NCBI GenBank assembly: GCA_024682255.1
Contig: GCA_024682255.1_4716.1
Reading direction: 5' to 3' (one strand)
Length of the DNA stretch: 64,000 bases
DNA from: a phage
Shown here piece by piece: positions 1-64,000 of the stretch; the first letter of the stretch is position 1, and the number at the start of each line of letters is the position of its first letter. The position numbers and the translations under genes are program-made. The notes under the pieces were generated by a model. That model was not told the origin of the DNA. It made no database searches and saw nothing but the letters and a program-made list of their open reading frames with translations.

Positions 1-340
1 CACCGGATTCCCGTTAATTGCTGGAACCCCCTAAAGCCTTTCGACCACAGCGGATTCTGAAAAGAAAAACGCGATGGTTAGAAAACAGAAAGGATGTTCG
101 TAAGGAAGCGATAAATGGGCAATCAGCAGCGAAGCTTCTAAGGGCGTGCGTTAGCAATAAGACCTAAGAAGAACGTTCAACGACTATCCGGTCGCGCGGA
201 GTAAGGGACAAGCGTCCCCAAACACGGGAGGGGTGCGAAAGCATTCCATGATATAGTCTGCTCCTAAGTGAAAGCTTAGGCGGGTGGCACACACCGGCAT
301 AAGAGTTGCGTCTTATGTGGACAATGGCTTGACATCTCCT
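1..340 (+). ncRNA. Group I self-splicing intron, catalytic core (5' end and upstream exon outside window; 3' boundary approximate)
   Basis: Conserved group I elements in canonical order: P AATTGCTGG 16-24, Q AATCAGCAGC 121-130, R GTTCAACGACTAT 174-186, S GATATAGTC 250-258; hairpins 205-218 and 263-280; no long ORF. Confidence 0.6.
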
Positions 341-366
341 CGTCCTACCCGAATGGGCAGATCCTG

Positions 367-582
367 TTGAATCTATCCAGAGCATGTGTTTTTCGTGAGC
401 TCTCACGCATTGAGGGCGTCTCTGACTATCAATTCAGGAAGTTAGGTATCAACTTTATTACCGGAGGTAAAACGAACGCTGTAGACTTCTGTAGAATCGT
501 TTATAAAGCACCGTCGATGTTTGAACTTTTAGAACATTTCGATGCGACGCGTCCAAAAGAGGAAGCACGGACCATCGAATGA
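367..582 (+). CDS. Possible 3' exon or C-terminal coding segment downstream of the intron (frame open from 280; splice junction unknown)
   Basis: Only + strand ORF here, followed by hairpin 631-662; TTG start in ORF track, so more likely continuation of an interrupted gene. Confidence 0.3.
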   Translation: MNLSRACVFRELSRIEGVSDYQFRKLGINFITGGKTNAVDFCRIVYKAPSMFELLEHFDATRPKEEARTIE

Positions 583-630
583 ATCAAGTATGTTGATCCT
601 CGTTTAACAAAAAAGAAAACGCATGCGAAG

Positions 631-662
631 CCCCTCCCCCTGGCGGAAGCCGGAGGGAGGGG
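631..662. terminator. GC-rich hairpin with GNRA tetraloop between convergent genes (bidirectional terminator candidate)
   Basis: CCCCTCCCCCTGGC-GGAA-GCCGGAGGGAGGGG perfect extended stem. Confidence 0.5.
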
Positions 663-668
663 TGGGGT

Positions 669-1154
669 TTATGTGTGTTCGTTGCCAACTTTCACTTTGT
701 AATCAGCATCGGTTAAGAAAATAGACAGGAATCCATGTTCTTTGCAAATCTGACTAAGGATGTCAGCAATGATTTCGTTGATCATCGGTTTGTTTGCAAG
801 GGCATAGATGTACCCGGGTGTAAAAGAAAGTGCATGATTGATCATAGGCTCATGAGAAGCCAAGATAAGGATCACGTGATGCTTCCCATCGTCGGTAACG
901 ACCGCTTGCGTAGACACGAAGAAATCAGTGAAGCAGCAGCGATCACAGGCTTTAGGTATATACAAATCACCCAGAGCTTCGTCACGTGCTTTTACGTGTG
1001 TTTCAGGGGTAATGCTGCTAAGTTGATCTTCAGCGAGATCCAAGACATCCTCAATCGTTTTAAGAATAGCGTTGCGGAAATCCTCGCGGTAGAATGGGAT
1101 GATATCACGATCGTTCATGTAATCGCCGGATTCGATAGTAAAGTTGATGTTCAT
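669..1154 (-). CDS. Hypothetical protein (161 aa), small-gene island member
   Basis: ORF with AGGAG RBS upstream of ATG; hairpin downstream. Confidence 0.6.
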   Translation of the reverse strand: MNINFTIESGDYMNDRDIIPFYREDFRNAILKTIEDVLDLAEDQLSSITPETHVKARDEALGDLYIPKACDRCCFTDFFVSTQAVVTDDGKHHVILILASHEPMINHALSFTPGYIYALANKPMINEIIADILSQICKEHGFLSIFLTDADYKVKVGNEHT

Positions 1155-1224
1155 TGAATGCTCCTAGTGGTTATGTCGATTGATTGATGTATTGATTTAT
1201 GTTTGAAGGTGTTGTTCACCTTCG

Positions 1225-1665
1225 TTAGATATCATCATCCGTGGTGCCGTAGGACATATGCTGAATTAATTTTCTCGGCTCGATGAAAATACGACATGTG
1301 ATAAACACATCGGGATCGTATTGCTCCACGCAACGTCCGAAGGCTTGTTTTGCGGCTTGACGCACCGATGTTATTTCCTGATCGTTCATCGCATTATCGA
1401 ATTCGATGTTGATCGTGATTTTATCGGGAAATAAATAGATAAAGTAATCGCCACTGATACCACCATCATCAAAGTGACGTTCATTGTAACACTGGACGAG
1501 CTTACCTTCACGTTCTTTCTGATACCATCCAAGGATACTATTAAGACCTCTGTCCACGCATTCGAATGCTTGAGTAATAACATCCTCAACGACGGAGGCT
1601 GCCGTGGGACCATTGAATAGACGATCTAAGCGCTTTTTCATCGATTTGTCGGTTTTCATGTTCAT
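1225..1665 (-). CDS. Hypothetical protein (about 146 aa), small-gene island member
   Basis: ORF 1225-1692; likely start at internal ATG 1665 preceded by AGGAAAAG RBS; shares an I.I.F.N.MND.(D/E)I motif with the 669-1154 product. Confidence 0.6.
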   Translation of the reverse strand: MNMKTDKSMKKRLDRLFNGPTAASVVEDVITQAFECVDRGLNSILGWYQKEREGKLVQCYNERHFDDGGISGDYFIYLFPDKITINIEFDNAMNDQEITSVRQAAKQAFGRCVEQYDPDVFITCRIFIEPRKLIQHMSYGTTDDDI

Positions 1666-1742
1666 TGTTTCTTTTCCTGTTATAGTCAACATATAGCCCT
1701 TCCCCGGCCTTGACGGCTAGGGAAGGGTATGTTTACGTATAT

Positions 1743-2138
1743 TTACTCTTTGACGTCAGTTGTCGTTTCGACATGCTTCTCACTACTGACGTACCAGAGC
1801 AGGTACGCTGGGAAAAGATTGACCTCTAAGCTAAATGGGATATTGTATTTCTCTTCCATTTTACAGAGATGTTCTTTAAGTAAATTTCTCGCGTCTCTGT
1901 CACCACGAACAGAGTGCCAGTCTAGTTCTTTGTTCTCCTTTACCAGGACCTCTACGATGATACGTTGCTCGTGAACCTCGGTTTTCACAGTGAAAAGTAA
2001 ATCGCTGCTATCAAAACGGGTAAAACGAATGTATGAACCTGGTGTTTTTTCTTGTTTAATAATATCGATCATGGTAGAAATGCGCGGATGATCGATGTTG
2101 TCGTTAACAGCTTTAACGATGGATTCTACAATGCTCAT
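1743..2138 (-). CDS. Hypothetical protein (131 aa)
   Basis: ORF with AAGGA RBS before ATG; hairpin 1696-1728 downstream. Confidence 0.6.
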   Translation of the reverse strand: MSIVESIVKAVNDNIDHPRISTMIDIIKQEKTPGSYIRFTRFDSSDLLFTVKTEVHEQRIIVEVLVKENKELDWHSVRGDRDARNLLKEHLCKMEEKYNIPFSLEVNLFPAYLLWYVSSEKHVETTTDVKE

Positions 2139-2295
2139 TTTTTATCCTTAATGTTATCGATTTAGAAATATTACTTAATTACTGTTTTATTTATCGATGG
2201 TTGTTACCCATGATGGGAAAGCCGGATGGAAACAGAGCGTGAACGTAACCTTCGTATCGTATTTAATCGCTGAACTTTATCTTTGATAGACATGA

Positions 2296-2754
2296 TTACC
2301 CCTTAGCTCCTTCTTCGTCTGGAGAGTATTCCATCGTGTAGAATTCATAACCATCGGAAAACTTGAGTGTTAATGTAATAGGGAAATCGCACGGCATAGC
2401 TGATTTCGTAAATGCGTTATTAGCAACATCAGCCAACCGACGTATAGCATCGGTCCCGCTGACGCTGAACGGTAGTTGTATGTTGATAAGGATACGACGC
2501 TTGTAAACATAGAAAACAACGGTACTGTCGAGATAAACGCTATGGAACGGTATTGTTGGGATGCGTTCCACAATGGTAAAATACGTCCCGTCATTATCGC
2601 TATGCCCCATCGACCAAATATCGGATTTGCGTAGATTTTGTTTGAGGGATTCGATACTTCGAGTGACGGTCTCAGCAACAGGCGTGACGTAAGTGTCTCT
2701 ATGCGAGTCGAAAAGTTCGTTGACGTTAGATTCGAATGAATACATTGTTGCCAT
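2296..2754 (-). CDS. Hypothetical protein (152 aa), acidic C-terminus
   Basis: ORF in minus-strand array; hairpin 2783-2807 upstream. Confidence 0.55.
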   Translation of the reverse strand: MATMYSFESNVNELFDSHRDTYVTPVAETVTRSIESLKQNLRKSDIWSMGHSDNDGTYFTIVERIPTIPFHSVYLDSTVVFYVYKRRILINIQLPFSVSGTDAIRRLADVANNAFTKSAMPCDFPITLTLKFSDGYEFYTMEYSPDEEGAKG

Positions 2755-2820
2755 TTTCTACCTCAATAGTTTAACCGGCACGTGTCCCCACCTAACAAGG
2801 GACACGATATCATCGATTAA

Positions 2821-3321
2821 TTACTCTTCTGTGTTTTCATTGTCAGGATCGTAGTGGAATTCGAACAGCCCTGAACCGTCGTGCCCGTTGATTGTTAGTA
2901 TAACGGGCATATCGAATCCTCGGACGCGCGAATGAAAACACTGTGCTAATTTGAGTTTGGCGTATGCCACTATTTCATTGACGGCAATGCACGACTCACC
3001 TGTTATACTCAGTATAACGTCGATACTAACAATGTTGTCGTGCAACGCAAAACGCCAGCGATCGATACGATTATTATCTTTAGCAGGTGTCTCGTTTACG
3101 AGATAGACTTTATCGTCAACCGACAAAGCGGGACTCCAGCAACGTTCGTTTATTAAATTCGCCTGGAGTTTTAGTATCGTCTGATCAATAATATCCCAAC
3201 ACGCAACCAGCGTGGCGTCAGACACTGAATTGAGAAGGGTGAGTACTTTATCCTTTATTTTAAGTGCTTCCGCAGGACGCCCGCAAATACCATGCATTTC
3301 AACTTTCTTATTCATATTCAC
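2821..3321 (-). CDS. Hypothetical protein (166 aa), acidic C-terminus
   Basis: ORF in minus-strand array. Confidence 0.55.
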   Translation of the reverse strand: MNMNKKVEMHGICGRPAEALKIKDKVLTLLNSVSDATLVACWDIIDQTILKLQANLINERCWSPALSVDDKVYLVNETPAKDNNRIDRWRFALHDNIVSIDVILSITGESCIAVNEIVAYAKLKLAQCFHSRVRGFDMPVILTINGHDGSGLFEFHYDPDNENTEE

Positions 3322-3360
3322 TTCTTTCTTAATCTAAATGTTAGTTGGGGGATGGGATGC

Positions 3361-3993
3361 TTACATGCTTTCTAGCATATTGACGATCATGGAACCCATA
3401 CCGAAACTCGGTCTCTCACCGATATACTCAGCAAGTTGACGGTGTACGTCTTTTGGATTTCCTTCTTCACCGTCAGCATCGATGTAGACCGAAAAAGAAA
3501 CCGAATCGGAATCCACGCTGATAACCAGACGACGTTCATTGCGTTCCTTGAGCGTGTCGACGATAGATGCTTTCAGTACCGGGATCGCATTCATCGCGTG
3601 CAAGATATCTCCATCAGGTCTCGCCAGATCGATCTTTTCTTTCAGGTCGATATTGATGTTGGTTACAATTGGGTTGAGGTCGACCTTGACATAATCGTTG
3701 GGATACATGCGAATAATCGCACGATCGATATCTGAACCGTAAAAGTCAACACGTGGCTTTAACACCTCTTTGTTTGGATCCATGTTTTCATCCATACCCG
3801 CCTGCAAGAAACGTTCTACGTTATCCAGTTCACGATAAACTGACGCTTCGATTTCTTTCAGATAGTTGGCTGCGGTTTCATGTTCTTTACGTAGCTCGTC
3901 TTTAAGGAGCTGTACGGTGGTTTCACTGGAACGAATGCTGTTCGCGAATTGGGTAATTGACATATCGAATTCCTTAAATTCTCTTGAGTTCAA
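3361..3993 (-). CDS. Hypothetical protein (210 aa)
   Basis: ORF in minus-strand array; strong terminator 4028-4045 upstream. Confidence 0.6.
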   Translation of the reverse strand: MNSREFKEFDMSITQFANSIRSSETTVQLLKDELRKEHETAANYLKEIEASVYRELDNVERFLQAGMDENMDPNKEVLKPRVDFYGSDIDRAIIRMYPNDYVKVDLNPIVTNINIDLKEKIDLARPDGDILHAMNAIPVLKASIVDTLKERNERRLVISVDSDSVSFSVYIDADGEEGNPKDVHRQLAEYIGERPSFGMGSMIVNMLESM

Positions 3994-4027
3994 TTGATGA
4001 TGAAAAGCTGTAAAAAAGGTGGGGCGA

Positions 4028-4045
4028 ACCCCACCAAAACGTCAG
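4028..4045 (-). terminator. Rho-independent terminator (minus strand) after gene 4061-4486
   Basis: GGTGGGG-CGAA-CCCCACC stem-loop followed on minus strand by T6. Confidence 0.7.
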
Positions 4046-4060
4046 ACACACGCAGGAAAA

Positions 4061-4486
4061 TTAATTCAGTGACGCATATAAGGCATAACGACTGTAGATT
4101 TCAACCGCCGGTCCGTTATGCGTTAACAGACCATCCCGGTTGTAATACTGGAAAAATGAATAACGTTTGTCGAAGTGATAAACAAAAGCAATGTCTTTGC
4201 CGTCAAAACCTGTGATGCGTGGTCTGTTTTTATCTAGCAATGCTTTAACTTTTAACAGTGTTGCCGCACGTGCTTTAACGTTAGGGATCAAGCCATCACA
4301 ATCGATATAAACAGTGTAACCTGTTTCAGATGTTGCGACGGTCGTATTGCGATTGACGCGGAAGATTTTTGTTTCGTATGTACTATCTTCAAGAATTGGG
4401 TTTTGTTTTTCGTATTTTCGTTTACGCAGAAATTCTACAACGGTGATATAGTTAGCGGTAATATGCCCGGTTATAGCTTGTAACAT
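4061..4486 (-). CDS. Hypothetical protein (141 aa)
   Basis: ORF with conserved leader ATCCAATATAAAAGGATGTCGAG before ATG. Confidence 0.6.
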   Translation of the reverse strand: MLQAITGHITANYITVVEFLRKRKYEKQNPILEDSTYETKIFRVNRNTTVATSETGYTVYIDCDGLIPNVKARAATLLKVKALLDKNRPRITGFDGKDIAFVYHFDKRYSFFQYYNRDGLLTHNGPAVEIYSRYALYASLN

Positions 4487-4658
4487 CTCGACATCCTTTT
4501 ATATTGGATTGATTGCAATTGTCTTAAATAGATGATAAGATATTTTGCTCTTATCACTAAGGTAACGCTTACGCGTCGCGTTCATGATGCATGGCATCAT
4601 GAAGGTAATGTAGTCGTGAAATAAACTGCGTTAACACGAAATAAAAAACAGCATAGAA

Positions 4659-4690
4659 CCCTCTCCCAACCCGTAAGGGAAGGGAGAGGG
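4659..4690 (-). terminator. Conserved 32-nt hairpin element, copy 1
   Basis: CCCTCTCCC-AACCCGTAAGGGAA-GGGAGAGGG; identical copy at 11827-11858, variant at 51905-51936. Confidence 0.6.
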
Positions 4691-4703
4691 AATATTAAAA
4701 TTG

Positions 4704-5159
4704 TCACTTTATATTGAACGCTTTTCGCAACGCATTAAGAACTAAATTAATTTCTTGCGCTTGTAACTTTAATCCCTGTGCTGAGCCATCAAACCCAAGC
4801 CAACGCCATACAAGGCATTTTACAGGTTTGTTGCTATCGTCGATACTATATGTGATCTCCAGTGTACTTTGATACGCGTAGTCACCATGTGTTTTCAGTG
4901 ACTGATTGAAATAAATATCAAATGCTTCTTCTATAGCCTGTTTACCGCGATCGTTACAAACAAACGCGATGTATCCGTCGGAATATCCAACTTCCTCTGG
5001 ATGTCCTTGGCAGGAGAAAATACTGATGGCGTCTTGCTGAGCAAGATTGAACACCGTGAAGAAATCACCAAATAAAGGATCGAGATTTAATGCGTTGTTA
5101 TCGATAAGGTTCCTTACCGCTTTACGGTATTCTCCCAGACTATTGTTCGCTGTAAACAT
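4704..5159 (-). CDS. Hypothetical protein (151 aa)
   Basis: ORF in minus-strand array followed by conserved hairpin. Confidence 0.6.
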   Translation of the reverse strand: MFTANNSLGEYRKAVRNLIDNNALNLDPLFGDFFTVFNLAQQDAISIFSCQGHPEEVGYSDGYIAFVCNDRGKQAIEEAFDIYFNQSLKTHGDYAYQSTLEITYSIDDSNKPVKCLVWRWLGFDGSAQGLKLQAQEINLVLNALRKAFNIK

Positions 5160-5169
5160 TCTTTTACCT

Positions 5170-5571
5170 TTAAATATCGTGGATAGCGGTGCCGTTTAGC
5201 CAACAATACAACTTAATGCGACACGGATAGCGATTCGTAGCCAAGAGCAGTTCATCGCGTAAACGCTGGTAGATTTCATCCTGGTGTTCGCGATCAATGG
5301 GGTAATCGGCCCAACATTCGATCATGACGTCACCATTCGTCAGAATCGTCGTACGCATCCTGTCCTGGATACGGCGGTCTTTCCCGGCATTAGGGAAATA
5401 CATTCCTTCGGTACGAATAAGGTCGCCGCAGGGCATGACTAACCATTCGTTCGTTTTGCCGGTATTCTTATAATCCATTACAGCTTGCATTGCGGTGTCA
5501 ACGCTAAAAGAAACATAATTCCAAACGGATGTCCAACGATAGATTGCGGGTTGTTCGAGTGTTTCGTTCAT
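5170..5571 (-). CDS. Hypothetical protein (133 aa)
   Basis: ORF in minus-strand array. Confidence 0.55.
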   Translation of the reverse strand: MNETLEQPAIYRWTSVWNYVSFSVDTAMQAVMDYKNTGKTNEWLVMPCGDLIRTEGMYFPNAGKDRRIQDRMRTTILTNGDVMIECWADYPIDREHQDEIYQRLRDELLLATNRYPCRIKLYCWLNGTAIHDI

Positions 5572-5785
5572 GGAGTGCTTGTCCTATTTTTATTTTCTGC
5601 ACAGGATAAATTCAACGGCATAAAGCCCTTCCCTGCCCTTATATGGGGCGGGAAGAGTTTATGACCGCAATGAGAATCTCTCACGACAAGCTCACGACGA
5701 TTATCGCATCACCCCGCGAGTGAGGGAGATCAGGATCACCTCCTACGTCGTAACGACAGTAATCCCGTTAACGCCACCTTAGGCA

Positions 5786-6412
5786 TTATGCAAAGCGACG
5801 CATGTAACCTGCCAGATAGTTACGCGTATCGAAGTAAGCAATTTCAGGAATTGCGATGTTAAGGTCGATAGCGCGGATTTCAACTTGGCGACGGCTTTCA
5901 TCATAGATCGCATCCATCAGACGCAGTACTGTCAGGAAAGCCATGCGGGTATGGTAGTCCAGCGGCATGTTGTCGATACCGCGATACAGATAACGGTTTG
6001 CGTTAAATGCCCCTTCGCTGTTATCTTTCCAGATCTTCAGAATATCAGCAAAGGCGGTGCGGAAAACCTCAGGATTATCCACATCCAGTAACGCACGGAA
6101 GGCAGACATTAAAGACCGCTGATGGCGGATCAACGACTGCGGCGTTTGCGGCATGGTTGGACCCATTTCTTCCGCATATTTCTGGAACGGGGCAACCAGG
6201 GTTGCGGCACGAGAAGCCACGATAGAAACAGCAGGCGATTCTTTCACCGCTGGTTTCGCAGGCTTTTCTTCAACAACGGTTTCCTTCTTCTCAACAGCGA
6301 CCGTTTCCGGCTGTGCTACAACATCACTAACCGGAGCATCTGCAACGGTGGTTTCTACCGCAGTAATCTCCTCGTCCATTTTTGCAGAACGTTGGTCTTT
6401 ATTCTTGCTCAT
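5786..6412 (-). CDS. Hypothetical protein (208 aa) with low-complexity acidic/Pro/Val-rich N-terminal half
   Basis: ORF; hairpin 5625-5656 about 130 nt downstream. Confidence 0.6.
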   Translation of the reverse strand: MSKNKDQRSAKMDEEITAVETTVADAPVSDVVAQPETVAVEKKETVVEEKPAKPAVKESPAVSIVASRAATLVAPFQKYAEEMGPTMPQTPQSLIRHQRSLMSAFRALLDVDNPEVFRTAFADILKIWKDNSEGAFNANRYLYRGIDNMPLDYHTRMAFLTVLRLMDAIYDESRRQVEIRAIDLNIAIPEIAYFDTRNYLAGYMRRFA

Positions 6413-6437
6413 GTTTATTTCCTTTTGTTTAACAAGG

Positions 6438-7739
6438 TTAACTAATATAAAGTTCAGGATCGTAAGGCGCTAACGATACACTGGCGTTATGCATTGCTTT
6501 CATCATAGTGTTCATGAAAACGTTGTTTACACCGGTGATCTCTGCCCCGATCGCATCTGGGGTTGGAGCCATCGCGTTACCGCAACAGGTAGCACAGTAT
6601 TCCAATGGGCCTGCTTTACAACGTTGAGGATCACGTAACTTGATGGTCTGTCCTTCCAAGGAAGCGAGTAATTCAGCATCAATAAGTTTAAGCGCCGCGC
6701 CGTCGATCATGTAACGGCCGACAAGCAGCTTATCTTTGATGTGGTCGCGGTTTACCGTGAACAGAATATGTTCGTGGGTACCACAGTCGTCCATCGTGAT
6801 TTTAAGGTTCTGTGTCGCACGTTGCGATTCTTTCGCCGTCTGTCCAGCTAAAGCGGTCAACGCACCACGTGAGAACGAACCAGCACGTGCGCTGTTGTTG
6901 TACTCCGCCCAATGGTCGACACGCATCCCTTCAGCCAGGCTGTGTGTGATAACGTTACGTTTACCGGGGTCAACGAAGTCGGCTTCAACCCCCATCATGA
7001 TGTGCGTTTTCTTTCGAGTATTACCGAAACTCTTGCCTGGGTTAATATAGAACCCTTCCGATTCATCGCCCTTAAAGGATTCCTTATCCATTTTGGTTAG
7101 CGTGGCTTCGAGTTTGATCAGTTCTTCAGGCGTGAACTTACCTTCCTCTTGTAAGCGTGCTAACTCTTTATCGCGATAGGCAATAATATCATCATCGACC
7201 GTTAACGCTTTATCGCTCATCGATGGGACAATTAAACGGTTGATAGCGGTTAACGCACTGATATTGTTGGTGAATTTCTTCACTTCGCTTGCGTACAGCG
7301 GGCCAATAGGACGTTCGTTAGGATCGGGTATTCCCTCTTCGGGATCGTCAGCTACGCGTGGCGCAATCAGTGACTCCAGTGTGCCGCTGGTCAACCGTCC
7401 TGCCTGGTATTCAATCTGAATACCGAAAGCATCATAAAGGACGTACATATTGAACAGAGCTTCGCCGAAGGTTGTGGTGGTTGTGTTCTTAACCGACGGT
7501 AGATCGCCAGGTGCGAGCTCCAATGGCTCCCAGAAACTCAACAAGGGTTTTGTTGGCTCGGTTTCCCATTGGTGTTCTTCACCGTCGATGGTAACCGTAA
7601 CGACGTTACCTTGACGACGTAATTTAGGCTGATACTTCTCAGCGCCGCCTTCCGTAAAAGCAAATGCGTCGTTAATCCATTCAAGATAACGGTAGTGCCC
7701 TTCACGCATCGCGTAAAGGAAATATTCACGAGGTGTCAT
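6438..7739 (-). CDS. Hypothetical protein (433 aa)
   Basis: Long ORF; Cys cluster CATCCGNAM near C-terminus; no recognised catalytic motif. Confidence 0.7.
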   Translation of the reverse strand: MTPREYFLYAMREGHYRYLEWINDAFAFTEGGAEKYQPKLRRQGNVVTVTIDGEEHQWETEPTKPLLSFWEPLELAPGDLPSVKNTTTTTFGEALFNMYVLYDAFGIQIEYQAGRLTSGTLESLIAPRVADDPEEGIPDPNERPIGPLYASEVKKFTNNISALTAINRLIVPSMSDKALTVDDDIIAYRDKELARLQEEGKFTPEELIKLEATLTKMDKESFKGDESEGFYINPGKSFGNTRKKTHIMMGVEADFVDPGKRNVITHSLAEGMRVDHWAEYNNSARAGSFSRGALTALAGQTAKESQRATQNLKITMDDCGTHEHILFTVNRDHIKDKLLVGRYMIDGAALKLIDAELLASLEGQTIKLRDPQRCKAGPLEYCATCCGNAMAPTPDAIGAEITGVNNVFMNTMMKAMHNASVSLAPYDPELYIS

Positions 7740-7752
7740 GTAACAACTCCTT

Positions 7753-8631
7753 TTAAACCCGGGTCAGGTCACCGTGACGTGAAACGAACTCTGATAACGC
7801 TCGGGTTGCTTCTTTGGATTCTTCAGCCATCGGGAAGTTTGCGGTAATAAGTTCTCGTAAGACAGGGACGAGTTCGTTATCTTCGAGATCAGAAGCTAAA
7901 GCGAATGCAATCAGTTCTTGGGTGTATGCATACGGTTGCTGACGTAATGCAGTAAGCTGATCCCGACACTGCGACATTAGCAGGTCCAGTGGAACCGCTA
8001 TCGTACCCCCTTCATCAATATACTGGCTGAACACCGGTGGGAACGCATCGCTGATGACACGAATACGTCGACGAATATGATCCGGAATCTGGACGTTTTC
8101 TTCGTCGACGACGTTTTCGCTATCTTTCTCCAGCTTCTTGGTCAGTACCTGTTGAATGCGTGGGAGTAAGCTTGAATGTACGAAACCGATTAATGGGGTT
8201 ACATTCGCAGCATCGACGCCGTAAATGTGACGCGTACATTCTGCTAACGCTTCAGCTGCGGTGTAGTCTTCATCTTCAACGATAGCAAGTAGAAAAGCGG
8301 TATCGTCGTGTGTTTCCAGGTCTAATAACGTAGACGCTAGCGCATGAAGATATTTCAGGCTATCCAGCGATAGCTGTCCTTCGTTAATTCGGATCCCGAA
8401 GGCAAGCAATTGTTGTTTATAAAGTTCGATACATCCGTTTGTTAAAATGATGTCTAATTCGTTTAAATCGTATTGTTCCCCAGCACCTGACAACATCGTA
8501 CTGCAGAACGTTTCCAGTTGTTCACATTTAAAATCTTGGTATAAACGATGCGTGCAGTGCTGTAACAGCGTACGCCTTGTTTCAGGGATCTTACCTTCTA
8601 ACAAAGCCAAGACGGAATCAATCATATCCAC
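7753..8631 (-). CDS. Hypothetical acidic protein (292 aa)
   Basis: Long ORF with GGAGTGG RBS; first gene of minus operon diverging from + cluster. Confidence 0.7.
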   Translation of the reverse strand: MDMIDSVLALLEGKIPETRRTLLQHCTHRLYQDFKCEQLETFCSTMLSGAGEQYDLNELDIILTNGCIELYKQQLLAFGIRINEGQLSLDSLKYLHALASTLLDLETHDDTAFLLAIVEDEDYTAAEALAECTRHIYGVDAANVTPLIGFVHSSLLPRIQQVLTKKLEKDSENVVDEENVQIPDHIRRRIRVISDAFPPVFSQYIDEGGTIAVPLDLLMSQCRDQLTALRQQPYAYTQELIAFALASDLEDNELVPVLRELITANFPMAEESKEATRALSEFVSRHGDLTRV

Positions 8632-8721
8632 TCCGATGCGGTAAATGTCTACTAGCTCTCATAATCTATTGAAGAAACTACCAGCTTACGCCAACTTAGA
8701 TTAATCAGGAGTAACCATCCC

Positions 8722-9195
8722 ATGCCAGTTTCATCCAAACCAAGAAAAAAATCCGTAGGAAACCCTAAAGCTCAGGAAACAACAGCAATTCGTTGGGACG
8801 AGTTACGTGAACCTATCGAAAACTGCGAATTGTTATTAGGTACCCTGGGTGCGGCTATTTACCAAGCGACGCAGCCCTGTCGTTTACGATTAACCCAAAA
8901 CAAACGTGATGAGTTCGTTGCGTTATCAACAAGCACGAATAAAGATCTGACCGAACTTCAAACCGAATTGACGACGATCAAGAACTCCATTACGCCGATG
9001 TACGGTAAAGAAGTTGATGAACAAAGTATTCTGTTACAGTACAACTACGGGATGTCGTTAATGAACATCCTGGAACGCGCATCCGATATTCTGCGTCCTG
9101 ACGTTGCACGCCTGAGCCAACTGCGTGTTGAAGGGATGGAGAACCAGATCCGATTCGCTAACAGCGTTAAATCTCAAGGAGCCACCGAAGCATGA
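8722..9195 (+). CDS. Hypothetical protein (157 aa)
   Basis: ORF with AGGAG RBS; stop overlaps next start (ATGA). Confidence 0.65.
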   Translation: MPVSSKPRKKSVGNPKAQETTAIRWDELREPIENCELLLGTLGAAIYQATQPCRLRLTQNKRDEFVALSTSTNKDLTELQTELTTIKNSITPMYGKEVDEQSILLQYNYGMSLMNILERASDILRPDVARLSQLRVEGMENQIRFANSVKSQGATEA

Positions 9196-10877
9196 GCGAA
9201 CAAGAAAAAGAAGTCGTGACGAATCAGGAAGCCGTTGAGCGTTCAGAGTCGTCTGTTGAAACAACGATTCCGGCAAGTTCCGAGCCTGTTGGTTCCGTAC
9301 AGCAGGAAAGTAAAGACGAAGTCAACACTACTAAAGAAGATGTAGTGGCTCCAGAAGCAACCCGTGAAGAAGAACCGTCACATCCACCGCTAATCGATTT
9401 CTCGAAGGCGACGATACGTTTCCAATGCGAAGACATTCGTCCTAAGAGTCCGAAGAAAACAAAACGTCAGCCGTTGGTGTTACCGTTATATTCTCCGCGT
9501 GTGCAGACAACGTATTACCGGGAATACATCAACGAAGCAATGGATACCGTGCAAGCCATTGTCGCTCAACGCGGTAAACCGACAGACGAACAGTTTGATA
9601 AATTCAGTAAAGCGGTGGTGCAATCGGTTGCTGATGGACAATATCATCCGCGTGGTCCAGCTCACGATCGCGCGTTGGAACGTAAAGGCAGTCAGTGGAC
9701 TAACGTACCCGTAGACTCATCGGGTGTTGGTCGCGTTATTCCTGGCATTCCGCAACCGAACCATATTCCTGATGATGTCGAAGCGCCGCTGACAGGAACC
9801 GATGCGATCTATTTTGCTATCCGTAATACGAAATCAGGCGCACCTGCGGTAATGCCGTTATGGCATAGCGGTATTAAGCTGCAGTTCAATCCGCCGTCAA
9901 ATGAACGTGTTGCAATTATGCACGAACGTATTGCACGCGATAAAATCCTGGGTGGTCGTGATAGCACCGGTTTCCTGTTTTCGGCAACCTCGATTATCAC
10001 CATGAAGCACGCAATCGAATTAGCGTTAGAATGCTGTTACATGGCCAACGTACCGAACCTGGATATCCAGCGTTTGAAAGACATTATTCCGGTTACCGAT
10101 GTTCCGGCGTTGTTGTTGAACGTGCTGGTAACCATGTATCCGTACGGGTATCCTTACGTACAGACCTGCTATCAGAATCCAGAAACCTGCGACTATCGTG
10201 TCGAAGATACCGTAAGCTTTGCGAAGCTCTATCAAGTTGACAACAGCGCAATTACCAAACGTATGCGACAGATCATGACCGAAGGTCCGGTCATGACAGA
10301 TGAACTTTTGCGTGAGTATGCGAACGAGCTGGGTGAAACGAACTCCCGTACGCTGGATCTGTCCGACAACGGTTCTGTTATCATTGAACTCGAAGTACCG
10401 AAGATCTCACGACAAATCGCCATGGGTGAACGTTGGTTAAGCGATACGCTGGAAGATCTGCGTGATATTCTATCGCGTCCGTCGATGACCGAAGAAGAGC
10501 GTGATCGTGTTATTCGTGAACGTCAGTTCTATAGCTGGATGCGTCAGTATGATGCGTGGATCAAATCGATGCATGTGTCGGTAAACGGTACCATGCGTCG
10601 TGTAAGCGATGCAGATACGGCAACGGTATTAGCACAGCTGTCTCGTGACAGCGACCTTCGTGAACGCTATATCGATGGGCTGATGCAATTCATCGGTGAT
10701 TCGACGATTGCGCTCGCAGCGATGCCTGCCTGGAAATGTCCGAAATGTAATGCCGATATTGCTGACAATCTGCGTGACCAGAAATACTACGATCTGATTG
10801 CTTTGGATGTACCCCAGCTTTTTTTTACCCTAAACTCCGTCCAATCTCTTCAGGAGGGGATGGACGCGGTATTCTAA
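9192..10877 (+). CDS. Hypothetical protein (561 aa); zero-frame product of a candidate frameshift gene
   Basis: Long ORF translationally coupled to upstream gene; U7 slippery run 10820-10826 near 3' end. Confidence 0.75.
   Translation: MSEQEKEVVTNQEAVERSESSVETTIPASSEPVGSVQQESKDEVNTTKEDVVAPEATREEEPSHPPLIDFSKATIRFQCEDIRPKSPKKTKRQPLVLPLYSPRVQTTYYREYINEAMDTVQAIVAQRGKPTDEQFDKFSKAVVQSVADGQYHPRGPAHDRALERKGSQWTNVPVDSSGVGRVIPGIPQPNHIPDDVEAPLTGTDAIYFAIRNTKSGAPAVMPLWHSGIKLQFNPPSNERVAIMHERIARDKILGGRDSTGFLFSATSIITMKHAIELALECCYMANVPNLDIQRLKDIIPVTDVPALLLNVLVTMYPYGYPYVQTCYQNPETCDYRVEDTVSFAKLYQVDNSAITKRMRQIMTEGPVMTDELLREYANELGETNSRTLDLSDNGSVIIELEVPKISRQIAMGERWLSDTLEDLRDILSRPSMTEEERDRVIRERQFYSWMRQYDAWIKSMHVSVNGTMRRVSDADTATVLAQLSRDSDLRERYIDGLMQFIGDSTIALAAMPAWKCPKCNADIADNLRDQKYYDLIALDVPQLFFTLNSVQSLQEGMDAVF
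10820..10826 (+). other. Candidate -1 programmed ribosomal frameshift site (T TTT TTT)
   Basis: Heptamer in X_XXY_YYZ register of the 561-aa frame; -1 frame open 10778-11299. Confidence 0.35.
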
Positions 10878-10939
10878 TCGATCCGCGATACGGGTTACAT
10901 GACGGACAACTTGTTCGTAATGATGAAAAAATCTGGGAA

Positions 10940-11299
10940 TTGCTGTTAGCGCGTAAAGGCGATGGTGGCATGAAACTGAACATCGAAATGGGTATAGCGT
11001 ACGATACCATGTTTGGTTTGTACGACCGCGTTAACGAATGGACACCGTTGAAATGGGTGGCTCAGCATCCCGCTGAAGATCCCTGGGACAGATTAGGGAT
11101 TAAACCCTTAATCGAGGATTATGTTCGATTCGGTATTAAAGAGTTCATGACGCTGGATGCGTTTTTAAAAGCACCGTATCCTTACGCGCAAACGGTACTC
11201 AAAATCGCACAAGACGAACTGCGGAAACGTAGTGCGGTACTGGACGACGATGAGGACAAGTTACGACGAGAAGAAGAACGTTTACGAAACGGAAAATAA
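10940..11299 (+). CDS. Hypothetical protein (119 aa) or -1 frame extension of the 561-aa protein
   Basis: ORF track uses TTG start; frame is open upstream back to 10778 overlapping the 561-aa ORF end; internal ATG at 10968. Confidence 0.5.
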   Translation: MLLARKGDGGMKLNIEMGIAYDTMFGLYDRVNEWTPLKWVAQHPAEDPWDRLGIKPLIEDYVRFGIKEFMTLDAFLKAPYPYAQTVLKIAQDELRKRSAVLDDDEDKLRREEERLRNGK

Positions 11300-11300
11300 A

Positions 11301-11810
11301 ATGGCGAGATTTACCAGTTTGATTGGGTTGGATATTTGGGAAACACCGGCTGACGTTCGGGTTATTCCTGTTAACACCGTCGGTGTGATGGGACGTGGTC
11401 TTGCTAAGCAGGCAGCCGATCGTGTGCCCGGTCTTCTTGAAGCGTACCGTAAGCAATGTCAAGATGGGTTTAAGGTGGGAGAAGTCGTGTCATATCAACA
11501 CGGTGATAACGATCAACTCACTTACGTGCTGTTTCCATCAAAATCGGATTGGCGTGAAAGAACACGACGCGAGTATATCGTTAACGGTTTACTGGCGTTA
11601 AAAGCGTGGTTATTGGAGCTTCAGTTCGAAAGAGACGGCTTCTCATATCGGCGTCCGGCTGAACCGCTGATCGTTGCAATTCCTCCGGTTGGTTCTGGCT
11701 GCGGTAATATCGGCTACGGACAATCCGAAACAATCCAGCCTCAATGGGTACGCGCACAAATCAAACAGTATCTTGCCACCGTGCCAAACGTTCATTTCTA
11801 CTTGTTCTAA
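11301..11810 (+). CDS. Macro domain protein, TARG1/OARD1-like (putative ADP-ribose processing enzyme)
   Basis: Motifs VNTVGVMGRGLA and IPPVGSGCGNIGYG match macrodomain ADP-ribose binding loops; ATG at 11301 one nt after upstream stop. Confidence 0.55.
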   Translation: MARFTSLIGLDIWETPADVRVIPVNTVGVMGRGLAKQAADRVPGLLEAYRKQCQDGFKVGEVVSYQHGDNDQLTYVLFPSKSDWRERTRREYIVNGLLALKAWLLELQFERDGFSYRRPAEPLIVAIPPVGSGCGNIGYGQSETIQPQWVRAQIKQYLATVPNVHFYLF

Positions 11811-11826
11811 TGTAAAGGTAACATAA

Positions 11827-11858
11827 CCCTCTCCCAACCCGTAAGGGAAGGGAGAGGG
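11827..11858. terminator. Conserved 32-nt hairpin element, copy 2, between convergent genes
   Basis: Identical to 4659-4690; flanked by CATAA and CTTATGCTGTTATGCTGTT. Confidence 0.65.
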
Positions 11859-11875
11859 CTTATGCTGTTATGCTG

Positions 11876-12250
11876 TTAATCTTCGTTCCAGATGGCATCT
11901 TCCGGTGGAACAATAGGATCTTTCTTCGGCATTGATGGCACTTCATGACGATGCTTACGGAACTGCCTATCAATAACCTCACGAAGCCGGTACGCATCAA
12001 CCCATGTTGATTTATTGAACAGCTCCAACGTCACAGTTAGCCGTGTTCTCGACATTGAATAGCTTTTCTTTGCAATCAAATTGGGATAATTCAGTTGAGC
12101 GAACCACGCACGTATTTGTGCTTCGGTAAAAGCGATGCTGTAATAACTAAGTTTACCGTCATTAAAATCGTGCGCGTGGGTGTAGCGTCCAGCGTAACGC
12201 CAGACAAGATGCACATTCAGATCGATCCATGGTGGGGTGGTATCAGCCAT
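11876..12250 (-). CDS. Hypothetical protein (124 aa)
   Basis: ORF at end of minus operon, followed by bidirectional hairpin. Confidence 0.55.
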   Translation of the reverse strand: MADTTPPWIDLNVHLVWRYAGRYTHAHDFNDGKLSYYSIAFTEAQIRAWFAQLNYPNLIAKKSYSMSRTRLTVTLELFNKSTWVDAYRLREVIDRQFRKHRHEVPSMPKKDPIVPPEDAIWNED

Positions 12251-12259
12251 GTGTTACCC

Positions 12260-12829
12260 TCAACGATTCTTCATCACTTTACCTAGGCTTTCGATATTAT
12301 CCCAAAAGCGATTTTTACTTGGCGCATCACCGACGATAACCGACATCAAATCACGACGTTCACGACTGATGATGCCTTGTGATTTCCAGATCACCATCGT
12401 CCAGCAAGCTGCCAGAACGAACAGATGGTTAATGCTTGGTTTGGTTTGCGCAATGAACGCAAGCCATGCCCAGATACCGGTGTATACTATCGTCACTAAA
12501 AAGAGCGAGATTGTTGCAACGACAACAACGAAGTTTTGGACAGCGGGTTGATTCGCGTTATCATGAATAGCGGTAAGATCAGGAAGGTTACCTTCAACTG
12601 AACTCGTTTCATCGATTTCCAATTCTTCGATTTCTTTTCGTGTGTCAGGAGCTAATCCAGCATCATCGAGATGCTTTTTTAACCGCTGTATGCTTAATCG
12701 TTGACCGACAGGAATGTTGATGTTGTCGTAACTATTAAGCGCATCGACCAGGGAGCGTCCGTCAACGAGAACCAAGCTCGCGGTACCCATCGTTTGCGGT
12801 TTTATTTTGTAAAGGTCTTTTACTTTCAT
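12260..12829 (-). CDS. Membrane protein (189 aa), two predicted transmembrane helices
   Basis: Hydrophobic segments FVVVVATISLFLVTIVYTGIWAWLAFI and LFVLAACWTMVIW. Confidence 0.6.
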   Translation of the reverse strand: MKVKDLYKIKPQTMGTASLVLVDGRSLVDALNSYDNINIPVGQRLSIQRLKKHLDDAGLAPDTRKEIEELEIDETSSVEGNLPDLTAIHDNANQPAVQNFVVVVATISLFLVTIVYTGIWAWLAFIAQTKPSINHLFVLAACWTMVIWKSQGIISRERRDLMSVIVGDAPSKNRFWDNIESLGKVMKNR

Positions 12830-12850
12830 GTAGACACCACCTCCAACGTG

Positions 12851-15463
12851 TTAAGCGTCCGGCGTAAAATCAAAAGGAATGTCCGTACGAATGATATCAT
12901 AACGTTTTCCGAGGAAATAGAACTCTTCGGGAACCTGGCCTGGAATGATGCTATCACCGATGAACTGCGGATACGCCCAGATGTACTGGGTGAGTCCTTC
13001 GAACATATCCAGGTTATTTGCGTGGTTGCCCATGATACGTTTCCAGAGTTCGCGTTTATACGGCGTTTTAACATCGAACCCATAAAGCGGTGCGAGGTCT
13101 TCACCAGGAACAAATCCCAGGTAATAGTGGATCTGACTAACTGGGAAACCAAGGGTATCTCGCGGAATGGTGATCGCTTGCTCAGCCTTGGTGACATGCG
13201 TCTCAATAATCCAGTCATAGCACTCTGAATAGAACCGATCGAATTTCTCTGGATTATACCACGCTTTGGGAAGATTGAGTTTCTCCGTGAACGCGTTCGA
13301 CATGATCGTCGGCAAGAACGGAAGAACGCCGGTTTTGATCTGCGTGTATTTCGATTTTACCCGGTTAACGAGATTCCAGCAACTGTATCCTAACTGTTCG
13401 TTACAAAACTCAACATAGAGATCGTAGTCACCACCGGATAACGGGTTGTTAATATCACCGATGTCTGCGGCGTATTTGTTGGGATATCGGTTATTGAAAG
13501 CCAGTTTGGTTTGGTAGTCGTAGATACACGGTTTGTTGTTCGCTGTATTGATCCACCACCAGGGTTCACCTACTTGTACACAAATGTCCTGGACATGAGG
13601 GTAAATGATATCAGCAAACGCGGTTAACACATCCCCTAACCACGTCATCGCCTGTTGGTTACATGGAGACAACAACCAAGACGGTGGCGTATATCCGGTT
13701 GCTGCGATGTTTCCTTCCCAATCCTGCTGCGCCCACTCGAACGGGCATGCGGTACTCATCAATTCGTAACTTAAACTGATGGTGACGGAGAAATGGTGTT
13801 TTGCAGCATATGCGGCGAAAGCTTCATGCCACGCGATACAGGCCGGATTTAATACATCCGTGGTGTTCACCAGTAACTTACCCGCACTTGGCGTCCAGAC
13901 AGTATCGTAGAAATGCGACATCCCAACATAATGCACTAATTCATCTTGATACCCCGCATAAACCAGGTTCTCAAATACGCGCTCCGGCGTGATGTTGTAA
14001 TGGTCATCATAAGCGGTTATCGCACGAAGTTCGTGTGGCGTACAGTGGTGGCGACTAACCGTCATTTCCTGATACACCCCATCGATAGGAAGAATCTCGA
14101 TGGTTAAACCGAGGTCGATTGGCGTTTCCAGATAGGTCGTTTCAGTCGCATCTTCCTTATAATGTCGAGAACTCATGCTGAACATCAACGACGTTACCGA
14201 TTCGAGTTCGATGGGTTCGTCAGCATAGAACCCCGCCATTGCGTCATTGAAATCGATCGTCACGATTGCGCTTCTACCGTCTTCAGAGACATCGGTCGCA
14301 TATCGGGTTAATGAGATATACTGACGGCTATCGTCTTTGTGTACGACGGTTAAAACCGGCGGGTGTTCGGTATCTGCAAAGTTACGCTGATCGCCAGTAA
14401 ACGTGACCTTCGCTTTAAAGATCAAACCGAGTAACGATGTCATGGGATCATACGCAATACATCCGTGATCCAGCGTATCCGTTGTCCGCCATTCTATCCC
14501 GACCAACCCGTTAGCGGTATGACATCGCATATACGCATTAAGTGTCATGTCCTCACTGACAACCGCGAAGTTCTCTGTTGACTGACCGTTGATAATCCAA
14601 TACATCGGTTGCCAGAGGTTACGCGTACCTTTTGCGTAGCGGTAGGTTGGTGCGCCTTTGGGGTTGCCATTATTAAGATGGAATACGGCAGTACCTTGAT
14701 AATGGTCGTTCGTATTAATCGGAACACTGTAAGCATCGCCGAGGTCCGTACGTTCCACCTTCGTGACTGTCGCGTTTTCAAATAACCCACGTAGCGCGGG
14801 TAAACCGATATCTTCCGGCGCGTTTTCTCGACGAATCGCATCCGCGATGCGGTGGGCTAAGGCGGGGTAAATGACCTCACCCTGTTGTAGGTTTGCAAGA
14901 CCTACAAAGCGATCGGGAGCGATACCAGCAATCAATAACTCGACATCACCCTTCGTTCTATCGTCGTTAAGATATTTCAGTCCGGTAAGGTCAAGATGCT
15001 GAATAAGCGACAACAGGTTGTATTTACGGTTTTCAACAGTTAGTACAAGATCGCCCGCCCAAACCAAACTTCCCTCATCCGCTGTTACTTTAACGGATTG
15101 TCGGCCCGTGGTAGACGTTGTTGTCGTTTTATTTAATTGTCCTTGTAGGAAGTCGGTTGCGAGGTCAAAGGCGATACCGTAACGGTCAGCGACCGCTTGC
15201 ATGATTTCACGTAACTGGGTATCTTCTTCAATGATAATCTTGACAGGTATTCCCAAGAACGCTTTAGCGAGGTCTCGTTTAACCAACGAGACGAATACGG
15301 ATTTGTAGTATCGGCTTCCATCTTTCCCTTTAAAAAGAATGGAGGTTGTTTCGGGTGCCGATAGAACACGTGCAAATACAACATCGTCGGAAGTAAGAGA
15401 AAGTCCGTTTTTCTCGTTGACCAATCTTAGTATTTCATTTTGCGCGGTTTCATGTAACTTCAT
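12851..15463 (-). CDS. Large receptor-binding or tailspike-like structural protein (870 aa) with shared N-terminal anchor module
   Basis: N-terminus shares RD(I/L)AKAFLGIPVKI and DRYG(I/F)(A/V)FD motifs with 21250-21777 and 62527-end products; position in tail fibre cluster. Confidence 0.6.
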   Translation of the reverse strand: MKLHETAQNEILRLVNEKNGLSLTSDDVVFARVLSAPETTSILFKGKDGSRYYKSVFVSLVKRDLAKAFLGIPVKIIIEEDTQLREIMQAVADRYGIAFDLATDFLQGQLNKTTTTSTTGRQSVKVTADEGSLVWAGDLVLTVENRKYNLLSLIQHLDLTGLKYLNDDRTKGDVELLIAGIAPDRFVGLANLQQGEVIYPALAHRIADAIRRENAPEDIGLPALRGLFENATVTKVERTDLGDAYSVPINTNDHYQGTAVFHLNNGNPKGAPTYRYAKGTRNLWQPMYWIINGQSTENFAVVSEDMTLNAYMRCHTANGLVGIEWRTTDTLDHGCIAYDPMTSLLGLIFKAKVTFTGDQRNFADTEHPPVLTVVHKDDSRQYISLTRYATDVSEDGRSAIVTIDFNDAMAGFYADEPIELESVTSLMFSMSSRHYKEDATETTYLETPIDLGLTIEILPIDGVYQEMTVSRHHCTPHELRAITAYDDHYNITPERVFENLVYAGYQDELVHYVGMSHFYDTVWTPSAGKLLVNTTDVLNPACIAWHEAFAAYAAKHHFSVTISLSYELMSTACPFEWAQQDWEGNIAATGYTPPSWLLSPCNQQAMTWLGDVLTAFADIIYPHVQDICVQVGEPWWWINTANNKPCIYDYQTKLAFNNRYPNKYAADIGDINNPLSGGDYDLYVEFCNEQLGYSCWNLVNRVKSKYTQIKTGVLPFLPTIMSNAFTEKLNLPKAWYNPEKFDRFYSECYDWIIETHVTKAEQAITIPRDTLGFPVSQIHYYLGFVPGEDLAPLYGFDVKTPYKRELWKRIMGNHANNLDMFEGLTQYIWAYPQFIGDSIIPGQVPEEFYFLGKRYDIIRTDIPFDFTPDA

Positions 15464-15485
15464 TAAAAACCTCAGCCCTTTAGAA

Positions 15486-16127
15486 TTAGATGTACTGCTT
15501 ACCGCCCACGAAGGAAGTTAACCAGTTCCCGCTGACGAGTTGTGATACCCAGCCTGGAACGGCTCTACCATTCTGGCTCATGATGTTACCACACCAACCA
15601 GGGAATCCGGGACGGATGTAATAGAAAGTTAAATTGTAGAGATGACAGTTCCATACCGCAACGTTATGTTTACCAGAAACCGCTTTAAAGACAAACGCGA
15701 CAGGTAACGGAGACGATAACAATTCGGTCACAGGGACAGCTGACCAGTTCGCATTCGCGTTCCATGGTTGCCAGGTATGACTACGCGAGTCGCAATATAC
15801 GTTACCGTTGCTACCGCGTCCGCCCGCGTTCCACCATAGCGACGGACTCATGTTTTTAAGTGAGGTAAATTGCTGTGGTGGTATATTCGGAATGATAACA
15901 GGGTTGGTACCTTGTCCGTGTTTCTTTTCTTTTGTGTTCACATAGCCGTTTATCGATTCGAGGTATTTCGTACCAGGATAATTGTTCTGGACTTGTGTCG
16001 CAATATCACGAACGTCGAACGTCCAGCAGATCATGGTGTTATAGTAAGCGTCGGTGTTATCGTGCCATGAGTTACCATCTTGTAAACGTGCGCCGCTATT
16101 CGGTGTTTTATCTGTACTTATAGCCAT
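15486..16127 (-). CDS. Hypothetical Trp-rich protein (213 aa) in tail fibre cluster
   Basis: ORF immediately upstream of 870-aa gene. Confidence 0.55.
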   Translation of the reverse strand: MAISTDKTPNSGARLQDGNSWHDNTDAYYNTMICWTFDVRDIATQVQNNYPGTKYLESINGYVNTKEKKHGQGTNPVIIPNIPPQQFTSLKNMSPSLWWNAGGRGSNGNVYCDSRSHTWQPWNANANWSAVPVTELLSSPLPVAFVFKAVSGKHNVAVWNCHLYNLTFYYIRPGFPGWCGNIMSQNGRAVPGWVSQLVSGNWLTSFVGGKQYI

Positions 16128-16304
16128 GGTCTTGTCCTATACGTTGGTGGTTGAAGTGGCGGATATCGGATGCATGCTGGACGTGAACCCTATAGTTCGC
16201 GCTATCGCCATTTTCTACCTCGTTTCTATTCTCAAAAAGGAAATTTCATACGATGACGCCATAGCAGCTCCTCCTTCCCTGACGGGTTGGAGGAGCATAC
16301 TTAA

Positions 16305-16811
16305 TTACTTACTGATAACCTCAACGGAGTTGGGATCAGCGATCAATGCACGGTCGGTAGAACAATTGAAGAAGACCATCCCAACACCATCGCCGTTCGA
16401 GTTCAGGGTCGAACTTGCGTAAGACAATGTTGGTTTGTTCATGCGGTAGAAGCGTTCGCTGGTTGCGGTATTGAACCCCAGGTCAACGTAGTCTTTCACC
16501 GTGGTATACAACTGGGTGGACTCGAAAACGGTTACCGGAGAGTCAACGGTAAACTGACTGCCTTCATCCACAACCAGAACTTTATCGTTCCAGATTTCAG
16601 TGGTTGAGAACTTCGGTTTCCAATGTTCGAATTCCTGGGTTGCACCCCAGCAAGAATACACAGCGAGATTGCTGTTCTTCTCAACAGGTTTTAACCCCAC
16701 CAGTTGCGTCAGGTCTTTATCCAGGTTCGGTAAACCTTCCAGCGTAGCACACCCACCCAGAGAAAGCACCATCAACATACCAAGAACGATCGCGCAAAGT
16801 TTCTTTGTCAT
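16305..16811 (-). CDS. Lipoprotein (168 aa); candidate superinfection-exclusion or receptor-masking factor
   Basis: Signal peptide plus lipobox MLMVLSLGGC; located between Tfa and receptor-binding protein genes. Confidence 0.6.
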   Translation of the reverse strand: MTKKLCAIVLGMLMVLSLGGCATLEGLPNLDKDLTQLVGLKPVEKNSNLAVYSCWGATQEFEHWKPKFSTTEIWNDKVLVVDEGSQFTVDSPVTVFESTQLYTTVKDYVDLGFNTATSERFYRMNKPTLSYASSTLNSNGDGVGMVFFNCSTDRALIADPNSVEVISK

Positions 16812-16852
16812 CGGATTTCCTCATGTGTTAACGGGAGTGATTTCCATAGTAA

Positions 16853-17269
16853 TTACACAGTTGTAGGAAATTCCGGCCAATCGATATTTGGTGCAGCATC
16901 GGTATCGACAGCAGTCACCGCATCAGTGTAATCCAAAACAGCATTAAGTCGGGTCGTTTCTTCCGGAGTCAGTTTTCGCCCAGCCCGTAATTTTAACTGA
17001 ATAAGATCGATGGAAGCCAGCGCAGAATCAATCAAAGATTGTTTTATCTGTTCTGCTTCGGCGACGAGATCTTCGTGTTGCCGCTCGGGTTCCGGAGGTG
17101 CGGTAAACTCACCATTTGAGTATGACCAACCTATTCCAGGTGACACAGCCTCCTTATCGTCGATATGAACCAACTGCTGATTGTCGAATATATCGAGCTC
17201 TGCTTCACCATCGTAAACAATCGTGTTTACTACCACTCCATTTTCAATAACAGCGTATAATGTACTCAT
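16853..17269 (-). CDS. tfa: Tail fibre assembly chaperone (Tfa; lambda Tfa / P2 gpG family)
   Basis: C-terminal motif TPEETTRLNAVLDYTDAVTAVDTDAAPNIDWPEFP typical of Tfa; ATG overlaps fibre stop (TAATG). Confidence 0.8.
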   Translation of the reverse strand: MSTLYAVIENGVVVNTIVYDGEAELDIFDNQQLVHIDDKEAVSPGIGWSYSNGEFTAPPEPERQHEDLVAEAEQIKQSLIDSALASIDLIQLKLRAGRKLTPEETTRLNAVLDYTDAVTAVDTDAAPNIDWPEFPTTV

Positions 17270-20200
17270 TACATAAACTCCTCGATGATGCAAATCCCAT
17301 TAGCACCGCGCCCACCAGGCTTAGCGGTTCCTGAGTAAGAGTTATCGTAAGCAGCACCACCACCCGAACCAGGCGCGAGGCCGTTATGGGCGGTGCCGAC
17401 ACCAGCACGGCCGCCACCGCCCCAATATGACGCACCCCCACATCCACCGGCGGCAAGAGTACCGGCTTGTCCATCGCTACCGTCTCCGCCCGGAATGCGT
17501 ATATCCCCGGTAGTAGGTACGCCCCCATAGCCACCGCCAGTGTTTGTGACAGTTGTTTTTCCTGCGCCTTGCCCGCCGGGAGCAGTTAGCAGGGATGCAA
17601 ATTTACTATCTCCACCCCCGTTCCCATTCGTCGCCCCAGAGCCACCGGAACCACCAGAACCAATTATAACAGAATAACTAGCAGCTGCTACCGTTATAAC
17701 CGAAATTACTGTTCCGCCAGCTCCTCCTCCAGCGCCAAAAAACGTTTCGCTGTTGGAATAAGCCTGACAACCGCCACCGCCACCGCCACCACCGGTTATC
17801 GTTACTCTAATCCGTTTTGTTCCTTGTGTTGGGGTGTACGTCCCTGACGATGTGAAAACACGCATATTCAGTAAACGCCCGACATATCCACTAGAATCGG
17901 CTAAACCAAGATCTTTAGCTGCTAACGTGATATTAGCCGTACCGTCGAAAGGTTTACCGTTAATCGTGCGCGCAGTTTGCAGCTTCGTCGCCGTTGCTGC
18001 GTTCCCTGATGTATTCTGGTTCCCCGCGGCGTTAACACCTGGTAGATTGATGTTCGCACTACCGTCGAACGCGACACCACCGATCGTCCTTGCTGTTTGC
18101 AGTTTTGTCGCCGTGGCGGCATTACCGGTCGTGTCTTGGTTACCGGTGGTGTTTACCCCAGGCAGGTTGATATTTGCCGTTCCGTTAAATGAGACACCAC
18201 CAATCGTCCTTGCCGTTTGCAACCTCGTTGCGGATGCCGCATTCCCCGTGGTGTTTTGGTTACCTGTTGCATTCACACCTGGGATACTATCCTTAGATGT
18301 GTAGATCTGTGCCCATTCCGACCAGTTCGCATCGGTTGAATCACGACGTGAACGTAAATAAGCTGGAGCGTGTGCACCTGAGGTACCTGACCACCCAATG
18401 AGGATTTCGCCTTCGCCGACCGATGAAGCACCTTTAAGATGAACAATGTTGCCGTAGGCTGTAGGGTATCCGTTATTGTACGCTTCATACATCTGGATAC
18501 CCGTGTTGCTGCCCTGGGTCGCATTAGCTAAAGCGGTGACCCGTCCTTTGGAAGCGAGCACGTTAATGCTAAAGCTAATATCGGTTGTACCGTCAAAGGC
18601 GACCCCGTTAATCTTCCGTGCTGTTTGGAGTTTCGTGGCAGTAGCCGCATTACCAGAGGTACTCTGATTACCTGCTTTGTTCACACCCGGTAAATCAATG
18701 TTGGCTGTTCCATCAAAGGACACGCCCCCTATGGTTCTCGCTGTCTGGAGTTTTGTTGCTGAACCAGCGTTTCCGGAAGTGCTTTGATTACCTGCCGCGT
18801 TGACACCTGGTAGGTTAATGCTAGCAGAGCCATCAAAAGAAACTCCGCCGATCGTGATCGGTGTTTTCAATTTCGTGGCTGTCGCGGCGTTACCCGTCGT
18901 ATTCTGATTGCCAGCCGCATTAACGCCTGGTAATGCGATATCGGTCGTACCATCGAACGCAACACCACCGATTTTACGGGCGGTCTGTAGCTTGGTCGCT
19001 GTAGCCGCGTTGCCGCTGGTATTTTGCGTGCCCGCTTCATTTACGCCTGGTAAATCAATGTTCGCAGTACCATCAAAAGAAACACCCCCGATGGTTCTCG
19101 CGGTCTGCAACTTCGTTGCACTTCCTGCGTTTCCGCTGGTGCTTTGATTTCCCGCTGCATTAACACCTGGTAGACTGATGCTGGCTGAACCATCGAAACT
19201 CACACCACCGATCGTAACAGCGGTTTTCAATTTCGTGGCGGTTGCTGCGTTACCGGTTGTATTTTGGTTGCCTGTCGCATTCACGCCAGGTAATGCAATA
19301 TCCGCTGTTCCGTCAAAGGCAACGCCACCGATTTTACGTGCAGTTTGTAGCTTGGTTGCACTAGCAGCGTTACCGCTGGTATTCTGGGTGCCTGCTTTGT
19401 TAACACCGGGGAGATCGATGTTAGCAGAACCATCGAAGCTGACGCCACCTATCGTTCTTGCGGTAGCGAGTTTAGCTGCTGTGGCTGCATTATTACCCAC
19501 TTTCAGCCAATCATCCCATGGACCATCCTGGCCGTTCCATGATGCCGTTAAACTACGTACGTAAATATTGCCGGTACGTACAGTGTAACGTTGCGTTCCA
19601 CCGAATTGCCCGGTTGGGAGCACTTCAATGTAACCTGCGGCGTTTGCTTCAGGGAAATTGTGGGCGATGTCCGCGTTCGTTGTTACTGGTTTAGACCAAA
19701 TACCAACAGACGCTTCGACTGGGCCGAAGGTATTCAGATTTGCGTCTATCGCCATAGCGCCATTAAATTTCAGGTATGTCTCTGGCGATAATCCGATCGT
19801 TTTAGCAAACGCAGCTTTATCTACGATATCACTACCGTTATTCCCTGCTTGCAACGCCGTCTTAGCTGCCTTTATGGTTTCGGTCAATCCAAGATATTGT
19901 AAGATCGCATCAACGCTTCCTTTGTTTAGCAGATTCAGACCTGTTGACGTTACGTTAGTTAGTCCGATTTGGTTCCGTCCAGTAAAATAAGGGAGTTTAT
20001 TCGCTTCTGTTGTTAGGTTAGACCACGCAGTCAACAACGCGTTCAAAGGCTGTTTACCCGCCAACGCATTGGTTACTGTCGTTGCGAAATTAGGATCGTT
20101 CCCTAAAGCTTGAGCCAGCTCATTAAGCGTATTTAGCGCTTCTGGAGACGAGTCGATCAGCGATGCGATAGCGCGCATCACAAATTCCGTGTTGGCAATC

Positions 20201-21243
20201 TGTCGACTGCTATCGTTCTCTGCAGCCGTAGGCGCTGCCGGGATACCGGTGAACACGGGGCTATTAAGATCTGCCTTGAGCGCGATGAGACGTTTAAGTG
20301 CGTCGACATCGACTTTCAGGTTTTCCCACCCGATGAGAGAACCACCACTGCTGGCATGATAACGGTTATACCAGAAGTCACCGTTAATGCCTAAAAAGAA
20401 TATTCCCTTCTCTTCGTTTTGTGGGCCAGAACTGTTCCGTGACGAGCTGATGTAATTGATTTCAATAAGACCGGTAAACGTCACTCCTGGAATTATTTTA
20501 TTGTCTCCAGCTGACTGTGATACCTGGTAAATCCCCGGGGTTGCGGCTTTAACCCATGTTAAGAATTCTGTTACTCCAGCGGTGCCGCTAAAATTCTTAA
20601 CGTCGGTAAGTATTGCCCCATAACCGAACATACCGGGTAGAGCCACTCGTCCGCTGGTACGGTCACGAATATCTGTTACAACAACGGGCAATTGTTTACG
20701 AACGGCATTAACCGCTTTAGGCGTGGCCGATTTTGTCTCGTCGTCGCTATCGGTTGCATTACTTAGAATAGTTAAACCGCGTGTAGCAGTAGTTGCATCA
20801 GGAAGAAATGCGTTATCCAACACCTTAAGCTGTACTGCACTCGTATTACTAACAACGACATGCACTTGACAGTTAAGAACGCTGGTTGCGCCTTCGGCAG
20901 GCGTAGGCTTATATCTTTCTGGTGCACTGCAGACGGCAATCAGAACACCTTGATCATCATACAGACCGATCTCACGTACCCAGAACCCACCTTGACCAGC
21001 AGGAATAATACCCTCAACGATAATCCTGGTTGTGCTATCACCATCCGCATGGATATTAGAAACTTCCCCACGATAAACTTCGTGGACAAGCGCTGTTTGG
21101 CTGGCGGACGGGGTTGGGATCGAGCCGTTACCATCACCAACGGCAAAGTGTGTGATTTTTAGTTTCTCACCGTCGGGAAGTAACGCAGCGGTGATACGTT
21201 CTGCTCCTTTATCGGTAACTACCGTTATATATGCTGTACTCAT
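17269..21243 (-). CDS. Long tail fibre protein (1324 aa), P2 gpH / lambda Stf-like N-terminal domain, 40-aa tandem repeats, Gly-rich C-terminal domain
   Basis: N-terminal motifs AVGDGNG, GGFWVREIGLYDD, ETKSATPKAV, ALNTLNELAQALGNDPNFATT as in P2 gpH; about 11 repeats of ATKLQTARTIGGVSFDG..LPGVN.GNQNTSGNA; poly-Gly run at residues 1151-1158. Confidence 0.85.
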   Translation of the reverse strand: MSTAYITVVTDKGAERITAALLPDGEKLKITHFAVGDGNGSIPTPSASQTALVHEVYRGEVSNIHADGDSTTRIIVEGIIPAGQGGFWVREIGLYDDQGVLIAVCSAPERYKPTPAEGATSVLNCQVHVVVSNTSAVQLKVLDNAFLPDATTATRGLTILSNATDSDDETKSATPKAVNAVRKQLPVVVTDIRDRTSGRVALPGMFGYGAILTDVKNFSGTAGVTEFLTWVKAATPGIYQVSQSAGDNKIIPGVTFTGLIEINYISSSRNSSGPQNEEKGIFFLGINGDFWYNRYHASSGGSLIGWENLKVDVDALKRLIALKADLNSPVFTGIPAAPTAAENDSSRQIANTEFVMRAIASLIDSSPEALNTLNELAQALGNDPNFATTVTNALAGKQPLNALLTAWSNLTTEANKLPYFTGRNQIGLTNVTSTGLNLLNKGSVDAILQYLGLTETIKAAKTALQAGNNGSDIVDKAAFAKTIGLSPETYLKFNGAMAIDANLNTFGPVEASVGIWSKPVTTNADIAHNFPEANAAGYIEVLPTGQFGGTQRYTVRTGNIYVRSLTASWNGQDGPWDDWLKVGNNAATAAKLATARTIGGVSFDGSANIDLPGVNKAGTQNTSGNAASATKLQTARKIGGVAFDGTADIALPGVNATGNQNTTGNAATATKLKTAVTIGGVSFDGSASISLPGVNAAGNQSTSGNAGSATKLQTARTIGGVSFDGTANIDLPGVNEAGTQNTSGNAATATKLQTARKIGGVAFDGTTDIALPGVNAAGNQNTTGNAATATKLKTPITIGGVSFDGSASINLPGVNAAGNQSTSGNAGSATKLQTARTIGGVSFDGTANIDLPGVNKAGNQSTSGNAATATKLQTARKINGVAFDGTTDISFSINVLASKGRVTALANATQGSNTGIQMYEAYNNGYPTAYGNIVHLKGASSVGEGEILIGWSGTSGAHAPAYLRSRRDSTDANWSEWAQIYTSKDSIPGVNATGNQNTTGNAASATRLQTARTIGGVSFNGTANINLPGVNTTGNQDTTGNAATATKLQTARTIGGVAFDGSANINLPGVNAAGNQNTSGNAATATKLQTARTINGKPFDGTANITLAAKDLGLADSSGYVGRLLNMRVFTSSGTYTPTQGTKRIRVTITGGGGGGGGCQAYSNSETFFGAGGGAGGTVISVITVAAASYSVIIGSGGSGGSGATNGNGGGDSKFASLLTAPGGQGAGKTTVTNTGGGYGGVPTTGDIRIPGGDGSDGQAGTLAAGGCGGASYWGGGGRAGVGTAHNGLAPGSGGGAAYDNSYSGTAKPGGRGANGICIIEEFM
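17929..18291 (-). repeat. Coding tandem repeat block 2 (three 120-bp units) within tail fibre gene
   Basis: Three 40-aa repeat units at protein residues about 985-1105. Confidence 0.75.
18574..19491 (-). repeat. Coding tandem repeat block 1 (about 7.5 units of 120 bp, in 360-bp higher-order units) within tail fibre gene
   Basis: Residues about 585-890; units recur with period 40 aa and superperiod 120 aa. Confidence 0.8.
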
Positions 21244-21249
21244 GGTGTT

Positions 21250-21777
21250 TTATCCTGGATAAATAGTGATGATATCACCAATGACGGTTGTGGCACCGGC
21301 GTAAAGATGAGCCGGAGATACATCGTGTTGGTTTGTCACAGTAAGATCCAATCGACCACGCCAAACCATGGAGGTATTCGCGATGGGGATAGAAATCTTT
21401 TTGGATATATCGTCACGAAAATCAATAACAGTGGCAAGGGTAACCGCATCAAAATCAACGTCGGGGTCAAAGACGAACCCGTATCGATCTGAAATAGCTC
21501 GAATAATCGCATGTATAGTTGTTGTCTCAACAGACTCTAAAACGATTTTTACCGGTATGCCTAAAAATGCCTTCGCGATATCGCGTCGGGCGTAAACGAT
21601 AAAGCATTCACCGCACCACTTTGTTCCTTCATTTGCTGTGACGATCACTTTTGCCCTGTTAGCACCAGAACTCCCATCCAAGGTTAATGTAAGATCGGAG
21701 CTGCTGAACACGCTACCGTTACGTTGGTTTATCAACGTAATCAGTTCGTCTTTCCATGGCGGGTAAAGTGAACGCAT
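21250..21777 (-). CDS. Small protein (about 176 aa) consisting of the shared N-terminal anchor module only
   Basis: Start at ATG 21777 with GGAGGAGG RBS; motifs WKDELITLINQRNG, RRDIAKAFLGIPVKI, SDRYGFVFD shared with 870-aa and 62527-end proteins. Confidence 0.65.
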   Translation of the reverse strand: MRSLYPPWKDELITLINQRNGSVFSSSDLTLTLDGSSGANRAKVIVTANEGTKWCGECFIVYARRDIAKAFLGIPVKIVLESVETTTIHAIIRAISDRYGFVFDPDVDFDAVTLATVIDFRDDISKKISIPIANTSMVWRGRLDLTVTNQHDVSPAHLYAGATTVIGDIITIYPG

Positions 21778-21890
21778 AAGCGCACCCTCCTCCAACAATC
21801 AAATTAAAATATATAACTCCTCGAAACCAGAGTGCGATTCGAGGTAAGCGTAAACAGTCCAGACGACCGCATAAAATTCCGCGCATATTG

Positions 21891-21922
21891 CCCCTCTATC
21901 TCGACAAAGCGAGATAGAGGGG
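21891..21922 (-). terminator. Long hairpin (13-bp stem) downstream of the 1198-aa gene
   Basis: CCCCTCTATCTCG-ACAAAG-CGAGATAGAGGGG; two further hairpins at 21816-21842 and 21960-21977. Confidence 0.5.
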
Positions 21923-21982
21923 AGGATAATACGATTATGCTGCCGCACTCCAAAGTTCATGGGGCGGTAACCGCCCCATCGG

Positions 21983-24900
21983 TTAAATGGTTGGTTTTAC
22001 ATCACGTAATAAGGCAATATAATAGCCTAATCCTCGGAGGATCTCCCCACTCCAGAAACCAAAATACATTCCGTCTCTGCCGAGATTAGCGCTATCTGGT
22101 GCAGGACTCCACCCACCATTCATTACGTCGTCAACAGTGTAATGGTTGATGTAGTTCTCAACGATTTCGTTATAAGCATTAACCGCAACAGAATAGCCTT
22201 TATCGTTGGGATGTCCGTACAACATTGCTAACGACGCACCCGCCAACCATAATCCCGCCATGTGACCAGTAAAGTCATTAGGGATAAAAGCAGGGGGTTT
22301 ATCCATCGGAAAATCCGTAGGGGATTGATAAGCGTTTTCCTGTTGATACGTAAACAAGAAATCGATCCAATGACTGATGTAAGTGGTTAATTTCTCAGGG
22401 ACAGCCAAACCATGATCAAGCAGCCCAGCATAAAGCCTCACCGCTGAGAAGAAAGCCCTCGGCTGATAACCGGACCATGCCGTCTGATCGCCGAAGTGGT
22501 ACATCGTAAAATCGTTAACTTTTGATCCGCTTGGCGCATCCCAACGATCCCACACGTACGCACTTGCCCCTGGCCCTAAAACCCCGAATTTCTGATAATA
22601 CCACTGTTGTGAGTCATACCAGAAATTCACAACGTTCTGAATCATGAGGTCACGTCGTTCAGTCGGTACTTCCATATCCAGGAAGACCCATGGATGTTGG
22701 TAGCCGGGATAAGGCTGACCACGCCAACTGTCGAACGTCGGTGCGTTAGGGATATAGTTGTTCGAGAACGGAATAATACCCGGAGTATAAGGCAACGGAT
22801 CGAGACGTTGGTTAACGATCGTGCAATCACCAACACGTAATGTTCCCTCTGCCTCAAAGGTTGCTTTTAACGTAAACAACATGGTATATCCGTCATCCGT
22901 GGTGTATGTTGACGGTGGATTGTTGATGGCGTAAAGCTTAAATACCCCTTCAGCGATATCGCTGTCGTCAGGCAAGAACAGAATTTCAGTTGAGCCATCG
23001 CCCCACACAGGTGCAGAAGGTCTAGGGTCAGTATCAGTGTGGTTCGGTTGATACCCTGAGAGCGTCCATCCGTTCGTCGAAAGCGTCAGCGTATTTCTTG
23101 CTGTGGTAGCCGGTAGCATCTGCCACCATCGCCAACCATTTGCATCTTCTACACGAACGTTGTAGTCAATCGACGCGAAATAACTGACCTGCCTTACGAT
23201 CTGTTTTGCGGTTGGATTGAATTCAAATTGCCCGCCTGCTGCAGTAAGCTGTGCTTTTAGGAACAACCCATCCCAGGAATCTTCCACTGCTTCGCTGAAT
23301 TCTGTTGTGATGGCGACATCATCTTTCCAGCCGACTTTATCAGCCGATACCAACACAGAACCTGTAACAGCATCACCGGTTGGTGTTGATGCTTCATCAA
23401 CCGCATCAGCAGGAATCAACGAGCCTATTTTGAAATCCCATCCTTTCGGTTCAGCGCTGGAAGGTAATACCAGTTTGTACGTTTTGGCGTTCGCTTCGGT
23501 TTTGTCCAAAGAAAGCGATAATGAGATCTCAACCGGAATTGCGACACCGGCTGTATCTTTACCTCCGCAGGTTACACGAAGAATTGAATCCCGATTTACG
23601 CGGAACGGAATGGCCTGCTGCTCAAGGTAAATTTGTGCTGAAGATGCTTGAATCACGATCCAGCCATCGGTATCACGCGTGATTGTAAATGGTGCTTTCG
23701 ATGGGTATGTATACGTGTAAGCGATACCGTCGGTGTCGTAACGATCGGTTCCTTTTACCTGACGGAAGAACTTATCGTTGGCGTCGATACGGGTATATTC
23801 TTCAATCGTAAACAACGATGCCTTGTACGCTTTCTGATAGCGCTCCTGCTGCGTTAAACGATATAAGGTGTAGGCTGCTTCACAAAACCACTGTTCGGCG
23901 TCTGATGCGTTTCCCATGTAGTCTCTGGTGACCGGCACCTGGATCGGTCGGTTATGCTGACATTCGTTTGTTTTGATGAGGTATCCACCATATTCAACAG
24001 GAACGCGGGGTGCCCATGCAACCAAGTAAGAACCGCTGACGGATTTATCTTTGAGTACGATGGTACCTACTTCATCGTCGGTACACGCTTCAAGATCGTC
24101 TCCGTCAGCACTTACGTAACGTTTTGTGCGTAACGCAACTTTCTCGATAGGGAACACCGTACCCTTTGTATCCCAGTCAATTGTCCCATCATCATTGGTT
24201 TTGAACACATCCGCGTTCAAATTCTGCCAGCCGAGTTTACCCTCATAGACCTGAACAACAAGATCCATGTATTCCCCGAACGTGGGCGCGCCATGTGTTA
24301 TTTTTCCGATACCGTTGGTGAATGTAACCGCTGTGTCATGGAAACCGCCATGTGTTGGGTAATCGTCTTTTGCAAGAGGATAATGGGCCAACACAGGTTG
24401 TTTACCATTAACAATCCAGTTAGCGATCCAGCGTGCTGGTGTATCCGGTGGTTCAAGGCCTGCATAGAACGCATTTATATACGCATCGAACGATGCCTCC
24501 GCTAATGTGAGATAATGCGCTTTAAGCTTGGTATCATCCGTTGTATGACTGAATATACCCGCACCCAGAATTAACAACGACTGTCCTTCTGTTGTTGCGT
24601 CACCGTCCGGTTGTGCTTCTTGTCGTGTTGCTGCAATGAAATGACGGTTGTTTACCATGACTCCGCTTTCATTTAACACGTAATGATCGGTTTCTGGATC
24701 GGTAAACGTTCCTGTGTTTCGGGTTAAGAATCTTGCATGACCATAACCAACGAAATTAACCGGCGACGCCGTAAGCACCCATTTACCGATAAGTTGAGCG
24801 ACGTCATTATAACGCTCCGATGCGGTGATTTGTTTCACGTACCAATCTTTACGGTTAAATGTCCAGAGCAAGAAGTAATAGGTCGTATTGATTTCCATTA

Positions 24901-25579
24901 CCGGAAACGTTGGTGTTAACGGCTCCAGCGTTAAGTAGTTGCTCCAATCAATCTGTCCACCAACAACCGATGAGGTAATCTCTAATAACTGACACCATTC
25001 ATAACGGTTCGGTACACTACTGGACGTTGTTGGTAAAGGTAACTTGTATACGCCAGTACGATTCAGATCGAACGCTTTTCTAGCCGATCCTAAATCAACA
25101 TAAATACTCGATGATGCGCTTGCATCAGATGCCTCCAAAGCACCTAGCGTTGACCGATACATTGAGATGAACAACGTATCTTTCCAGTAAGGGTTATCCT
25201 CGGTTGGTTCTAAAGCGATTTGTGCGGAGATGCTGTTCCATGTCCCTAACTGGTATGCTGCATTTAAAGATTCTTCCGTGAAATAACTTTCCGCAATCGC
25301 CAGATGGAACTGTTCATTCAATAACGCGAGTGCACTGCGACCGGTAACATCCTCATTACCGGTTTCTTTTTTCATGATCGCGCCGAACGGAAACAGTGTC
25401 GCGAATGACCGTTTTGGTTTATTAACCGTAATCGTCCCCGTGTAGTTTCCAACACCGTCAAGTTTTTGACTATCGCCAACAGCAGTGACTGCGATACCAT
25501 CAGCCGGGATATCTGTTTTATTTAGTACATTGAGTTGGTCAACCAGATCCTGCTTATCGTCGGGTAAGAATGTCGCCAT
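21983..25579 (-). CDS. Large structural protein (1198 aa), putative tailspike or fibre with Trp-rich C-terminal domain
   Basis: Longest ORF in tail fibre cluster; C-terminal 330 aa rich in W/Y/G; enzymatic assignment unverified. Confidence 0.65.
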   Translation of the reverse strand: MATFLPDDKQDLVDQLNVLNKTDIPADGIAVTAVGDSQKLDGVGNYTGTITVNKPKRSFATLFPFGAIMKKETGNEDVTGRSALALLNEQFHLAIAESYFTEESLNAAYQLGTWNSISAQIALEPTEDNPYWKDTLFISMYRSTLGALEASDASASSSIYVDLGSARKAFDLNRTGVYKLPLPTTSSSVPNRYEWCQLLEITSSVVGGQIDWSNYLTLEPLTPTFPVMEINTTYYFLLWTFNRKDWYVKQITASERYNDVAQLIGKWVLTASPVNFVGYGHARFLTRNTGTFTDPETDHYVLNESGVMVNNRHFIAATRQEAQPDGDATTEGQSLLILGAGIFSHTTDDTKLKAHYLTLAEASFDAYINAFYAGLEPPDTPARWIANWIVNGKQPVLAHYPLAKDDYPTHGGFHDTAVTFTNGIGKITHGAPTFGEYMDLVVQVYEGKLGWQNLNADVFKTNDDGTIDWDTKGTVFPIEKVALRTKRYVSADGDDLEACTDDEVGTIVLKDKSVSGSYLVAWAPRVPVEYGGYLIKTNECQHNRPIQVPVTRDYMGNASDAEQWFCEAAYTLYRLTQQERYQKAYKASLFTIEEYTRIDANDKFFRQVKGTDRYDTDGIAYTYTYPSKAPFTITRDTDGWIVIQASSAQIYLEQQAIPFRVNRDSILRVTCGGKDTAGVAIPVEISLSLSLDKTEANAKTYKLVLPSSAEPKGWDFKIGSLIPADAVDEASTPTGDAVTGSVLVSADKVGWKDDVAITTEFSEAVEDSWDGLFLKAQLTAAGGQFEFNPTAKQIVRQVSYFASIDYNVRVEDANGWRWWQMLPATTARNTLTLSTNGWTLSGYQPNHTDTDPRPSAPVWGDGSTEILFLPDDSDIAEGVFKLYAINNPPSTYTTDDGYTMLFTLKATFEAEGTLRVGDCTIVNQRLDPLPYTPGIIPFSNNYIPNAPTFDSWRGQPYPGYQHPWVFLDMEVPTERRDLMIQNVVNFWYDSQQWYYQKFGVLGPGASAYVWDRWDAPSGSKVNDFTMYHFGDQTAWSGYQPRAFFSAVRLYAGLLDHGLAVPEKLTTYISHWIDFLFTYQQENAYQSPTDFPMDKPPAFIPNDFTGHMAGLWLAGASLAMLYGHPNDKGYSVAVNAYNEIVENYINHYTVDDVMNGGWSPAPDSANLGRDGMYFGFWSGEILRGLGYYIALLRDVKPTI

Positions 25580-25592
25580 TATTTACTCCACC

Positions 25593-26423
25593 TTAATCGT
25601 AACTAAAATAAAGTTTGCTGCTGACGCCGCTATCGGAATGAGGTTTTAATACCAGAACAGAACTTCCGAACGACGGAAGTATTGGAACATTTAAATCGTT
25701 TGCGTCGGCAACTTTTCCATTATAAACGACACTGGCTGTTGTGATGAGTTCCCAAGCCGAGGCATAACTCATTGAAATCAGCGATGAGGCTAAACGGAAT
25801 GCGTTGTATCCTTCTGGAGTATCTCCAACTGACATCGAACGTATCGCATCTTGCGGCGGTAAATTTAGCTTGATGCCGTAGGTACTGAATGTGTGGAAAT
25901 CCCCTTGTTTACTATCTTCTGGATAGTACGAGGTTAGTGGTTCTCGCACCGTAAACAGTTCGCTAATATCGGTACTTACCGCTTTTCGTGCGAGGAATTG
26001 AAACGTACCGTACCACGATGCTGATGCATCAGAACGAACGGGAACAGATATGGTTTTCTCGCCGCTTTCAAATTTAACCTGTGATGCTAACGCTGAAGAA
26101 TCAAAGATCGTTAAATCGATCTTCAGCCCATACTTCTTAAACAGCTGCGTTAAGCAATCTGCTATCGTCGTCTTATCAGCAACGACAATAAAAGGTTGGT
26201 GTTTGATAAAGAGCTTATTAATGTCACGACGTTGAAGATAAACCTGTACGGGGTCTTCGATATAGTAAGTCGATTGTGGTGTGGGGACTATAGAAAGGCG
26301 TAACCGACCTGATGCACCATACCAGGCTGGCGTTAACGTAATGTCTGACAGGGATAACGGATGCTGGAGATAGGTGTTTATTTTAGATAACACTTCCTCC
26401 TGCCATGATGCTTCAGGATACAT
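25593..26423 (-). CDS. Hypothetical structural protein (276 aa), weakly related to the shared N-terminal module
   Basis: Contains RRDINKLF and FKKYGLKID resembling RRDIAK / DRYGxxFD motifs. Confidence 0.55.
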   Translation of the reverse strand: MYPEASWQEEVLSKINTYLQHPLSLSDITLTPAWYGASGRLRLSIVPTPQSTYYIEDPVQVYLQRRDINKLFIKHQPFIVVADKTTIADCLTQLFKKYGLKIDLTIFDSSALASQVKFESGEKTISVPVRSDASASWYGTFQFLARKAVSTDISELFTVREPLTSYYPEDSKQGDFHTFSTYGIKLNLPPQDAIRSMSVGDTPEGYNAFRLASSLISMSYASAWELITTASVVYNGKVADANDLNVPILPSFGSSVLVLKPHSDSGVSSKLYFSYD

Positions 26424-26507
26424 GCTGACCTCATAGATGATCGTTGATAGGAAAGAGACCTAATTCATACCATGGGAACCTTAAAAAAAAAAAGAAAAAT
26501 AGGAAAA

Positions 26508-26537
26508 CGGTGTTCATCCCTAAAAGGATGAACACCG
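26508..26537 (-). terminator. Strong rho-independent terminator (minus strand)
   Basis: 12-bp stem CGGTGTTCATCC/GGATGAACACCG followed on minus strand by long T-tract (A-rich 26483-26507 on + strand). Confidence 0.8.
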
Positions 26538-26557
26538 CGTACCGTTATATCGAACGA

Positions 26558-27133
26558 TTAGTAAGGAATCAGATCGTTAAGCTTTTCTTCTTCAATGACA
26601 AAGAAGTTGTTCTGGTCGTCTAAATCTGTTAACAGGACTTGCCCAACAGTAAAGCAAGTGCCGCCTTTCTTAGGCACCCATACAGGCTCGTTCGTTACCT
26701 TATCGGGATACCATTTGAAACGATTGGTATCTAAGAAGAACGCTGCTTTGTTCGCTTTATCAGTTGAACGATAGCTAACTAGCGCAGGCCACTCAATCCA
26801 GGTGTTTGTGCACGGCACATGTAAAGGATACCATGCGCGCCAGCGTTTGCCTGGCCTGTTAGGATCAACCCAATACTCGGCAGTCAATACAGCATCTTTA
26901 TAATGTTTCTGCATTAACATTTCGAGCACAAGCTCATTGCCTTTTGATGCGTCTAACGTCACTTCCGTCATATAAAGCGATTTAGGTAATTCAGACTGTT
27001 TTGCGGGTGTTACAACACCGGTAACCAACGGTCTGCTCGGTTTACGTTTCTGTTCTTTCCGACGTGTGTAAAAGAATAGTCCGACAGATACGGCAACAAG
27101 TATAATAAACAACACTACCTTAATCCAATTCAT
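26558..27133 (-). CDS. Membrane-anchored protein (191 aa), N-terminal TM then Trp-rich domain
   Basis: N-terminus MNWIKVVLFIILVAVSVGLFFY followed by basic stretch. Confidence 0.6.
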   Translation of the reverse strand: MNWIKVVLFIILVAVSVGLFFYTRRKEQKRKPSRPLVTGVVTPAKQSELPKSLYMTEVTLDASKGNELVLEMLMQKHYKDAVLTAEYWVDPNRPGKRWRAWYPLHVPCTNTWIEWPALVSYRSTDKANKAAFFLDTNRFKWYPDKVTNEPVWVPKKGGTCFTVGQVLLTDLDDQNNFFVIEEEKLNDLIPY

Positions 27134-27918
27134 TCGTCAATATCTCCTTCTACAAACAGAGTCAATTTGATTTCAGGGTCATAGAACATAGTAATCACAT
27201 CATCCTGCTCTACTGAACGCTGTGCTGTCCATATTAACTGTTCATCCCGAATATCAAATTTATGTCGTTCGTCACTCACCACAGCTTCCGCATCAACGTA
27301 ATGGTAAACCTCACCGAGAGGATTCTCAATCCAACCGCGTACCATCAAACGTTCTTTTTGTTTACGTGTAAAGAAGCGATAAGGATCTTCGCACGTGCGC
27401 CACACGTCCCCGTTCTCGTTAACCAGCTCATCATAAACTTTAGAGAGTTCGTCAGGTACCGGAATCAAAATGTTATCTTGATAGTTAGACCAGAAACGAC
27501 GTACGTCTTGGATCAACTCATCGTCTGGGAGTTTAGTCGCTATGTTACTATAATCGATTTCAACAGTATCGATATCAGGACGGGTAAACGGAAGAGCGTC
27601 TAGATTTCCCACCATGACCTCGATACTATCATGATGAACACGAATCCATCCATCGAACCATCTATACCCATCAGCTTGATATAACGTTGTATGATAAGTG
27701 ACGACGTTAATGTCTTCGAACGATTCTAATAAGGCTTTAGCGGCTAAAAGCGGCGAAAAGTTCTTTGATTGTCCTGGTTTACGTATTTCTTCTTTGATGA
27801 ACAATTTACCAAGCGCCGGGTGTTCGATAACAAAACCACAGGAGAGCATGATGCTTCCTTGATAACGTGCTTCTTGCATTTTCCATTCCTTAAACAAAGT
27901 GTGTCTTTTACGCGACAT
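27130..27918 (-). CDS. Hypothetical protein (262 aa)
   Basis: ORF with 4-nt overlap to downstream gene. Confidence 0.6.
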   Translation of the reverse strand: MSRKRHTLFKEWKMQEARYQGSIMLSCGFVIEHPALGKLFIKEEIRKPGQSKNFSPLLAAKALLESFEDINVVTYHTTLYQADGYRWFDGWIRVHHDSIEVMVGNLDALPFTRPDIDTVEIDYSNIATKLPDDELIQDVRRFWSNYQDNILIPVPDELSKVYDELVNENGDVWRTCEDPYRFFTRKQKERLMVRGWIENPLGEVYHYVDAEAVVSDERHKFDIRDEQLIWTAQRSVEQDDVITMFYDPEIKLTLFVEGDIDE

Positions 27919-27955
27919 GATTACAAGTACACAGGTTACTGAATTTCTGTAAAAG

Positions 27956-28486
27956 TTAATGTTTGTTCTTTACGAACTCTATCGCCTCCAGAATACCAGC
28001 GTTTAATCGTTGACCGCGTTCCTCCATTGTCCCACCATCGCGATGTTTGAAATTAACCGAGTGGATATCCCAAGCCCAGTAATGTGTCTCCGGCGTGTCG
28101 TCTTCTTTGGTGGGATCGCTCAATCTGTTAACCCCAATTCGCCAAATATAATCAGCGGGTTGTCGTCGTAAGCATTCACCTATAGCGTCTATATAAGACA
28201 ACCCTTCGGTCGTCACAGCGACGACAACGTGTGGGTGTTTTTTGACTTCTTTGGTTGTTTGTTTGCCGTCCAATGTCACGCTGATCTTTTGAATTTCGTG
28301 TCCTTCGCACGACCATATCGGTGCAATACCTGGCGCATCTAACAACGCCTGGCATGCGGGTAATATACCAGGTTCAATGACTCCTTCCTTGATAGCCATC
28401 CATGCACGTTCTTTGAATTTCGCTAATTGTTCTTCGGTGACAACAAAAGAAAACATGATTACTCCTTTCTGGTTCTTCCCCTCCAC
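27956..28486 (-). CDS. Hypothetical protein (176 aa)
   Basis: ORF in minus operon. Confidence 0.55.
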   Translation of the reverse strand: MEGKNQKGVIMFSFVVTEEQLAKFKERAWMAIKEGVIEPGILPACQALLDAPGIAPIWSCEGHEIQKISVTLDGKQTTKEVKKHPHVVVAVTTEGLSYIDAIGECLRRQPADYIWRIGVNRLSDPTKEDDTPETHYWAWDIHSVNFKHRDGGTMEERGQRLNAGILEAIEFVKNKH

Positions 28487-28528
28487 AGCCTCAGGAAGAG
28501 AAGAACCGTTTGCTAAGTTGCTAAGTAA

Positions 28529-28786
28529 TTAAAATGCGTTGATTGGGTTGTTCAGCGCTTTATCGCGGATTTGAATCGCCGCCAGCATTGCTTTCTGGTA
28601 CGAATCGTAAGCATCAACAGAAACCGTCATATCAACCAATTTCTCTAATACGGATTCAGCCGCTTTTACGCGGATGCGGAACTTGGTGATGGCGTTATCT
28701 TTGTTACGATAAACCGTGATGTGGTGCAACGGTTGAACGTTAGTTTTATTCGTTTTAACGGATTTAGTTGCTTTGATCGTTTTCAT
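28529..28786 (-). CDS. Small basic protein (85 aa), possible DNA-binding
   Basis: ORF; Lys/Arg-rich N-terminus. Confidence 0.45.
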   Translation of the reverse strand: MKTIKATKSVKTNKTNVQPLHHITVYRNKDNAITKFRIRVKAAESVLEKLVDMTVSVDAYDSYQKAMLAAIQIRDKALNNPINAF

Positions 28787-28840
28787 GGTGATTTCCTTCT
28801 TTATTAGGATGATTACATTTAGTCAGTTTAACAGCATAAA

Positions 28841-28865
28841 CCCTTCCTGCCTTACGCAGGAAGGG
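28841..28865 (-). terminator. Terminator hairpin downstream of endolysin gene
   Basis: CCCTTCCTGC-CTTAC-GCAGGAAGGG preceded by CATAAA. Confidence 0.6.
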
Positions 28866-28879
28866 CATACGGATTTGTT

Positions 28880-29377
28880 TTACGTGTGTCGTCGTTTACC
28901 AAAGAAAATGTGACTGTCTACCACGGTGATATTGGTAGCATGTTTTCTGAAATGTTTAGGGCGAAGATGTTTCGCGTTAAAGAATACGGCTCCTCGTGTT
29001 GGGTCGGCTTTATGGTAAGCCGCAATGTCAATATAACGTAATGTTGCGACCTCTCGCGCTATTGCTCTTGCTCGCTCAAAAGCAGCATGATCGCGTATGA
29101 CAATACGCCTTTGTTTTGTCCAGGGGAATTGACCTCTTTGCAGTACGACGTCTTTGACGTTCGTAGGGAATCGGTAGTCCATAGATCGATTATGTATTAA
29201 AAACGCCACGGAGTATTGCCCTTTTACAGATTCGCCTCTGGCTTCCATATACACAGCACATGCGACGATCTCTTTCCGGCAATCGATTCTAGGTCCTGCG
29301 TTCACTGATGCTTGACTGAACGGTGTGATAAGCAACATAACAAGCCCTAAAATCAACGTGTGTAAAATACCTTGCAT
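28880..29377 (-). CDS. Secreted endolysin, SleB/CwlJ-like cell wall hydrolase (Hydrolase_2 family) with N-terminal signal peptide
   Basis: Signal peptide ending SQA-SV; motifs YMEARGES, VAFLIHNR, FPTNVKDVVLQRGQF, GAVFFNAKH matching SleB-type hydrolases; GAGGT RBS. Confidence 0.75.
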   Translation of the reverse strand: MQGILHTLILGLVMLLITPFSQASVNAGPRIDCRKEIVACAVYMEARGESVKGQYSVAFLIHNRSMDYRFPTNVKDVVLQRGQFPWTKQRRIVIRDHAAFERARAIAREVATLRYIDIAAYHKADPTRGAVFFNAKHLRPKHFRKHATNITVVDSHIFFGKRRHT

Positions 29378-29629
29378 CTTAATAACCTCACGATAAGGTG
29401 CTGTCCACTGGCGTCTTGATAACGCATCCCATCATCGGGTTGTTCTATTCAGCGGGCAGCAGGTTAGCGTCAGATGTTTGCCCGACATCCACGACAGAAA
29501 TAAGCGGTACTGAAATTACGGTCTCCTCTGGTTTGGCAATAAACATAACGTTGGATAACAGAACCCATTTCCCGCATCCAACGCGGTAAAGGTGTACATC
29601 GTTTGAATTCATATAGTTTCTCAAAGATG

Positions 29630-29950
29630 TTAACCTCTACCGTCAAGCCATAGGTTGTATTTATCCCGAACATACGGATCGCGATAAATACGTCGATAGA
29701 CTTGATGTGGTATAAACTTGCAATGTACGAGTTCATCGCTTAATTTATGCCGTCGTTCCACACCGTTGTGAATACGACGTATCTCCCGGATATTAAAGGT
29801 TGTTTTATTCAAGAGAATAGACATAATGGCGGATCGATGATCCAGATTAAAGATCGCCATCACGCTTCGTATCTCACGTAAAACAACTTCTCTATCGACA
29901 AGGATGCGATTAGTTAACTTAAGATTCTCCGTGATACCCATAACCTTCAT
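29630..29950 (-). CDS. Hypothetical protein (start uncertain) in lysis region
   Basis: ORF 29630-29998 overlaps upstream membrane-protein gene; internal start assumed. Confidence 0.3.
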   Translation of the reverse strand: MKVMGITENLKLTNRILVDREVVLREIRSVMAIFNLDHRSAIMSILLNKTTFNIREIRRIHNGVERRHKLSDELVHCKFIPHQVYRRIYRDPYVRDKYNLWLDGRG

Positions 29951-30290
29951 CCTCGACACGTCGACACATCGGTAAAAATAAACACCAGCTTGTTGCACTG
30001 AGGATCGCCGTTGCGATGATATTTGCGATATCGCTCAGTCGGGCATCGACCTGCCACATAACAAGCATAAAAAGAACGTATGCGAACCCATACACGACAA
30101 ACCGTCTGATGTTACGCGTCGACCACGTACAAATATACAAAAGGGGAAGCTGCCCTATAACACAAACGATGGTTCGGATAACGTAATAAACGCGTTCCGT
30201 CGTTGTTTCAAAATCGATATTCGTTGCAGAAATCCCGATCATTATAAAAGTGAAAATGAAATAGATTTTTGCGTATGTCTTTAAACTCAT
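29919..30290 (-). CDS. Multi-pass membrane protein (123 aa), holin or antiholin candidate
   Basis: Three to four hydrophobic helices; adjacent to holin-like gene and upstream of endolysin. Confidence 0.5.
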   Translation of the reverse strand: MSLKTYAKIYFIFTFIMIGISATNIDFETTTERVYYVIRTIVCVIGQLPLLYICTWSTRNIRRFVVYGFAYVLFMLVMWQVDARLSDIANIIATAILSATSWCLFLPMCRRVEDEGYGYHGES

Positions 30291-30306
30291 GGCTTTTCCC
30301 GATCGT

Positions 30307-30540
30307 TTATTTGTGTTTTCCTACATTCCTCAACAAGGTAACGATAACGAATACCGCTATCATCAAGAAGACGAACCATAACCCTACGTTAATTCGGGCG
30401 GCTGGTACATCCACCATGAAGAACATCGTCCCACAAAACCCAATGACTATCCATGCTAGAACCATCCCTGTTAATCCCCGCAGCAACTTAAGCCAGATCA
30501 TAAACTTCTCCTTACTTTTTCTGATAAAGCGATGATTCAA
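30307..30540 (-). CDS. Small membrane protein with two TM helices (holin-like)
   Basis: Hydrophobic segments LTGMVLAWIVIGFCGTMFFMV and VGLWFVFLMIAVFVIVTLL, basic C-terminus. Confidence 0.5.
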   Translation of the reverse strand: MNHRFIRKSKEKFMIWLKLLRGLTGMVLAWIVIGFCGTMFFMVDVPAARINVGLWFVFLMIAVFVIVTLLRNVGKHK

Positions 30541-30674
30541 ATTTTAGAAACATCCCTAATGCGAATGCGAGTAATAACGCACGTATCCACATACCTCCTT
30601 GACAACTGTTGTACAACATAAAGACCAGAGCGATGCCGCCCATATGCAGGCGGCACTTATCGAACAGTGTTGGT

Positions 30675-30902
30675 TTATACATAAGAGATCAATCGTTGAA
30701 TGATTTTTACTTTGCCTTTACCTGGGCCTTTCTTGCGGCGATTCAACAGACGGATACTGTTTCCAGTTACGGTGTCGCCATCATAATCAGCCCGGAACTG
30801 TGATAAAAAAGCAGGTTGTATCTGATCGACACCAGGATTGCTGTAGAAAGGATTGAGACTTAAAAGAGGGTTAGCTGGAATCATCGTATCGTCCTTACTC
30901 AA
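30675..30902 (-). CDS. Hypothetical small protein (75 aa)
   Basis: ORF immediately downstream of 30903-31253. Confidence 0.35.
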   Translation of the reverse strand: MSKDDTMIPANPLLSLNPFYSNPGVDQIQPAFLSQFRADYDGDTVTGNSIRLLNRRKKGPGKGKVKIIQRLISYV

Positions 30903-31253
30903 TTATTTACCCAGATAGAGGTATTCACCACCCTGAACAACACCGGTTGCTGGATCAACAAGTATACGAACCCGCGCGTAGGTCTTGAAAGAGGGGTTGA
31001 AGACTTCGAAGTCTGCCACTTTCAATTTCACGCTGGGGTTGGTAGGGTTCTTAACTCCGGGAAGTTCTTTCGGGGTACCGAAATCAACACCACATTCTTC
31101 AAGGTCTGCTGGCGTCATGCTCTCCATGGCCATGTAGATTGCTTTTGCTTTATCGTAAACTTCCGGGCTATCCAGCAACCCAGCCTGTGCTGAACCGACA
31201 ACACTACCGAACAGAATAGCAACAGCAACAAACAATTTAGTTAACGTTTTCAT
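30903..31253 (-). CDS. Secreted periplasmic protein (116 aa)
   Basis: Signal peptide MKTLTKLFVAVAILFGSVVGSAQA. Confidence 0.6.
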   Translation of the reverse strand: MKTLTKLFVAVAILFGSVVGSAQAGLLDSPEVYDKAKAIYMAMESMTPADLEECGVDFGTPKELPGVKNPTNPSVKLKVADFEVFNPSFKTYARVRILVDPATGVVQGGEYLYLGK

Positions 31254-31289
31254 GATATTTTCCTCGAAAGTAAAATGTTACAATACCTA

Positions 31290-31712
31290 TTAACGTACGG
31301 CCGCTACGCTGTTAGCGCATGCCTGAATATCATCGGTATTTACGATGATGGTTTCGTTAAACGCACGAATACGCGCACGACGTGCTTCTTTAAGGCTGGC
31401 GATTGCGCTAGCAGCTTGATCTGTATTCGCAAGGCTAATAACCGGGATCAAACGCATATCGGGACTGCAGATATTCAATGCTTGGTATACACGTCCATTG
31501 ATTCCTACGGTATCAGACATCGGATAGTGCGCACGGCATTGAAATTGACCCATGACAACAAGCGAACGATCGGAGATACCAATCTGATAACGACCGTCTT
31601 CGCTGTAGGCGTAACAGTTATTCCCACGAGCCATCCAGTTAGCCTGTGCTTGCGTGCTAACAAAAGCCAGAGTGGTGACGATAGCGAATGCGATATTTTT
31701 GAACAGTTTCAT
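31290..31712 (-). CDS. Secreted periplasmic protein (140 aa)
   Basis: Signal peptide MKLFKNIAFAIVTTLAFVSTQAQA. Confidence 0.6.
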   Translation of the reverse strand: MKLFKNIAFAIVTTLAFVSTQAQANWMARGNNCYAYSEDGRYQIGISDRSLVVMGQFQCRAHYPMSDTVGINGRVYQALNICSPDMRLIPVISLANTDQAASAIASLKEARRARIRAFNETIIVNTDDIQACANSVAAVR

Positions 31713-31772
31713 GATAAAGATCCTCGTTGAAATAAAATCGGTATAAAGGCCCCCCCATTTAGGGGGACCTGA

Positions 31773-32090
31773 TTAGTTTGCACGTAAGAAATGACCCAGA
31801 ACCGTTACGATTGGAAACAGCCCTGTAACAGTATCATCGCCCGAAAACATCATCATTGTTCCGTTAACGGTGATGAAACGGATGTCGGTTGCGGACCCAT
31901 CGATAGCGACAAAACGCATCGAGTTCGGTGGAAGGTCCTCAACAACTTCCACGAGATACTCGCGATTATCAAAGGCTTCTTTAACACGACGCATGAAACG
32001 AATCAATGTTCCTTCCGCGTCGGCTTCCAAATGACCTAAGATATCGCGATTATTACGAATAGCGAATACAGCCATTTTAAACATACTCAT
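31773..32090 (-). CDS. Hypothetical protein (105 aa)
   Basis: ORF with conserved leader ATCCAATATAAAAGGATGTCAAG before ATG; terminator 31748-31769 downstream. Confidence 0.55.
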   Translation of the reverse strand: MSMFKMAVFAIRNNRDILGHLEADAEGTLIRFMRRVKEAFDNREYLVEVVEDLPPNSMRFVAIDGSATDIRFITVNGTMMMFSGDDTVTGLFPIVTVLGHFLRAN

Positions 32091-32156
32091 CTTGACATCC
32101 TTTTATATTGGATTGGTTGCTAATAATTCAAGGTGAAGCTGATTACTGCATTGCTT

Positions 32157-32180
32157 CACCTAAGTAATATAGCCGTGAAA
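32157..32180. promoter_or_regulatory. Conserved 24-nt intergenic motif CACCTAAGTAATATAGCCGTGAAA (copy 1)
   Basis: Near-identical copy at 60177-60200; both upstream of minus-strand gene starts. Confidence 0.4.
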
Positions 32181-32198
32181 ATTAATGTATTAACCTAT

Positions 32199-33155
32199 TC
32201 ACGCTTTTGCTAAGTAGGGTTGGATCTCATTAATCCGTTTAACCACAACCTCAGGGAAAAGTTTGAGTATTTTATCAGGTGGTATTGAACCTTCCGTCCA
32301 ACGATAGCGTTCAACCATCTCAATGCGTGGACTCCCTCCGACGTCAGCGATACGAAAGATACAGGCGATGCCTAAATCGAAGCATACGCTGTAAATATCT
32401 TCCGTACCTCCTTTATCAGCAAGTATTTTCGCAAAATGCTCGTTATCGGGAAGAATGGCTAAATTACGGATACACCAAACATTATTCCCCATTTCTTCAA
32501 GTTTTGGGTAGGTTAAAGTGTGCCCGTATTGCGTTAACCATCGATGATTTTCGAGGTAGAAGTCCTTATCCCCTGGCCGATAACCCAGTATCACTCCCGT
32601 GTAGAAGAGATTGGGCATATCAAGCAGTTCTTGCACTGTCGGGCCGGTATGCTCCCAAAGACAGATTTGTTTACGGTCTATATCGTAATCTGTGACGTTA
32701 CTCACCTCCCAACTTATCGTAAGTTCATCGGCAACGTGCCAACCTAAAGCGTGTTCGCCGCCAAGCAGATTAACAATGGTTGACACTTCATACTTGTCAA
32801 ATACGCCTAAATTACGCGGTGGTTGCATCGTACGTAATGGCTCCCACAGCACACTGTAATCATAGAGCAAATGGCGACATAAACTTTTTGTTAGGGGCGT
32901 CTGTTCAGTGAACAGGGGAAGAATCACCGTATCCAATAACGGGCGTAACGGATGACCATCCGCTGGTAACGGGGCAGCCAGCCGACCTCCTTCTTTGGGG
33001 TAATCGAGACCAAACCCGTAACGCTCCGAAATGAGCGCAATCAACACTTTTGCTACGCGGTTACGTAGCATGCGATGGATATCATCACTGTAACTGAATT
33101 TCGGTTTATTACCGCAAACGAAGGTGAAGTATCTGGGCGTTAGCACAGCCATCAT
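32199..33155 (-). CDS. Hypothetical protein (318 aa)
   Basis: Long ORF. Confidence 0.65.
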   Translation of the reverse strand: MMAVLTPRYFTFVCGNKPKFSYSDDIHRMLRNRVAKVLIALISERYGFGLDYPKEGGRLAAPLPADGHPLRPLLDTVILPLFTEQTPLTKSLCRHLLYDYSVLWEPLRTMQPPRNLGVFDKYEVSTIVNLLGGEHALGWHVADELTISWEVSNVTDYDIDRKQICLWEHTGPTVQELLDMPNLFYTGVILGYRPGDKDFYLENHRWLTQYGHTLTYPKLEEMGNNVWCIRNLAILPDNEHFAKILADKGGTEDIYSVCFDLGIACIFRIADVGGSPRIEMVERYRWTEGSIPPDKILKLFPEVVVKRINEIQPYLAKA

Positions 33156-33162
33156 CTTTCCC

Positions 33163-33609
33163 TCAATCTAAATAGTACGTGATGGATAGGTCTTTTCCAT
33201 CGAATACAATATCCGTGCAGTCGTGAATGGTCGGTAATACCATTTTTGCTGCTATTGGGACGTATGCCTGCAGTTCCATGTAGTTATTCATACGGAACGC
33301 ACGACGCACCATCAACGGCGTTAATGTAAACGTTACGCTGACGTTACCGCTTGGGAGTAGGTGCATTATCGCATGCCCGTGATCACACCAGCAATGGTTT
33401 TCGATCCATCCGGTGTAAATCAGAATGTCTTTATTCTCGTCGTAATAAGCAATGCCTGACTGCTTTAAGTGGCTGGTAAACCGAGAGGCTTGCTCGTAGC
33501 CTGCGCGCAACATTCGAGCAACCAGTCGAGTATTGTTAGCGATTCGATTCTGTTCGTTGGTTTTTGTGGTTTTGAAAATTTCGATACGTTCTGCTTTTGT
33601 AATTTGCAT
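33163..33609 (-). CDS. Hypothetical protein (148 aa)
   Basis: ORF in minus operon. Confidence 0.6.
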   Translation of the reverse strand: MQITKAERIEIFKTTKTNEQNRIANNTRLVARMLRAGYEQASRFTSHLKQSGIAYYDENKDILIYTGWIENHCWCDHGHAIMHLLPSGNVSVTFTLTPLMVRRAFRMNNYMELQAYVPIAAKMVLPTIHDCTDIVFDGKDLSITYYLD

Positions 33610-33686
33610 GGTTACTGTCCTATTGCATTGTGTTTAGATAAGGAGGATTTACCCGGTATTAAAAAGTTATTTGGTGTGTAATGTTT

Positions 33687-34286
33687 TTACTTAGGTTCCA
33701 GTATTGGTCCGAACAACCAGAATGTCAGGCGCTGGTAAACCTGTTCGATGACTGCGGCTTCTGTTTGTTCTTCTAGTGCTTTCCCTTTCTTATGTTGTAT
33801 TTCTGGCGGGATGTCGCCGTTGTAAACATACCCTGTTGAGAAGTCCCACGCCAACCGTTTACCGAAAGTGGGTAAGAACACCTCTTCGAATCGGAACGCT
33901 TTCGAATTCCAATGAAGCAGCTGATCGGATTCAACATGTAAAGCTTTATTACGTTTGCTTGGCATGTTTCCGAAGTACTGAACGATAGCTGATTTCATAA
34001 CCTGATCTGCGAAGTCTTTAGCTTCGGCCTCATCGAGGGGAGGCAGACGATGTGATAGATTCAGCTTGCGTTGTTCAACATCAATCTTACGCATCGCTTT
34101 AATCAAATCACCAGGAACGATTTTACCCTTATGGCCTTCCTGTCGGTGTACGAAACACCCCTGGAATAACACGCAAAGTTCTTGAGGCGCGCTGCTTTCC
34201 ATTCGTCCGTAAGCAACGATCACCGATCGACGACGATCGATAACTTCGCGGATAAACCGCGGCTCAGTAATACTCACCACTGTCAT
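33687..34286 (-). CDS. Hypothetical protein (199 aa)
   Basis: ORF in minus operon. Confidence 0.6.
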   Translation of the reverse strand: MTVVSITEPRFIREVIDRRRSVIVAYGRMESSAPQELCVLFQGCFVHRQEGHKGKIVPGDLIKAMRKIDVEQRKLNLSHRLPPLDEAEAKDFADQVMKSAIVQYFGNMPSKRNKALHVESDQLLHWNSKAFRFEEVFLPTFGKRLAWDFSTGYVYNGDIPPEIQHKKGKALEEQTEAAVIEQVYQRLTFWLFGPILEPK

Positions 34287-34330
34287 TTAAAGCCCTCTTT
34301 ATCTTTTTCCATTTCTCTTTACATAACCAC

Positions 34331-35017
34331 TTAAGACGTTGCCATCTTATCTTCCAGAGACTTCTTCGGTAAACCATGGATAACTCCTTCCGGGGTTAAG
34401 AACACACAGTCTGGATTCTGCGTTCGTGAACGGTCGTCTGGACTGTTCAACGAAAACAGCAATGCAGAAATACCTTTTGTCCGATTTAACGTTGCGACGA
34501 TCACGTCAAGCTGCCGTAGCGCATCCGATACGGTTCGATGAGGAACGATTCGTGACTGTTTGAAGCTGGCTAACCGCCAAGTCTCGAACAAACAACGCAG
34601 TTTAAACACGTCGGACGGAATAGCTGTAGATCCCTGTTCAATAACCTCAACCCGATCCGCTTCAGGATAACCTACAGCAACCGCACTAAAGTGTCTTACC
34701 CCATTATGAAAATCATCGATAGACGCTTCAGCGTATTTACATACCGTGCCAGAAACGACCATCACTTTTGCTAAACCGCGATAATTGATCGTTAACGGAA
34801 TACGAAATACGCGTAAAGCATGTTCCGGATTTAATGAGACGTCATTCACTTTCGCAGATACCAACGCACCTCGTTCATATCGAGCTTTGAACGGCAGCCC
34901 ATTATAAACAGGATTGATCACAACGCCCCCTGGGGAGGCGTTAGCGTTAAGATGAATGTTAAGCCAATCGGATACTTCCTGTCTGCTGGTTACGATTAAC
35001 ATAAAACGGTCCTCCAT
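34331..35017 (-). CDS. Hypothetical protein (about 228 aa)
   Basis: ORF 34331-35056; start placed at ATG 35017 with GAAGGAAAAG RBS to avoid overlap. Confidence 0.55.
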   Translation of the reverse strand: MEDRFMLIVTSRQEVSDWLNIHLNANASPGGVVINPVYNGLPFKARYERGALVSAKVNDVSLNPEHALRVFRIPLTINYRGLAKVMVVSGTVCKYAEASIDDFHNGVRHFSAVAVGYPEADRVEVIEQGSTAIPSDVFKLRCLFETWRLASFKQSRIVPHRTVSDALRQLDVIVATLNRTKGISALLFSLNSPDDRSRTQNPDCVFLTPEGVIHGLPKKSLEDKMATS

Positions 35018-35027
35018 TTCTTTTCCT

Positions 35028-35678
35028 TCATTCATGGCGCATATCTTCCAAATCATCCTTTTGTTTTGTAAATTCTGATTGCTTGCGATAAACCTCCCAT
35101 GAGTCGTATATACCGTAAAAGTTCAAATGGCGTGCATTTAAGTTCACAGTAAATTCTTCCACAGAGGCAAAATCCGAACGAAGCATCGAATGGAAGGTGT
35201 CATCTCCAGTGCAGCCTCCGTATCCTTCACCCTGATAGACCAAAAGCTGGTGAGGTTGGATACGTGCGGCAACCAATGCGGCTTGTGGTTCGTCGTAAGG
35301 TGGCCATGACAGTAGAATAACGTCGTACTGTGAAAGATCGATGTTTGTGTAGTCGGCTTGCTGAATGTCCTCGATAAACGGGTGGGGATGTAATTCCGTA
35401 TCGTAAGCGGCAATGTCCTCAACACCAAGTTTACGCAACACATAGGTCAGGTAACCTGTCCCACAACCCAGGTCAGCAACACGTCGCCCGTAACAGATGT
35501 TCGCTAACTGGAGCGCGGTATCCATGGTTAACAACGACCATCCGACGTGTTGGGTATATTCTTCACGCACAATCCATTGTTGATGGTGCGTCATCGGTTC
35601 TAAGATAGCAGCAAGCTGCTGGTACGCCAACGGCATTTTGGTTTCGCCTTGCGTGAGTAATGCAATAACATCGTTCAT
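35028..35678 (-). CDS. Class I SAM-dependent methyltransferase (about 216 aa)
   Basis: Motif I VADLGCGTGYLT; downstream LLSWPPYDEP resembling an xPPY catalytic motif; start at ATG 35678 after hairpin. Confidence 0.6.
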   Translation of the reverse strand: MNDVIALLTQGETKMPLAYQQLAAILEPMTHHQQWIVREEYTQHVGWSLLTMDTALQLANICYGRRVADLGCGTGYLTYVLRKLGVEDIAAYDTELHPHPFIEDIQQADYTNIDLSQYDVILLSWPPYDEPQAALVAARIQPHQLLVYQGEGYGGCTGDDTFHSMLRSDFASVEEFTVNLNARHLNFYGIYDSWEVYRKQSEFTKQKDDLEDMRHE

Positions 35679-35701
35679 TTTGTTTCCTTTTATCGGCATA
35701 A

Positions 35702-35722
35702 GCCCTCCCATGCCGGGAGGGT
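35702..35722 (-). terminator. Terminator-like hairpin
   Basis: GCCCTCCC-ATGCC-GGGAGGGT preceded by CATAA. Confidence 0.55.
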
Positions 35723-35726
35723 ACAA

Positions 35727-36155
35727 TTATTCATTTTCAATAACTTTAAGATTCGGTGTACCGAGCGTTTTCTTCACCAACGCCTCGGCAACACGTTTCT
35801 CGATGAAATCGGTCGCATTGCTTCCGTCTATCGTGCGCATGTCACCACGGAAGTTATTGAAGACCATAAACAAGTCACAACCGTCGATAGGTATCGCAAG
35901 ATCATAACTGACTTGTGATGCTGTGAAATGGACACCCACGACAACGGCGGGAACGAATTTAACCGCTGTGTTATCTCCTTCTTCTCCGGTTCCGAACGGA
36001 AGCTCAACACGATCACCGATAGAGAACTGTGAGACATCATTAATCGCGTGAGTTAGTGCGATTCGTTGCATGTCGGCGATCTTTTCCTTATTCGCGTCGC
36101 AAGGTAGGTTCAAGACTTCTTCCAACGTGAAGAATTTACGATCGAACCAGCTCAT
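35727..36155 (-). CDS. Hypothetical protein (142 aa)
   Basis: ORF immediately downstream of GNAT gene. Confidence 0.6.
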   Translation of the reverse strand: MSWFDRKFFTLEEVLNLPCDANKEKIADMQRIALTHAINDVSQFSIGDRVELPFGTGEEGDNTAVKFVPAVVVGVHFTASQVSYDLAIPIDGCDLFMVFNNFRGDMRTIDGSNATDFIEKRVAEALVKKTLGTPNLKVIENE

Positions 36156-36156
36156 G

Positions 36157-36690
36157 TTAAGCTCCTTTCTGTTTTACGGACGATGTTAACCAGGACGATC
36201 TTACCGTGAAACCCTCAGACTCATAGAACGCCTGGGCTTCAGCGTTATCGGCACGAACATCCAGGCCAATAGAATGCCCACCGCACTGGTAAGCGATGTT
36301 ACGTGCTTCGTTCATCAAGGCGTGGCCGATACCACGTCCGCGATATTCGGGTTTTACAACAATCGATGTAACGTCATGAATGCCCATATGGCTCTCTATA
36401 TTCACTTCCAAGAGGCCTACCGGCATCGAAGCGATGGCGTCGATCATAACGACCAACTTTGCAGTGTCCGGTAAACGCTTTTCTAATTCTAAGGCATCGT
36501 ACTCGCGTTTTAAATCGGGGATATTCTCAAACATAAACGTGGTAGCCCAAGCCTCTGATTCTACGTCGTCGAGAATACGGTACAGCTCACGAATCTGTCG
36601 TTTATGTGGGTAAAGGTGTGGATCGGCGGCCGTTGAGGCGATAACGCAATAGAACGGCCGTTCATTAATAACTACTGTTTTGATGCTCAT
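36157..36690 (-). CDS. GNAT family N-acetyltransferase
   Basis: Acetyl-CoA binding motif VKPEYRGRGIGHALMNEA and C-terminal AFYESEGF; 4-nt overlap with upstream gene. Confidence 0.8.
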   Translation of the reverse strand: MSIKTVVINERPFYCVIASTAADPHLYPHKRQIRELYRILDDVESEAWATTFMFENIPDLKREYDALELEKRLPDTAKLVVMIDAIASMPVGLLEVNIESHMGIHDVTSIVVKPEYRGRGIGHALMNEARNIAYQCGGHSIGLDVRADNAEAQAFYESEGFTVRSSWLTSSVKQKGA

Positions 36691-37193
36691 GCTAAAATTC
36701 CCTCATTACCTAACAGTCGATTACGATGACGTCGGTACATTTGACAAAGTGTTGTGATTTGATAATGTTTGTTGTAACGCACCTCGATACGTTTTTGCAC
36801 CTCTTTCCATGGAAGTTTATCGTATTGCCGATAACGATGGATTTCATTTAACATACGAAGACGAGTAGGATCGGTGTTCTTTATCGTCGTGAGCTTCACG
36901 CGTTGGTATCCGCGCTGTAGTCCCGATTCGGAATACGTGACATCAAACTCATCCTGAATGATGGTAATGATCTCCCGCCACCGACGGTTCTCGCCATCAC
37001 GTAAATGGACAACCCGCGATAAGATATCGTTCCGATTACGATGACTCAGTTTGATGTTAAGCATTGAAGCAATCGCGCTAATGGCTCTCTGACTCCGTCC
37101 TAACGCTTCACCTATTTCTTTCGATGTCATGACGCCCGCGTTTCGGCGTATGAATGCGATTTCGGTTGTTGTGTATTCTTTACCTGCTGCCAT
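36687..37193 (-). CDS. Myb/SANT-like HTH protein, paralog 6 of tandem array
   Basis: HTH repeat TSKEIGEALGRSQRAISAI plus two W..I...I..EF repeats. Confidence 0.65.
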   Translation of the reverse strand: MAAGKEYTTTEIAFIRRNAGVMTSKEIGEALGRSQRAISAIASMLNIKLSHRNRNDILSRVVHLRDGENRRWREIITIIQDEFDVTYSESGLQRGYQRVKLTTIKNTDPTRLRMLNEIHRYRQYDKLPWKEVQKRIEVRYNKHYQITTLCQMYRRHRNRLLGNEGILA

Positions 37194-37657
37194 TTCTTAC
37201 CACGTGTGTTATAATAGTAACGCTGACAAAGATGTGTGTGACGATACTCCCGTTTGAACTCGACGCTAATGATGCGAGCAACTTCTCTCCAGTTAACCCC
37301 TTCACGTCGAAGTGCTGTAATACGGTCTGAAATTTTGCACCATTCATCTGGGTCGTATCGACGTAGCTTAAGTCGTCGTATTACGGAGGCGACGCTCGCT
37401 CTCGATCGGCCAAGATGATTTGACAGCTGTTTAACCGAGTATCTGTGGATATTGTCACGAATATAGGAAATCTCGTTGTTCGTATATGCCTCATTGGTTC
37501 TCGACGAAGGGAACAGCATATACAACTTATTCTTAATCGCGCTTTCTGTGCGTTGAAATACAGCAGCCAGCTCACTAACCGGTGGTCTGGGTATCTGGTC
37601 CGCGTAATTCTCGAGGCGTGAGAGTTCCTCATCTGTCCAGCGACGGTATTTGCGCAT
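37127..37657 (-). CDS. Myb/SANT-like HTH protein, paralog 5
   Basis: Start at ATG 37657 with GGAG RBS; repeats RWTDEELSRL...VSELAAVFQRTESAIKNKL and YSVKQLSNHLGRSRASV. Confidence 0.65.
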   Translation of the reverse strand: MRKYRRWTDEELSRLENYADQIPRPPVSELAAVFQRTESAIKNKLYMLFPSSRTNEAYTNNEISYIRDNIHRYSVKQLSNHLGRSRASVASVIRRLKLRRYDPDEWCKISDRITALRREGVNWREVARIISVEFKREYRHTHLCQRYYYNTRGKKWQQVKNTQQPKSHSYAETRAS

Positions 37658-38132
37658 AGGCAGCTCCTTTGTTTTTCGTGTAGTAACACCAACGTTGATA
37701 CAACGCATGTTTATTCGTTGTAATCCCAAATTTAACAACAACGTCGTAGGTAATAACATCCCAATTTTGGGTGACGTTAAGTCGTTCCGCGATAAACGCG
37801 ATAATCGCTTCCCGTTCTTGCTTGGTGAGCGCACGACGAATTCCGTTAAGCCGTATAAACTGACGAACCGAGTCATACGAACGGTTTAAATCGTACGCAA
37901 TCTCCCGCAGCGATTTTTGTCTGATTACCGACTTGATGTATGCGCGTTCTTCTTCCGTGTACGGCCGATGCTTTTGACGTTGACGTATTCCCAAACGCCC
38001 CAGACGCGCGTCGACGCTGGCGCGTGTTCGTCCTGTCCGTTGCGCAATTTCATCAATCGTCATCGACGTGTTCAAATACAGATGCGTAACATCTTTCAGC
38101 TCGTCGTCACGCCACGGTTGAGATCGTCCCAT
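37629..38132 (-). CDS. Myb/SANT-like HTH protein, paralog 4
   Basis: Repeats WRDDELKDV...IDEIAQRTGRTRASVDARL and YTEEERAYI...LREIAYDLNRSYDSV. Confidence 0.7.
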   Translation of the reverse strand: MGRSQPWRDDELKDVTHLYLNTSMTIDEIAQRTGRTRASVDARLGRLGIRQRQKHRPYTEEERAYIKSVIRQKSLREIAYDLNRSYDSVRQFIRLNGIRRALTKQEREAIIAFIAERLNVTQNWDVITYDVVVKFGITTNKHALYQRWCYYTKNKGAAYAQIPSLDR

Positions 38133-38610
38133 CTTGTATCCCTCTTTTCTTTCTATGATGCCACCAACGCTGATAGACAGCTTGCTTCGTACGTGTTATA
38201 CCGAAATGCTCATTAACCCGTTCAGCAATGTAGTACCAATCCTGTGTTTCTTCCAACAATCTATCAACGAAGGCTATGAAGATCTTAGTATCAGCCTCGC
38301 TTAACCGCTTAAAACCATGACGGTGTGCAATCGTTCTAATACTGTTTGGATCCCTGTTTAAATCGCGTGCGAGTTGTTTGTAACTTTTGTGTTTGCAGTG
38401 CACTCTGATATATTCCAGCTCACCGACGCTGAAACGTTTATGGGGTTTACGACGTTCAACATTTAAGTATACCAACCTCGATTTAATTGCACCGTACGTT
38501 GTTTCCATGATTTCTGCGATTTCACGGATTTTTAATTTCGGGTGACGATAGTACAATTCCAGCAACTGTTCATCATCCTTACGATTCCATCGTCGTACTG
38601 GAGGTTTCAC
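38107..38610 (-). CDS. Myb/SANT-like HTH protein, paralog 3
   Basis: Repeats RWNRKDDEQLLELY...IREIAEIMETTYGAIKSRL and SYKQLARDLNRDPNSI. Confidence 0.7.
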   Translation of the reverse strand: MKPPVRRWNRKDDEQLLELYYRHPKLKIREIAEIMETTYGAIKSRLVYLNVERRKPHKRFSVGELEYIRVHCKHKSYKQLARDLNRDPNSIRTIAHRHGFKRLSEADTKIFIAFVDRLLEETQDWYYIAERVNEHFGITRTKQAVYQRWWHHRKKRGIQDGTISTVA

Positions 38611-38623
38611 AACGAGATTTCTC

Positions 38624-39091
38624 CTATTCTACGCGTTTTAATGCTTGAGTGTAGTAGAGGCTATGAACACCGCTTAACGTGTAATGGGTGTTAAATTCAT
38701 TATTGATGATGTTCCGTATTCTCTCCCAGGTGTTATTCTCTTTTCTAAGGGCGTGTATTCGATAATAAATCATCTCTCGACGTTGCGCTTTGCATGCAAC
38801 AATACCGTAACGGTAGCAGAGTTTAGCGATTGCGTCCACGCTACGATTGAACATCGCTGCAGCTTCTTTTACGCTATGCGTCTTAAGATAATCAGCTAAC
38901 ATCACACGTTCTTCGAAACAACAATAGCGGTGACGCGACATGAGTTTCCAGCGCTTGCGATTGCGGTTAATTCGACCTTGAACAGAGCCTTCTGTTCGGT
39001 CAAGCCGTGCCGCAATCTCTTGCATCGGGATACCGTTTCGGTACAGGGTAATCAATATCGCGTCTTCTTCGGGTGTCCAGTCCTTGACCAT
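38624..39091 (-). CDS. Myb/SANT-like HTH protein, paralog 2
   Basis: Repeats WTPEEDAILITLY...MQEIAARLDRTEGSVQGRI and SVKEAAAMFNRSVDAI. Confidence 0.7.
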   Translation of the reverse strand: MVKDWTPEEDAILITLYRNGIPMQEIAARLDRTEGSVQGRINRNRKRWKLMSRHRYCCFEERVMLADYLKTHSVKEAAAMFNRSVDAIAKLCYRYGIVACKAQRREMIYYRIHALRKENNTWERIRNIINNEFNTHYTLSGVHSLYYTQALKRVE

Positions 39092-39103
39092 AGCGCCACC
39101 CCA

Positions 39104-41839
<2,736 letters not shown>

Positions 41840-41874
41840 GATGGGAGGGACACAGGCAATACGCTTTTATTTCG

Positions 41875-42507
41875 TCAAGACTTCACGACGCATTCGACTT
41901 CGTCGTTCATATAAGCTTCGTATAACGACAGCACTTCCTTCATTTTAATTTCAGGTAACGCGACGGAACGAATCGCTTTCAGGATATTCCGTGTTTGATG
42001 GTGTTTAACCTTCGCTTCACGTAGTTTACAGAATTGACGGATACAGGTATTAACCTTACCCCCTTCAGCACGTTCGAGGGCGACATGCAGTTTCAGGTCA
42101 AGTAATACTTCCGTGAGTTCCTGGGTGGCAGGATCGTTACGAATAAGTCGCACTGTACGCTCATCTGGATTCAGCATCTCGAGATACTGAAGCTTGATAT
42201 GTTCAGGTACGGGTTTCGTGTTCATCATGATGGCATCAAGCTGTTCCTTAACACCCGGCTCATTAAACACGTAACGTTCGATGCTTACGACGTGTGCTTT
42301 TCCTGACTCACCATAAACCGCCATCGCGCGATAGTCATCAAACAACACAGCATACAACAAATCCTGTTCTGGTCCGATGGTACCGTCGATGAGATTCGGC
42401 GCATGCTTCTTCAGGAAGCCGTAGCGAACAGCTTCATCAGGCATGAGTGCCCACGCATTAACGGGTTGCTTTACGAGTTCCATGTAACACCTCATCAAGA
42501 TTATCAC
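41875..42507 (-). CDS. Hypothetical protein (up to 210 aa; likely start ATG 42483)
   Basis: ORF; GAGGTG RBS before ATG 42483. Confidence 0.6.
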   Translation of the reverse strand: MIILMRCYMELVKQPVNAWALMPDEAVRYGFLKKHAPNLIDGTIGPEQDLLYAVLFDDYRAMAVYGESGKAHVVSIERYVFNEPGVKEQLDAIMMNTKPVPEHIKLQYLEMLNPDERTVRLIRNDPATQELTEVLLDLKLHVALERAEGGKVNTCIRQFCKLREAKVKHHQTRNILKAIRSVALPEIKMKEVLSLYEAYMNDEVECVVKS

Positions 42508-42751
42508 TTACACCTGGCGGTACCACGATACCGGTACGAATCACGGCAGCAACTTCCTGCATGCCTTTACCCTTCAACGCATAGGTTTCATGTACCGTAT
42601 TACGTCGCGTCGTTAACCCAACAAATTTACATACAACCATGTTGTTTTCTGAAAGGTAAGCGGTGTCGAGTTCACCGTGCAACAATTCTTTCTCTTTGGT
42701 ATCAATACCCAATAACGCAATTTGATAAGCTGAAAGTTTCCAATAGCGCAT
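42458..42751 (-). CDS. Hypothetical protein (about 97 aa)
   Basis: ORF 42458-42778; internal ATG 42751 with RBS. Confidence 0.5.
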   Translation of the reverse strand: MRYWKLSAYQIALLGIDTKEKELLHGELDTAYLSENNMVVCKFVGLTTRRNTVHETYALKGKGMQEVAAVIRTGIVVPPGVSDNLDEVLHGTRKATR

Positions 42752-42767
42752 GTTATCACCCAAACTG

Positions 42768-43184
42768 TTAAGAAGCATCCTGTTTAATGTCGATGAGTAT
42801 TTCCGTTCGAACCGGATTAGTCAGCACAGCACGCATGCGTTCAAGCATCATCGGGTTATCCGTAACCACCACATCGGCGTAACACAACGGATGGCTTTCG
42901 AATACTTCGGTGTCACTTACTAACAGAACGCCCATCACATTTACGTATTGCGGTATGCGTCCACGGATGCGTTGCCACATGTCTTGAGTAATGTCTTCGT
43001 TTTCTAATGCAACCACGACAACAGGACTGATATTTACCGGGAAACGTGGATGCACCGTGCGGCGAAAGGTTACCCAGCTTTCGACGTGGGTTAATGCAAG
43101 TTCGAGAGAACAGCACTTTGGAGAGATCTGTATGTTTATTTGCTGAATCAATGAAAGGGGGTTTTGTACAGTCGCTTCAGCCAT
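42768..43184 (-). CDS. Hypothetical protein (138 aa)
   Basis: ORF abutting upstream gene. Confidence 0.6.
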   Translation of the reverse strand: MAEATVQNPLSLIQQINIQISPKCCSLELALTHVESWVTFRRTVHPRFPVNISPVVVVALENEDITQDMWQRIRGRIPQYVNVMGVLLVSDTEVFESHPLCYADVVVTDNPMMLERMRAVLTNPVRTEILIDIKQDAS

Positions 43185-44162
43185 TTACTTTTTCCTGAAA
43201 ATTAATGTCGGTAAGCCGTTTCTTACAGCATAATACAACACTAAGAGGTTAATCTTGCCAGCGGATACAGTAAGCATTTTACGACGACGTGGTAAACCAA
43301 CCGGTACGGTAGATGCCATCGTTGCGCTGTTCTTGAACGTTTGGGAATAACGTCGCAGCGACGCTTCACCTAACAATGGAAGGAACAGATCCTCGGTAAG
43401 AATATCATCGCAGATATACGTAATCGCAAGTAACGGCGGATTCCACTCGTTCAGGAACTCGAAAATCTCGTTTGCGATACCCAGCGCGTTATTGGGAAGC
43501 GGAACCTCACGAACGTATTTCTGATTGCCTTTATCCAGCAGGATTCTTGACATACAGTAATCGTGGATTATACCCGAAATATCATCCGCTGTTTCTGCGC
43601 TCTGCATCAACGCCTGTGCTTCTTCCCAGGTCAGTTGACGTTTTGTTTCGTAGTAGGTTGGTTTCAAAACCGCGTAGAAATCATGGATTAAACGACCAAC
43701 GTCGCCACGGGTTTTCTCTGCCAACGCGATCGCGTACGCTTTCTTCTCCGCATCCGTTAAGATCTGATTACGCCACAGTTCGTATTCGTCTAACAGCTCG
43801 GTGTATTTGGCTGTCCATTCAGAGGAAAGATAATAACCAATACTATCAATCAGAGCATGTGTTAAAACACCCAGACGCTCGCGTCTTGGATCGACCGACG
43901 GCTCATAGACAAAAGGTAGCTTCGGTTTTTCAAAGCCGCTGGCTACGACGGTATCTGAAAAAGCGTTAGCGAAAACACCCATCGGTTTCCACGACGTAAG
44001 GAGATCCTGATACAGCATTGGATGAACGTTATTAATCGCTGTGAGTTTATCATCGAAAAGACTCACGCTTGGATGTTCGGCATTCGCAAGCTCAAAATAA
44101 ATTCTTTCGAGCAACGCCTTTACCGCATCGCGTGTCTTATCGATTGGGCCAACAGAAGCCAT
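43185..44162 (-). CDS. Hypothetical protein (325 aa)
   Basis: Long ORF. Confidence 0.65.
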   Translation of the reverse strand: MASVGPIDKTRDAVKALLERIYFELANAEHPSVSLFDDKLTAINNVHPMLYQDLLTSWKPMGVFANAFSDTVVASGFEKPKLPFVYEPSVDPRRERLGVLTHALIDSIGYYLSSEWTAKYTELLDEYELWRNQILTDAEKKAYAIALAEKTRGDVGRLIHDFYAVLKPTYYETKRQLTWEEAQALMQSAETADDISGIIHDYCMSRILLDKGNQKYVREVPLPNNALGIANEIFEFLNEWNPPLLAITYICDDILTEDLFLPLLGEASLRRYSQTFKNSATMASTVPVGLPRRRKMLTVSAGKINLLVLYYAVRNGLPTLIFRKK

Positions 44163-44176
44163 GTAAATTATCCTCG

Positions 44177-44443
44177 TTAAAAAGTACCCATGATCGATAG
44201 GGCAATATGGTCTTTGTTCGCACGCGCTTGTAACGACATATCAAGACCGCTTTTCTTAATATGCCAACGTGCCACCAGTTCCGGTTGGTCAACGGAATAC
44301 AACCCTTCTCGATGTTGATTCAACCATTTAGCAATTGGATGCAATTTATCAGGATCGACCACACCCAATTCCAACCCACCGGGTGTTAATGGTTTAGAAT
44401 AAAAGTCAAGTGCGTTCCGTAAAAAGTCATCCTCGATGCTCAT
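44177..44443 (-). CDS. Hypothetical protein (88 aa)
   Basis: ORF; ATG overlaps stop of upstream small peptide (ATGA). Confidence 0.5.
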   Translation of the reverse strand: MSIEDDFLRNALDFYSKPLTPGGLELGVVDPDKLHPIAKWLNQHREGLYSVDQPELVARWHIKKSGLDMSLQARANKDHIALSIMGTF

Positions 44444-44556
44444 CGTAGCATACCTACCATGCCAATTACGGCAAACAGTACGCCGACGGCGCTATACGCA
44501 AGCAGCGCTTTAGCAACCCAAGATTTTATTTCCGTAAGCTCGTCATTATTCACCAT
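44443..44556 (-). CDS. Small hydrophobic peptide (about 38 aa), not in ORF track
   Basis: ATG 44556 preceded by GAGGTG RBS; sequence MVNNDELTEIKSWVAKALLAYSAVGVLFAVIGMVGMLR. Confidence 0.3.
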
Positions 44557-44633
44557 GTTTCACCTCGTTCGGTTGTTGTCTGATCTCATACCTTTACTTA
44601 AGCGTATCCCCCGTCATTAAGACGGGGTGCTTA

Positions 44634-45008
44634 TCACCAGAGACGATTACCTTCCTCGTCCCACCAAGCAATCGCTCGTGTCGACTCGAATGCGTTAGGG
44701 CGTAATGTCATACCCTTGCGGTCAACGATTAACCGCAACTCAGTACCGAACCATTCAATCGAGATAAACAAACCCTTCCGAATGACTGCTTGATAACCTG
44801 ATAGCCGCTCAAAGAGTCGTTGAAAGATCTCATCGTGCCCACACGACACTAATGCTTCTGAATAGCGTCGCATCGATATTGCATCGCTAGGTAAGCGTGT
44901 TTTACAGTCCCACCATAACACAGCGTACATCAATGCGGCATTACGCAATCGTAAAGATTGAACTGGCGTTAGTTGTCGTCCTTCAACATCATCGATAATA
45001 ACGTACAT
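44634..45008 (-). CDS. Hypothetical protein (124 aa)
   Basis: ORF with hairpin 44604-44628 after stop. Confidence 0.55.
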   Translation of the reverse strand: MYVIIDDVEGRQLTPVQSLRLRNAALMYAVLWWDCKTRLPSDAISMRRYSEALVSCGHDEIFQRLFERLSGYQAVIRKGLFISIEWFGTELRLIVDRKGMTLRPNAFESTRAIAWWDEEGNRLW

Positions 45009-45014
45009 TGCGTC

Positions 45015-45221
45015 TTATTCCGCGCTTGTTTCCTTAACATGGACACATTCCGCATCGATAATCACACCGGTAGAACGACTGGTCTCGTGGGTAGAATCAA
45101 ATCCGCTGTTGAACAACATGGCGAACGTGTTATTATCCATACGAGCAAAGGTCTCCGCAATACGATCGGGATGAAAATCGGTGCGGTTGATGGTCGATTT
45201 CACAAAAACTCCTATAAACAA
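45015..45221 (-). CDS. Hypothetical small protein (68 aa)
   Basis: ORF filling gap between flanking genes. Confidence 0.4.
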   Translation of the reverse strand: MFIGVFVKSTINRTDFHPDRIAETFARMDNNTFAMLFNSGFDSTHETSRSTGVIIDAECVHVKETSAE

Positions 45222-45242
45222 TTTAATTATTGGTATTAAAGA

Positions 45243-45728
45243 TTAAAGCAGGATCTGCGGACAGCAGCATGATTCGTAACCACCTTCATGTGGTAACGTA
45301 TTGCTGGTGTCAGGCCAAACGAGCTGAATACCTGCAACTTTTTTACCATATCGAGCGAAAGCCGCTATCGCATACACTTCGTTGAAGGATTCAATATCCT
45401 CGATTTCGCGTACGTCAAGACGCAAGGTTTCACCCGTACCTTTCAAAGTCAGATTACCATCGAACGCGCCTAACGGGATGGTCTTTGCCTTCACCATGAA
45501 GTTACCCAGTTTGTTGATTGCTGAACCGAGCGCCGGACAGTAACCGGATACGAAGATTTCCGGCATTCCGTGTTCGGTTAGACCAACAGTATACATAAAG
45601 CCAGGCTCGTCGCTTCCCTCATCAGGAGCGACACTGATAATAGCCCATTGCTTTTTCTCGATATATTCTTCGATAAAATCGTCCATTTTTGAAAAATTGT
45701 TTTCATTAAGTTTAACTGTGTTACTCAT
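45243..45728 (-). CDS. DUF4262-like protein (161 aa)
   Basis: Motifs FMYTVGLTEHGMPEIFVSG and QLVWPD recalled as characteristic of DUF4262; unverified. Confidence 0.5.
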   Translation of the reverse strand: MSNTVKLNENNFSKMDDFIEEYIEKKQWAIISVAPDEGSDEPGFMYTVGLTEHGMPEIFVSGYCPALGSAINKLGNFMVKAKTIPLGAFDGNLTLKGTGETLRLDVREIEDIESFNEVYAIAAFARYGKKVAGIQLVWPDTSNTLPHEGGYESCCCPQILL

Positions 45729-46014
45729 GTTCTTTATCCTTTAAAGCGTTTTCTAACCAGCGGACATAACTTTCACGATAAAGGTGAATATGTCTTTTAC
45801 CGTCGCGAAAGTTAGGGTCAATAAGATGAATCGCAGCATGGGTTGAAGTCATCGCATGCTGTAAATGTTTTCGTGTTAATCGCCCAAGTTTTACCCAGCG
45901 TTGAATATACCGCGCGTCTGCCGCTAAACAGGTACGTTCGTCGATGAAAGGTACCAATACCTGAACGATACTACCGTAATACACCATCGAACTGTTGAAC
46001 ATCTGCGTCTCCAT
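45721..46014 (-). CDS. Hypothetical protein (97 aa)
   Basis: ORF with 8-nt overlap to downstream gene. Confidence 0.5.
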   Translation of the reverse strand: METQMFNSSMVYYGSIVQVLVPFIDERTCLAADARYIQRWVKLGRLTRKHLQHAMTSTHAAIHLIDPNFRDGKRHIHLYRESYVRWLENALKDKEHE

Positions 46015-46032
46015 GCAAATGAATGGGGTGGA

Positions 46033-46341
46033 TTAGTGAAGAATTACTGTTTGCGACCCTTTCTCGTATTCGGTAAGTAACTCGTCGTACCGACGATCGA
46101 CCGCCTTGATCGCATTATCGATCTCTGTCGTGTCTGATACAACAGATCGTTTCGCTTCCAGTCGATATACTAACGCATCACGCATACCCTCGGCTGCAGC
46201 GAGTTCGCAAGTTGCTTGATGTTTATTATCCGAAAAGACGAAGAATGGTTTGTTCTCTTCATCAGCCAGGAAGTAGTCACGAATCGCAACCAACCTTTCT
46301 TCTGGAACCAGTTCACAATTGTTTTCGTTCATTTTCATCAT
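46033..46341 (-). CDS. Hypothetical protein (102 aa)
   Basis: ORF in minus operon. Confidence 0.5.
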   Translation of the reverse strand: MMKMNENNCELVPEERLVAIRDYFLADEENKPFFVFSDNKHQATCELAAAEGMRDALVYRLEAKRSVVSDTTEIDNAIKAVDRRYDELLTEYEKGSQTVILH

Positions 46342-46346
46342 CTCTC

Positions 46347-46673
46347 TTAAAGTTTTAACGTATTGACGCCGCTTATAAAGGCGTTGATTTCATTGTCGAT
46401 GTCGCCAGTTTGCTCGATAATCTTCTCCACCATCAATCTTGGTTTGTTATAAGCAATGCTTACAGCATCGGGACCATTTCCATACATGCTCGCGACGTAA
46501 ATTCGAAGTTCTTTTAAACGATCGAGCAACAACTGCGCGATTTCCAGAACTTCTTCTGTGGCGGTCTGTGTGTTGCATTCGCGTAACTTGTGCTCTAACA
46601 GCGAAGTCGCAGCATCGAGCATGGATGTGTATTTACGATAGTTATAAATATCAATTATAGCTGTCTGATTCAT
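46347..46673 (-). CDS. Hypothetical protein (108 aa)
   Basis: ORF in minus operon. Confidence 0.5.
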   Translation of the reverse strand: MNQTAIIDIYNYRKYTSMLDAATSLLEHKLRECNTQTATEEVLEIAQLLLDRLKELRIYVASMYGNGPDAVSIAYNKPRLMVEKIIEQTGDIDNEINAFISGVNTLKL

Positions 46674-46684
46674 ACATACGCTAC

Positions 46685-47053
46685 TTATTTGTTAGGGTCT
46701 ATTAGCGTCAGATACAACGTATACAGATCGGTAATCCCTTTTCTAATATACCGTGCTTGAAGACGTCTCATATCCCGGGTTTTATAAGGGAAATCAGGAT
46801 CCATATACAAACGATAATTCGCTTTCATTAAAACCAACACATCCTCTATAAACCGAAGATATTGCTTGATAGCTGGATCTGTATCATACGCGTAATGGCG
46901 CGCCCCACCGAATCCCAATTCCCTGTTCAGCTCTCTTAGTCGTATCGATACTAATCCGAAATCAACAAGCTCGACGAGCTGACGTAAATTACGATTAAAC
47001 CAATATCGATACCAAAATGACTGTATACCCCAACCAGTTCTATTTAACTTCAT
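46685..47053 (-). CDS. Hypothetical protein (122 aa)
   Basis: ORF in minus operon. Confidence 0.5.
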   Translation of the reverse strand: MKLNRTGWGIQSFWYRYWFNRNLRQLVELVDFGLVSIRLRELNRELGFGGARHYAYDTDPAIKQYLRFIEDVLVLMKANYRLYMDPDFPYKTRDMRRLQARYIRKGITDLYTLYLTLIDPNK

Positions 47054-47684
47054 TGATACCTTCTATTAGTTGTACAGCAACTTCTTTTTCGGTGCTATAA
47101 AAGAACTTGCGGTGGAACTGAACAAGAAGCTTTTCGAATTTACATTGAACGATCTTTTTGCGTTCGATGTGACCCAGGGAGAGCAAAGCACCCATGCAAC
47201 GTACTGCTTGTTCGAGAACCTGTTTCGCGGTATCGTGATCGTCCGGTAACGGTAAATCTTCCTCGTCATCTTTAGCGATAAGACGTCTAATGATGTTATC
47301 GATACGTATCTCATCACCGTTAATAAAAGCCCCCTTCTCCCACTCATCAAATCGTTGATGGATTCGACGTTGTAAGTTGGCCCTGTCTTCCATTAACTCT
47401 TTCAACTGTTTTTCTAGGTGGGATACGGTACGGCGGTCGGTATCAGTGAAGTTTTCCGATTCTTTGTACCACCAATCATTACGCGCTTGTAAGTCATTGA
47501 TGCGAGATATTATCCGACGACACTCGTTAACAAACGCATCACCGTTCGATAGCTCCGTACCGAAATAGCATTTGTATTTATAACGCATAACACGGATTAA
47601 ACGTTTCGCTAGAAAACCTTGTTTCTCCAGTTTCTTTTTCAGTTGGGTGTATTTCTCTTCTTTTGTTTCCGCGATATCTTTCAT
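47040..47684 (-). CDS. Hypothetical protein (214 aa), charged helical
   Basis: ORF; 4-nt overlap with upstream gene. Confidence 0.6.
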   Translation of the reverse strand: MKDIAETKEEKYTQLKKKLEKQGFLAKRLIRVMRYKYKCYFGTELSNGDAFVNECRRIISRINDLQARNDWWYKESENFTDTDRRTVSHLEKQLKELMEDRANLQRRIHQRFDEWEKGAFINGDEIRIDNIIRRLIAKDDEEDLPLPDDHDTAKQVLEQAVRCMGALLSLGHIERKKIVQCKFEKLLVQFHRKFFYSTEKEVAVQLIEGINEVK

Positions 47685-48031
47685 GCCATATTCTCCGTTA
47701 TATGCTTTAAACTGTTACGTATACTTTTCAATCGGTGGTTAAATCCGGAACGATAACATTTCCGTACAACCCTTGGCGCTCGCGCTTTATTCGCCTGATG
47801 AAGCTGTTCATTCACCTGCGACGCTATACGTAAACGCTCTAATAAAGACCTCAACCGAACGACAACCAACGGCTGTTCTTTCACCTTCTCTAGTTTGAGT
47901 AAAGAGTCAATATGAAACTTTATATCGATAATCTGATTCCTGTTTTTGCGGTACTGATGAATATACCAACATCGACGAAAATAGGCGATGTTAAGCATAG
48001 GGTAGATCCTCTTCAACGCTATCTCCAACAA
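47681..48031 (-). CDS. Hypothetical basic protein (116 aa)
   Basis: ORF in minus operon. Confidence 0.5.
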   Translation of the reverse strand: MLEIALKRIYPMLNIAYFRRCWYIHQYRKNRNQIIDIKFHIDSLLKLEKVKEQPLVVVRLRSLLERLRIASQVNEQLHQANKARAPRVVRKCYRSGFNHRLKSIRNSLKHITENMA

Positions 48032-48216
48032 TACATCGGATTAGGTGCTTTATGGCATTTATAAATACTTACTTTCTTCTGTCTGCCTTTACCCGGGCCT
48101 CGTTTAATACGTTTGTTATAAACACGATCCAAATATCGATCAACGATAAATCTAGATAAATACACCGGATCGATATATTCTAGTGTACCTGCTTCTGTCA
48201 CTTCGAGGCATTGCAT
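48019..48216 (-). CDS. Hypothetical small basic protein (65 aa)
   Basis: ORF in minus operon. Confidence 0.4.
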   Translation of the reverse strand: MQCLEVTEAGTLEYIDPVYLSRFIVDRYLDRVYNKRIKRGPGKGRQKKVSIYKCHKAPNPMYCWR

Positions 48217-48241
48217 GCGTAACCTCTCTTTCCTCTAAAAG

Positions 48242-48445
48242 TCAGTCCAACATAAGCCACGGCATCGCTTTCGCGATAGAATCCACCGCAGCATTTGCGA
48301 TCCTCCGTTCAGTCGTTGGTACCACATGCGCAACGAACCGTTTCCCTTTATTGCAACCTTTCTTGTGTTTCCCTTTGACTAAACGAACACCAATCATGTC
48401 ATTGATAACATGATTTAGTATGTGGCGCTGTAGAGAATTAATCAT
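48242..48445 (-). CDS. Hypothetical small basic protein (about 67 aa)
   Basis: ORF; ATG 48445. Confidence 0.4.
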   Translation of the reverse strand: MINSLQRHILNHVINDMIGVRLVKGKHKKGCNKGKRFVAHVVPTTERRIANAAVDSIAKAMPWLMLD

Positions 48446-48614
48446 CACTTTTACTCCAGGTAGAGAAGATCCTCGGTTTTAGTTCTATCTGTCCGCATAT
48501 CCAGGTGTATCTCCATTTACCTTTACGAGGACCTTTCTTATTTTTAACACCTATCAGAATACGATAGGGATATGACCAAGCCATTCTAACCTCCTAAAAT
48601 AAATCTCGATATTC

Positions 48615-48941
48615 TTAATGCAGTTGCTTCTTAAAACCTAATTTAAGAAGCGTCATTCTCTTGTCGATGGTATCTAATGCTTCCAGCAAGGATTCACGCT
48701 GTTCTTTCGTAAGCATATCGACGCGGAGACGTTCGTTAATTTCCGCTTTAAGCTGTATAGGAAGAGTTTGTGTAAGTATGCTATCAGCCTCCATCTCGTA
48801 ACTATTTTTCGGTATGGGTAATGCTTCAGTAACACCAGTGAGATAAAAACCGATAGTGGTTACTCGTTCATCCATTGCTTCTAGCAGTTCAGAACTTACT
48901 TCATCCACGATAGTCCTCCGTATTAGGGTGGGCGTACCCAC
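48615..48941 (-). CDS. Hypothetical protein (108 aa)
   Basis: ORF downstream of thymidylate synthase gene; hairpin 48925-48945. Confidence 0.5.
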   Translation of the reverse strand: MGTPTLIRRTIVDEVSSELLEAMDERVTTIGFYLTGVTEALPIPKNSYEMEADSILTQTLPIQLKAEINERLRVDMLTKEQRESLLEALDTIDKRMTLLKLGFKKQLH

Positions 48942-48955
48942 CCCCAGTTGTTAAT

Positions 48956-49975
48956 TTACACCGCCACCTTAGCCTTGATAGCCGGATGTGATTGATATCC
49001 GACGAACACGAAGTCTTCGTAACGGTAATCCGTAATACTTTCCGGTTTACGTACGATCGTTAGCTTCGGTAACGGATACGGTTCACGGCTGAGCTGCTCT
49101 TTAACCTGTTCGAAGTGGTTGTGATAGATGTGGCAGTCTCCACCCGTCCACACGAACTCGCCAACATCCATATTCAGCTGTTGGGCAAGCATGTGCGTTA
49201 GCAACGAATATGATGCGATGTTGAACGGTGTTCCGAGTAGCACGTCCTGTGATCTCGCGGTCAACATACACGACAAGGCACGCGTCGGTACGTTATGTGC
49301 ATTCAACCAAAGTTCCGTTTCACTATGTCGTACATCATCCGTAACCCACTGAGTTCTTAGTACGTCGTTACGTTGGACATAATCAACGCGTTCATCGATC
49401 GTGAGTTTGTGGGTATAGAACTGATAGAAACTGTGGCATGCGGGAAGCGCCATATCGTCTAAATCACCTACGTTCCACGCGCTAACGATGATCCGTCGAG
49501 AATCAGGATCTTCTTTAAGCTGGCGCATCACGTTTGCAATCTGATCGTGAGGTTTAACATACAAGAGATGTTTGACCATACCGGCGTCAACAACACCGCA
49601 ATACTCATAGCCGCGTTGCATCAACTCACGAGTACGTTCTGTATCGTGCGGAACAACCACTTTGTAGTCGATCCATTCCCGCCATTGTTTGCCGTAAATT
49701 GGTCCTAGATTCCCTTCTTCGTCAGCCCATTCATTCCAAATACGAACACCGTTATCTTGAAGATAAGCAACGTTTGTGTCACCGTTAAGAAACCAGAGCA
49801 GTTCGTGGATAACGCTCTTAAGGTGAATCTTCTTGGTGGTTACCAGCGGGAATCCTTTCTTCAAGTCAAAACGCATCTGACGTCCGAATACGGAACGGGT
49901 CCCGGTGCCTGTACGATCAGCTTTATCGCGACCGTTATCCATGATGTCTTGCAAAAGGTCCAAATACTGTTTCAT
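48956..49975 (-). CDS. thyA: Thymidylate synthase (ThyA family) with two insertions
   Basis: Motifs [41 protein letters not shown], catalytic Cys in [23 protein letters not shown]; 339 aa versus 264 in E. coli. Confidence 0.9.
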
Positions 49976-50175
49976 TTTAATCCTCTAAGTGTTTCAAGTA
50001 GTTCCTGAAATTTATAACGATATTTAGAATCACGTAACGTGTAACAGCAACCAAGTAACACGTTATACGCGTAATCAACTTGTAAACCACGAACCTTCGG
50101 ATCTGACGAAAGATTCAATTGTACATCATCAAAAATCCACGCTTCAACGTTCCTCTTGTGTTCCTTCGTTAACAT
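49972..50175 (-). CDS. Hypothetical small protein (about 67 aa)
   Basis: ORF 49972-50184; ATG 50175 with GAGGTG RBS; overlaps thyA start by 4 nt. Confidence 0.5.
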
Positions 50176-50306
50176 CGTTTTCACCTCGTCGTAAAAGTAA
50201 ATAGAGTTTTGTCGAGACGCCCTAATTACTTACAACGTCGGTTCCCCCGGCTTCAGAGAATTCTCAAAATCCGTTAGTTTTGATAGACAGGGTAAGACGG
50301 CATAAA

Positions 50307-50327
50307 AGCCTCCCGTAACGGGAGGCT
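50307..50327 (-). terminator. Terminator-like hairpin
   Basis: AGCCTCCCG-TAA-CGGGAGGCT preceded by CATAAA. Confidence 0.55.
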
Positions 50328-50339
50328 CCATTAATCAGT

Positions 50340-50888
50340 TTATTTCACAAGAACAGCGAATTCGAGAACGTAAATATTCTCGTCATCCATCGGATTTGTC
50401 GTGGTATAACCAACGAAACAATAACCCATATCCACGATAAATTCATTAAGTTTATCGATGGCCGATGCCTGGATGCGATCGTCAACAGACAAACAGCATT
50501 TACGGGTTATGTTCCGCCCACGAGGAACGCCAGCTAACACGCACAGGAAATGCACAATCCGGTTATTGGTTGCGAACTGCGCGTAATCATTGTAGCGTTT
50601 AAGGTCTTTCATCGTAGACTCTACCGTCATACGGCGACCGGGCGACACGTACTCAGAATAAGAATAAGCTGTGATTGTACGACGGTCTTCAGTTAAGTAA
50701 GTGTTCCCTTCGGGGTAGTAGTCTACGCCATCGCCATCAGCATCCACCACGGTTACAACAGGTGCACCGTACTCGTTACGATCAAAGTAAACTTTGCTCT
50801 TTTCCGAAATAGGAACGATAGTGCAAGGTTTTGCGTTGTTCTCATCTGGAAGATCGTAACCGCTCATCATTTTCAAAAACATAGACAT
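50340..50888 (-). CDS. Paralog family protein A (182 aa)
   Basis: Homologous along its length to 50975-51508 (shared NNAKP, TITAYSYS, conserved C-terminal half). Confidence 0.65.
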   Translation of the reverse strand: MSMFLKMMSGYDLPDENNAKPCTIVPISEKSKVYFDRNEYGAPVVTVVDADGDGVDYYPEGNTYLTEDRRTITAYSYSEYVSPGRRMTVESTMKDLKRYNDYAQFATNNRIVHFLCVLAGVPRGRNITRKCCLSVDDRIQASAIDKLNEFIVDMGYCFVGYTTTNPMDDENIYVLEFAVLVK

Positions 50889-50974
50889 AATAGAACCTCA
50901 TGATAATAGATAATAGAAATGATAGATAGTACAACAAATTGAGGGGGTATTATCCCACCCCCTCGTAGGGATTA

Positions 50975-51508
50975 CTACTTAACGATCGCGATGATTTTAC
51001 CGGCCGCACCGGCGTAATATGCCGTTAATTCACCAGTAAACAACTCTTGTAAAAGACGATTTACGTGACTAACAAAGTTAGGATTGTCTGATTTTACAAA
51101 CTCGATATTGCGCGTTTGTTTTATATCACGATCGATTAAACGGATTTCTAACAACGCACAAATAAGGCGATCGTCGAGTTTACCACTCGTATCCAACACT
51201 TCCCCATACGTCGTAGCACGGACGTCCGCATACATACGGTCAACATCATCCTTCCCAAAACCACAGGAATAGGCGTACGTTGCGATGGTATTACCGTTGT
51301 CCATCACGTAAACGTTACCGCCCGGGTAATCGATAAATCGTTGATCCTTATCGCCATGAGCGACGAACTCCAGTGTCGGTCTACCCATCGAATCACGGTT
51401 GAATTCAATTGTGGTCAAGCGATCTGGTACCACATGCAACGTAAACGGTTTTGCATTGTTACGATCGCTAGTATCACAGTTAGCCATTACTTTTACAATA
51501 ACACTCAT
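50975..51508 (-). CDS. Paralog family protein B (177 aa)
   Basis: Homologous to 50340-50888. Confidence 0.65.
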   Translation of the reverse strand: MSVIVKVMANCDTSDRNNAKPFTLHVVPDRLTTIEFNRDSMGRPTLEFVAHGDKDQRFIDYPGGNVYVMDNGNTIATYAYSCGFGKDDVDRMYADVRATTYGEVLDTSGKLDDRLICALLEIRLIDRDIKQTRNIEFVKSDNPNFVSHVNRLLQELFTGELTAYYAGAAGKIIAIVK

Positions 51509-51582
51509 GTTTTATTCCTTAGTAGTCCTAGTAGTAGTATTGAGGAATTTCACCTCATTAGATAGTCTAATTTAGTAATGTT

Positions 51583-51915
51583 TTACTGAAACAAGACATT
51601 AAATTCGACGAGATACCCATCGGATCTATCGCCGCGATATCTGTTGCAGAAAACACCGAATTTCATCAAGAACTCGCATAACTCTTCGGCTTTGTATAAC
51701 GGAATACGATTTTCGTCGAGCAGAGGACACTTATGGCTAACCCGCTCCGACGAATCAACGCAACACAAATAAAGAAGGAATCGAACAATAGCTCGGTTCT
51801 TAGTGAAGCTCTCGAATTCACCCGCGGTTCTGAACTCATCGAGGAGCTTTGTCGTTTTCTTCAATCGTTCACGATCAAGCATGTTAACCTCAATACGAAC
51901 ATAACCCTCCTCCAA
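51583..51915 (-). CDS. Paralog family protein C (110 aa; C-terminal domain only)
   Basis: Aligns with C-terminal halves of paralogs A and B (NR.IV.FL..L, C.L.D..RI, Y..EF.VL). Confidence 0.6.
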   Translation of the reverse strand: MEEGYVRIEVNMLDRERLKKTTKLLDEFRTAGEFESFTKNRAIVRFLLYLCCVDSSERVSHKCPLLDENRIPLYKAEELCEFLMKFGVFCNRYRGDRSDGYLVEFNVLFQ

Positions 51916-51936
51916 CCCATCAGGGAAGGAGGAGGG
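51905..51936 (-). terminator. Conserved 32-nt hairpin element, copy 3 (variant)
   Basis: CCCTCCTCC-AACCCATCAGGGAA-GGAGGAGGG with the same CATAA and ATATGCTGTTATTCTGTT flanks as copies 1-2. Confidence 0.6.
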
Positions 51937-51945
51937 AATATGCTG

Positions 51946-52260
51946 TTATTCTGTTTTCGGTGTCGAACCGTTCTTCTTGAAGTCGGATTCGTATTTCACG
52001 TTAGAATCGAGAACCTCACGAACGGTTTTATCTGTACAACCACGGGCGATGTATGCATTAAGATCGTCGCGTAATTTACGCATCGTTGTTTTATCCGCAT
52101 CAGAAATATCTGACTTGGTAAGACGGAATGCAATTGCATCACGAACTTTATTCAGCGTTGCTGGATTATTACGCTGTTCTGCAAATACCGCTTTGATGAA
52201 TGTACCGCTATCTTTCGAAGCGATGGCGGCATCAAGAATTTCAATATGCTTTTCAGACAT
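51946..52260 (-). CDS. Hypothetical protein (104 aa)
   Basis: ORF in minus operon. Confidence 0.55.
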   Translation of the reverse strand: MSEKHIEILDAAIASKDSGTFIKAVFAEQRNNPATLNKVRDAIAFRLTKSDISDADKTTMRKLRDDLNAYIARGCTDKTVREVLDSNVKYESDFKKNGSTPKTE

Positions 52261-52311
52261 CTTCTTTCCTTTAATAAACGATCATCGTCATATTCATTGC
52301 GCAGGGTGCTA

Positions 52312-53637
52312 TCACTTCAGTAGCTTAGACGTCGCCATGCTTCGCGCTAACGCAACGTCATACGCATCCATGATCGCGTCACCGATAGCGGTATGACGGA
52401 TCAACGGAATACCCATGTCTGGATACTCTTTGGTGCCTAAGATGGATACCGGTTTGTCTTGATACGCAGCAATCATCGAACGGATATCCTGAACCTGGTT
52501 ATAACGACAAACTGGCTTAAAGCCCGCTTTACGGAACCAATGCTCTAATTGAGGCCAATCTGTTTCACCGCGAGCAAGATAATAGAAGGTATCTTTACCG
52601 TAGTATTCAGTCATTTTGTCACGAATACTGTTGACGAACGCATTTACTTCGGCGATGGCTTCTTTATAACCCATTGCCTTACAATGTTGAAAACAATAGT
52701 CGCGCGCTTCCTTTGGTGCTTTGGTTTGCCACCATTCTACTGTTGATTCACTGATACGACCGCCGTCAGCGATTTGACCATGAACGTCAGGGAAGATATC
52801 TATACGCGGACCGTTAACAATGGATTCTGGATTAGCCAGATCGAAGAACACGATACCGATTTCCAGCAATACTCCATTCTTTTCCAGACTAAGGTTTTCA
52901 ACATCTAAACAAAATGCAGGCTTCTCTACCGCTAACGGCTCGAACGAATGGTTGCTGGTATCCGATTCGGTTTTAAGTTCGACGACAACCGGATCGGTAT
53001 CCGTAGGTTTCAGTTCTACTACAGCATCATCGAGTCCCGATAACGAAAAATAGTCTTCGAAGAAATCGGGTATCGTCATACCATGCAAATTGATATCGCA
53101 ATCTTCCAACCATTGCTTCAACTGGTGCTCACCGGCATGAATCGCTAAACGACATGGTCCGGAACGATCATCTAGCGCTGCATCGATCCAGAAGAAAGCA
53201 CGTATAAGTAAGTAAGGATTATACTCCGCGATGATTTCTTGGCTAGCCGAGAAATCGTACACCATTAGTTGTATTATTCCCTTACGTGTGTTATACGGAT
53301 CAACTTTCAATCGACGCACTATTTCTTCTACGAATTCCAGCGCACGCGTGTACGATGTGGACCCACCTTGTTCATACGAACATATACCCGTCAAAAGTTC
53401 CTTATAGGACGCATATGGAACCATAGGCGATAATTTGTACGACAGTTCAGTATTGTAATTATCGCATAATTTCTTCGGGGCGATAGCATCCTGTATCGCT
53501 GTAATAAACGCCGGTCCATCAATATCAAACAACCATCCTTGACGCCGGTATGCAGTGTATCGTAATAACGCACCGATAACTGCCTGGGGCGGTGTATATT
53601 CTTTCCCGTTAATTTCAAACAGTAGTTTGCTCATCAT
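52312..53637 (-). CDS. Two-domain protein (441 aa): unknown N-terminal domain fused to DEDDh-type 3'-5' exonuclease domain
   Basis: C-terminal half carries Exo I-like LDVENLSLE and Exo III-like HTAIGDAIMDAYDVA (H.A..DA) motifs. Confidence 0.6.
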   Translation of the reverse strand: MMSKLLFEINGKEYTPPQAVIGALLRYTAYRRQGWLFDIDGPAFITAIQDAIAPKKLCDNYNTELSYKLSPMVPYASYKELLTGICSYEQGGSTSYTRALEFVEEIVRRLKVDPYNTRKGIIQLMVYDFSASQEIIAEYNPYLLIRAFFWIDAALDDRSGPCRLAIHAGEHQLKQWLEDCDINLHGMTIPDFFEDYFSLSGLDDAVVELKPTDTDPVVVELKTESDTSNHSFEPLAVEKPAFCLDVENLSLEKNGVLLEIGIVFFDLANPESIVNGPRIDIFPDVHGQIADGGRISESTVEWWQTKAPKEARDYCFQHCKAMGYKEAIAEVNAFVNSIRDKMTEYYGKDTFYYLARGETDWPQLEHWFRKAGFKPVCRYNQVQDIRSMIAAYQDKPVSILGTKEYPDMGIPLIRHTAIGDAIMDAYDVALARSMATSKLLK

Positions 53638-53649
53638 AACACCTTTTCA

Positions 53650-53985
53650 TTATTCTGGTTTATCTGTTGTCAGGCCGAGTCCAGTCAATATCGCGTAGTC
53701 GTACCAAGCTTTTACTTTTGCTTTCGCTTCATCTAAACTATCGGCGTTGATGTGTGGAAACTCATCGTTGACTGGGAAAGGTAAATCGCAGTCGTAGCTG
53801 GTATAATCCTTCCAACCTTTCCACTCGATAGTTAAAGAACCAAAAACGGTCTCAGCGACAACATGGTTATAGCGGCATTCTTCACATGGCGTACGCTCTT
53901 CCGACCAAACAAGCTCGTGTTGCGCTAAAAGTTGTTGTACGACCGATAATGGCTGCTCTTCATTAAGTTCGATGCTGTCTATCAT
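53650..53985 (-). CDS. Hypothetical protein (111 aa)
   Basis: ORF; 4-nt overlap with upstream gene. Confidence 0.5.
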   Translation of the reverse strand: MIDSIELNEEQPLSVVQQLLAQHELVWSEERTPCEECRYNHVVAETVFGSLTIEWKGWKDYTSYDCDLPFPVNDEFPHINADSLDEAKAKVKAWYDYAILTGLGLTTDKPE

Positions 53986-54578
53986 CGCATACCCTCCTTT
54001 TCCTTATCGTAATCGCTGCAAATATTGACAAACGCCGTATTATCAGACAGCGTGCTGACCATCTGACGGATTGCGTCCAACGGTTCAAGTTTAGGATTGA
54101 TTGATTCACCGGTCAACGCGCTTATTGCTCGTGTGATCTCAACCAAATCAACGTTCGGGTCTTTGTCATCAATAATGAGCAGATTCTTCGCCGGTTTCTG
54201 ACGACGTTTGATGATCAACAAATACGTGATGAGGTTCTCACGCCAAGCGTCAGAATCCAGATTGCGTATCAGGGTTAACGCACGACGTTCTTCCGCCCAT
54301 GATGGTTTCTCGCGGATAACAGGCATGTAAGATAATTGCTCAGCAAGCCCTTTCAAACTGACGCGGTTTGTACCACCGGGGTGCTCACTAATCCGCAACA
54401 TCTCGGCTAACAGACGGACATAGGCGGTTGTTGTCGAAACACCCCGCAACGGCAGGAACACATTATGTCCTGGAACCCCATCATGACTCAGCGGTGCGAT
54501 ATATGCCATGAATCGCCGAATGTCATCGTCGGTCTGTTCTCCAGCAACGAACTTAAACGCTTCACGTAAAACGCTCAC
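53982..54578 (-). CDS. Hypothetical protein (198 aa)
   Basis: ORF in coupled operon. Confidence 0.6.
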   Translation of the reverse strand: MSVLREAFKFVAGEQTDDDIRRFMAYIAPLSHDGVPGHNVFLPLRGVSTTTAYVRLLAEMLRISEHPGGTNRVSLKGLAEQLSYMPVIREKPSWAEERRALTLIRNLDSDAWRENLITYLLIIKRRQKPAKNLLIIDDKDPNVDLVEITRAISALTGESINPKLEPLDAIRQMVSTLSDNTAFVNICSDYDKEKEGMR

Positions 54579-54864
54579 TATGAAGTCTCCTTAATGTTTC
54601 TTGTATACGCAGTCTCTCCGGCAGGTACAGACGTTTGTATAGATCAACTAACAGATAACGCATAACGGAAGCAACCACCAGGTATTCACCTTCAGCTTCC
54701 GAATAACGTATCATGTTAATTGGGTAATTCAAATAAGAATAAGAAAAGAGATCATCGTTGGTGAGGCGATGATCTTCAAGATACTGACGAAACAATTTTG
54801 CTAAGGCATCGTACTCCATTCCGTAGTAACACAACGACACCTGTCTTGCAGATAGTCGTTTCAT
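54562..54864 (-). CDS. Hypothetical protein (100 aa)
   Basis: ORF in coupled operon. Confidence 0.5.
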   Translation of the reverse strand: MKRLSARQVSLCYYGMEYDALAKLFRQYLEDHRLTNDDLFSYSYLNYPINMIRYSEAEGEYLVVASVMRYLLVDLYKRLYLPERLRIQETLRRLHSERFT

Positions 54865-55703
54865 GCTGGGTTACCTTTTAGTTTTCCACGTACCATGTCG
54901 ACAACGCGTGAGGGATCAGAAATAACAGTGGCGATAAGATGATCGATAGGTAAGTCGAGAATGATATTCTTCAGCTGGAAAGCCGTATCTTTACGACGCA
55001 CGCCGTAGAACACACCATCTTTAAACACAACCTCGTACGAAATGGGGAGCTGGCTAATAACCGTGTTAGCGTAATCACCCAACCACATCGACCCCGCCAT
55101 CAGATGCGCACAAACCGCATGACTAATACGCACATCTTTGTTCTTCCGGCTAACGTCTTTGGTTTTCGACATGGTAACCAGAAGCTCACCGATCTTACTC
55201 AGCATATCGTCGTATACCCCAAAGAACTTAATCAGTTGTCGGGCACCTAACGATATATATGTTTCTCGCGGTAAGACACAACACACCTGCGGTAACGTTC
55301 CAACCCCATAGACACAACTGTGTGGTGATAATGGGAGCAAATCAGCAACCGCGTTCTTGATGTTGTTATACTCAACGATATCGTTGAACGGTGAAAGACC
55401 TTTCGTAATCGGTTTATCGATCGCCACATCGAACTCCGCGAACGTCCATGCTGCTTTACGGGGTTCCCCTGTCAGGTACGGTGGAGCCAGTACCGCAACA
55501 ACACGAAGTCGATGTTCATGGGTATCACGTAGCTTAAGTTGGATACTCCCATCGTCACCCTCACGCACAAGTGAGTAGCGGCTTGCGCAGTCATCACATA
55601 CCACCGTTGGTTCGTGTTGACCGTATGCTGCAAGCATCGGTTTACTAAGATCTTTATCACAGTGTTTACAGCGATGATCCTGTTCCTGATAACTGATTTT
55701 CAC
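54861..55703 (-). CDS. Zinc-ribbon protein (280 aa)
   Basis: N-terminal CKHC...CDDC four-Cys motif. Confidence 0.6.
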   Translation of the reverse strand: MKISYQEQDHRCKHCDKDLSKPMLAAYGQHEPTVVCDDCASRYSLVREGDDGSIQLKLRDTHEHRLRVVAVLAPPYLTGEPRKAAWTFAEFDVAIDKPITKGLSPFNDIVEYNNIKNAVADLLPLSPHSCVYGVGTLPQVCCVLPRETYISLGARQLIKFFGVYDDMLSKIGELLVTMSKTKDVSRKNKDVRISHAVCAHLMAGSMWLGDYANTVISQLPISYEVVFKDGVFYGVRRKDTAFQLKNIILDLPIDHLIATVISDPSRVVDMVRGKLKGNPA

Positions 55704-55718
55704 ACCGAGACTCCTTTG

Positions 55719-56675
55719 TTAATGCAAGACACGATCTGCCGGAATTATCGAGGCATTGCTGTCGGACAGATTCGTCGCTTTACGATCAGGACTGAATCGA
55801 CGAGCGTTCTCTTCATGGTGGTTGACAGGATTATCCTGTTTTAACAGTTCCATTGCCTCATCAAACGTTAGTTCCCGAAATCCTCGTGGATAGAGGAACA
55901 GGGGTTCATCAACATCCAGCCCTTTAACAAACCCGTGCGACAACCAGACGCTACCATCAGCACTGTAAAGAACCGGCTCAACGTCATAATCCAAGACGTA
56001 TTGATACCAATAATTAAACAGTTGAGCAATCCACCGATTACGTAATAAGTAATCGATCACAACCGCACTACGCACGCTGTGGCACCAGCCGATCTTACCA
56101 TCAACTTTCTGCAACAACGTACCCTCATTTGCTTGATGAATAACCGCATTAAATAACCACGCAAGATCGGTTGCGAAAAGTGCGGCTTCTTGAATATCGC
56201 TGATGTAACGCATGGGTATCGTCAGATGTGTGCGGTAATGCGACATCGCCTCTTCGTAGTTGTCTCCTTCGATACAGAGAGTCCCGTTTGGTGACAGATG
56301 CCCTTGATTCAACGACTGACCAATATAAAGATCAGCGATCGCGTTAATATGTTCTACGGTGCCCAAGGTTAACTCAGACATAAAACAATCGACATCAACA
56401 GCCATCGATGTACTGGAAACAAACGGATTGGTTGGGCGAGTTGTATTAGAGAAAATAATCGACCAAATCGCTTCGTGTTTTTCATCCGATGGTAAAAACG
56501 AAATATGGCGTTCTGCGCTATTATCGACAACAAATACCTTTACGGTTTTCAAACAGCTAGTACAAACGTAACATGTGTTCGGCAACGGCATATCCGAAAA
56601 CATATCGTAACGAATCGATGCCAACGAAATATCATATCCGCAATGAGGGCATGTCGTATCAATAAGCGTTTTCAT
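55719..56675 (-). CDS. Zinc-ribbon protein (318 aa)
   Basis: N-terminal CPHC...CYVCTSC Cys cluster. Confidence 0.6.
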   Translation of the reverse strand: MKTLIDTTCPHCGYDISLASIRYDMFSDMPLPNTCYVCTSCLKTVKVFVVDNSAERHISFLPSDEKHEAIWSIIFSNTTRPTNPFVSSTSMAVDVDCFMSELTLGTVEHINAIADLYIGQSLNQGHLSPNGTLCIEGDNYEEAMSHYRTHLTIPMRYISDIQEAALFATDLAWLFNAVIHQANEGTLLQKVDGKIGWCHSVRSAVVIDYLLRNRWIAQLFNYWYQYVLDYDVEPVLYSADGSVWLSHGFVKGLDVDEPLFLYPRGFRELTFDEAMELLKQDNPVNHHEENARRFSPDRKATNLSDSNASIIPADRVLH

Positions 56676-56938
56676 TATTGAATTCCTTTTGATAAGAATA
56701 ACTGAATATCGGTAAACTGTTCTTCAGGAACATCGTCAGCGGCCGTTAGAACCTTAGGGCCGTGTTCATTGAGGTAAGCTTCCCGTTGACAACGATGACG
56801 TCGATTGGCTTCCTGGAACTCAGTGTCCGTCATGTAAACCAGCGTAAACTTCGAACGTTTATTCGGATTGTATCTCTTATTACGTTTCTTTGGTTTCTTC
56901 GCCATAATAGCCTCGTGAAGGTGGATGGATACACCCAT
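56675..56938 (-). CDS. Small basic protein (87 aa)
   Basis: ORF; Lys/Arg-rich N-terminus KKPKKRNKRYNPNKRSK; 1-nt overlap with downstream gene. Confidence 0.5.
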   Translation of the reverse strand: MGVSIHLHEAIMAKKPKKRNKRYNPNKRSKFTLVYMTDTEFQEANRRHRCQREAYLNEHGPKVLTAADDVPEEQFTDIQLFLSKGIQ

Positions 56939-56953
56939 CCACCTCCCTCCATG

Positions 56954-57475
56954 TTAAAGTGCGTTCAATTCTTCAGGTGTACGTACAGTACGCGTGTTGG
57001 GGTCAACCATTGCTGGCACGCCCGCTGGACATTTACGGACATCGATTCGCATCTCCGGCTCGATCGGACGAACGCGATACGTTTTGCCATCATCGGTTAA
57101 CACCGAAATGGTCAACGCCTGATTCAATTCACTAACGAAGTTCACCAAACGTTGTTGTCCGCCCTTCGACCAGAAGTTAAGATCGGTTTCTCCATTGAAA
57201 TAACTGATTCCATCAGCGGTTCCAATCGTGATTTTAACGATACCTGGATAGTCACGAAGAAGAGGTGCCTGATAACCTTCATCTTCCGTATCCAGTTTTA
57301 CCCACGCGCCTCCCGTAGACAAGCAGTTAACTTCCAAGGCGGTTGGTGCGCTGACTTCCGCCGATGACCAGGTATACATCGTGCCTAGTTTAGCGTGTCC
57401 GGTTTCCAGTTCGCTATAATCCCAAGCATGTGCTGAAGCCGTAATAAATAAAGCCGCAAGAAACAACTTTTTCAT
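56954..57475 (-). CDS. Secreted periplasmic protein (173 aa)
   Basis: Signal peptide MKKLFLAALFITASAHA. Confidence 0.6.
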   Translation of the reverse strand: MKKLFLAALFITASAHAWDYSELETGHAKLGTMYTWSSAEVSAPTALEVNCLSTGGAWVKLDTEDEGYQAPLLRDYPGIVKITIGTADGISYFNGETDLNFWSKGGQQRLVNFVSELNQALTISVLTDDGKTYRVRPIEPEMRIDVRKCPAGVPAMVDPNTRTVRTPEELNAL

Positions 57476-57529
57476 TCTTTCGATTCCTATTAAAAGTGAC
57501 CGATTTCTGTGGTCGAGATTGCTAATAAA

Positions 57530-57991
57530 TTAATTCCGGTTTTGTTTCCGTATTGCACGGTTACGTTTACGTTCTTGGTCTTTGACCGCACCAAGAAACT
57601 TCTTTAATTCTGACGGTTCGAGTGTACCCTCCCGTACCGCACCGTTTTGTTCGATATGGTACGACCAGTAACCAACTTCAGCCGTTAAGGATAACGTTGT
57701 CGGTTGCTCATCGGGTAACGATCGGGGTGAAAAAATAAAGAGTAATTCAAAAGGCGTTTCTCGGCTGATGGTAGGACGGATACTCACGTCAAGCCCCTCC
57801 CATCGCTGAGGTTTAAATATTCCTCCGGCGGCGATGATTGTCTCCGAGCGCTGGTCTACAAGCTCAGCTAATTCACGATCATCATTGAAATAAATATCGT
57901 GAAGGATATCCGTATCGATAAAAAACCCGCGATCCGAATCGTGACGAACAATGGAATTCTTCATTCTAACGCCTTTATTGTTTGTTTTCAT
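57530..57991 (-). CDS. Hypothetical protein (153 aa)
   Basis: ORF in minus operon. Confidence 0.55.
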   Translation of the reverse strand: MKTNNKGVRMKNSIVRHDSDRGFFIDTDILHDIYFNDDRELAELVDQRSETIIAAGGIFKPQRWEGLDVSIRPTISRETPFELLFIFSPRSLPDEQPTTLSLTAEVGYWSYHIEQNGAVREGTLEPSELKKFLGAVKDQERKRNRAIRKQNRN

Positions 57992-58038
57992 GTCCTATAC
58001 GAACATGAAAAACCGTTAATTTTTACCGTAGTCGTGTG

Positions 58039-58314
58039 TTAAAAATCCACACCGCGACCCATCATCGACGAAGGAACCGCGCGATAATAGAAGTAGATGT
58101 AATGGTCACGATGGCTAAAATAGTTTTTGCAAGCATAGAACTCTCCAGATCCAATGAATGATTTAATACGTGTAACTTGAGGGTGTCGTGTGAGTAACGC
58201 CTGTAGAACGATTTCCATTTGGTGTGCGCTCAAACCCGGTCGAGCTGCAACATGATAATGAAGCTCCTTAAGAAATCGCTTCCAGGGATCGGGTTGTGTC
58301 AATGATCGAGGCAT
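58039..58314 (-). CDS. Hypothetical protein (91 aa)
   Basis: ORF; terminator hairpin 58352-58371 upstream. Confidence 0.5.
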   Translation of the reverse strand: MPRSLTQPDPWKRFLKELHYHVAARPGLSAHQMEIVLQALLTRHPQVTRIKSFIGSGEFYACKNYFSHRDHYIYFYYRAVPSSMMGRGVDF

Positions 58315-58351
58315 CTTTATCTCCTTAACAGGTGCTGGTAACGCAGCATAA

Positions 58352-58371
58352 GCCCTCCCCGAAGGGAGGGC
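58352..58371 (-). terminator. Terminator-like hairpin with GNRA loop
   Basis: GCCCTCCC-CGAA-GGGAGGGC preceded by CATAA. Confidence 0.6.
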
Positions 58372-58380
58372 GGTTAACGA

Positions 58381-58938
58381 TCACTCCATCCATACTTCTT
58401 CGTCGTAATGATTCTCTATCGCATTACGCCAAAAACGCACGGTGTCCAAACTAATCGGTGCGTAAAAGTGTTGGTCAACGCCTACGTTAAGTCCGTTGGC
58501 CTTCGCTAACATACAGCGATGAATATGCCCGAATAGATTAAAGTAGCCTGGATTTCTTTCGCTGGGCTTATGACAGAGCCAGTAGGATTCGTCATTGCTA
58601 ATCGGCAATACCAACGGATGTTCATAAACCGCAGCAAACCCCATACCGAGCAATTTATCACGCCACGCTTCAAAGCTTAATCCTGTCGCTTTGTATGCGT
58701 CTTCGTCCCAATTCCCCAATACCAATTGAACCTGGATATCAGAACGAATGGCTTCCACGAACTCGAACTTACCCCAATCACCTAAATGCCACAACACGCT
58801 GTTCTTTGGAAGGGTGTTGATGGCTTTCAGCATATGCTGATTCATATCGGCGACGCTTGCGAACGGACGGCGTGAATACGTCCATGTACGCTCGCTATCA
58901 AAATGGGTATCCGATATAAAGAAGATGGGTGGGGTCAT
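58381..58938 (-). CDS. Calcineurin-like metallophosphoesterase (Ser/Thr phosphatase-like)
   Basis: Motifs ISDTHFD, HLGDWG, GNWDED, GHIH consistent with PPP-family metal-binding signature. Confidence 0.7.
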   Translation of the reverse strand: MTPPIFFISDTHFDSERTWTYSRRPFASVADMNQHMLKAINTLPKNSVLWHLGDWGKFEFVEAIRSDIQVQLVLGNWDEDAYKATGLSFEAWRDKLLGMGFAAVYEHPLVLPISNDESYWLCHKPSERNPGYFNLFGHIHRCMLAKANGLNVGVDQHFYAPISLDTVRFWRNAIENHYDEEVWME

Positions 58939-59417
58939 TGATTTAATTGCTCCAGAAATGCACGACCCGATTTACTTGCTTTTAAATGCTGTTCTGCGGA
59001 AGTAAGCAGAAGATCGGTTGGCGTGTATGCAGCGCTACCTTTCCACGCTGTTTTCAGTTTACCCTTTTCGATACTGAACTGAATCAGTTGTTGGGTACCG
59101 AAGTTAAGCGTGTTCGTCGCAGCGCTAAATACACCACCCATCATGCTGTAACCAAAGACTTTCACATTTTCCGTGTAGAAGTCGTTATCGATCAATTTGT
59201 TCTGGAGCTCTAGTTGGTCGGACGGCAGCAATCCCCCATCAAAGATGCTTAAAATACCAGCCAGGCGATACATACTTACCTTTCCTGAAACACCCACCAC
59301 GTAATTGCCGTACAGGGTTTCTTCCAGTTTAGCAACAACGGTGCGATCGTCGGAGGTTTTCATCGAAACCTCAATACCATCACCAACTTCTGTTAACGTT
59401 AAATCAACGATACTCAT
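58935..59417 (-). CDS. Hypothetical protein (160 aa)
   Basis: ORF; 4-nt overlap with phosphatase gene. Confidence 0.6.
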   Translation of the reverse strand: MSIVDLTLTEVGDGIEVSMKTSDDRTVVAKLEETLYGNYVVGVSGKVSMYRLAGILSIFDGGLLPSDQLELQNKLIDNDFYTENVKVFGYSMMGGVFSAATNTLNFGTQQLIQFSIEKGKLKTAWKGSAAYTPTDLLLTSAEQHLKASKSGRAFLEQLNQ

Positions 59418-59440
59418 TTATTATTCTCCTCATTCATGTT

Positions 59441-60127
59441 TCAACACATGATTTCACCATGTTTCTTTTCAACATACGTATAAACATCATCCAAATAAGC
59501 AATGAGTTTATCACGATCCACACAGAGCGATTTAATCACCGCAATCTCTTTCATATAAAGCTGCTGACCTAACGCCGGATAGGTAATCCAAGCGTAGCCG
59601 TCAGGCGCAAATTTAGAGATAAGATAATCGGCGGTTTCCTGTAATGCGAACTCTTTGCTCATCTGGCCGTAACGGTGTTCGATTGCACGGATACCAAAAC
59701 GTTCGCTATCGAGACGACCCATATCCGCCAGACGAAGCACCTGAGAAGCAACAGAACTACGTGGACCAGAGTACGAGGCACGATGTTCAGCAATAAGTAC
59801 GTGTATCTCCTCGATGTCTTCCGGTGTGAAAATATGCTGCTCGTTACGAAGCAGAATAACCGATGCACGAATACCCCCGATAAGGTGGTGGTATGTTCTG
59901 TTTTCGTGGCAAGCGATATCATGCATAAAAGCAGCGGTTAATAAACGACGACGTTCCGTGGGTCTGATGATGCCAACCACATCGGCCAGTTCATTTGCCA
60001 GTTCAACAACGGCAAGCACATGTTCTTCTTGATGTGCAAGATCGTTCTTCCGAATATTTTCAATTACTTCAGCGCGAGTTTCCTGAGATAAGAAATTTAA
60101 ACAATCCAACGAATATAAAGATTTCAT
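59441..60127 (-). CDS. HD-domain phosphohydrolase (possible 5'-deoxynucleotidase)
   Basis: His...HD...D signature: EEHVLAV and AAFMHDIAC. Confidence 0.7.
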   Translation of the reverse strand: MKSLYSLDCLNFLSQETRAEVIENIRKNDLAHQEEHVLAVVELANELADVVGIIRPTERRRLLTAAFMHDIACHENRTYHHLIGGIRASVILLRNEQHIFTPEDIEEIHVLIAEHRASYSGPRSSVASQVLRLADMGRLDSERFGIRAIEHRYGQMSKEFALQETADYLISKFAPDGYAWITYPALGQQLYMKEIAVIKSLCVDRDKLIAYLDDVYTYVEKKHGEIMC

Positions 60128-60176
60128 CGCACGTACCTCTTTGAATCGGTAGATAGATTAATAGATATTGATTACT

Positions 60177-60200
60177 CACGTAAGTAATATAGCCGTGAAA
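60177..60200. promoter_or_regulatory. Conserved 24-nt intergenic motif CACGTAAGTAATATAGCCGTGAAA (copy 2)
   Basis: 23/24 identity with 32157-32180; in divergent intergenic region. Confidence 0.4.
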
Positions 60201-60279
60201 GGATTTGTGTTGGTCCGCCTCGATGCCCATCGTATTTTATGGATTGTCGAATGACGTCATTTTAAGGGACATCCCCGGC

Positions 60280-60315
60280 CTCCTCCCCAGGAAAGGTGTG
60301 GGGAGGAGTTTTTAT
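60280..60315 (+). terminator. Strong plus-strand rho-independent terminator-like hairpin immediately upstream of helicase start
   Basis: CTCCTCCCCA-GGAAAGGTG-TGGGGAGGAG followed by TTTTTAT. Confidence 0.6.
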
Positions 60316-60343
60316 CATACATTCTATTAAATCGAGCGCGATT

Positions 60344-62425
60344 ATGTTGGATAGAATCAATCGTTTAATGAACCGAATAACGGTTAAAAATCAGAGTAAC
60401 AATACCGTGCATATCGGGGGTATCGATGCCTGGCGTCTTTCAGATGACATTCAGCGAATATGGGGTACCTCCCGATTTATGAAACATATGTTTCGTAATT
60501 TCTCTTCTAGTGGACTCAGTCTCCACAACTTTTACCTTCCCGATTTCGTTTATATTCTCGAAACGATCATCGAGGCAAAGAATACTCGCAGTAATAAACG
60601 CATGCTGAAACACCTTATTGAGGTACTGCTGCAGGAAACCTGGTTGCAAAATACCACAATCGAGCAACCTGCAATCCTCGATAAAGCACGCATGAACAAA
60701 ATGCTAACGCTCTCCCTGTTCGATTATCAAGATGAGTTTATCGACATCTATAACCGTAACGTACCTAAATATCGACTGAAAGGATACGTGTGCGCGATGG
60801 GTGCGGGTGCGGGTAAAACAATCACCGCATTGGCTTTAAGCGCCGCAATGAACGTCGACGTATTTGTGGTCTGCTGTCCTAAGAACACCATGCGTTCAGC
60901 ATGGCAATCCGATGTAAACAAAGCCATCGTTGACCCCGCAACAGAAACCGCGTTCTGGTCAGATACAATGCCCCCATCACAGCTGCAGAAAAGCGATAAG
61001 TATTATTTTCTGCATTACGAGTCGATGGGTTTATTAAACGAAGTAATGATCAAGCATAAACGCACAGCGAAGCGCGTGTTGATCGTGGTTGATGAAAGCC
61101 ATAACTTCAACGACAAGAACAGCCAACGTTCCCAACGGCTGGTCGATCTCGTACAGACGATGCGTCAGACCATGAATGCGGATGTGCATGTCTTGTTTAT
61201 GTCGGGTACACCTGTTAAACAAATGGGTTCTGAGATGATCCCCTGTTTAGGTTGTATCGACCCGATGTTCCAAGGACAAGTGGTCGATAGCTTCAAAGCA
61301 ATTTACGGTTTAACCAGCAGTCGTGCTAACGATATCCTCAGACATCGTCTTGGGTTCATGATGCATGTCGTACCTAAAGAGGCTTACCGTAAAACCCGGC
61401 CGGAAGTTCAGGATGTTTACGTGAAGCTCCCTAACGGTAGCGATTATACCATCTCAAGTATCCGCGACGACATGGCGATATTTGTACGCGATCGGGCGAA
61501 GTATTACAAGGATAACTGGGGGCATTACCGAAAGATTTTTGATGATGCCTTGGACTACTATCGTAAGACTATTCGTACCGATGGTGAACGTAAAGAGCTA
61601 TCTCGATACGAATCGATTGTTGCTCGTTTCCAGAAAGGTTACGATCCCGTCAGAGACAAAGAAGATGCGATGTTCTGCAACACGTTTGAAAAACGAGCGA
61701 TCATGCCGGTTCTTCCTTCTGATTTAAGGATTGCTTTCAAAGACGCCAAGAGCGTCATCAAGTACGTTGGGTTGAAAATTCAGGGTGAAGCGTTGGCACG
61801 TGTTCTAGGTGCAGCCCGCATTCGGTGTCATGTCGACATGGTGGAGTACATCGACTTCGAAGGGTACATCAACAACGCTGAAGCCAAGGTGTTGATCTTC
61901 ACGTCGTATGTTCAGGTGGTTGAGCGCGTCGACAACCTGCTTCGTGATGCGGGTTTCTTACCGGAACCCATTTACGGGAAGACCAACAAGAACATCAACC
62001 AGATACTCGCTCGTCTACGGGACGATCCTGACAGCGGTCCCGCTATTGCAACATTTGATAGCTTAGCTGAAGGGGTTCCGATGCTGATGTGTAATGTGGG
62101 TCTTTTCCTGAACAATCCATGGCGTTCATCCGATGAAATCCAAGCCATCAGCCGTCTCGATCGTGTAGGACAAACGCAGCCTGTTCGGATTTATCGTTTC
62201 ATGTTAGATACGGGAAGCGAGGGTAACGTTTCTACACGTAGCCACGAAATCATGGAGTTAAGTCGACAGCTTGTTGAAGAGATCACGGGTGTCAAATATG
62301 TAGTGAACAAGCAAGACGATGTTAACTTGCAAGAAACGTTGGCGATGGAAGGATACGATCAATACGTTACCGTAAACACCACGGAATACGATATTAAACC
62401 GCGACCTGCGTTCTTGGAATGGTGA
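60344..62425 (+). CDS. SNF2-like superfamily 2 helicase/ATPase
   Basis: Walker A GAGAGKT, DExH box VVDESHN, motif III SGTP, motif VI QAISRLDRVGQ; start taken at ATG 60344 (ORF track start lies inside the hairpin). Confidence 0.8.
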   Translation: MLDRINRLMNRITVKNQSNNTVHIGGIDAWRLSDDIQRIWGTSRFMKHMFRNFSSSGLSLHNFYLPDFVYILETIIEAKNTRSNKRMLKHLIEVLLQETWLQNTTIEQPAILDKARMNKMLTLSLFDYQDEFIDIYNRNVPKYRLKGYVCAMGAGAGKTITALALSAAMNVDVFVVCCPKNTMRSAWQSDVNKAIVDPATETAFWSDTMPPSQLQKSDKYYFLHYESMGLLNEVMIKHKRTAKRVLIVVDESHNFNDKNSQRSQRLVDLVQTMRQTMNADVHVLFMSGTPVKQMGSEMIPCLGCIDPMFQGQVVDSFKAIYGLTSSRANDILRHRLGFMMHVVPKEAYRKTRPEVQDVYVKLPNGSDYTISSIRDDMAIFVRDRAKYYKDNWGHYRKIFDDALDYYRKTIRTDGERKELSRYESIVARFQKGYDPVRDKEDAMFCNTFEKRAIMPVLPSDLRIAFKDAKSVIKYVGLKIQGEALARVLGAARIRCHVDMVEYIDFEGYINNAEAKVLIFTSYVQVVERVDNLLRDAGFLPEPIYGKTNKNINQILARLRDDPDSGPAIATFDSLAEGVPMLMCNVGLFLNNPWRSSDEIQAISRLDRVGQTQPVRIYRFMLDTGSEGNVSTRSHEIMELSRQLVEEITGVKYVVNKQDDVNLQETLAMEGYDQYVTVNTTEYDIKPRPAFLEW

Positions 62426-62430
62426 TTAAG

Positions 62431-62458
62431 AAGCTCTGCCTGACATCATGCAGAGCTT
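62431..62458 (+). terminator. Terminator-like hairpin after helicase gene
   Basis: AAGCTCTGC-CTGACATCAT-GCAGAGCTT followed by TAT. Confidence 0.5.
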
Positions 62459-62526
62459 TATACTTGCATTTGTTACAACAATCGTATGACGTATATGCGT
62501 TGTACTTATTTAATAGGACAGAATAA

Positions 62527-64000
62527 ATGAAACTCAAACAAAGCTGGAAAGACGAACTTCTCGCGTTAGTAAATAGAAAAAACGGTTTACAGCTGACACT
62601 AGACGACGTAAAATTTGAGTTAACTGAACCGGTAAGCGAAGTGCCCGGAACGGTTGTTGTTACGATCAAACCGAACGATAATAGCCGTTACTTTCATGAG
62701 CAGTCTCTGACCTACATCCGTCGAGACATCGCTAAAAACTTCACCGGGATCCCGTTACGGGTTATCGTTAAAAATGATACCGCCGTAAGGGATATCATCA
62801 ACACGATCGCTGAACGTTACGGATTGGTATTTGACACAACCGTCGACTTCCTCGAATCCGAACTGAATAAACAAATTACGTTCGAAGACACCGGTATTAA
62901 AGACATTACGGTTCCGGTTGCAAACACGTCCTATGTTTGGGCTGGTAATCTTCAGTTCAATATCGCTAACGATACGTTGAGCTTGATTACAATCATCAAG
63001 CAAACCAATCTTACGAATCTGGTTTATCTGGATGGTGTTGAAGCTGACACATCGGGTTCGTTACTATTAGCGACGACCTCGATTATTGACGAAAACGGAC
63101 ATACCGTAGCGCCTGAAGGTGTTATACCCGTCGAGTACTTCCTGAATATCCTGAACGTCATGGTTCGTTATGGTGATATTACCAGCGAACAAATGCGACA
63201 AGCATTACAGACAATTGAGCAAAGCGAAGTTGTTGATGGCTCATACGACGCATGTAGAGTAGTGACGAGGTCATACGGTGACGTCGAATTACTGGTAACC
63301 GCCAAGGAAGATTGGGTTATCGGTAACCTTAAGGGTGTTATGGCTGTTGCTCGCGTTCCACCTAAACCAATCCAATACATTTTTAAAACAAAAGGCGGCA
63401 GCGTTACAATGATGTTAGCAGCTTGGAGAAATGTTTCCATCGATTGGGGTGATGGGACTAAGACGACGGAGGACGCCAGCGATTATCAATATAAGCACGA
63501 TTATGCGGACGGTGACACTACAGAACGTACGATCGTCGCTACGGGTACTCCCTTCTATGACGACCCTGCATACGCACTATCAGCCATCATGGGTAGGAAC
63601 ATCACTGAAATCGTTGACTGGAACAACGGAACACCTATGGCCCCATCATTCTATGGGGCGAACAGTTTAATTAAGGTTCCCGATTATATCCCGTCATATT
63701 GGACATCGTTAAATGCTTTGTTTGCGCAATGCGACCATATTAACGACGTGAACATCACCAAATGGAACACCAGCAACATTACTGAAATGTATAACCTCTT
63801 CTTAGATTGCGCTGCGTTCAATCAGCCGATCGGTTCGTGGGATGTTTCGTCCGTTAAGGATGTAGGCAACATGTTTTCTGGGTGCGTGTCGTTCAATCAG
63901 GATCTGAGTGGTTGGACATTCCCGTCAGGCATTCCACACACCGACTACGACGCCAACACCCCCGCATGGCAGTCTGATTACAAACCACACTTCACCGAGT
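62527..64000 (+). CDS. Receptor-binding-like protein (partial, 3' end beyond window) with shared N-terminal anchor module and DUF285/BspA-type repeats
   Basis: ATG 62527, open to window end (not in ORF track); N-terminus WKDELLALVNRKNG, RRDIAKNFTGIPLRVI, AERYGLVFD; C-terminal repeats NITKWNTSNITEMYNLF..CAAFNQPIGSWDVSSVKDVGNMFSGCVSFNQDLSGW. Confidence 0.7.
   Translation, partial: MKLKQSWKDELLALVNRKNGLQLTLDDVKFELTEPVSEVPGTVVVTIKPNDNSRYFHEQSLTYIRRDIAKNFTGIPLRVIVKNDTAVRDIINTIAERYGLVFDTTVDFLESELNKQITFEDTGIKDITVPVANTSYVWAGNLQFNIANDTLSLITIIKQTNLTNLVYLDGVEADTSGSLLLATTSIIDENGHTVAPEGVIPVEYFLNILNVMVRYGDITSEQMRQALQTIEQSEVVDGSYDACRVVTRSYGDVELLVTAKEDWVIGNLKGVMAVARVPPKPIQYIFKTKGGSVTMMLAAWRNVSIDWGDGTKTTEDASDYQYKHDYADGDTTERTIVATGTPFYDDPAYALSAIMGRNITEIVDWNNGTPMAPSFYGANSLIKVPDYIPSYWTSLNALFAQCDHINDVNITKWNTSNITEMYNLFLDCAAFNQPIGSWDVSSVKDVGNMFSGCVSFNQDLSGWTFPSGIPHTDYDANTPAWQSDYKPHFTE

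What the first reader, a model, noticed from the sequence alone, without database searches (positions are those of the whole stretch)
10778..11299. Candidate -1 programmed frameshift at a U7 slippery run linking the 561-aa ORF to the downstream ORF
The heptamer T_TTT_TTT (10820-10826) lies in exact X_XXY_YYZ register of the 561-aa frame, 50 nt before its stop. The -1 frame is open from 10778 through 11299 and contains the 119-aa ORF, which has only a TTG start in the ORF track. This gives either a 561-aa plus roughly 700-aa product pair, or a homopolymer (T8 vs T9) sequencing error splitting one gene. Potential downstream stems exist (ACTCC...GGAG, CGTCC...GGACG).
Basis: seen in the sequence. 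Interest (0 to 1): 0.55.

Follow-up and report, generated by a model that had tools for sequence, protein, structure and literature searches.

The report
Conserved frameshift in jumbo-phage core gene
A run of eight T's near the end of a 561-codon gene of this Goslar-like nucleus-forming jumbo phage is very probably a real, deeply conserved programmed -1 frameshift site that makes a second, 702-residue form of a core protein which every genome annotation so far splits into two genes.

Summary
T_TTT_TTT (10820-10826, inside a T8 run) sits in X_XXY_YYZ register of ORF 9192-10877, and the -1 frame is open from 10778 to 11299.

The window is about 96% identical to Escherichia phage Goslar. The ORF is Goslar gp081 = phiKZ gp077 = Chimalliviridae core gene cg18. 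It is not a sequencing error.

- **Same layout everywhere.** In 49 non-redundant lineages (15-30% protein identity, Pseudomonas to Bacillus phages) the downstream ORF is always in the -1 frame and open across the upstream stop. It adds 151-188 residues and has no conserved start codon.
- **Slippery site is selected.** A U-run lies at the same Phe-Phe codons in the same register. 40/49 are T_TTT_TTN, 7 are G_TTT_TTY, 2 are T5.
- **Codon choice is skewed.** The first Phe codon is TTT in 47/49 against about 40% elsewhere. The preceding wobble base is T in 40/49 against 31%.
- **Extension is translated without a start.** A conserved Phe-Gly motif in it precedes any start codon in 31/49 lineages.
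- **Never fused.** No in-frame fused homologue exists among 149 distant cluster representatives.

Best explanation: programmed -1 ribosomal frameshifting giving 63-kDa and 80-kDa isoforms. Transcriptional slippage is the main rival. No conserved stimulatory RNA structure was found. The protein's function is unknown, with a weak link to T4 gp26 hub-assembly chaperones. I found no prior report.

The parts
9192..10877 (+). Zero-frame ORF, 561 aa (63.4 kDa). It is the homologue of Goslar gp081, phiKZ gp077 and Chimalliviridae core gene cg18.
   Evidence: ORF list and translation. 95.7% nucleotide identity to Goslar 90831-93018. cg18 assignment from the supplement of PMC10299810. The AF2 model is confident (pLDDT 84, pTM 0.84). 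Invariant Cys at codons 10167, 10188, 10737 and 10746.
10820..10826 (+). Slippery heptamer T_TTT_TTT (U_UUU_UUU) within the T8 run 10819-10826. The two zero-frame Phe codons are 10821-23 and 10824-26.
   Evidence: Read directly from the sequence. A homologous U-run in the same register is found in 49/49 lineages.
10827..10877 (+). Zero-frame tail TLNSVQSLQEGMDAVF plus the TAA stop. This is the C-terminal helix of the short isoform, and the stretch is dual-coding with the -1 frame.
   Evidence: The tail motif FFTLxxQ(R/K)... is conserved in 149 cluster representatives, all of which end 35-65 residues after the last CxxC. AF2 predicts helix 540-560. There are no substitutions at all across 10764-10899 in four Goslar-group genomes.
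10826..11299 (+). -1 frame extension of the long isoform: 157 aa, YPKLRPISSGG...RLRNGK, ending at TAA 11297-11299. It contains what Goslar annotates as gp082 (ATG at 10970).
   Evidence: Translation. A homologous extension of 151-188 aa is present in all 49 lineages. All 7 variable sites in 10878-10969 are third positions of this frame.
10889..10894 (+). Codons for Tyr-Gly, the window's version of the aromatic-Gly motif of the extension (Phe in 45/49 lineages, Gly in 36/49). They lie downstream of the zero-frame stop and upstream of every start codon in this frame.
   Evidence: Alignment A3. In 31/49 lineages no ATG/GTG/TTG precedes the motif, and in 40/49 no ATG does.
10834..10870 (+). Candidate stimulatory hairpin, starting 7 nt after the heptamer. 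Its role is unproven.
   Evidence: RNA fold gives -16 kcal/mol with z -1.47. The 5' arm is conserved in the Goslar clade, but the 3' arm differs in the 55%-identity relatives. There is no family-wide enrichment of structure.

Best explanation
Programmed -1 ribosomal frameshifting.

Most ribosomes translating the cg18 mRNA read through the U8 run in the zero frame. They terminate 16 codons later and give the 561-aa protein with a short C-terminal helix.

A minority slip back one base. This happens while the two tRNA-Phe occupy UUU_UUU (10821-10826), which re-pair with U_UU and U_UU. These ribosomes then read UAC CCU AAA... and continue for 157 more codons. The result is a 702-aa isoform in which the C-terminal helix is replaced by a Pro/Gly-rich linker and a helical domain.

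The two isoforms share residues 1-545 and are made in a ratio fixed by the shift efficiency.

**Shown here:** the site, its register, the frame relation, the absence of a usable start codon, and purifying selection on both the slippery nucleotides and the -1 frame.

**Inferred:** that the shift occurs on the ribosome, its efficiency, and the role of each isoform.
For: 1. **Register.** T_TTT_TTT is in exact register and is the only such heptamer in the ORF.
2. **Architecture.** It is invariant in 49 non-redundant lineages drawn from 68 IMG/VR loci plus phiKZ, Eowyn and AgentSmith. The downstream ORF is always in the -1 frame and always open across the stop. The extension is 151-188 aa, and the stop lies 24-57 nt (111 nt in one clade) after the site.
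3. **Heptamers.** 25 are T_TTT_TTT, 14 T_TTT_TTC, 1 T_TTT_TTA, 4 G_TTT_TTT, 3 G_TTT_TTC and 2 are T5 variants. The A-site codon is always TTN in the same register.
4. **Nucleotide-level selection.** The P-site Phe codon is TTT in 47/49, against 39% TTT among 672 other Phe codons of the same genes (p about 6e-16). The preceding wobble base is T in 40/49 against 31% (p about 3e-13), although that codon encodes 12 different amino acids.
5. **No conserved start.** The first ATG/GTG/TTG after the site lies anywhere from 8 to 305 nt downstream. The conserved aromatic-Gly motif precedes any start codon in 31/49 lineages.
6. **Goslar clade.** All 7 variable sites between the zero-frame stop and the annotated ATG are third positions of the -1 frame. 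There is no variation at all in 10764-10899. The string TTTTTTTTACCCTAAACTCC is identical even in relatives at 55% protein identity.
7. **Never fused.** The HMMER search finds 1224 cluster representatives. All 149 full-length proteins among the 150 listed end shortly after the FF motif. tblastn of the fused protein gives two pieces or stops at residue 545.
8. **Both products look functional.** The zero-frame tail and the -1 extension are both conserved.
Against: - No protein, ribosome-profiling or RNA data were available, so the long isoform has not been seen.
- No conserved stimulator was found. Downstream 40-80-nt windows are not more stable than control windows of the same genes (mean z -0.2, not significant). 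Only 11/49 fall in the lowest decile (p 0.008).
- There is no upstream Shine-Dalgarno enrichment (3/49) and no Rfam match.
- Nine lineages have non-canonical sites (G_TTT_TTY or T5).
- A U-run is also a classic transcriptional-slippage motif.
- The invariance of the register could partly reflect the conserved Phe-Phe residues. T4 gp26 has the same FF encoded as TTC TTT.
Confidence: 0.7

Rival explanations
1. Transcriptional slippage. The phage (or host) RNA polymerase stutters on the T8 template run and adds one U to a fraction of transcripts. Standard translation of those mRNAs then yields the same 702-aa fusion.
For: A homopolymeric T run is the classic motif. Slippage that gives an extended product is known for Shigella mxiE (review PMC5009743). 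Most lineages have T7-T8 (33 of 49). The A-site codon is TTT rather than TTC more often than background, which lengthens the run. The lack of a conserved ribosomal stimulator is what this model expects.
Against: 16 of 49 lineages have only T5-T6, and 17 use TTC at the A-site although TTT would lengthen the run at no protein cost. The run is always in the same codon register, which slippage does not require. The slippage behaviour of chimallivirus RNA polymerases is unknown.
Confidence: 0.16
2. Two ordinary genes. The downstream ORF is translated on its own from ATG 10970 (as annotated for Goslar gp082) or TTG 10940, perhaps coupled to termination of the upstream gene. On this reading the U-run and the open -1 frame upstream are incidental.
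For: This is how more than 150 deposited genomes annotate the locus. An ATG exists at 10970. An AGGAGG at 10852-57 shows that ribosome-binding-like sequence is present nearby.
Against: The start position is not conserved (8-305 nt after the site), and two lineages have no ATG at all in the extension. The conserved aromatic-Gly motif lies upstream of every start codon in 31/49 lineages. All 7 variable sites in the supposed intergenic stretch 10878-10969 are silent in the -1 frame. The codon bias that creates the U-run is unexplained by this model. The frame relation is -1 in 49/49, never +1 or 0.
Confidence: 0.05
3. Sequencing or assembly error (T8 in place of T9), or a recently inactivated gene that was originally one 702-codon ORF.
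For: Homopolymers are error-prone, and the two halves do join cleanly with one extra T.
Against: The same T8 and the same split occur in eight independent assemblies of the Goslar clade. The protein clusters stand for hundreds of member sequences, all 536-561 aa long. The split is present in every lineage of a family with 1224 clusters at 50% identity, and none is fused. The zero-frame tail after the run is itself conserved.
Confidence: 0.01

Closest known systems
Phage lambda G/GT and the conserved tail-assembly-chaperone -1 frameshift of long-tailed phages (Levin 1993; Xu, Hendrix and Duda 2004; as summarised in PMC5009743)
   Same: A -1 shift at a slippery heptamer near the 3' end of a phage gene. 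The two products share an N-terminal part and are made in a fixed ratio. The layout is conserved across very divergent phages although the sequences are not. The protein is not named among the 28 modelled Goslar virion proteins: a text search of the Goslar cryo-EM preprint for gp81/gp82 found nothing. There is a weak fold-level link between cg18 and T4 baseplate-hub assembly chaperones.
   Different: The gene is four to five times larger (545 + 157 aa against roughly 140 + 140). It is not next to a tape-measure gene. Its neighbours are an RNA-polymerase subunit gene, a macro-domain gene and, in phiKZ, a helicase gene. The slippery site is a U-run, not G_GGA_AAG. No tail-assembly-chaperone fold match was found (Foldseek E > 1).
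Phage T7 gene 10 (capsid proteins 10A/10B)
   Same: A -1 frameshift on Phe codons in a U-rich heptamer with a non-identical first triplet (X_XX = G_GU; PMC5009743). It lies close to the end of the ORF, extends the C-terminus, and has no nearby classical stimulator.
   Different: It is a capsid protein with a shorter extension (size as I recall it). It is restricted to T7-like phages, whereas this case spans a whole family with 15-30% protein identity.
Bacterial dnaX (tau/gamma)
   Same: A -1 shift at a homopolymer-type heptamer (A_AAA_AAG) gives two isoforms of one protein in a set ratio. In Thermus the same outcome is reached by transcriptional slippage (from memory), which mirrors the ambiguity here.
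   Different: In dnaX the shifted product is the shorter one, and strong upstream SD and downstream hairpin stimulators are present (from memory). Neither is conserved here.
Shigella mxiE and other transcriptional-slippage genes
   Same: A run of T's joins two overlapping ORFs into an extended product (PMC5009743).
   Different: The mechanism there is transcriptional and, as I recall it, depends on a T9 run. Here the runs are T5-T8 with an invariant codon register.
T4 gp26 / gp51 (PF12322; NCBI name 'gp26 family baseplate hub assembly chaperone')
   Same: Two pairs of invariant cysteines (C-x-C ... C-x-x-C in gp26; C-x6-C ... C-x-x-C here), followed by an invariant Phe-Phe a few residues from the C-terminus. 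Foldseek matches of the AF2 model to BFVD models named baseplate or baseplate hub assembly protein (E 1e-4 to 1e-3, probability 1.0). T4 has a short paralogue (gp26) that ends just after FFxLL and a long one (gp51) that continues about 46 residues after the corresponding VFKLL motif.
   Different: The sequence evidence is below significance (Pfam: none for the window protein, 1/92 members at E 0.014; hhalign E 0.027, probability 1.8%). cg18 is 2.5 times longer. T4 encodes the FF as TTC TTT with no slippery run. The extension shows no similarity to the gp51 C-terminus.

Membership tests
Programmed -1 ribosomal frameshift site (X_XXY_YYZ type) | Slippery heptamer in the zero-frame register, allowing tandem tRNA re-pairing | tested here: met
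   T_TTT_TTT at 10820-10826, with codons TTT TTT at 10821 and 10824. 40/49 lineages are canonical T_TTT_TTN, 7 are G_TTT_TTY and 2 are T5.
Programmed -1 ribosomal frameshift site (X_XXY_YYZ type) | An overlapping -1 ORF that is open through the site and lacks its own conserved initiation codon | tested here: met
   The -1 frame is open 10778-11299. The first start codon is at 10940. The start position varies from 8 to 305 nt across lineages, and 31/49 have no start codon before the conserved motif.
Programmed -1 ribosomal frameshift site (X_XXY_YYZ type) | Conservation of the site and frame relation in orthologues, with selection on synonymous positions of the heptamer | tested here: met
   49/49 lineages keep the -1 relation. 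TTT is at the P-site codon in 47/49 (background 39%) and the X base is T in 40/49 (background 31%).
Programmed -1 ribosomal frameshift site (X_XXY_YYZ type) | Purifying selection on the -1 frame between the shift site and any start codon | tested here: met
   7/7 variable sites in 10878-10969 are third positions of the -1 frame. A nearly invariant Phe-Gly motif is found there.
Programmed -1 ribosomal frameshift site (X_XXY_YYZ type) | A stimulatory element: a hairpin or pseudoknot 5-9 nt downstream, or an SD-like sequence upstream | tested here: inconclusive
   The window has a hairpin 7 nt downstream (-16 kcal/mol, z -1.5). It is not conserved across the family. No SD enrichment and no Rfam hit.
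Programmed -1 ribosomal frameshift site (X_XXY_YYZ type) | Direct detection of the trans-frame protein from an unedited mRNA | not testable with these tools
   This needs mass spectrometry, western blotting, ribosome profiling and cDNA sequencing.
Transcriptional slippage site | A homopolymer long enough for RNA polymerase realignment (about 7-9 or more in known bacterial cases, from memory), with no dependence on codon register | tested here: inconclusive
   The window has T8, but 16/49 lineages have T5-T6 and the register is invariant.
Tail assembly chaperone G/GT-type gene pair | A small gene pair located immediately upstream of the tape-measure gene | tested here: not met
   The ORF is 561 aa. 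Its neighbours are a 157-aa ORF, RNA-polymerase subunit genes, a macro-domain gene and (in phiKZ and Noxifer) a helicase gene.
Tail assembly chaperone G/GT-type gene pair | A frameshift near the 3' end that yields a C-terminally extended second product, with neither product in the virion | tested here: inconclusive
   The layout matches. A search of the Goslar cryo-EM preprint finds no mention of gp81 or gp82, but absence from a model is weak evidence.
T4 gp26 family (Pfam PF12322, baseplate hub assembly chaperone) | A match to the family model at or above the curated threshold | tested here: not met
   No Pfam hit for the window protein at E <= 0.1. PF12322 is hit by 1 of 92 family members at E 0.014. 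hhalign of profile against profile gives E 0.027, probability 1.8%.
T4 gp26 family (Pfam PF12322, baseplate hub assembly chaperone) | A shared fold and motif layout (2+2 Cys, C-terminal Phe-Phe) | tested here: inconclusive

The most novel reading that the evidence does not exclude
cg18 is the chimallivirus counterpart of the T4 gp26/gp51 baseplate-hub assembly chaperones, and its universally conserved -1 frameshift is the functional equivalent of the lambda G/GT frameshift. One gene would deliver a short and a long chaperone in a fixed ratio to build the hub and tail of a giant contractile-tail phage. That would extend the 'conserved tail-assembly frameshift' rule to a lineage (phiKZ-like myoviruses, with T4 as a distant relative) where no such frameshift is known. 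It would also give a function to a core gene left unannotated since phiKZ was sequenced in 2002.
Probability: 0.3. Interest if true: 0.8.

Novelty: new member of a known kind. Interest (0 to 1): 0.66.

Why it matters
- **A core gene is mis-annotated everywhere.** cg18 is one of the 68 core genes of the nucleus-forming jumbo phages (Chimalliviridae). It has no known function, and in every deposited genome it is annotated as a roughly 550-aa gene plus a small orphan ORF with an arbitrary start.
- **The real products are probably two isoforms.** The data point to a 63-kDa and an 80-kDa protein made by recoding. This corrects the annotation of more than 150 phage genomes and adds the extension to the core proteome.
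- **It gives a clean genetic handle.** Synonymous TTT to TTC changes should give the short form only, and a one-base insertion the long form only. That lets each form be studied separately.
- **It would be an unusually old and widely conserved phage recoding site.** It spans phages of Pseudomonas, Erwinia, Vibrio, Ralstonia, Escherichia and Bacillus, and it uses a plain U-run without an obvious stimulator.
- **It is useful for frameshift prediction.** That combination makes it a good test case for predictors, and for asking whether phages that separate transcription from translation favour ribosomal or transcriptional recoding.

Tried and rejected
- **Sequencing error.** Rejected on the comparative evidence.
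- **Known RNA element.** Rfam at a permissive E-value across 10500-11400 found nothing.
- **Family-wide downstream structure.** MFE of 40-80-nt windows after the site was compared with control windows of the same genes, with a positional scan from -150 to +190. There was no enrichment.
- **RNAalifold on the Goslar clade.** Only a weak consensus emerged, and the 3' arm of the window's hairpin is not kept in the 55%-identity relatives.
- **Upstream SD-like stimulator.** 3/49, equal to background.
- **Function by sequence.** Pfam gave none. PHROGs gave 4585, 8054 and 12109, all of unknown function.
The extension with 14 sequences gave a poor model (pLDDT 53).
- **Similarity of the extension to the T4 gp51 C-terminus.** None.
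- **BFVD proteins of 686-687 aa as possible fused forms.** The likelier reading is a long N-terminus. PHROG 8054 (693 positions) aligns our residue 545 to its position 672, which leaves the usual roughly 20-residue tail. This was not checked on the DNA.
- **Literature.** Nine full-text searches combining frameshift or slippery with phiKZ, jumbo, nucleus-forming, Chimalliviridae, gp077 and cg18 found no description of this site. Subscription-only papers were not searched.
Full report
**What is there.** The window is a close relative of Escherichia phage Goslar, with 95.7% nucleotide identity over 9192-11400. Goslar is a nucleus-forming jumbo phage of the Chimalliviridae.

ORF 9192-10877 (561 aa) corresponds to Goslar gp081. 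The frame-2 ORF ending at 11299 corresponds to Goslar gp082, annotated there from the ATG equivalent to window 10970.

Reading the bases directly:
- the T run is T8 (10819-10826);
- the zero-frame codons are CTT TTT TTT ACC;
- so T_TTT_TTT at 10820-10826 is in exact X_XXY_YYZ register, 16 codons before the TAA at 10875.

It is the only in-register heptamer of this type in the ORF, and the only T run of 7 or more in the 64 kb. The -1 frame is open from 10778 and has no ATG/GTG/TTG before 10940. A -1 slip gives a 702-aa, 79.9-kDa protein, against 63.4 kDa for the zero-frame product.

**Not an error.** Goslar has the identical T8 and the same split. So do two IMG/VR metagenome contigs (L008, L009). 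So do four further public assemblies, including a Goslar-like contig inside a Salmonella Panama assembly and two relatives at only about 55% protein identity (L075, L077-L079).

In those distant relatives the 20 bases TTTTTTTTACCCTAAACTCC are unchanged although the flanks are heavily substituted. The protein clusters found with the fused query stand for hundreds of member sequences, and all are 536-561 aa.

**The layout is conserved across the whole family.** tblastn of the fused protein against 50,697 phage genomes hits 158 records. These are phages of Pseudomonas, Erwinia, Serratia, Ralstonia, Klebsiella, Vibrio, Burkholderia, Xanthomonas, Salmonella and Bacillus. Alignments either stop exactly at residue 545, which is the junction, or continue as a second piece.

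In phiKZ (gp077 + gp076.4), Noxifer, Eowyn and Bacillus phage AgentSmith the annotated downstream ORF is in the -1 frame. That frame is open back across the upstream stop, and a U-run sits at the homologous Phe-Phe codons.

A scan of IMG/VR added 68 loci. After removing near-duplicates, 49 lineages remain, at 15-30% protein identity to the window. In all 49:
- the downstream ORF is in the -1 frame, never 0 or +1;
- it overlaps the upstream stop;
- it adds 151-188 residues.

The zero-frame stop lies 24-57 nt after the site, or 111 nt in one clade. The heptamers are T_TTT_TTT (25), T_TTT_TTC (14), T_TTT_TTA (1), G_TTT_TTT (4), G_TTT_TTC (3) and two T5 variants. The A-site codon is TTN in the same register in all of them.

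One further locus (L073) has a broken upstream ORF and was set aside as a probable indel.

**Selection acts on the nucleotides, not only on Phe-Phe.**
- Elsewhere in the same genes only 39% of 672 Phe codons are TTT. At the P-site codon it is TTT in 47/49 (binomial p about 6e-16).
- The base before it is the wobble position of a codon that encodes 12 different amino acids. It is T in 40/49, against 31% T at third positions generally (p about 3e-13).
- T4 gp26, which may be a distant relative, has the same C-terminal Phe-Phe encoded as TTC TTT. The residues alone therefore do not force a U-run.

**The -1 frame is translated upstream of any start codon.**
- The first possible start after the site lies anywhere from 8 to 305 nt downstream. 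Two lineages have no ATG in the extension at all.
- The extension alignment has a nearly invariant aromatic-Gly motif (Phe 45/49, Gly 36/49; the window has Tyr-Gly at 10889-10894).
- In 31/49 lineages no ATG/GTG/TTG precedes this motif in that frame, and in 40/49 no ATG does.
- Within the Goslar group, all 7 variable sites between the zero-frame stop and the annotated ATG (10878-10969) are third positions of the -1 frame.
- No site at all varies across 10764-10899, although about 9% of columns vary over the gene as a whole.

**Never fused, and both ends conserved.** An exhaustive HMMER search of 1.84 billion representatives finds 1224 clusters at 50% identity. All 149 full-length proteins among the 150 listed end 35-65 residues after the last CxxC, which is 10-20 residues after the FF. 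They share a conserved tail, FFTLxxQ(R/K)....

AF2 predicts this tail as a C-terminal helix (residues 540-560). So the short product has a selected C-terminus of its own, and the shift replaces that helix with a Pro/Gly-rich linker and a helical domain. That is the pattern expected for two functional isoforms.

**Mechanism.** Tandem slippage of two tRNA-Phe on U_UUU_UUY explains four things:
- the invariant register;
- the tolerance of C at the last position;
- the tolerance of G at the first position (compare X_XX = G_GU in T7 gene 10; PMC5009743);
- the absence of G at the last position.

I put this at 0.70. The main rival is transcriptional slippage on the T run (0.16). It would give the same protein, and T-run slippage is known for mxiE. 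However, a third of lineages have only T5-T6 and use TTC where TTT would lengthen the run at no cost.

I found no conserved stimulator:
- downstream windows are not more stable than controls (mean z -0.2), and 11/49 are in the lowest decile (p 0.008);
- there is no SD enrichment upstream;
- there is no Rfam hit.

The window itself has a hairpin 7 nt downstream (-16 kcal/mol, z -1.5). The complete lack of synonymous change from -56 to +73 in the Goslar group hints at local RNA constraints that cannot be resolved without more diversity.

**What the protein is.** Goslar gp081 = phiKZ gp077 = RAY gp267 is core gene cg18, listed as 'hypothetical protein' in the Chimalliviridae core-genome study. 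gp082 is not listed there (PMC10299810 supplement). The Churi homologue was detected by proteomics among early-expressed proteins (PMC11849849). A search of the Goslar cryo-EM preprint found no mention of gp81 or gp82.

- Pfam gives nothing, and the PHROG families have no known function.
- The AF2 model is confident (pLDDT 84, pTM 0.84) but has no relative among solved structures.
- Four cysteines are invariant (C326, C333, C516, C519), as is F544.
- Against predicted viral structures, beyond its own family, the model matches proteins named 'Baseplate protein' and 'Baseplate hub assembly protein, T4-like' (E 1e-4 to 1e-3, probability 1.0).
- T4 gp26 (PF12322, 'baseplate hub assembly chaperone') has the same 2+2 cysteine layout and ends ...CPECGKTHAHVIRGLKEFFELL.
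- Sequence-profile support is below significance.

I therefore treat the gp26 link as a lead, not as membership. If it holds, the frameshift would parallel the G/GT tail-chaperone frameshift, although this gene fails the positional and size criteria of that family.

**Novelty.** Nine full-text searches, the 2016 recoding review and the core-genome paper contain no mention of a frameshift in this gene. All checked annotations split it into two genes. It is a new, very widely conserved example of a known mechanism, sitting in a core gene of unknown function.

Noticed in passing
window 26483-26493: An A11 run, the longest homopolymer in the window. It lies between two minus-strand ORFs (26558-27133 and 25593-26423). 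On the coding strand it is therefore a T11 just after a stop, which looks like a terminator tail rather than a coding slippery site.
   Followed up: partly
window 10764-10899: A 136-nt stretch with no substitution at all among four Goslar-group genomes, while about 9% of columns vary over the gene. It extends 56 nt upstream of the slippery run, where only one frame is thought to be coding. That suggests an RNA-level constraint beyond the dual coding.
   Followed up: partly
window 10852-10857: A perfect AGGAGG inside the overlap, 26 nt after the heptamer. It forms part of the predicted hairpin and is present only in the Goslar clade. The ATG that follows 2 nt later (10860) is in the zero frame and would give only a 5-residue peptide.
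   Followed up: partly
window 11301-11810: A macro-domain gene (Pfam Macro, E 1e-5) starts at an ATG 1 nt after the -1 ORF's stop (TAAAATG). The Goslar annotation instead starts it at an upstream GTG (window 11232) that overlaps the extension by about 65 nt. The shorter start looks more likely.
   Followed up: no
L080 7803-8429 (T4 gene 26) and 8480-9229 (gene 51): T4 gp26 and gp51 both match PHROG 150. gp26 ends right after ...EFFELL, whereas gp51 continues about 46 residues after the corresponding VFKLL. This short/long paralogue pair resembles the short/long isoform pair proposed here. T4 gene 25 also starts in the -1 frame relative to gene 26 (TAATG overlap), but there is no U-run.
   Followed up: partly
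L073 (IMGVR_UViG_3300011972_000001), locus nt about 1705: This is the only locus where the upstream ORF is interrupted early, with the reading continuing in the +1 frame for 291 codons. It looks like an indel or assembly error in a relative of the L056-L065 group.
   Followed up: no
L075 (NCBI GCA_007261085.1, Salmonella enterica serovar Panama, contig AAHLWB010000010.1): A 180-kb Goslar-like phage contig sits in a bacterial genome assembly. The gene calls held for that contig have no gene for the -1 ORF (no gene between locus 3162 and 3469).
   Followed up: no
window 8745-8751: An A7 run inside the 157-aa ORF 8722-9195 (gp080 homologue), near its N-terminus. It was not examined for recoding.
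   Followed up: no

What the first reader, a model, noticed from the sequence alone, without database searches (positions are those of the whole stretch)
11301..11810. Phage-encoded TARG1/DarG-like macro domain protein: possible reversal of host ADP-ribosylation
The product carries the two glycine-rich ADP-ribose-binding loops of macrodomains (VNTVGVMGRGLA; IPPVGSGCGNIGYG), most like the TARG1/OARD1/DarG antitoxin subtype. DarT-type toxins ADP-ribosylate DNA and act in phage defence, so a phage macrodomain is a plausible counter-defence enzyme. It is tightly packed (one-nt gap) behind the candidate frameshift gene.
Basis: partly seen in the sequence, partly recalled or inferred. Interest (0 to 1): 0.6.

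Follow-up and report, generated by a model that had tools for sequence, protein, structure and literature searches.

The report
Known phage anti-DarT macrodomain (AdfM)

Summary
Window 11301-11810 (+) encodes a 169-aa stand-alone macrodomain, one base after the upstream stop, and it carries both glycine-rich loops.

The window is a relative of Escherichia phage Goslar, a nucleus-forming jumbo phage, at about 94-96% DNA identity. The protein is 97% identical to Goslar gp83.

Sequence profiles, solved structures and a confident AlphaFold model all place it nearest the DarG macrodomain. These are PADLOC DarG (4e-22), NCBIfam antitoxin_DarG (9e-23, N-terminal half only) and PDB 5M31/5M3E (5e-15). 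Foldseek ranks DarG first and TARG1 second.

The catalytic Asn and Lys (N25, K81) are conserved, and dN/dS against Goslar is 0.06.

The counter-defence idea is already published. Morgan et al., Cell Rep 2026 (PMC13309987) named PhiKZ gp104 "AdfM". They showed that it removes DarT2 ADP-ribose from DNA, enters the phage nucleus and protects against DarTG2. Goslar gp83 is listed in their alignment.

The Goslar-type protein itself has not been assayed. It is only about 32% identical to the tested proteins and has two clade-specific insertions.

Verdict: interpretation supported, already known, low interest.

The parts
11301..11810 (+). adfM ortholog: a 169-aa stand-alone DarG2-like macrodomain, the counterpart of Goslar gp83 (stop codon included)
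   Evidence: ORF and translation. 97% aa identity to Goslar gp83. Pfam Macro, PADLOC DarG, NCBIfam DarG and PDB DarG matches. AF2 model with pLDDT 86.5, and Foldseek top hits are DarG macrodomains. Reciprocal tblastn with PhiKZ gp104 and PhiPA3 gp108 hits only here, E about 1e-21.
11370..11405 (+). Loop 1, VNTVGVMGRGLA (residues 24-35). It contains N25, the equivalent of catalytic N22 of T. aquaticus DarG and N23 of PhiKZ AdfM.
   Evidence: Alignments A1 and A2: N25, G28, M30, G31 and G33 are invariant. The PhiKZ N23A mutant has reduced activity (PMC13309987).
11541..11543 (+). Codon for K81 in the FPSK motif, the equivalent of catalytic K80 of T. aquaticus DarG and K78 of PhiKZ AdfM
   Evidence: K81 is invariant in alignments A1 and A2. 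The residue roles come from the legend of Fig. 1C in PMC13309987.
11679..11720 (+). Loop 2, IPPVGSGCGNIGYG (residues 127-140), the glycine-rich second loop
   Evidence: P128, G131, G133 and G135 are invariant across 14 homologs, and the loop has the same length as in the other members. Part of it (residues 135-141) is modelled with low confidence.
11622..11666 (+). Goslar-clade-specific insertion 1 (about residues 108-122, QFERDGFSYRRPAEP). It is absent from T. aquaticus DarG and from the more distant stand-alone macros.
   Evidence: Alignments A1 and A2. Model confidence is lower here: the 111-120 block has mean pLDDT 64.
11715..11741 (+). Goslar-clade-specific insertion 2 (about residues 139-147, YGQSETIQP), directly after loop 2
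   Evidence: Alignment A2.
11828..11860 (.). GC-rich hairpin (CCCTCTCCC...GGGAGAGGG) between the convergent adfM gene and the minus-strand gene at 11876-12250. It is probably a terminator.
   Evidence: Read directly from the sequence. A feature at the corresponding position in Goslar (record 93445-93476, between gp083 and gp084) is annotated as a putative terminator. The simple terminator scan did not call it, because no T-run follows the stem.

Best explanation
The gene is the adfM (anti-DarT factor, macro) ortholog of a Goslar-like, nucleus-forming jumbo phage of enterobacteria. Its product is an orphan DarG2-type macrodomain with no DarT-binding C-terminal domain.

Proposed mechanism: when a host DarTG2 system is triggered, DarT2 ADP-ribosylates thymidines in single-stranded phage DNA. 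The phage enzyme binds the ADP-ribose in its two glycine-rich loops and hydrolyses the thymidine-ribose bond using the conserved N25/K81 pair. This restores unmodified DNA so that replication and packaging can proceed. By analogy with PhiKZ, PhiPA3 and Asesino, it is probably imported into the phage nucleus by the PicA pathway, where it works together with the shell that largely excludes DarT2.

Shown here: the fold, the DarG-like subtype, the catalytic residues, orthology to Goslar gp83, homology to the assayed AdfMs, and purifying selection.

Inferred, not shown: enzymatic activity on ADP-ribosyl-thymidine, nuclear localisation, and protection against E. coli DarTG2 for this Goslar-type protein.
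For: - Phage identity: 95.8% DNA identity to Goslar over 4 kb and 93.8% over 25 kb, collinear.
- Orthology: the protein is 97% identical to Goslar gp83, annotated as a macro domain-containing protein.
- Subtype: PADLOC DarG 4.1e-22 and NCBIfam antitoxin_DarG 8.6e-23, covering profile positions 7-146 of 338. PDB 5m31/5m3e and 5m3i, the T. aquaticus and M. tuberculosis DarG macrodomains (named), give 5e-15 and 4e-11.
- Fold: the AF2 model has pLDDT 86.5 and pTM 0.85. Foldseek against PDB ranks 5m3e, 5m31, 5m3i and 7omu (all DarG) at E 2e-13 to 7e-11, ahead of TARG1 at 2e-9.
- Catalytic residues: N25 and K81 align with N22/K80 of T. aquaticus DarG and N23/K78 of PhiKZ AdfM.
- Family link: the assayed AdfMs PhiKZ gp104 and PhiPA3 gp108 hit the window only at this gene, E about 1e-21.
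- Published function (PMC13309987): PhiKZ AdfM removes DarT2 ADP-ribose from DNA in vitro and rescues DarT2 toxicity; the AdfMs of PhiKZ, PhiPA3 and Asesino are nuclear; AdfM deletion sensitises phage to DarTG2. Goslar gp83 is in their alignment.
- Host relevance: E. coli carries a native DarTG2 system in EPEC E2348/69 (PMC12255303).
- Selection: dN/dS is 0.06. A 47%-identical ortholog keeps the same four-gene order in a more distant Goslar-like contig.
Against: - No experiment exists for the Goslar-type protein. The paper tested PhiKZ, PhiPA3 and Asesino only.
- Identity to the tested proteins is only about 32%.
- Two clade-specific insertions lie next to the active-site loops. Part of loop 2 is modelled with low confidence, pLDDT below 50 for residues 135-141.
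- Gene neighbourhood is not shared with PhiKZ: gp100-102 show no detectable similarity to the three upstream genes here.
- Nuclear import is phage-specific even between PhiKZ and PhiPA3 (PMC11087766), so localisation cannot be transferred with certainty.
Confidence: 0.8

Rival explanations
1. It has the same macrodomain fold but a different substrate. It would reverse ADP-ribosylation of protein (as TARG1 does on Glu/Asp) or of RNA, or process free ADP-ribose derivatives (O-acetyl-ADP-ribose, ADP-ribose-1''-phosphate). It would then counter another ADP-ribosyltransferase-based or NAD-derived defence, or regulate a phage-encoded modifier, rather than DarT2.
For: TARG1 is the second structural neighbour, at E 2e-9. 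The PHROG family it hits is labelled 'phosphatase', and several database entries call homologs Appr-1-p phosphatase or O-acetyl-ADP-ribose deacetylase. Clade-specific insertions near the binding loops could change specificity. No assay exists for the Goslar type.
Against: All top sequence and fold matches are DarG rather than other macro classes, and the similarity is higher: 27-30% identity against 15-18% for TARG1. The homologs that were actually tested act on DarT2-modified DNA (PMC13309987). The 'phosphatase' and 'deacetylase' names are inherited annotations, not tests.
Confidence: 0.12
2. It is a non-catalytic ADP-ribose binder or sponge. It would sequester ADP-ribose-derived immune signals or shield modified sites without hydrolysis.
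For: Macrodomains are ADP-ribose-binding modules, and both binding loops are intact.
Against: The catalytic Asn and Lys of DarG/AdfM are strictly conserved across the clade, from 99% down to 33% identity. That pattern is what one expects for an enzyme. PhiKZ AdfM is catalytic, and its N23A mutant is impaired.
Confidence: 0.04
3. It is a decaying or dispensable remnant, or a mis-called ORF, with no current function.
For: No evidence found. The only possible point is that about half of chimalliviruses lack the gene, so it is accessory.
Against: dN/dS is 0.06 against Goslar. The ORF is intact and the same length in orthologs at 85-99% and 47% identity, with conserved gene order. The fold prediction is confident.
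Confidence: 0.02

Closest known systems
AdfM (anti-DarT factor macro) of chimalliviruses: PhiKZ gp104, PhiPA3 gp108, Asesino gp217, Goslar gp83 (Morgan et al., Cell Rep 2026, PMC13309987)
   Same: Both are stand-alone macrodomains of about 160-170 aa encoded by a chimallivirus, and both are DarG2-like with a conserved catalytic Asn and Lys. The window protein is 97% identical to Goslar gp83, which the paper lists as a family member. It is the reciprocal unique match of PhiKZ gp104 and PhiPA3 gp108.
   Different: It is only about 32% identical to the members that were assayed, and it has two Goslar-clade insertions (about residues 108-122 and 139-147). Its gene neighbourhood differs from PhiKZ. 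Activity and nuclear import have not been tested for the Goslar type.
DarG2 antitoxin of DarTG2 toxin-antitoxin systems (T. aquaticus, M. tuberculosis, Thermosipho africanus; PDB 5M31/5M3E, 5M3I, 7OMU)
   Same: It has the same macrodomain subtype, and this is its closest sequence and structural neighbour. The catalytic N and K and both glycine loops are present. Over 110 shared columns it is 40% identical to T. aquaticus DarG, at least as close as it is to PhiKZ AdfM at 34.5%.
   Different: It lacks the C-terminal DarT-binding domain: it is 169 aa and matches only positions 7-146 of the 338-position NCBIfam model, scoring 81 bits against a cutoff of 250. No darT gene lies next to it. It is encoded by a lytic phage and acts against the host toxin, not as a cognate antitoxin.
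TARG1/OARD1 (human terminal ADP-ribose glycohydrolase 1; PDB 4J5Q/4J5R/4J5S)
   Same: It belongs to the same macrodomain class and is the second-best structural group, at E 2e-9 to 2e-8 and TM about 0.7-0.86.
   Different: Sequence identity is much lower, 15-18%. From general knowledge rather than anything tested here, TARG1 is a eukaryotic enzyme acting mainly on glutamate/aspartate-linked ADP-ribose.
AdfN, the orphan NADAR anti-DarTG1 enzymes of T4-like phages (PMC11825919)
   Same: It follows the same strategy: a phage carries an orphan copy of the antitoxin's hydrolase domain to erase DarT's DNA modification.
   Different: AdfN has an unrelated fold (NADAR, not macro). It is specific for guanosine-linked ADP-ribose from DarT1 and does not counter DarTG2.

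Membership tests
AdfM (chimallivirus anti-DarT factor macro) | Encoded by a chimallivirus (nucleus-forming PhiKZ-like jumbo phage) | tested here: met
   The window is collinear with Goslar at 93.8-95.8% DNA identity. Goslar is treated as a chimallivirus in PMC13309987 and PMC11087766.
AdfM (chimallivirus anti-DarT factor macro) | Single-domain macrodomain protein homologous to PhiKZ gp104 | tested here: met
   Pfam Macro scores above its gathering score. tblastn to PhiKZ gp104 gives E 2e-14 over residues 1-162, at one place per genome. The reciprocal search hits only 11301-11789, E 8e-21. The protein is 97% identical to Goslar gp83, which the authors list in the family.
AdfM (chimallivirus anti-DarT factor macro) | Catalytic Asn (PhiKZ N23) and Lys (PhiKZ K78) conserved | tested here: met
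   N25 and K81 are invariant in alignments A1 and A2.
AdfM (chimallivirus anti-DarT factor macro) | Removes DarT2-installed ADP-ribose from thymidine in ssDNA and neutralises DarT2 toxicity | not testable with these tools
   Shown only for PhiKZ AdfM (PMC13309987). It needs biochemistry and genetics for the Goslar type.
AdfM (chimallivirus anti-DarT factor macro) | Imported into the phage nucleus (PicA-dependent) | not testable with these tools
   Shown for PhiKZ, PhiPA3 and Asesino. Import signals are phage-specific surface features (PMC11087766). Goslar gp83 has not been imaged in the papers found.
DarG2 antitoxin (NCBIfam NF048014, type II TA antitoxin) | N-terminal DarG-type macrodomain | tested here: met
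DarG2 antitoxin (NCBIfam NF048014, type II TA antitoxin) | C-terminal DarT-binding domain (full-length protein of about 340 aa that reaches the model's cutoff) | tested here: not met
   The protein is 169 aa and the match covers profile positions 7-146 of 338. It scores 81.1 bits against a cutoff of 250.
DarG2 antitoxin (NCBIfam NF048014, type II TA antitoxin) | Adjacent darT toxin gene in an operon | tested here: not met
   The three genes on each side have no DarT or other ADP-ribosyltransferase Pfam or PHROG match. The rest of the window was not scanned.
TARG1/OARD1-class macrodomain (structural class) | Macro fold with TARG1-like catalytic lysine | tested here: met
   Foldseek hits TARG1 at E 2e-9 to 2e-8. 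K81 sits at the position of DarG K80. The equivalence of DarG K80 to the TARG1 catalytic lysine is from general knowledge and was not tested here.

The most novel reading that the evidence does not exclude
The Goslar-clade protein may not simply be a divergent copy of the PhiKZ-type AdfM. It may be a separately captured bacterial DarG2 macrodomain. It is at least as similar to T. aquaticus DarG as to PhiKZ AdfM, it shares no synteny with PhiKZ, and it has two clade-specific insertions. Those surface insertions could have been added to serve as the recognition patch for the Goslar PicA importer, or to shift substrate range, for example to other DarT motifs or other ADP-ribosyl linkages. My evidence does not exclude this. 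The identity difference (44 against 38 matches out of 110 columns) is not statistically meaningful.
Probability: 0.15. Interest if true: 0.35.

Novelty: already known. Interest (0 to 1): 0.15.

Why it matters
It matters little as a discovery. The family, its mechanism and the Goslar ortholog were published in April 2026.

The residual value is practical. It gives an E. coli-infecting, genetically tractable representative (CRISPRi-ART already works in Goslar) in which to test whether the AdfM-plus-nucleus strategy holds against native E. coli DarTG2 systems. It also adds a divergent sequence clade, with two insertions, for mapping what determines nuclear import and substrate specificity.

It also shows that the first-stage reader can correctly infer a counter-defence function from motif reading alone.

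Tried and rejected
- Synteny with PhiKZ. I compared the three upstream genes with PhiKZ gp100, gp101 and gp102 by BLASTP and found no significant similarity. Gene context therefore gives no extra support for common descent.
- Neighbour function. PHROG and Pfam scans of six neighbours gave only unknown-function families, plus a DUF7941/tail-sheath-like host-recognition protein downstream. None was a DarT or an ADP-ribosyltransferase. I rejected the idea that this is part of a phage-borne toxin-antitoxin pair.
- Promoter and terminator scan of 8400-12400. It found nothing useful: one promoter-like site, fewer than in shuffles, and no terminator calls.
- The longer ORF (GTG 11232, or the RefSeq-style ATG 11250 giving 186 aa). 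I rejected it in favour of ATG 11301, on the homolog N-termini and the orthologous gene boundary.
- Literature on Goslar gp83 itself. There is no localisation, proteomic or functional data beyond its listing in the AdfM alignment.
- The word-indexed homolog search returned only 15 proteins and no full-length DarG. It could not settle where the Goslar-type gene came from. I did not build a phylogeny because 110 shared columns would not resolve it.

Full report
**Observation**

Window 11301-11810 (+) is an intact ORF of 169 codons plus a stop. Its ATG lies one base after the TAA (11297-11299) of the upstream gene. The mechanical ORF list extends the frame upstream to GTG 11232, and RefSeq annotates the Goslar ortholog from an ATG equivalent to 11250, giving 186 aa with a 50-nt overlap of the upstream gene.

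Three results favour ATG 11301 as the start:
- PhiKZ gp104 and PhiPA3 gp108 align from their residue 1 to base 11301.
- The N-termini are alike: MARF here, MAEF in PhiKZ, MANF in the 47% orthologs.
- In a more distant relative (L004) the orthologous gene starts two bases after the upstream stop.

**Where the window comes from**

The 4 kb around the gene is 95.8% identical to Escherichia phage vB_EcoM_Goslar, and the first 25 kb of the window is 93.8% identical and collinear with it. Only the Goslar records match in the phage collection. Goslar is a chimallivirus, that is, a nucleus-forming jumbo phage (PMC13309987, PMC11087766). The gene corresponds to Goslar gp083, which RefSeq annotates as a macro domain-containing protein. 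The proteins are 97% identical, with 5 substitutions.

At the DNA level there are 24.5 synonymous and 5.5 non-synonymous differences, giving dN/dS of 0.06. The gene is therefore under strong purifying selection.

**What the protein is**

Sequence evidence:
- Pfam Macro (PF01661) scores above its gathering threshold, 25.9 against 22 bits.
- The PADLOC DarG model gives E=4.1e-22.
- NCBIfam antitoxin_DarG gives E=8.6e-23. It covers only profile positions 7-146 of 338 and scores far below the equivalog cutoff, 81 against 250 bits.
- Among solved structures, the best sequence matches are 5m31/5m3e at 5.4e-15, 5m3i at 3.9e-11 and 7omu at 1e-4. The Foldseek PDB table names these as the T. aquaticus DarG macrodomain, the M. 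tuberculosis DarG macrodomain and Thermosipho africanus DarTG.

Structural evidence: an AlphaFold2 model built on a 14-sequence alignment is confident, with mean pLDDT 86.5 and pTM 0.85. Foldseek against the PDB ranks the same four DarG entries first, at E 2e-13 to 7e-11 with 24-30% identity. Human TARG1 follows at 2e-9 to 2e-8 with 15-18% identity. Further down come other macrodomains such as Poa1p, alphavirus nsP3 and SCO6735.

The DarG/TARG1 subtype assignment is right.

The catalytic residues of T. aquaticus DarG (N22, K80), which correspond to N23 and K78 in PhiKZ AdfM, align with N25 and K81 here. Both are invariant across homologs from 99% down to 33% identity.

**What it is not**

It is not a DarG antitoxin in the toxin-antitoxin sense. 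The DarT-binding C-terminal half is absent. None of the three genes on either side matches DarT or any ADP-ribosyltransferase. It is an orphan hydrolase domain in a lytic phage.

**Comparison with what is known**

A literature search found Morgan et al., Cell Rep 2026 (PMC13309987). Their findings were:
- The AdfMs of PhiKZ, PhiPA3 and Asesino localise to the phage nucleus.
- Purified PhiKZ AdfM removes DarT2-installed ADP-ribose from a TNTC oligonucleotide, and the N23A mutant is impaired.
- PhiKZ AdfM rescues DarT2 toxicity in E. coli.
- Phages deleted for AdfM become sensitive to DarTG2 systems, with ADP-ribosylated DNA, reduced replication and blocked packaging.
- Sensitivity depends on the nuclear levels of both DarT2 and AdfM. 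PicA governs AdfM import.

Goslar gp83 (YP_009820768.1) is one of the five sequences in their Figure 1B alignment. The target system exists in the host species: EPEC E2348/69 carries a native DarTG2 inside a type I R-M island (PMC12255303).

**What remains open for this particular protein**

The Goslar-type AdfM has not been assayed or imaged in any paper I found. It is only about 32% identical to the tested proteins.

Relative to T. aquaticus DarG and to more distant stand-alone macros, the Goslar clade carries two insertions. The clade comprises orthologs at 85-99% and 47% identity, the latter on a 46.7-kb metagenomic contig with the same four-gene order. The insertions lie at about residues 108-122 and 139-147 and flank loop 2. 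Model confidence drops there.

In PhiKZ gp104 the determinants of PicA-dependent import map to the middle and C-terminal thirds of the protein, and they are phage-specific (PMC11087766). It is therefore a reasonable but untested idea that these insertions contribute to recognition by the Goslar importer.

Over 110 shared alignment columns, the window protein is 40.0% identical to T. aquaticus DarG and 34.5% identical to PhiKZ AdfM. The upstream genes show no similarity to those upstream of PhiKZ gp104. This leaves room for independent capture of a bacterial DarG2 macrodomain, but the difference is within noise.

**Mechanism and confidence**

I commit to this reading: an orphan DarG2-type ADP-ribosyl-thymidine glycohydrolase that erases DarT2 marks from phage DNA, most likely inside the phage nucleus (confidence 0.8).

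The rivals are:
- a different ADP-ribosyl substrate, whether protein, RNA or a small molecule (0.12);
- a non-catalytic binder (0.04);
- a non-functional remnant (0.02).

The database labels 'phosphatase' and 'O-acetyl-ADP-ribose deacetylase' seen on homologs are inherited names, not evidence.

**Verdict**

The finding is already known, so interest is low (0.15). The most novel reading not excluded is independent capture, with the insertions acting as import or specificity determinants. I give that a probability of about 0.15 and modest interest if true.

Noticed in passing
window 11250-11300; L001 8230-8280 (Goslar record 92868-92918): The RefSeq start of Goslar gp083 (186 aa) overlaps gp082 by 50 nt and is probably 17 codons too long. 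Homolog N-termini and the orthologous gene boundary in L004 support the ATG equivalent to window 11301 (169 aa).
   Followed up: yes
tblastn hits H89-H98 (e.g. Escherichia phages EC.W14-3, PGN6866, vB_EcoP_DE5, KM01, YW01; Shigella phage ShigP1; records of 69-79 kb): E. coli and Shigella phages with genomes of 69-79 kb, too small to be jumbo phages, carry stand-alone DarG-like macro proteins 28-31% identical to this one (E 7e-9 to 2e-7). The AdfM paper deals with chimalliviruses. A macrodomain anti-DarT factor acting without a phage nucleus would be a separate question, and I saw no test of it.
   Followed up: no
P0001: A 99%-identical protein is deposited at NCBI under Salmonella enterica serovar Muenchen (hypothetical protein DKS90_25515) on an 809-bp contig, and its cluster has 49 member sequences. 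It is probably Goslar-like phage DNA in bacterial assemblies. It hints at Salmonella as a host, or at contamination.
   Followed up: no
L004 3500-6510 (Logan ERR13925542 contig, 46.7 kb): A more distant Goslar-like phage contig keeps the same four-gene plus-strand block (150, 536, 119 and 169 aa). Upstream are two divergently transcribed genes of 286 and 439 aa, in the positions occupied in Goslar by gp079 (290 aa) and gp078 (433 aa, RNA polymerase beta subunit); I did not compare their sequences. Its AdfM ortholog is 47% identical and has the same insertions.
   Followed up: partly
window 9192-10877 and 10970-11299 (+): The two genes upstream of adfM (Goslar gp081 and gp082 homologs) match only PHROG families of unknown function (phrog_4585, phrog_12109) and no Pfam family. 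They are separate genes with a 92-nt gap here and a 65-nt gap in L004.
   Followed up: partly
window 12851-15463 (-): This 870-aa protein has an N-terminal DUF7941 module plus non-contractile-tail-sheath N-terminal and TIM-barrel domains. It is the homolog of Goslar gp86, which a 2026 bioRxiv Goslar virion-structure paper groups among DUF7941 proteins with predicted host-recognition roles.
   Followed up: partly
window 11828-11860: A 9-bp GC-rich perfect hairpin (CCCTCTCCC/GGGAGAGGG, with an inner CCC/GGG pairing) lies between convergent genes. A feature at the corresponding position in Goslar is annotated as a terminator, but the simple terminator scan missed it because no T-run follows.
   Followed up: partly

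What the first reader, a model, noticed from the sequence alone, without database searches (positions are those of the whole stretch)
12851..26423. Multi-receptor-binding-protein module built on a shared N-terminal anchor domain
The 870-aa protein, the 176-aa protein just upstream of the tail fibre, and the partial protein at 62527-64000 share an N-terminal module of about 110 aa (L..LVN.KNG, RRDIAKxFxGIPVKI, DRYGxxFD); the 276-aa protein is weakly related. C-terminal parts differ completely, and the 176-aa protein is the module alone. This suggests several interchangeable host-recognition proteins docked through a common adaptor, with one copy 36 kb away.
Basis: seen in the sequence. Interest (0 to 1): 0.55.

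Follow-up and report, generated by a model that had tools for sequence, protein, structure and literature searches.

The report
Jumbo-phage fibre proteins sharing one anchor

Summary
The window is a close relative of Escherichia phage Goslar (93.6% nt identity). The 870-, 176-, 276-aa proteins and the protein at 62527-63999 are Goslar gp86, gp91, gp93 and gp161. All four pass Pfam's threshold for DUF7941.

The shared part is about 150-185 aa, not 110. It is a globular N-terminal domain plus a linker motif. In gp86 and gp93 the homology runs to about residue 276.

An AlphaFold model of the module matches one solved structure only: phiKZ gp127, in the outer peripheral baseplate (PDB 9XQD).

The C-terminal parts look like host-recognition domains: the TIM barrel of the phage N4 receptor-binding sheath (gp86), carbohydrate-binding sandwiches plus a glycosidase-like barrel (gp92), and a BspA-type LRR (gp161).

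Basu et al. (bioRxiv 2026) already reported this family in Goslar, found the proteins by virion mass spectrometry, and proposed head-to-tail DUF7941 filaments.

New here:
- a sharp N/C identity break in gp161;
- paralogue recombination at the RRDIAKAF motif;
- cassette loss and gain in relatives;
- natural tandem-module and Gp38-adhesin fusions.

Verdict: real, interesting biology, already known.

The parts
12851..15463 (-). 870-aa protein (Goslar gp86 orthologue, 98% aa identity). Full DUF7941 at aa 2-277 (nt 14633-15460), then NCTSP_N at aa 284-442 (nt 14138-14614), then TIM-barrel_NCTSP at aa 476-837 (nt 12953-14038).
   Evidence: Pfam. Identity to Goslar. PDB sequence hits to N4 Gp64 (E=2.5e-29) and the N4 non-contractile sheath gp65. 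The C-terminal part is shared at about 40% identity with rV5/phi92-like phages.
14909..15463 (-). Shared module of the 870-aa protein (aa 1-185). Motifs: LRLVNEKNG aa 12-20, RDLAKAFLGIPVKI aa 63-76, DRYGIAFD aa 93-100, linker motif LLSLIQHLDLTGLKY aa 150-164.
   Evidence: Alignments; coordinates.
15486..16127 (-). 213-aa protein (Goslar gp87 orthologue). No module and no family match.
16305..16811 (-). 168-aa protein with a lipoprotein-like signal peptide (Goslar gp88 orthologue). It lies next to the fibre genes and is not a DUF7941 protein.
   Evidence: Conserved after the fibre gene in L006 and L007. About 737 copies in the Goslar virion mass spectrometry.
16853..17269 (-). Tail fibre assembly protein (Caudo_TAP; Goslar gp89 orthologue).
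   Evidence: Pfam; annotation.
17269..21243 (-). 1324-aa P1 S/P2 H-type tail fibre (Phage_tail_fib N-terminus, fibre repeat, Gly_rich_2 tip; Goslar gp90 orthologue, 88% identity). It lacks the DUF7941 module.
21250..21777 (-). 175-aa protein consisting of the module alone (Goslar gp91 orthologue): N-terminal domain plus a short disordered tail. It ends 6 nt upstream of the fibre gene.
   Evidence: Pfam. AlphaFold2 model with pLDDT 85.7; residues 157-175 are disordered. Foldseek hit to 9xqd_0.
21983..25579 (-). 1198-aa protein (Goslar gp92 orthologue, 96% identity). Diverged DUF7941 N-terminal domain at aa 2-143 (nt 25151-25576). At aa 279-1190 (nt 22010-24745) it carries a widespread phage 'tail protein' module: carbohydrate-binding-like beta-sandwiches plus an (alpha/alpha)6 glycosidase-like barrel.
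   Evidence: hhalign; hmmsearch. phrog_2871 at E=5e-298. tblastn finds 526 phage records. Orthologues P0206 and P0208 carry a Pfam-detectable DUF7941 on the same C-terminal module. AlphaFold2 and Foldseek.
25593..26423 (-). 276-aa protein (Goslar gp93 orthologue): full-length DUF7941 only (N-terminal domain, linker motif ISELFTVREPLTSYY at aa 153-167, C-terminal globular domain).
   Evidence: Pfam aa 45-275. A6 profile E=5e-66. Coordinates.
62527..63999 (+). 491-aa protein (Goslar gp161 orthologue), complete up to its stop codon. Module at aa 1-185 (nt 62527-63081), a variable middle part, and a DUF285/BspA-type LRR at aa 389-465 (nt 63691-63921).
   Evidence: Pfam; hhalign 99.8%. Identity to Goslar is 95-100% in aa 1-185 and 64-65% in aa 186-491.

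Best explanation
These are five members of the DUF7941 family of virion proteins of Chimalliviridae (phiKZ-like, nucleus-forming jumbo phages), in a close relative of E. coli phage Goslar.

The N-terminal globular domain (about 150 aa) is the common assembly element. In phiKZ one family member, gp127, caps the gp139 spoke at the outer edge of the baseplate. The linker (and C-terminal domain) of one DUF7941 protein is thought to dock onto the N-terminal domain of the next. The proteins would then co-polymerise head-to-tail into flexible, baseplate-anchored filaments.

The members in this window fall into two groups.
- gp91 and gp93 are module-only subunits that could act as spacers or adaptors.
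- gp86, gp92 and gp161 carry host-surface-directed C-terminal domains: an N4 gp64/gp65-type TIM barrel, CBM-like sandwiches plus a glycosidase-like barrel, and a BspA LRR.

Because the module is conserved among paralogues, it also serves as a substrate for homologous recombination through which C-terminal cargo is swapped, lost or duplicated between related phages.

Shown here or in the cited work: homology, the fold match to baseplate protein gp127, virion detection of the Goslar orthologues, mosaicism, and filament formation by Goslar gp22 in vitro.

Inferred: that these five proteins join such filaments, and that their C-termini bind or cut host surface glycans. Also inferred is that gp92 acts as a distal chain end. 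It has an N-terminal domain but no recognisable linker motif, and is present at about 5 copies per virion.
For: Family membership:
- Pfam DUF7941 is above threshold for four proteins.
- The fifth copy is detected by hhalign and hmmsearch.
- The proteins are 95-98% identical to Goslar gp86/91/92/93 and 77% identical to gp161.

Location:
- A family profile hits PDB 9xqd chain 0 (PHIKZ127) at E=2e-9.
- In phiKZ the band of gp139 dimers 'terminates at gp127' (PMC13250141).
- DUF7941 genes cluster with the spoke gene family DUF7208. In Goslar, gp31, gp33 and gp34 flank gp32. L010 has ten consecutive DUF7941 genes next to a DUF7208 gene.

Virion presence (Goslar mass spectrometry, bioRxiv 10.64898/2026.04.21.720040, Table S4), in estimated copies per virion:
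- gp161 about 111
- gp92 about 4.9
- gp93 about 4.8
- gp86 about 4.5
- gp91 about 1.2

Polymer model:
- Goslar gp22 forms filaments in vitro and AlphaFold predicts head-to-tail docking.
- Independent support found here comes from natural proteins with 2-3 modules in tandem at a period of about 170 aa: P0074, P0075, P0103, P0121, P0188.
- The module lies at residues 1-12 in 43 of 44 long single-module proteins.

Host-recognition cargo:
- The gp86 C-terminus is homologous to phage N4 gp64/gp65, the N4 receptor-binding sheath.
- The gp92 C-terminus shows CBM11/CBM22-like and GH105/GH116-like folds.
- The gp86 and gp92 C-terminal modules are shared with tail-fibre clusters of rV5/phi92-like phages.
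- Across the family the C-terminal partners include DUF285/LRR (13 of 51 long representatives), T-even Gp38 adhesin (2) and Laminin_G_3.

Exchange:
- gp161 is 95-100% identical to Goslar in the module and 64-65% beyond it.
- A 176-aa chimera has its crossover in the RRDIAKAF-GIP motif.
- Split, truncated, deleted and fused variants occur in relatives.
Against: - No map shows any of these five proteins, or their Goslar orthologues, on the virion. The Goslar peripheral baseplate is unresolved.
- The virion preparation also contained chimallin and PhuZ, so large co-purifying assemblies are not excluded.
- gp91 is at about 1 copy per virion, similar to non-structural proteins.
- Head-to-tail assembly rests on AlphaFold predictions plus negative-stain images of one paralogue, gp22, which is outside this window.
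- The phiKZ gp127 model is a docked AlphaFold backbone in a 4.4-4.7 A map.
- No receptor, glycan substrate or enzymatic activity is known for any of the C-terminal domains. Foldseek TM-scores for gp92 are low because only single domains match.
- The gp92 module is below Pfam's threshold.
Confidence: 0.7

Rival explanations
1. Simple shared-anchor docking. Each protein binds on its own, through the N-terminal domain, to one kind of baseplate site, for example the end of the gp32/gp139 spoke. The proteins act as alternative or parallel receptor-binding proteins and do not polymerise.
For: gp86, gp92 and gp93 are each estimated at about 5 copies per virion, close to the six-fold symmetry of the baseplate. 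In phiKZ one gp127 N-terminal domain per star lobe contacts the last gp139 dimer.
Against: Total DUF7941 protein is put at more than 2500 copies per virion, with gp161 at about 111. That cannot fit 6-12 sites. gp22 forms long filaments in vitro. Tandem-module natural fusions at a period of about 170 aa suggest that modules sit next to each other. The module-only proteins gp91 and gp93 would have no purpose.
Confidence: 0.15
2. The DUF7941 proteins are not stable virion parts. They form filaments in the infected cell or the lysate that co-purify with virions. Examples would be scaffolds of the virion 'bouquets', decoys, or debris binders. The shared domain is then a self-assembly domain unrelated to baseplate docking.
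For: The Goslar preparation contained chimallin and PhuZ filaments. No DUF7941 density was seen in the Goslar maps. gp22 self-assembles without virions. gp91 is at the level of non-structural proteins.
Against: phiKZ gp127 is modelled in baseplate density. DUF7941 genes lie in tail/baseplate gene clusters next to the spoke gene. PHROG families 1037 and 2935 are annotated 'virion structural protein'. The C-terminal partners are typical receptor-binding domains, including Gp38 adhesin.
Confidence: 0.08
3. Plain paralogy. The N-terminal similarity is only a remnant of gene duplication and domain shuffling and has no common docking function. Each protein is attached or used differently, for example gp91 as a fibre-specific assembly factor.
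For: gp91 always lies 6 nt upstream of the fibre gene and is almost absent from virions. The gp92 module is highly diverged.
Against: The module keeps its position at the extreme N-terminus in 43 of 44 long single-module representatives. The same motifs are kept over 395 clusters at 50% identity. In gp161 the module is 95-100% conserved while the rest of the protein diverges to 64%. That pattern indicates a constrained interaction domain.
Confidence: 0.05

Closest known systems
Goslar DUF7941 protein family (gp22, gp23, gp31, gp33, gp34, gp86, gp91, gp92, gp93, gp161), Basu et al., bioRxiv 10.64898/2026.04.21.720040 (2026)
   Same: The five window proteins are the orthologues of gp86, gp91, gp92, gp93 (95-98% aa identity) and gp161 (77%). 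They have the same domain architecture and gene order. The preprint already reports the shared module, the carbohydrate-binding, glycoside-hydrolase and LRR cargo, virion mass spectrometry and a filament model.
   Different: This is a different strain: 93.6% nt identity, gp108 and gp120 absent, and a diverged gp161 C-terminus and fibre repeats. Not in the preprint: the N/C identity break, paralogue recombination, cassette variation in relatives, tandem-module and Gp38 fusions, and the Mollicutes link, which qualifies its 'exclusively chimallivirus' statement.
phiKZ gp127 (PDB 9XQD chain 0), outer peripheral baseplate; Structural atlas of phiKZ, PMC13250141
   Same: It has the same fold and family as the module (profile E=2e-9, Foldseek E=3e-7, TM about 0.6). 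It gives the only experimental location for the domain, at the end of the gp139 spoke.
   Different: Sequence identity is only about 13%. gp127 is a 290-aa module-only protein with no cargo domain. Its model is a docked prediction at 4.4-4.7 A.
phiKZ gp131-gp135 paralogous fibre proteins
   Same: The design principle is the same: paralogues with similar N-termini that assemble at a baseplate attachment site and have different C-termini, such as the gp131 seven-bladed propeller.
   Different: The N-terminal domain is different. It forms a six-helix-bundle hetero-hexamer under gp130 and is not DUF7941. The module model gave no other significant PDB match.
Branched multi-receptor-binding-protein systems of smaller phages (CBA120 TSP1-4, G7C gp63.1/gp66, phi92/rV5-like 'Swiss-army-knife' fibres); recalled from the literature, not read here
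   Same: Several receptor-binding proteins with different specificities are mounted on one virion through conserved N-terminal attachment domains. The gp86 and gp92 C-terminal modules are homologous (about 40%) to adjacent tail-fibre-cluster genes of rV5/phi92-like phages.
   Different: Those systems use T4 gp10-like or other trimeric adaptor domains at fixed stoichiometry. The DUF7941 domain has no detectable fold similarity to them and is proposed to polymerise.
Phage N4 non-contractile sheath gp65/gp64 (PDB 9LC0, 9YF4; PMC13434306)
   Same: The gp86 C-terminal TIM barrel (Pfam 284 bits) and NCTSP_N domain are homologous to N4 gp64 (E=2.5e-29) and gp65. gp65 is the N4 receptor-binding protein for NfrA.
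   Different: The match to gp65 covers only short stretches of its N-terminal third, up to residue 440 of 1382. gp86 therefore shows no counterpart of the gp65 domains D9-D10 that bind the tail plug. Here the N4-type domains are cargo on a DUF7941 module in a contractile-tailed jumbo phage.

Membership tests
Pfam DUF7941 (PF25613) | Whole-protein score at or above the gathering score of 27 bits | tested here: met
   870 aa: 149.6 bits. 176 aa: 58.0. 276 aa: 38.3. The 62527 protein: 91.0.
Pfam DUF7941 (PF25613), applied to the 1198-aa protein (gp92) | Whole-protein score at or above the gathering score of 27 bits | tested here: not met
   16.4 bits, E=0.0065, aa 45-142. Homology is nevertheless supported by hhalign at 93.9-94.7%, by hmmsearch at E about 1e-5, and by orthologues P0206 and P0208, which carry a Pfam-positive DUF7941 on the same C-terminal module.
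Chimallivirus baseplate-associated DUF7941 filament proteins (Basu et al. 2026) | N-terminal domain with the fold of phiKZ gp127 | tested here: met
   The AlphaFold2 model of the 175-aa protein matches 9xqd_0 at E=3e-7, probability 1.00, TM 0.56/0.64, and this is the only significant PDB hit. Tested for one member only.
Chimallivirus baseplate-associated DUF7941 filament proteins (Basu et al. 2026) | Encoded by a chimallivirus (phiKZ-like jumbo phage) | tested here: met
   The window is 93.6% identical to Goslar over the interval and colinear with Goslar over the whole 64 kb. tblastn and BFVD hits for the module are all 210-305 kb phiKZ-like phages.
Chimallivirus baseplate-associated DUF7941 filament proteins (Basu et al. 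2026) | Present in purified virions | not testable with these tools
   Literature only, for the Goslar orthologues. Estimated copies per virion: gp161 about 111, gp92 about 4.9, gp93 about 4.8, gp86 about 4.5, gp91 about 1.2. The preparation also held non-virion assemblies.
Chimallivirus baseplate-associated DUF7941 filament proteins (Basu et al. 2026) | Head-to-tail oligomerisation through linker-to-N-terminal-domain docking | tested here: inconclusive
   No multimer prediction was available. Indirect support comes from tandem-module natural proteins at a period of about 170 aa. A conserved linker motif L..I....L.GL.Y is present in the 870-aa, 276-aa and 62527 proteins. It is not recognisable in the 175-aa protein or in gp92. 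The tail of the monomer model is disordered.
Chimallivirus baseplate-associated DUF7941 filament proteins (Basu et al. 2026) | Physical attachment to the gp32/gp139 (DUF7208) spoke | not testable with these tools
   Seen only for phiKZ gp127. Gene neighbourhood of DUF7941 and DUF7208 in Goslar, L010 and L012 is consistent with it.
N4-type non-contractile tail sheath / receptor-binding protein (gp65/gp64) | NCTSP_N and TIM-barrel_NCTSP domains | tested here: met
   Pfam gives 41.8 and 284.4 bits. The PDB hit to 9lc0_M (Gp64) has E=2.5e-29.
N4-type non-contractile tail sheath / receptor-binding protein (gp65/gp64) | Sheath-forming and plug-binding domains (gp65 D8-D10), and a podovirus tail context | tested here: not met
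   The matches to gp65 are short stretches within its first 440 of 1382 residues (gp86 aa 281-350 and 483-541). The host phage is a contractile-tailed jumbo phage. gp86 shares a domain with the N4 proteins but is not a sheath protein.
Trimeric tailspike/fibre systems with T4 gp10-like or similar N-terminal adaptor domains (CBA120, G7C type) | Adaptor domain fold related to T4 gp10 or the XD domains | tested here: not met
   Foldseek of the module against the PDB gives no significant hit other than phiKZ gp127. The resemblance is functional analogy only.

The most novel reading that the evidence does not exclude
The DUF7941 N-terminal domain has two roles at once.

First, it is the repeating joint of a modular co-polymer. 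Abundant cargo-less subunits build the chain. Cargo-bearing subunits are inserted along it (gp161, about 100 copies) or cap it. gp92 has an N-terminal domain but no donor linker motif and is present at about 6 copies per virion, which would fit one per filament.

Second, it is the recombination handle through which host-recognition cargo is exchanged between paralogues and between phages. That would make host range evolvable by cassette swapping at the RRDIAKAF motif.

A further possibility concerns the first ~60 residues of the module. They recur as repeats in Mollicutes LRR surface proteins and overlap Pfam's Spiralin domain. The DUF7941+LRR architecture may therefore share ancestry with bacterial adhesins.
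Probability: 0.3. Interest if true: 0.55.

Novelty: already known. Interest (0 to 1): 0.3.

Why it matters
How nucleus-forming jumbo phages find their hosts is still open. The peripheral baseplate and fibres of both phiKZ and Goslar are largely unmodelled.

A family of modular proteins that share one assembly domain and carry interchangeable glycan-binding, enzyme-like and LRR domains is the leading candidate for that function. It is also an obvious target for engineering the host range of therapeutic jumbo phages.

The finding itself repeats what a 2026 preprint reported for Goslar. This analysis adds comparative evidence that the module/cargo boundary is a real evolutionary seam. The module is 95-100% conserved against 64% for the cargo. 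Recombinants have their crossover inside the conserved motif. Natural tandem-module proteins fit the proposed polymer.

Tried and rejected
- A 4-sequence HMM of the N-termini found only the four known copies and missed gp92. Broader profiles were needed.
- PDB sequence searches with the 62527 protein alone and with the 4-sequence profile found nothing. Only a 43-sequence profile reached phiKZ gp127.
- A PDB sequence search with full-length gp92 found nothing.
- The word-index search with the gp92 N-terminus returned only 3 proteins, too few for a profile.
- The first literature search for 'non-contractile tail sheath' returned irrelevant papers. The N4 link came from the PDB entry codes and a second search.
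- The phiKZ transposon-mutagenesis preprint says nothing about the DUF7941 genes gp126, gp127 or gp143.
- I did not fold the gp92 N-terminus with a DUF7941 alignment. The alignment would impose the fold, so the test would be circular.
- gp91 as a stoichiometric fibre adaptor was considered because it lies 6 nt upstream of gp90. Its roughly 1 copy per virion against about 43 for gp90 argues against this.
- No tRNA genes are present in the window.

Full report
OBSERVATION.

The interval holds ten genes on the minus strand. Translation and pairwise BLASTP confirm the reported similarity.
- 870-aa protein (12851-15463) vs the protein at 62527-63999: 40% identity over 182 aa, E=1e-39.
- 176-aa protein vs the 62527 protein: E=6e-31.
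- 870 vs 176: E=3e-23.
- The 276-aa protein is more distant: E=2e-16, 1.5e-12 and 1e-3 against the other three.

All four exceed Pfam's gathering score for DUF7941 (PF25613). The similarity is therefore real. It covers about 150 aa of globular domain plus a linker (about 185 aa), not about 110 aa. In the 870- and 276-aa proteins the Pfam match continues to profile position about 275, so their C-terminal parts are not entirely different.

A FIFTH COPY.

The 1198-aa protein between the 276- and 176-aa genes gave no Pfam hit at first and only 16 bits for its N-terminus. Profile methods do detect it.
- hhalign of its first 240-300 residues against two independent DUF7941 alignments gives 93.9% (E=1.6e-7) and 94.7% (E=6e-8) over residues 2-143.
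- Family HMMs run against all 481 window ORFs pick exactly five ORFs, this one at E about 1e-5.
- Orthologues on other jumbo-phage contigs (P0206, P0208) carry a Pfam-positive DUF7941 on the same C-terminal module.

WHAT THE WINDOW IS.

The interval is 93.6% identical to Escherichia phage vB_EcoM_Goslar. The whole window is colinear with Goslar at about 95-96% identity. The proteins are orthologues of Goslar proteins:

| Window protein | Goslar orthologue | aa identity |
|---|---|---|
| 870 aa | gp86 | 98% |
| 213 aa | gp87 | 97% |
| 168 aa | gp88 | 99% |
| tail fibre assembly protein | gp89 | 93% |
| 1324-aa tail fibre | gp90 | 88% |
| 175 aa | gp91 | 97.7% |
| 1198 aa | gp92 | 96% |
| 276 aa | gp93 | 95% |
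| 491 aa (62527-63999) | gp161 | 77% |

The 'partial' protein is complete. It ends ...HFTE like gp161, and base 64000 starts the stop codon.

PRIOR DESCRIPTION.

A bioRxiv preprint of April 2026 (10.64898/2026.04.21.720040) reports the cryo-EM structure and virion mass spectrometry of Goslar.
- It names ten DUF7941 proteins: gp22, gp23, gp31, gp33, gp34, gp86, gp91, gp92, gp93, gp161.
- It notes carbohydrate-binding, glycoside-hydrolase and LRR domains on gp86, gp92 and gp161.
- It shows that gp22 forms filaments.
- It proposes a baseplate-anchored 'DUF7941 fibre cloud' built by head-to-tail docking.

Its Table S4 gives estimated copies per virion:

| Protein | Copies per virion (approx.) |
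|---|---|
| gp23 | 2144 |
| gp22 | 577 |
| gp161 | 111 |
| gp90 | 43 |
| gp92 | 4.9 |
| gp93 | 4.8 |
| gp86 | 4.5 |
| gp91 | 1.2 |

The caveat is that the preparation also contained chimallin and PhuZ.

INDEPENDENT STRUCTURAL CHECK.

A 43-sequence alignment of module-only family members hits PDB 9xqd chain 0, PHIKZ127, at E=2e-9. An AlphaFold2 model of the window's 175-aa protein has pLDDT 85.7 and pTM 0.78, with residues 157-175 disordered. Its single significant PDB match is the same chain, titled 'outer peripheral region in the phage phiKZ baseplate complex' (E=3e-7, TM 0.56/0.64). In that structure the band of five gp139 dimers that crosses the baseplate 'terminates at gp127' (PMC13250141). 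In BFVD the fold has 74 matches at E<=1e-3, and every named one is a phiKZ-like jumbo phage. tblastn of the module against 50,697 phage records hits only 210-305 kb jumbo phages.

C-TERMINAL CARGO.

gp86:
- Pfam NCTSP_N and TIM-barrel_NCTSP.
- PDB sequence hits to N4 Gp64 (E=2.5e-29) and to the N4 non-contractile sheath gp65. gp65 is the N4 receptor-binding protein for NfrA (PMC13434306).

gp92 (residues 279-1190):
- Matches phrog_2871 'tail protein' at E=5e-298.
- Found in 526 phage records.
- Its AlphaFold2 model (pLDDT 85.2) matches CBM11/CBM22-type beta-sandwiches and GH105/GH116/GH48-type (alpha/alpha)6 barrels, domain by domain.

The gp86 and gp92 C-terminal modules occur at about 40% identity as adjacent genes in the tail-fibre clusters of rV5/phi92-like coliphages. 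gp161 carries a DUF285/BspA LRR.

FAMILY-WIDE VIEW.

An exhaustive profile search found 395 cluster representatives at E<=1e-3. Among 51 long ones:
- The module starts at residues 1-12 in 43 of 44 single-module proteins.
- The partners include DUF285/LRR_5 (13), T-even adhesin Gp38 (2), Laminin_G_3, weak DUF5122 propeller hits, and the NCTSP TIM barrel.
- Several proteins carry 2-3 complete modules in tandem at a period of about 170 aa: P0074, P0075, P0103, P0121, P0188. This Rosetta-stone pattern would be expected if modules normally sit head-to-tail.

In a 278-kb contig, ten DUF7941 genes lie in a row next to a DUF7208 gene. DUF7208 is the gp32/gp139 spoke family.

EVIDENCE FOR EXCHANGE.

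1. Against Goslar, gp161 is 95-100% identical in residues 1-185 and 64-65% in residues 186-491. Nucleotide identity dips to about 82% only there and in the fibre repeats, against a 95-96% background.
2. In relatives, the 176-aa gene is a chimera. Its first ~76 residues are 82-92% identical to another paralogue (a 392-aa gp161-like protein). The rest is 92-100% identical to gp91 in one relative (L005) and 68-88% in another (L006). The crossover lies in the RRDIAKAF-GIP motif.
3. Other variants are found in relatives:
   - gp161 is split into a 276-aa DUF7941 protein and a 193-aa LRR protein.
   - gp93 and gp92 are absent, together with a different (Peptidase_S74) fibre.
   - gp92 is reduced to its last 456 residues; gp91 and the fibre are deleted; gp86 has an internal 134-aa deletion.
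   - The gp92 C-terminus is fused to an LRR (P0207).

The locus is a mosaic hot spot, and the module boundary is an evolutionary seam.

MECHANISM.

Best explanation (confidence about 0.7): these proteins are baseplate-associated DUF7941 virion proteins. The N-terminal domain incorporates them into a spoke-anchored assembly, most likely head-to-tail filaments, and the variable C-termini engage host surface structures.

Shown: homology, the fold match to a baseplate protein, virion detection of orthologues, filament formation by a paralogue, and mosaicism.

Inferred:
- these five members are incorporated into such filaments;
- their C-termini bind or cleave glycans;
- gp92 is a chain end, because it has an N-terminal domain, no recognisable linker motif, and about 5 copies per virion.

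Rivals:
- Individual docking to one baseplate site. It fits the ~5 copies but not the more than 2500 total copies or the tandem fusions.
- Co-purifying non-virion filaments.
- Paralogy with no common function.

COMPARISON AND NOVELTY.

The finding is the same system as in the Goslar preprint, seen in a sister strain, so it is already known. It is analogous, not homologous, to branched multi-RBP systems and to the phiKZ gp131-135 paralogues.

One qualification of the literature: DUF7941 is not strictly chimallivirus-specific.
- A Spiroplasma genome paper reports it in secreted Spaid-like proteins (PMC13375240).
- A Mycoplasmataceae LRR protein carries six repeats of the first ~60 residues of the module.
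- Pfam's Spiralin domain overlaps that sub-domain in one family member.

SCORES.

Interest is 0.3: real and biologically attractive, but already published for the type phage, and the additions here are incremental.

Noticed in passing
window 16305-16811 (-): The 168-aa protein after the tail fibre and its assembly protein has a lipoprotein-like signal peptide (MTKKLCAIVLGMLMVLSLGGC...). It is kept in the same position in relatives L006 and L007. Its Goslar orthologue gp88 is estimated at about 737 copies in 'virion' mass spectrometry. It could be a T5 Llp-like receptor-masking lipoprotein, or a membrane-vesicle contaminant.
   Followed up: partly
P0095, P0085, P0183; PMC13375240: The first ~60 residues of the DUF7941 module recur as 4-6 repeats in a Mycoplasmataceae LRR surface protein. 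They overlap Pfam's Spiralin domain in one family member. A 2026 paper reports DUF7941 in Spiroplasma Spaid-like secreted proteins. The claim that the domain is exclusive to chimalliviruses is therefore too strong.
   Followed up: partly
L010 1555-14614 (JGI 3300045450, 278-kb contig); L011 is the same: Ten consecutive DUF7941 genes follow a DUF7208 (spoke family) gene: 715, 276, 276, 301, 274, 300, 274 and 301 aa, then a 1537-aa protein with three modules plus a Gp38 adhesin domain. This is a far larger expansion of the family than in Goslar.
   Followed up: partly
L004 6001-7452 (Logan SRR6504847): In a Goslar relative the gp161 gene is split into a 276-aa DUF7941 protein and a separate 193-aa DUF285 LRR protein 40 nt downstream. 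Two clusters (P0001, P0003) share the same 276-aa end, so it is not a one-off sequencing error.
   Followed up: partly
L007 4913-12026 (Logan ERR5917301): This relative appears to lack the long tail fibre altogether. A 124-aa ORF joins the first 52 residues of gp91 to the last 71 residues of an S74-type fibre. gp92 survives only as its last 456 residues, and gp86 has an internal 134-aa deletion. It may be a deletion variant or an assembly artefact.
   Followed up: partly
window 17900-19500 (-), inside the tail fibre gene: The central part of the fibre gene is internally repetitive, with many off-diagonal blastn matches at 66-76%. It is the most diverged stretch relative to Goslar, at about 82% nt identity against 95-96% elsewhere.
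   Followed up: no
window 4667-5170, 33641-33687, 39427, 52931-53646: Differences from Goslar outside the finding: an insertion of about 465 nt with a 151-aa ORF (4704-5159), absence of Goslar gp108 and gp120, and a replaced segment of about 700 nt near the 3'-5' exoribonuclease gene.
   Followed up: no
P0238, P0207, P0232: The gp92-type C-terminal module occurs in other fusions elsewhere: with the NCTSP TIM barrel in one 1557-aa protein, with a DUF285 LRR (P0207, 95% identical to gp92), and with a Gly_rich_2 fibre tip. These cargo domains are shuffled widely among phages.
   Followed up: no
window 1-64000: No tRNA or tmRNA genes are present in the window.
   Followed up: yes
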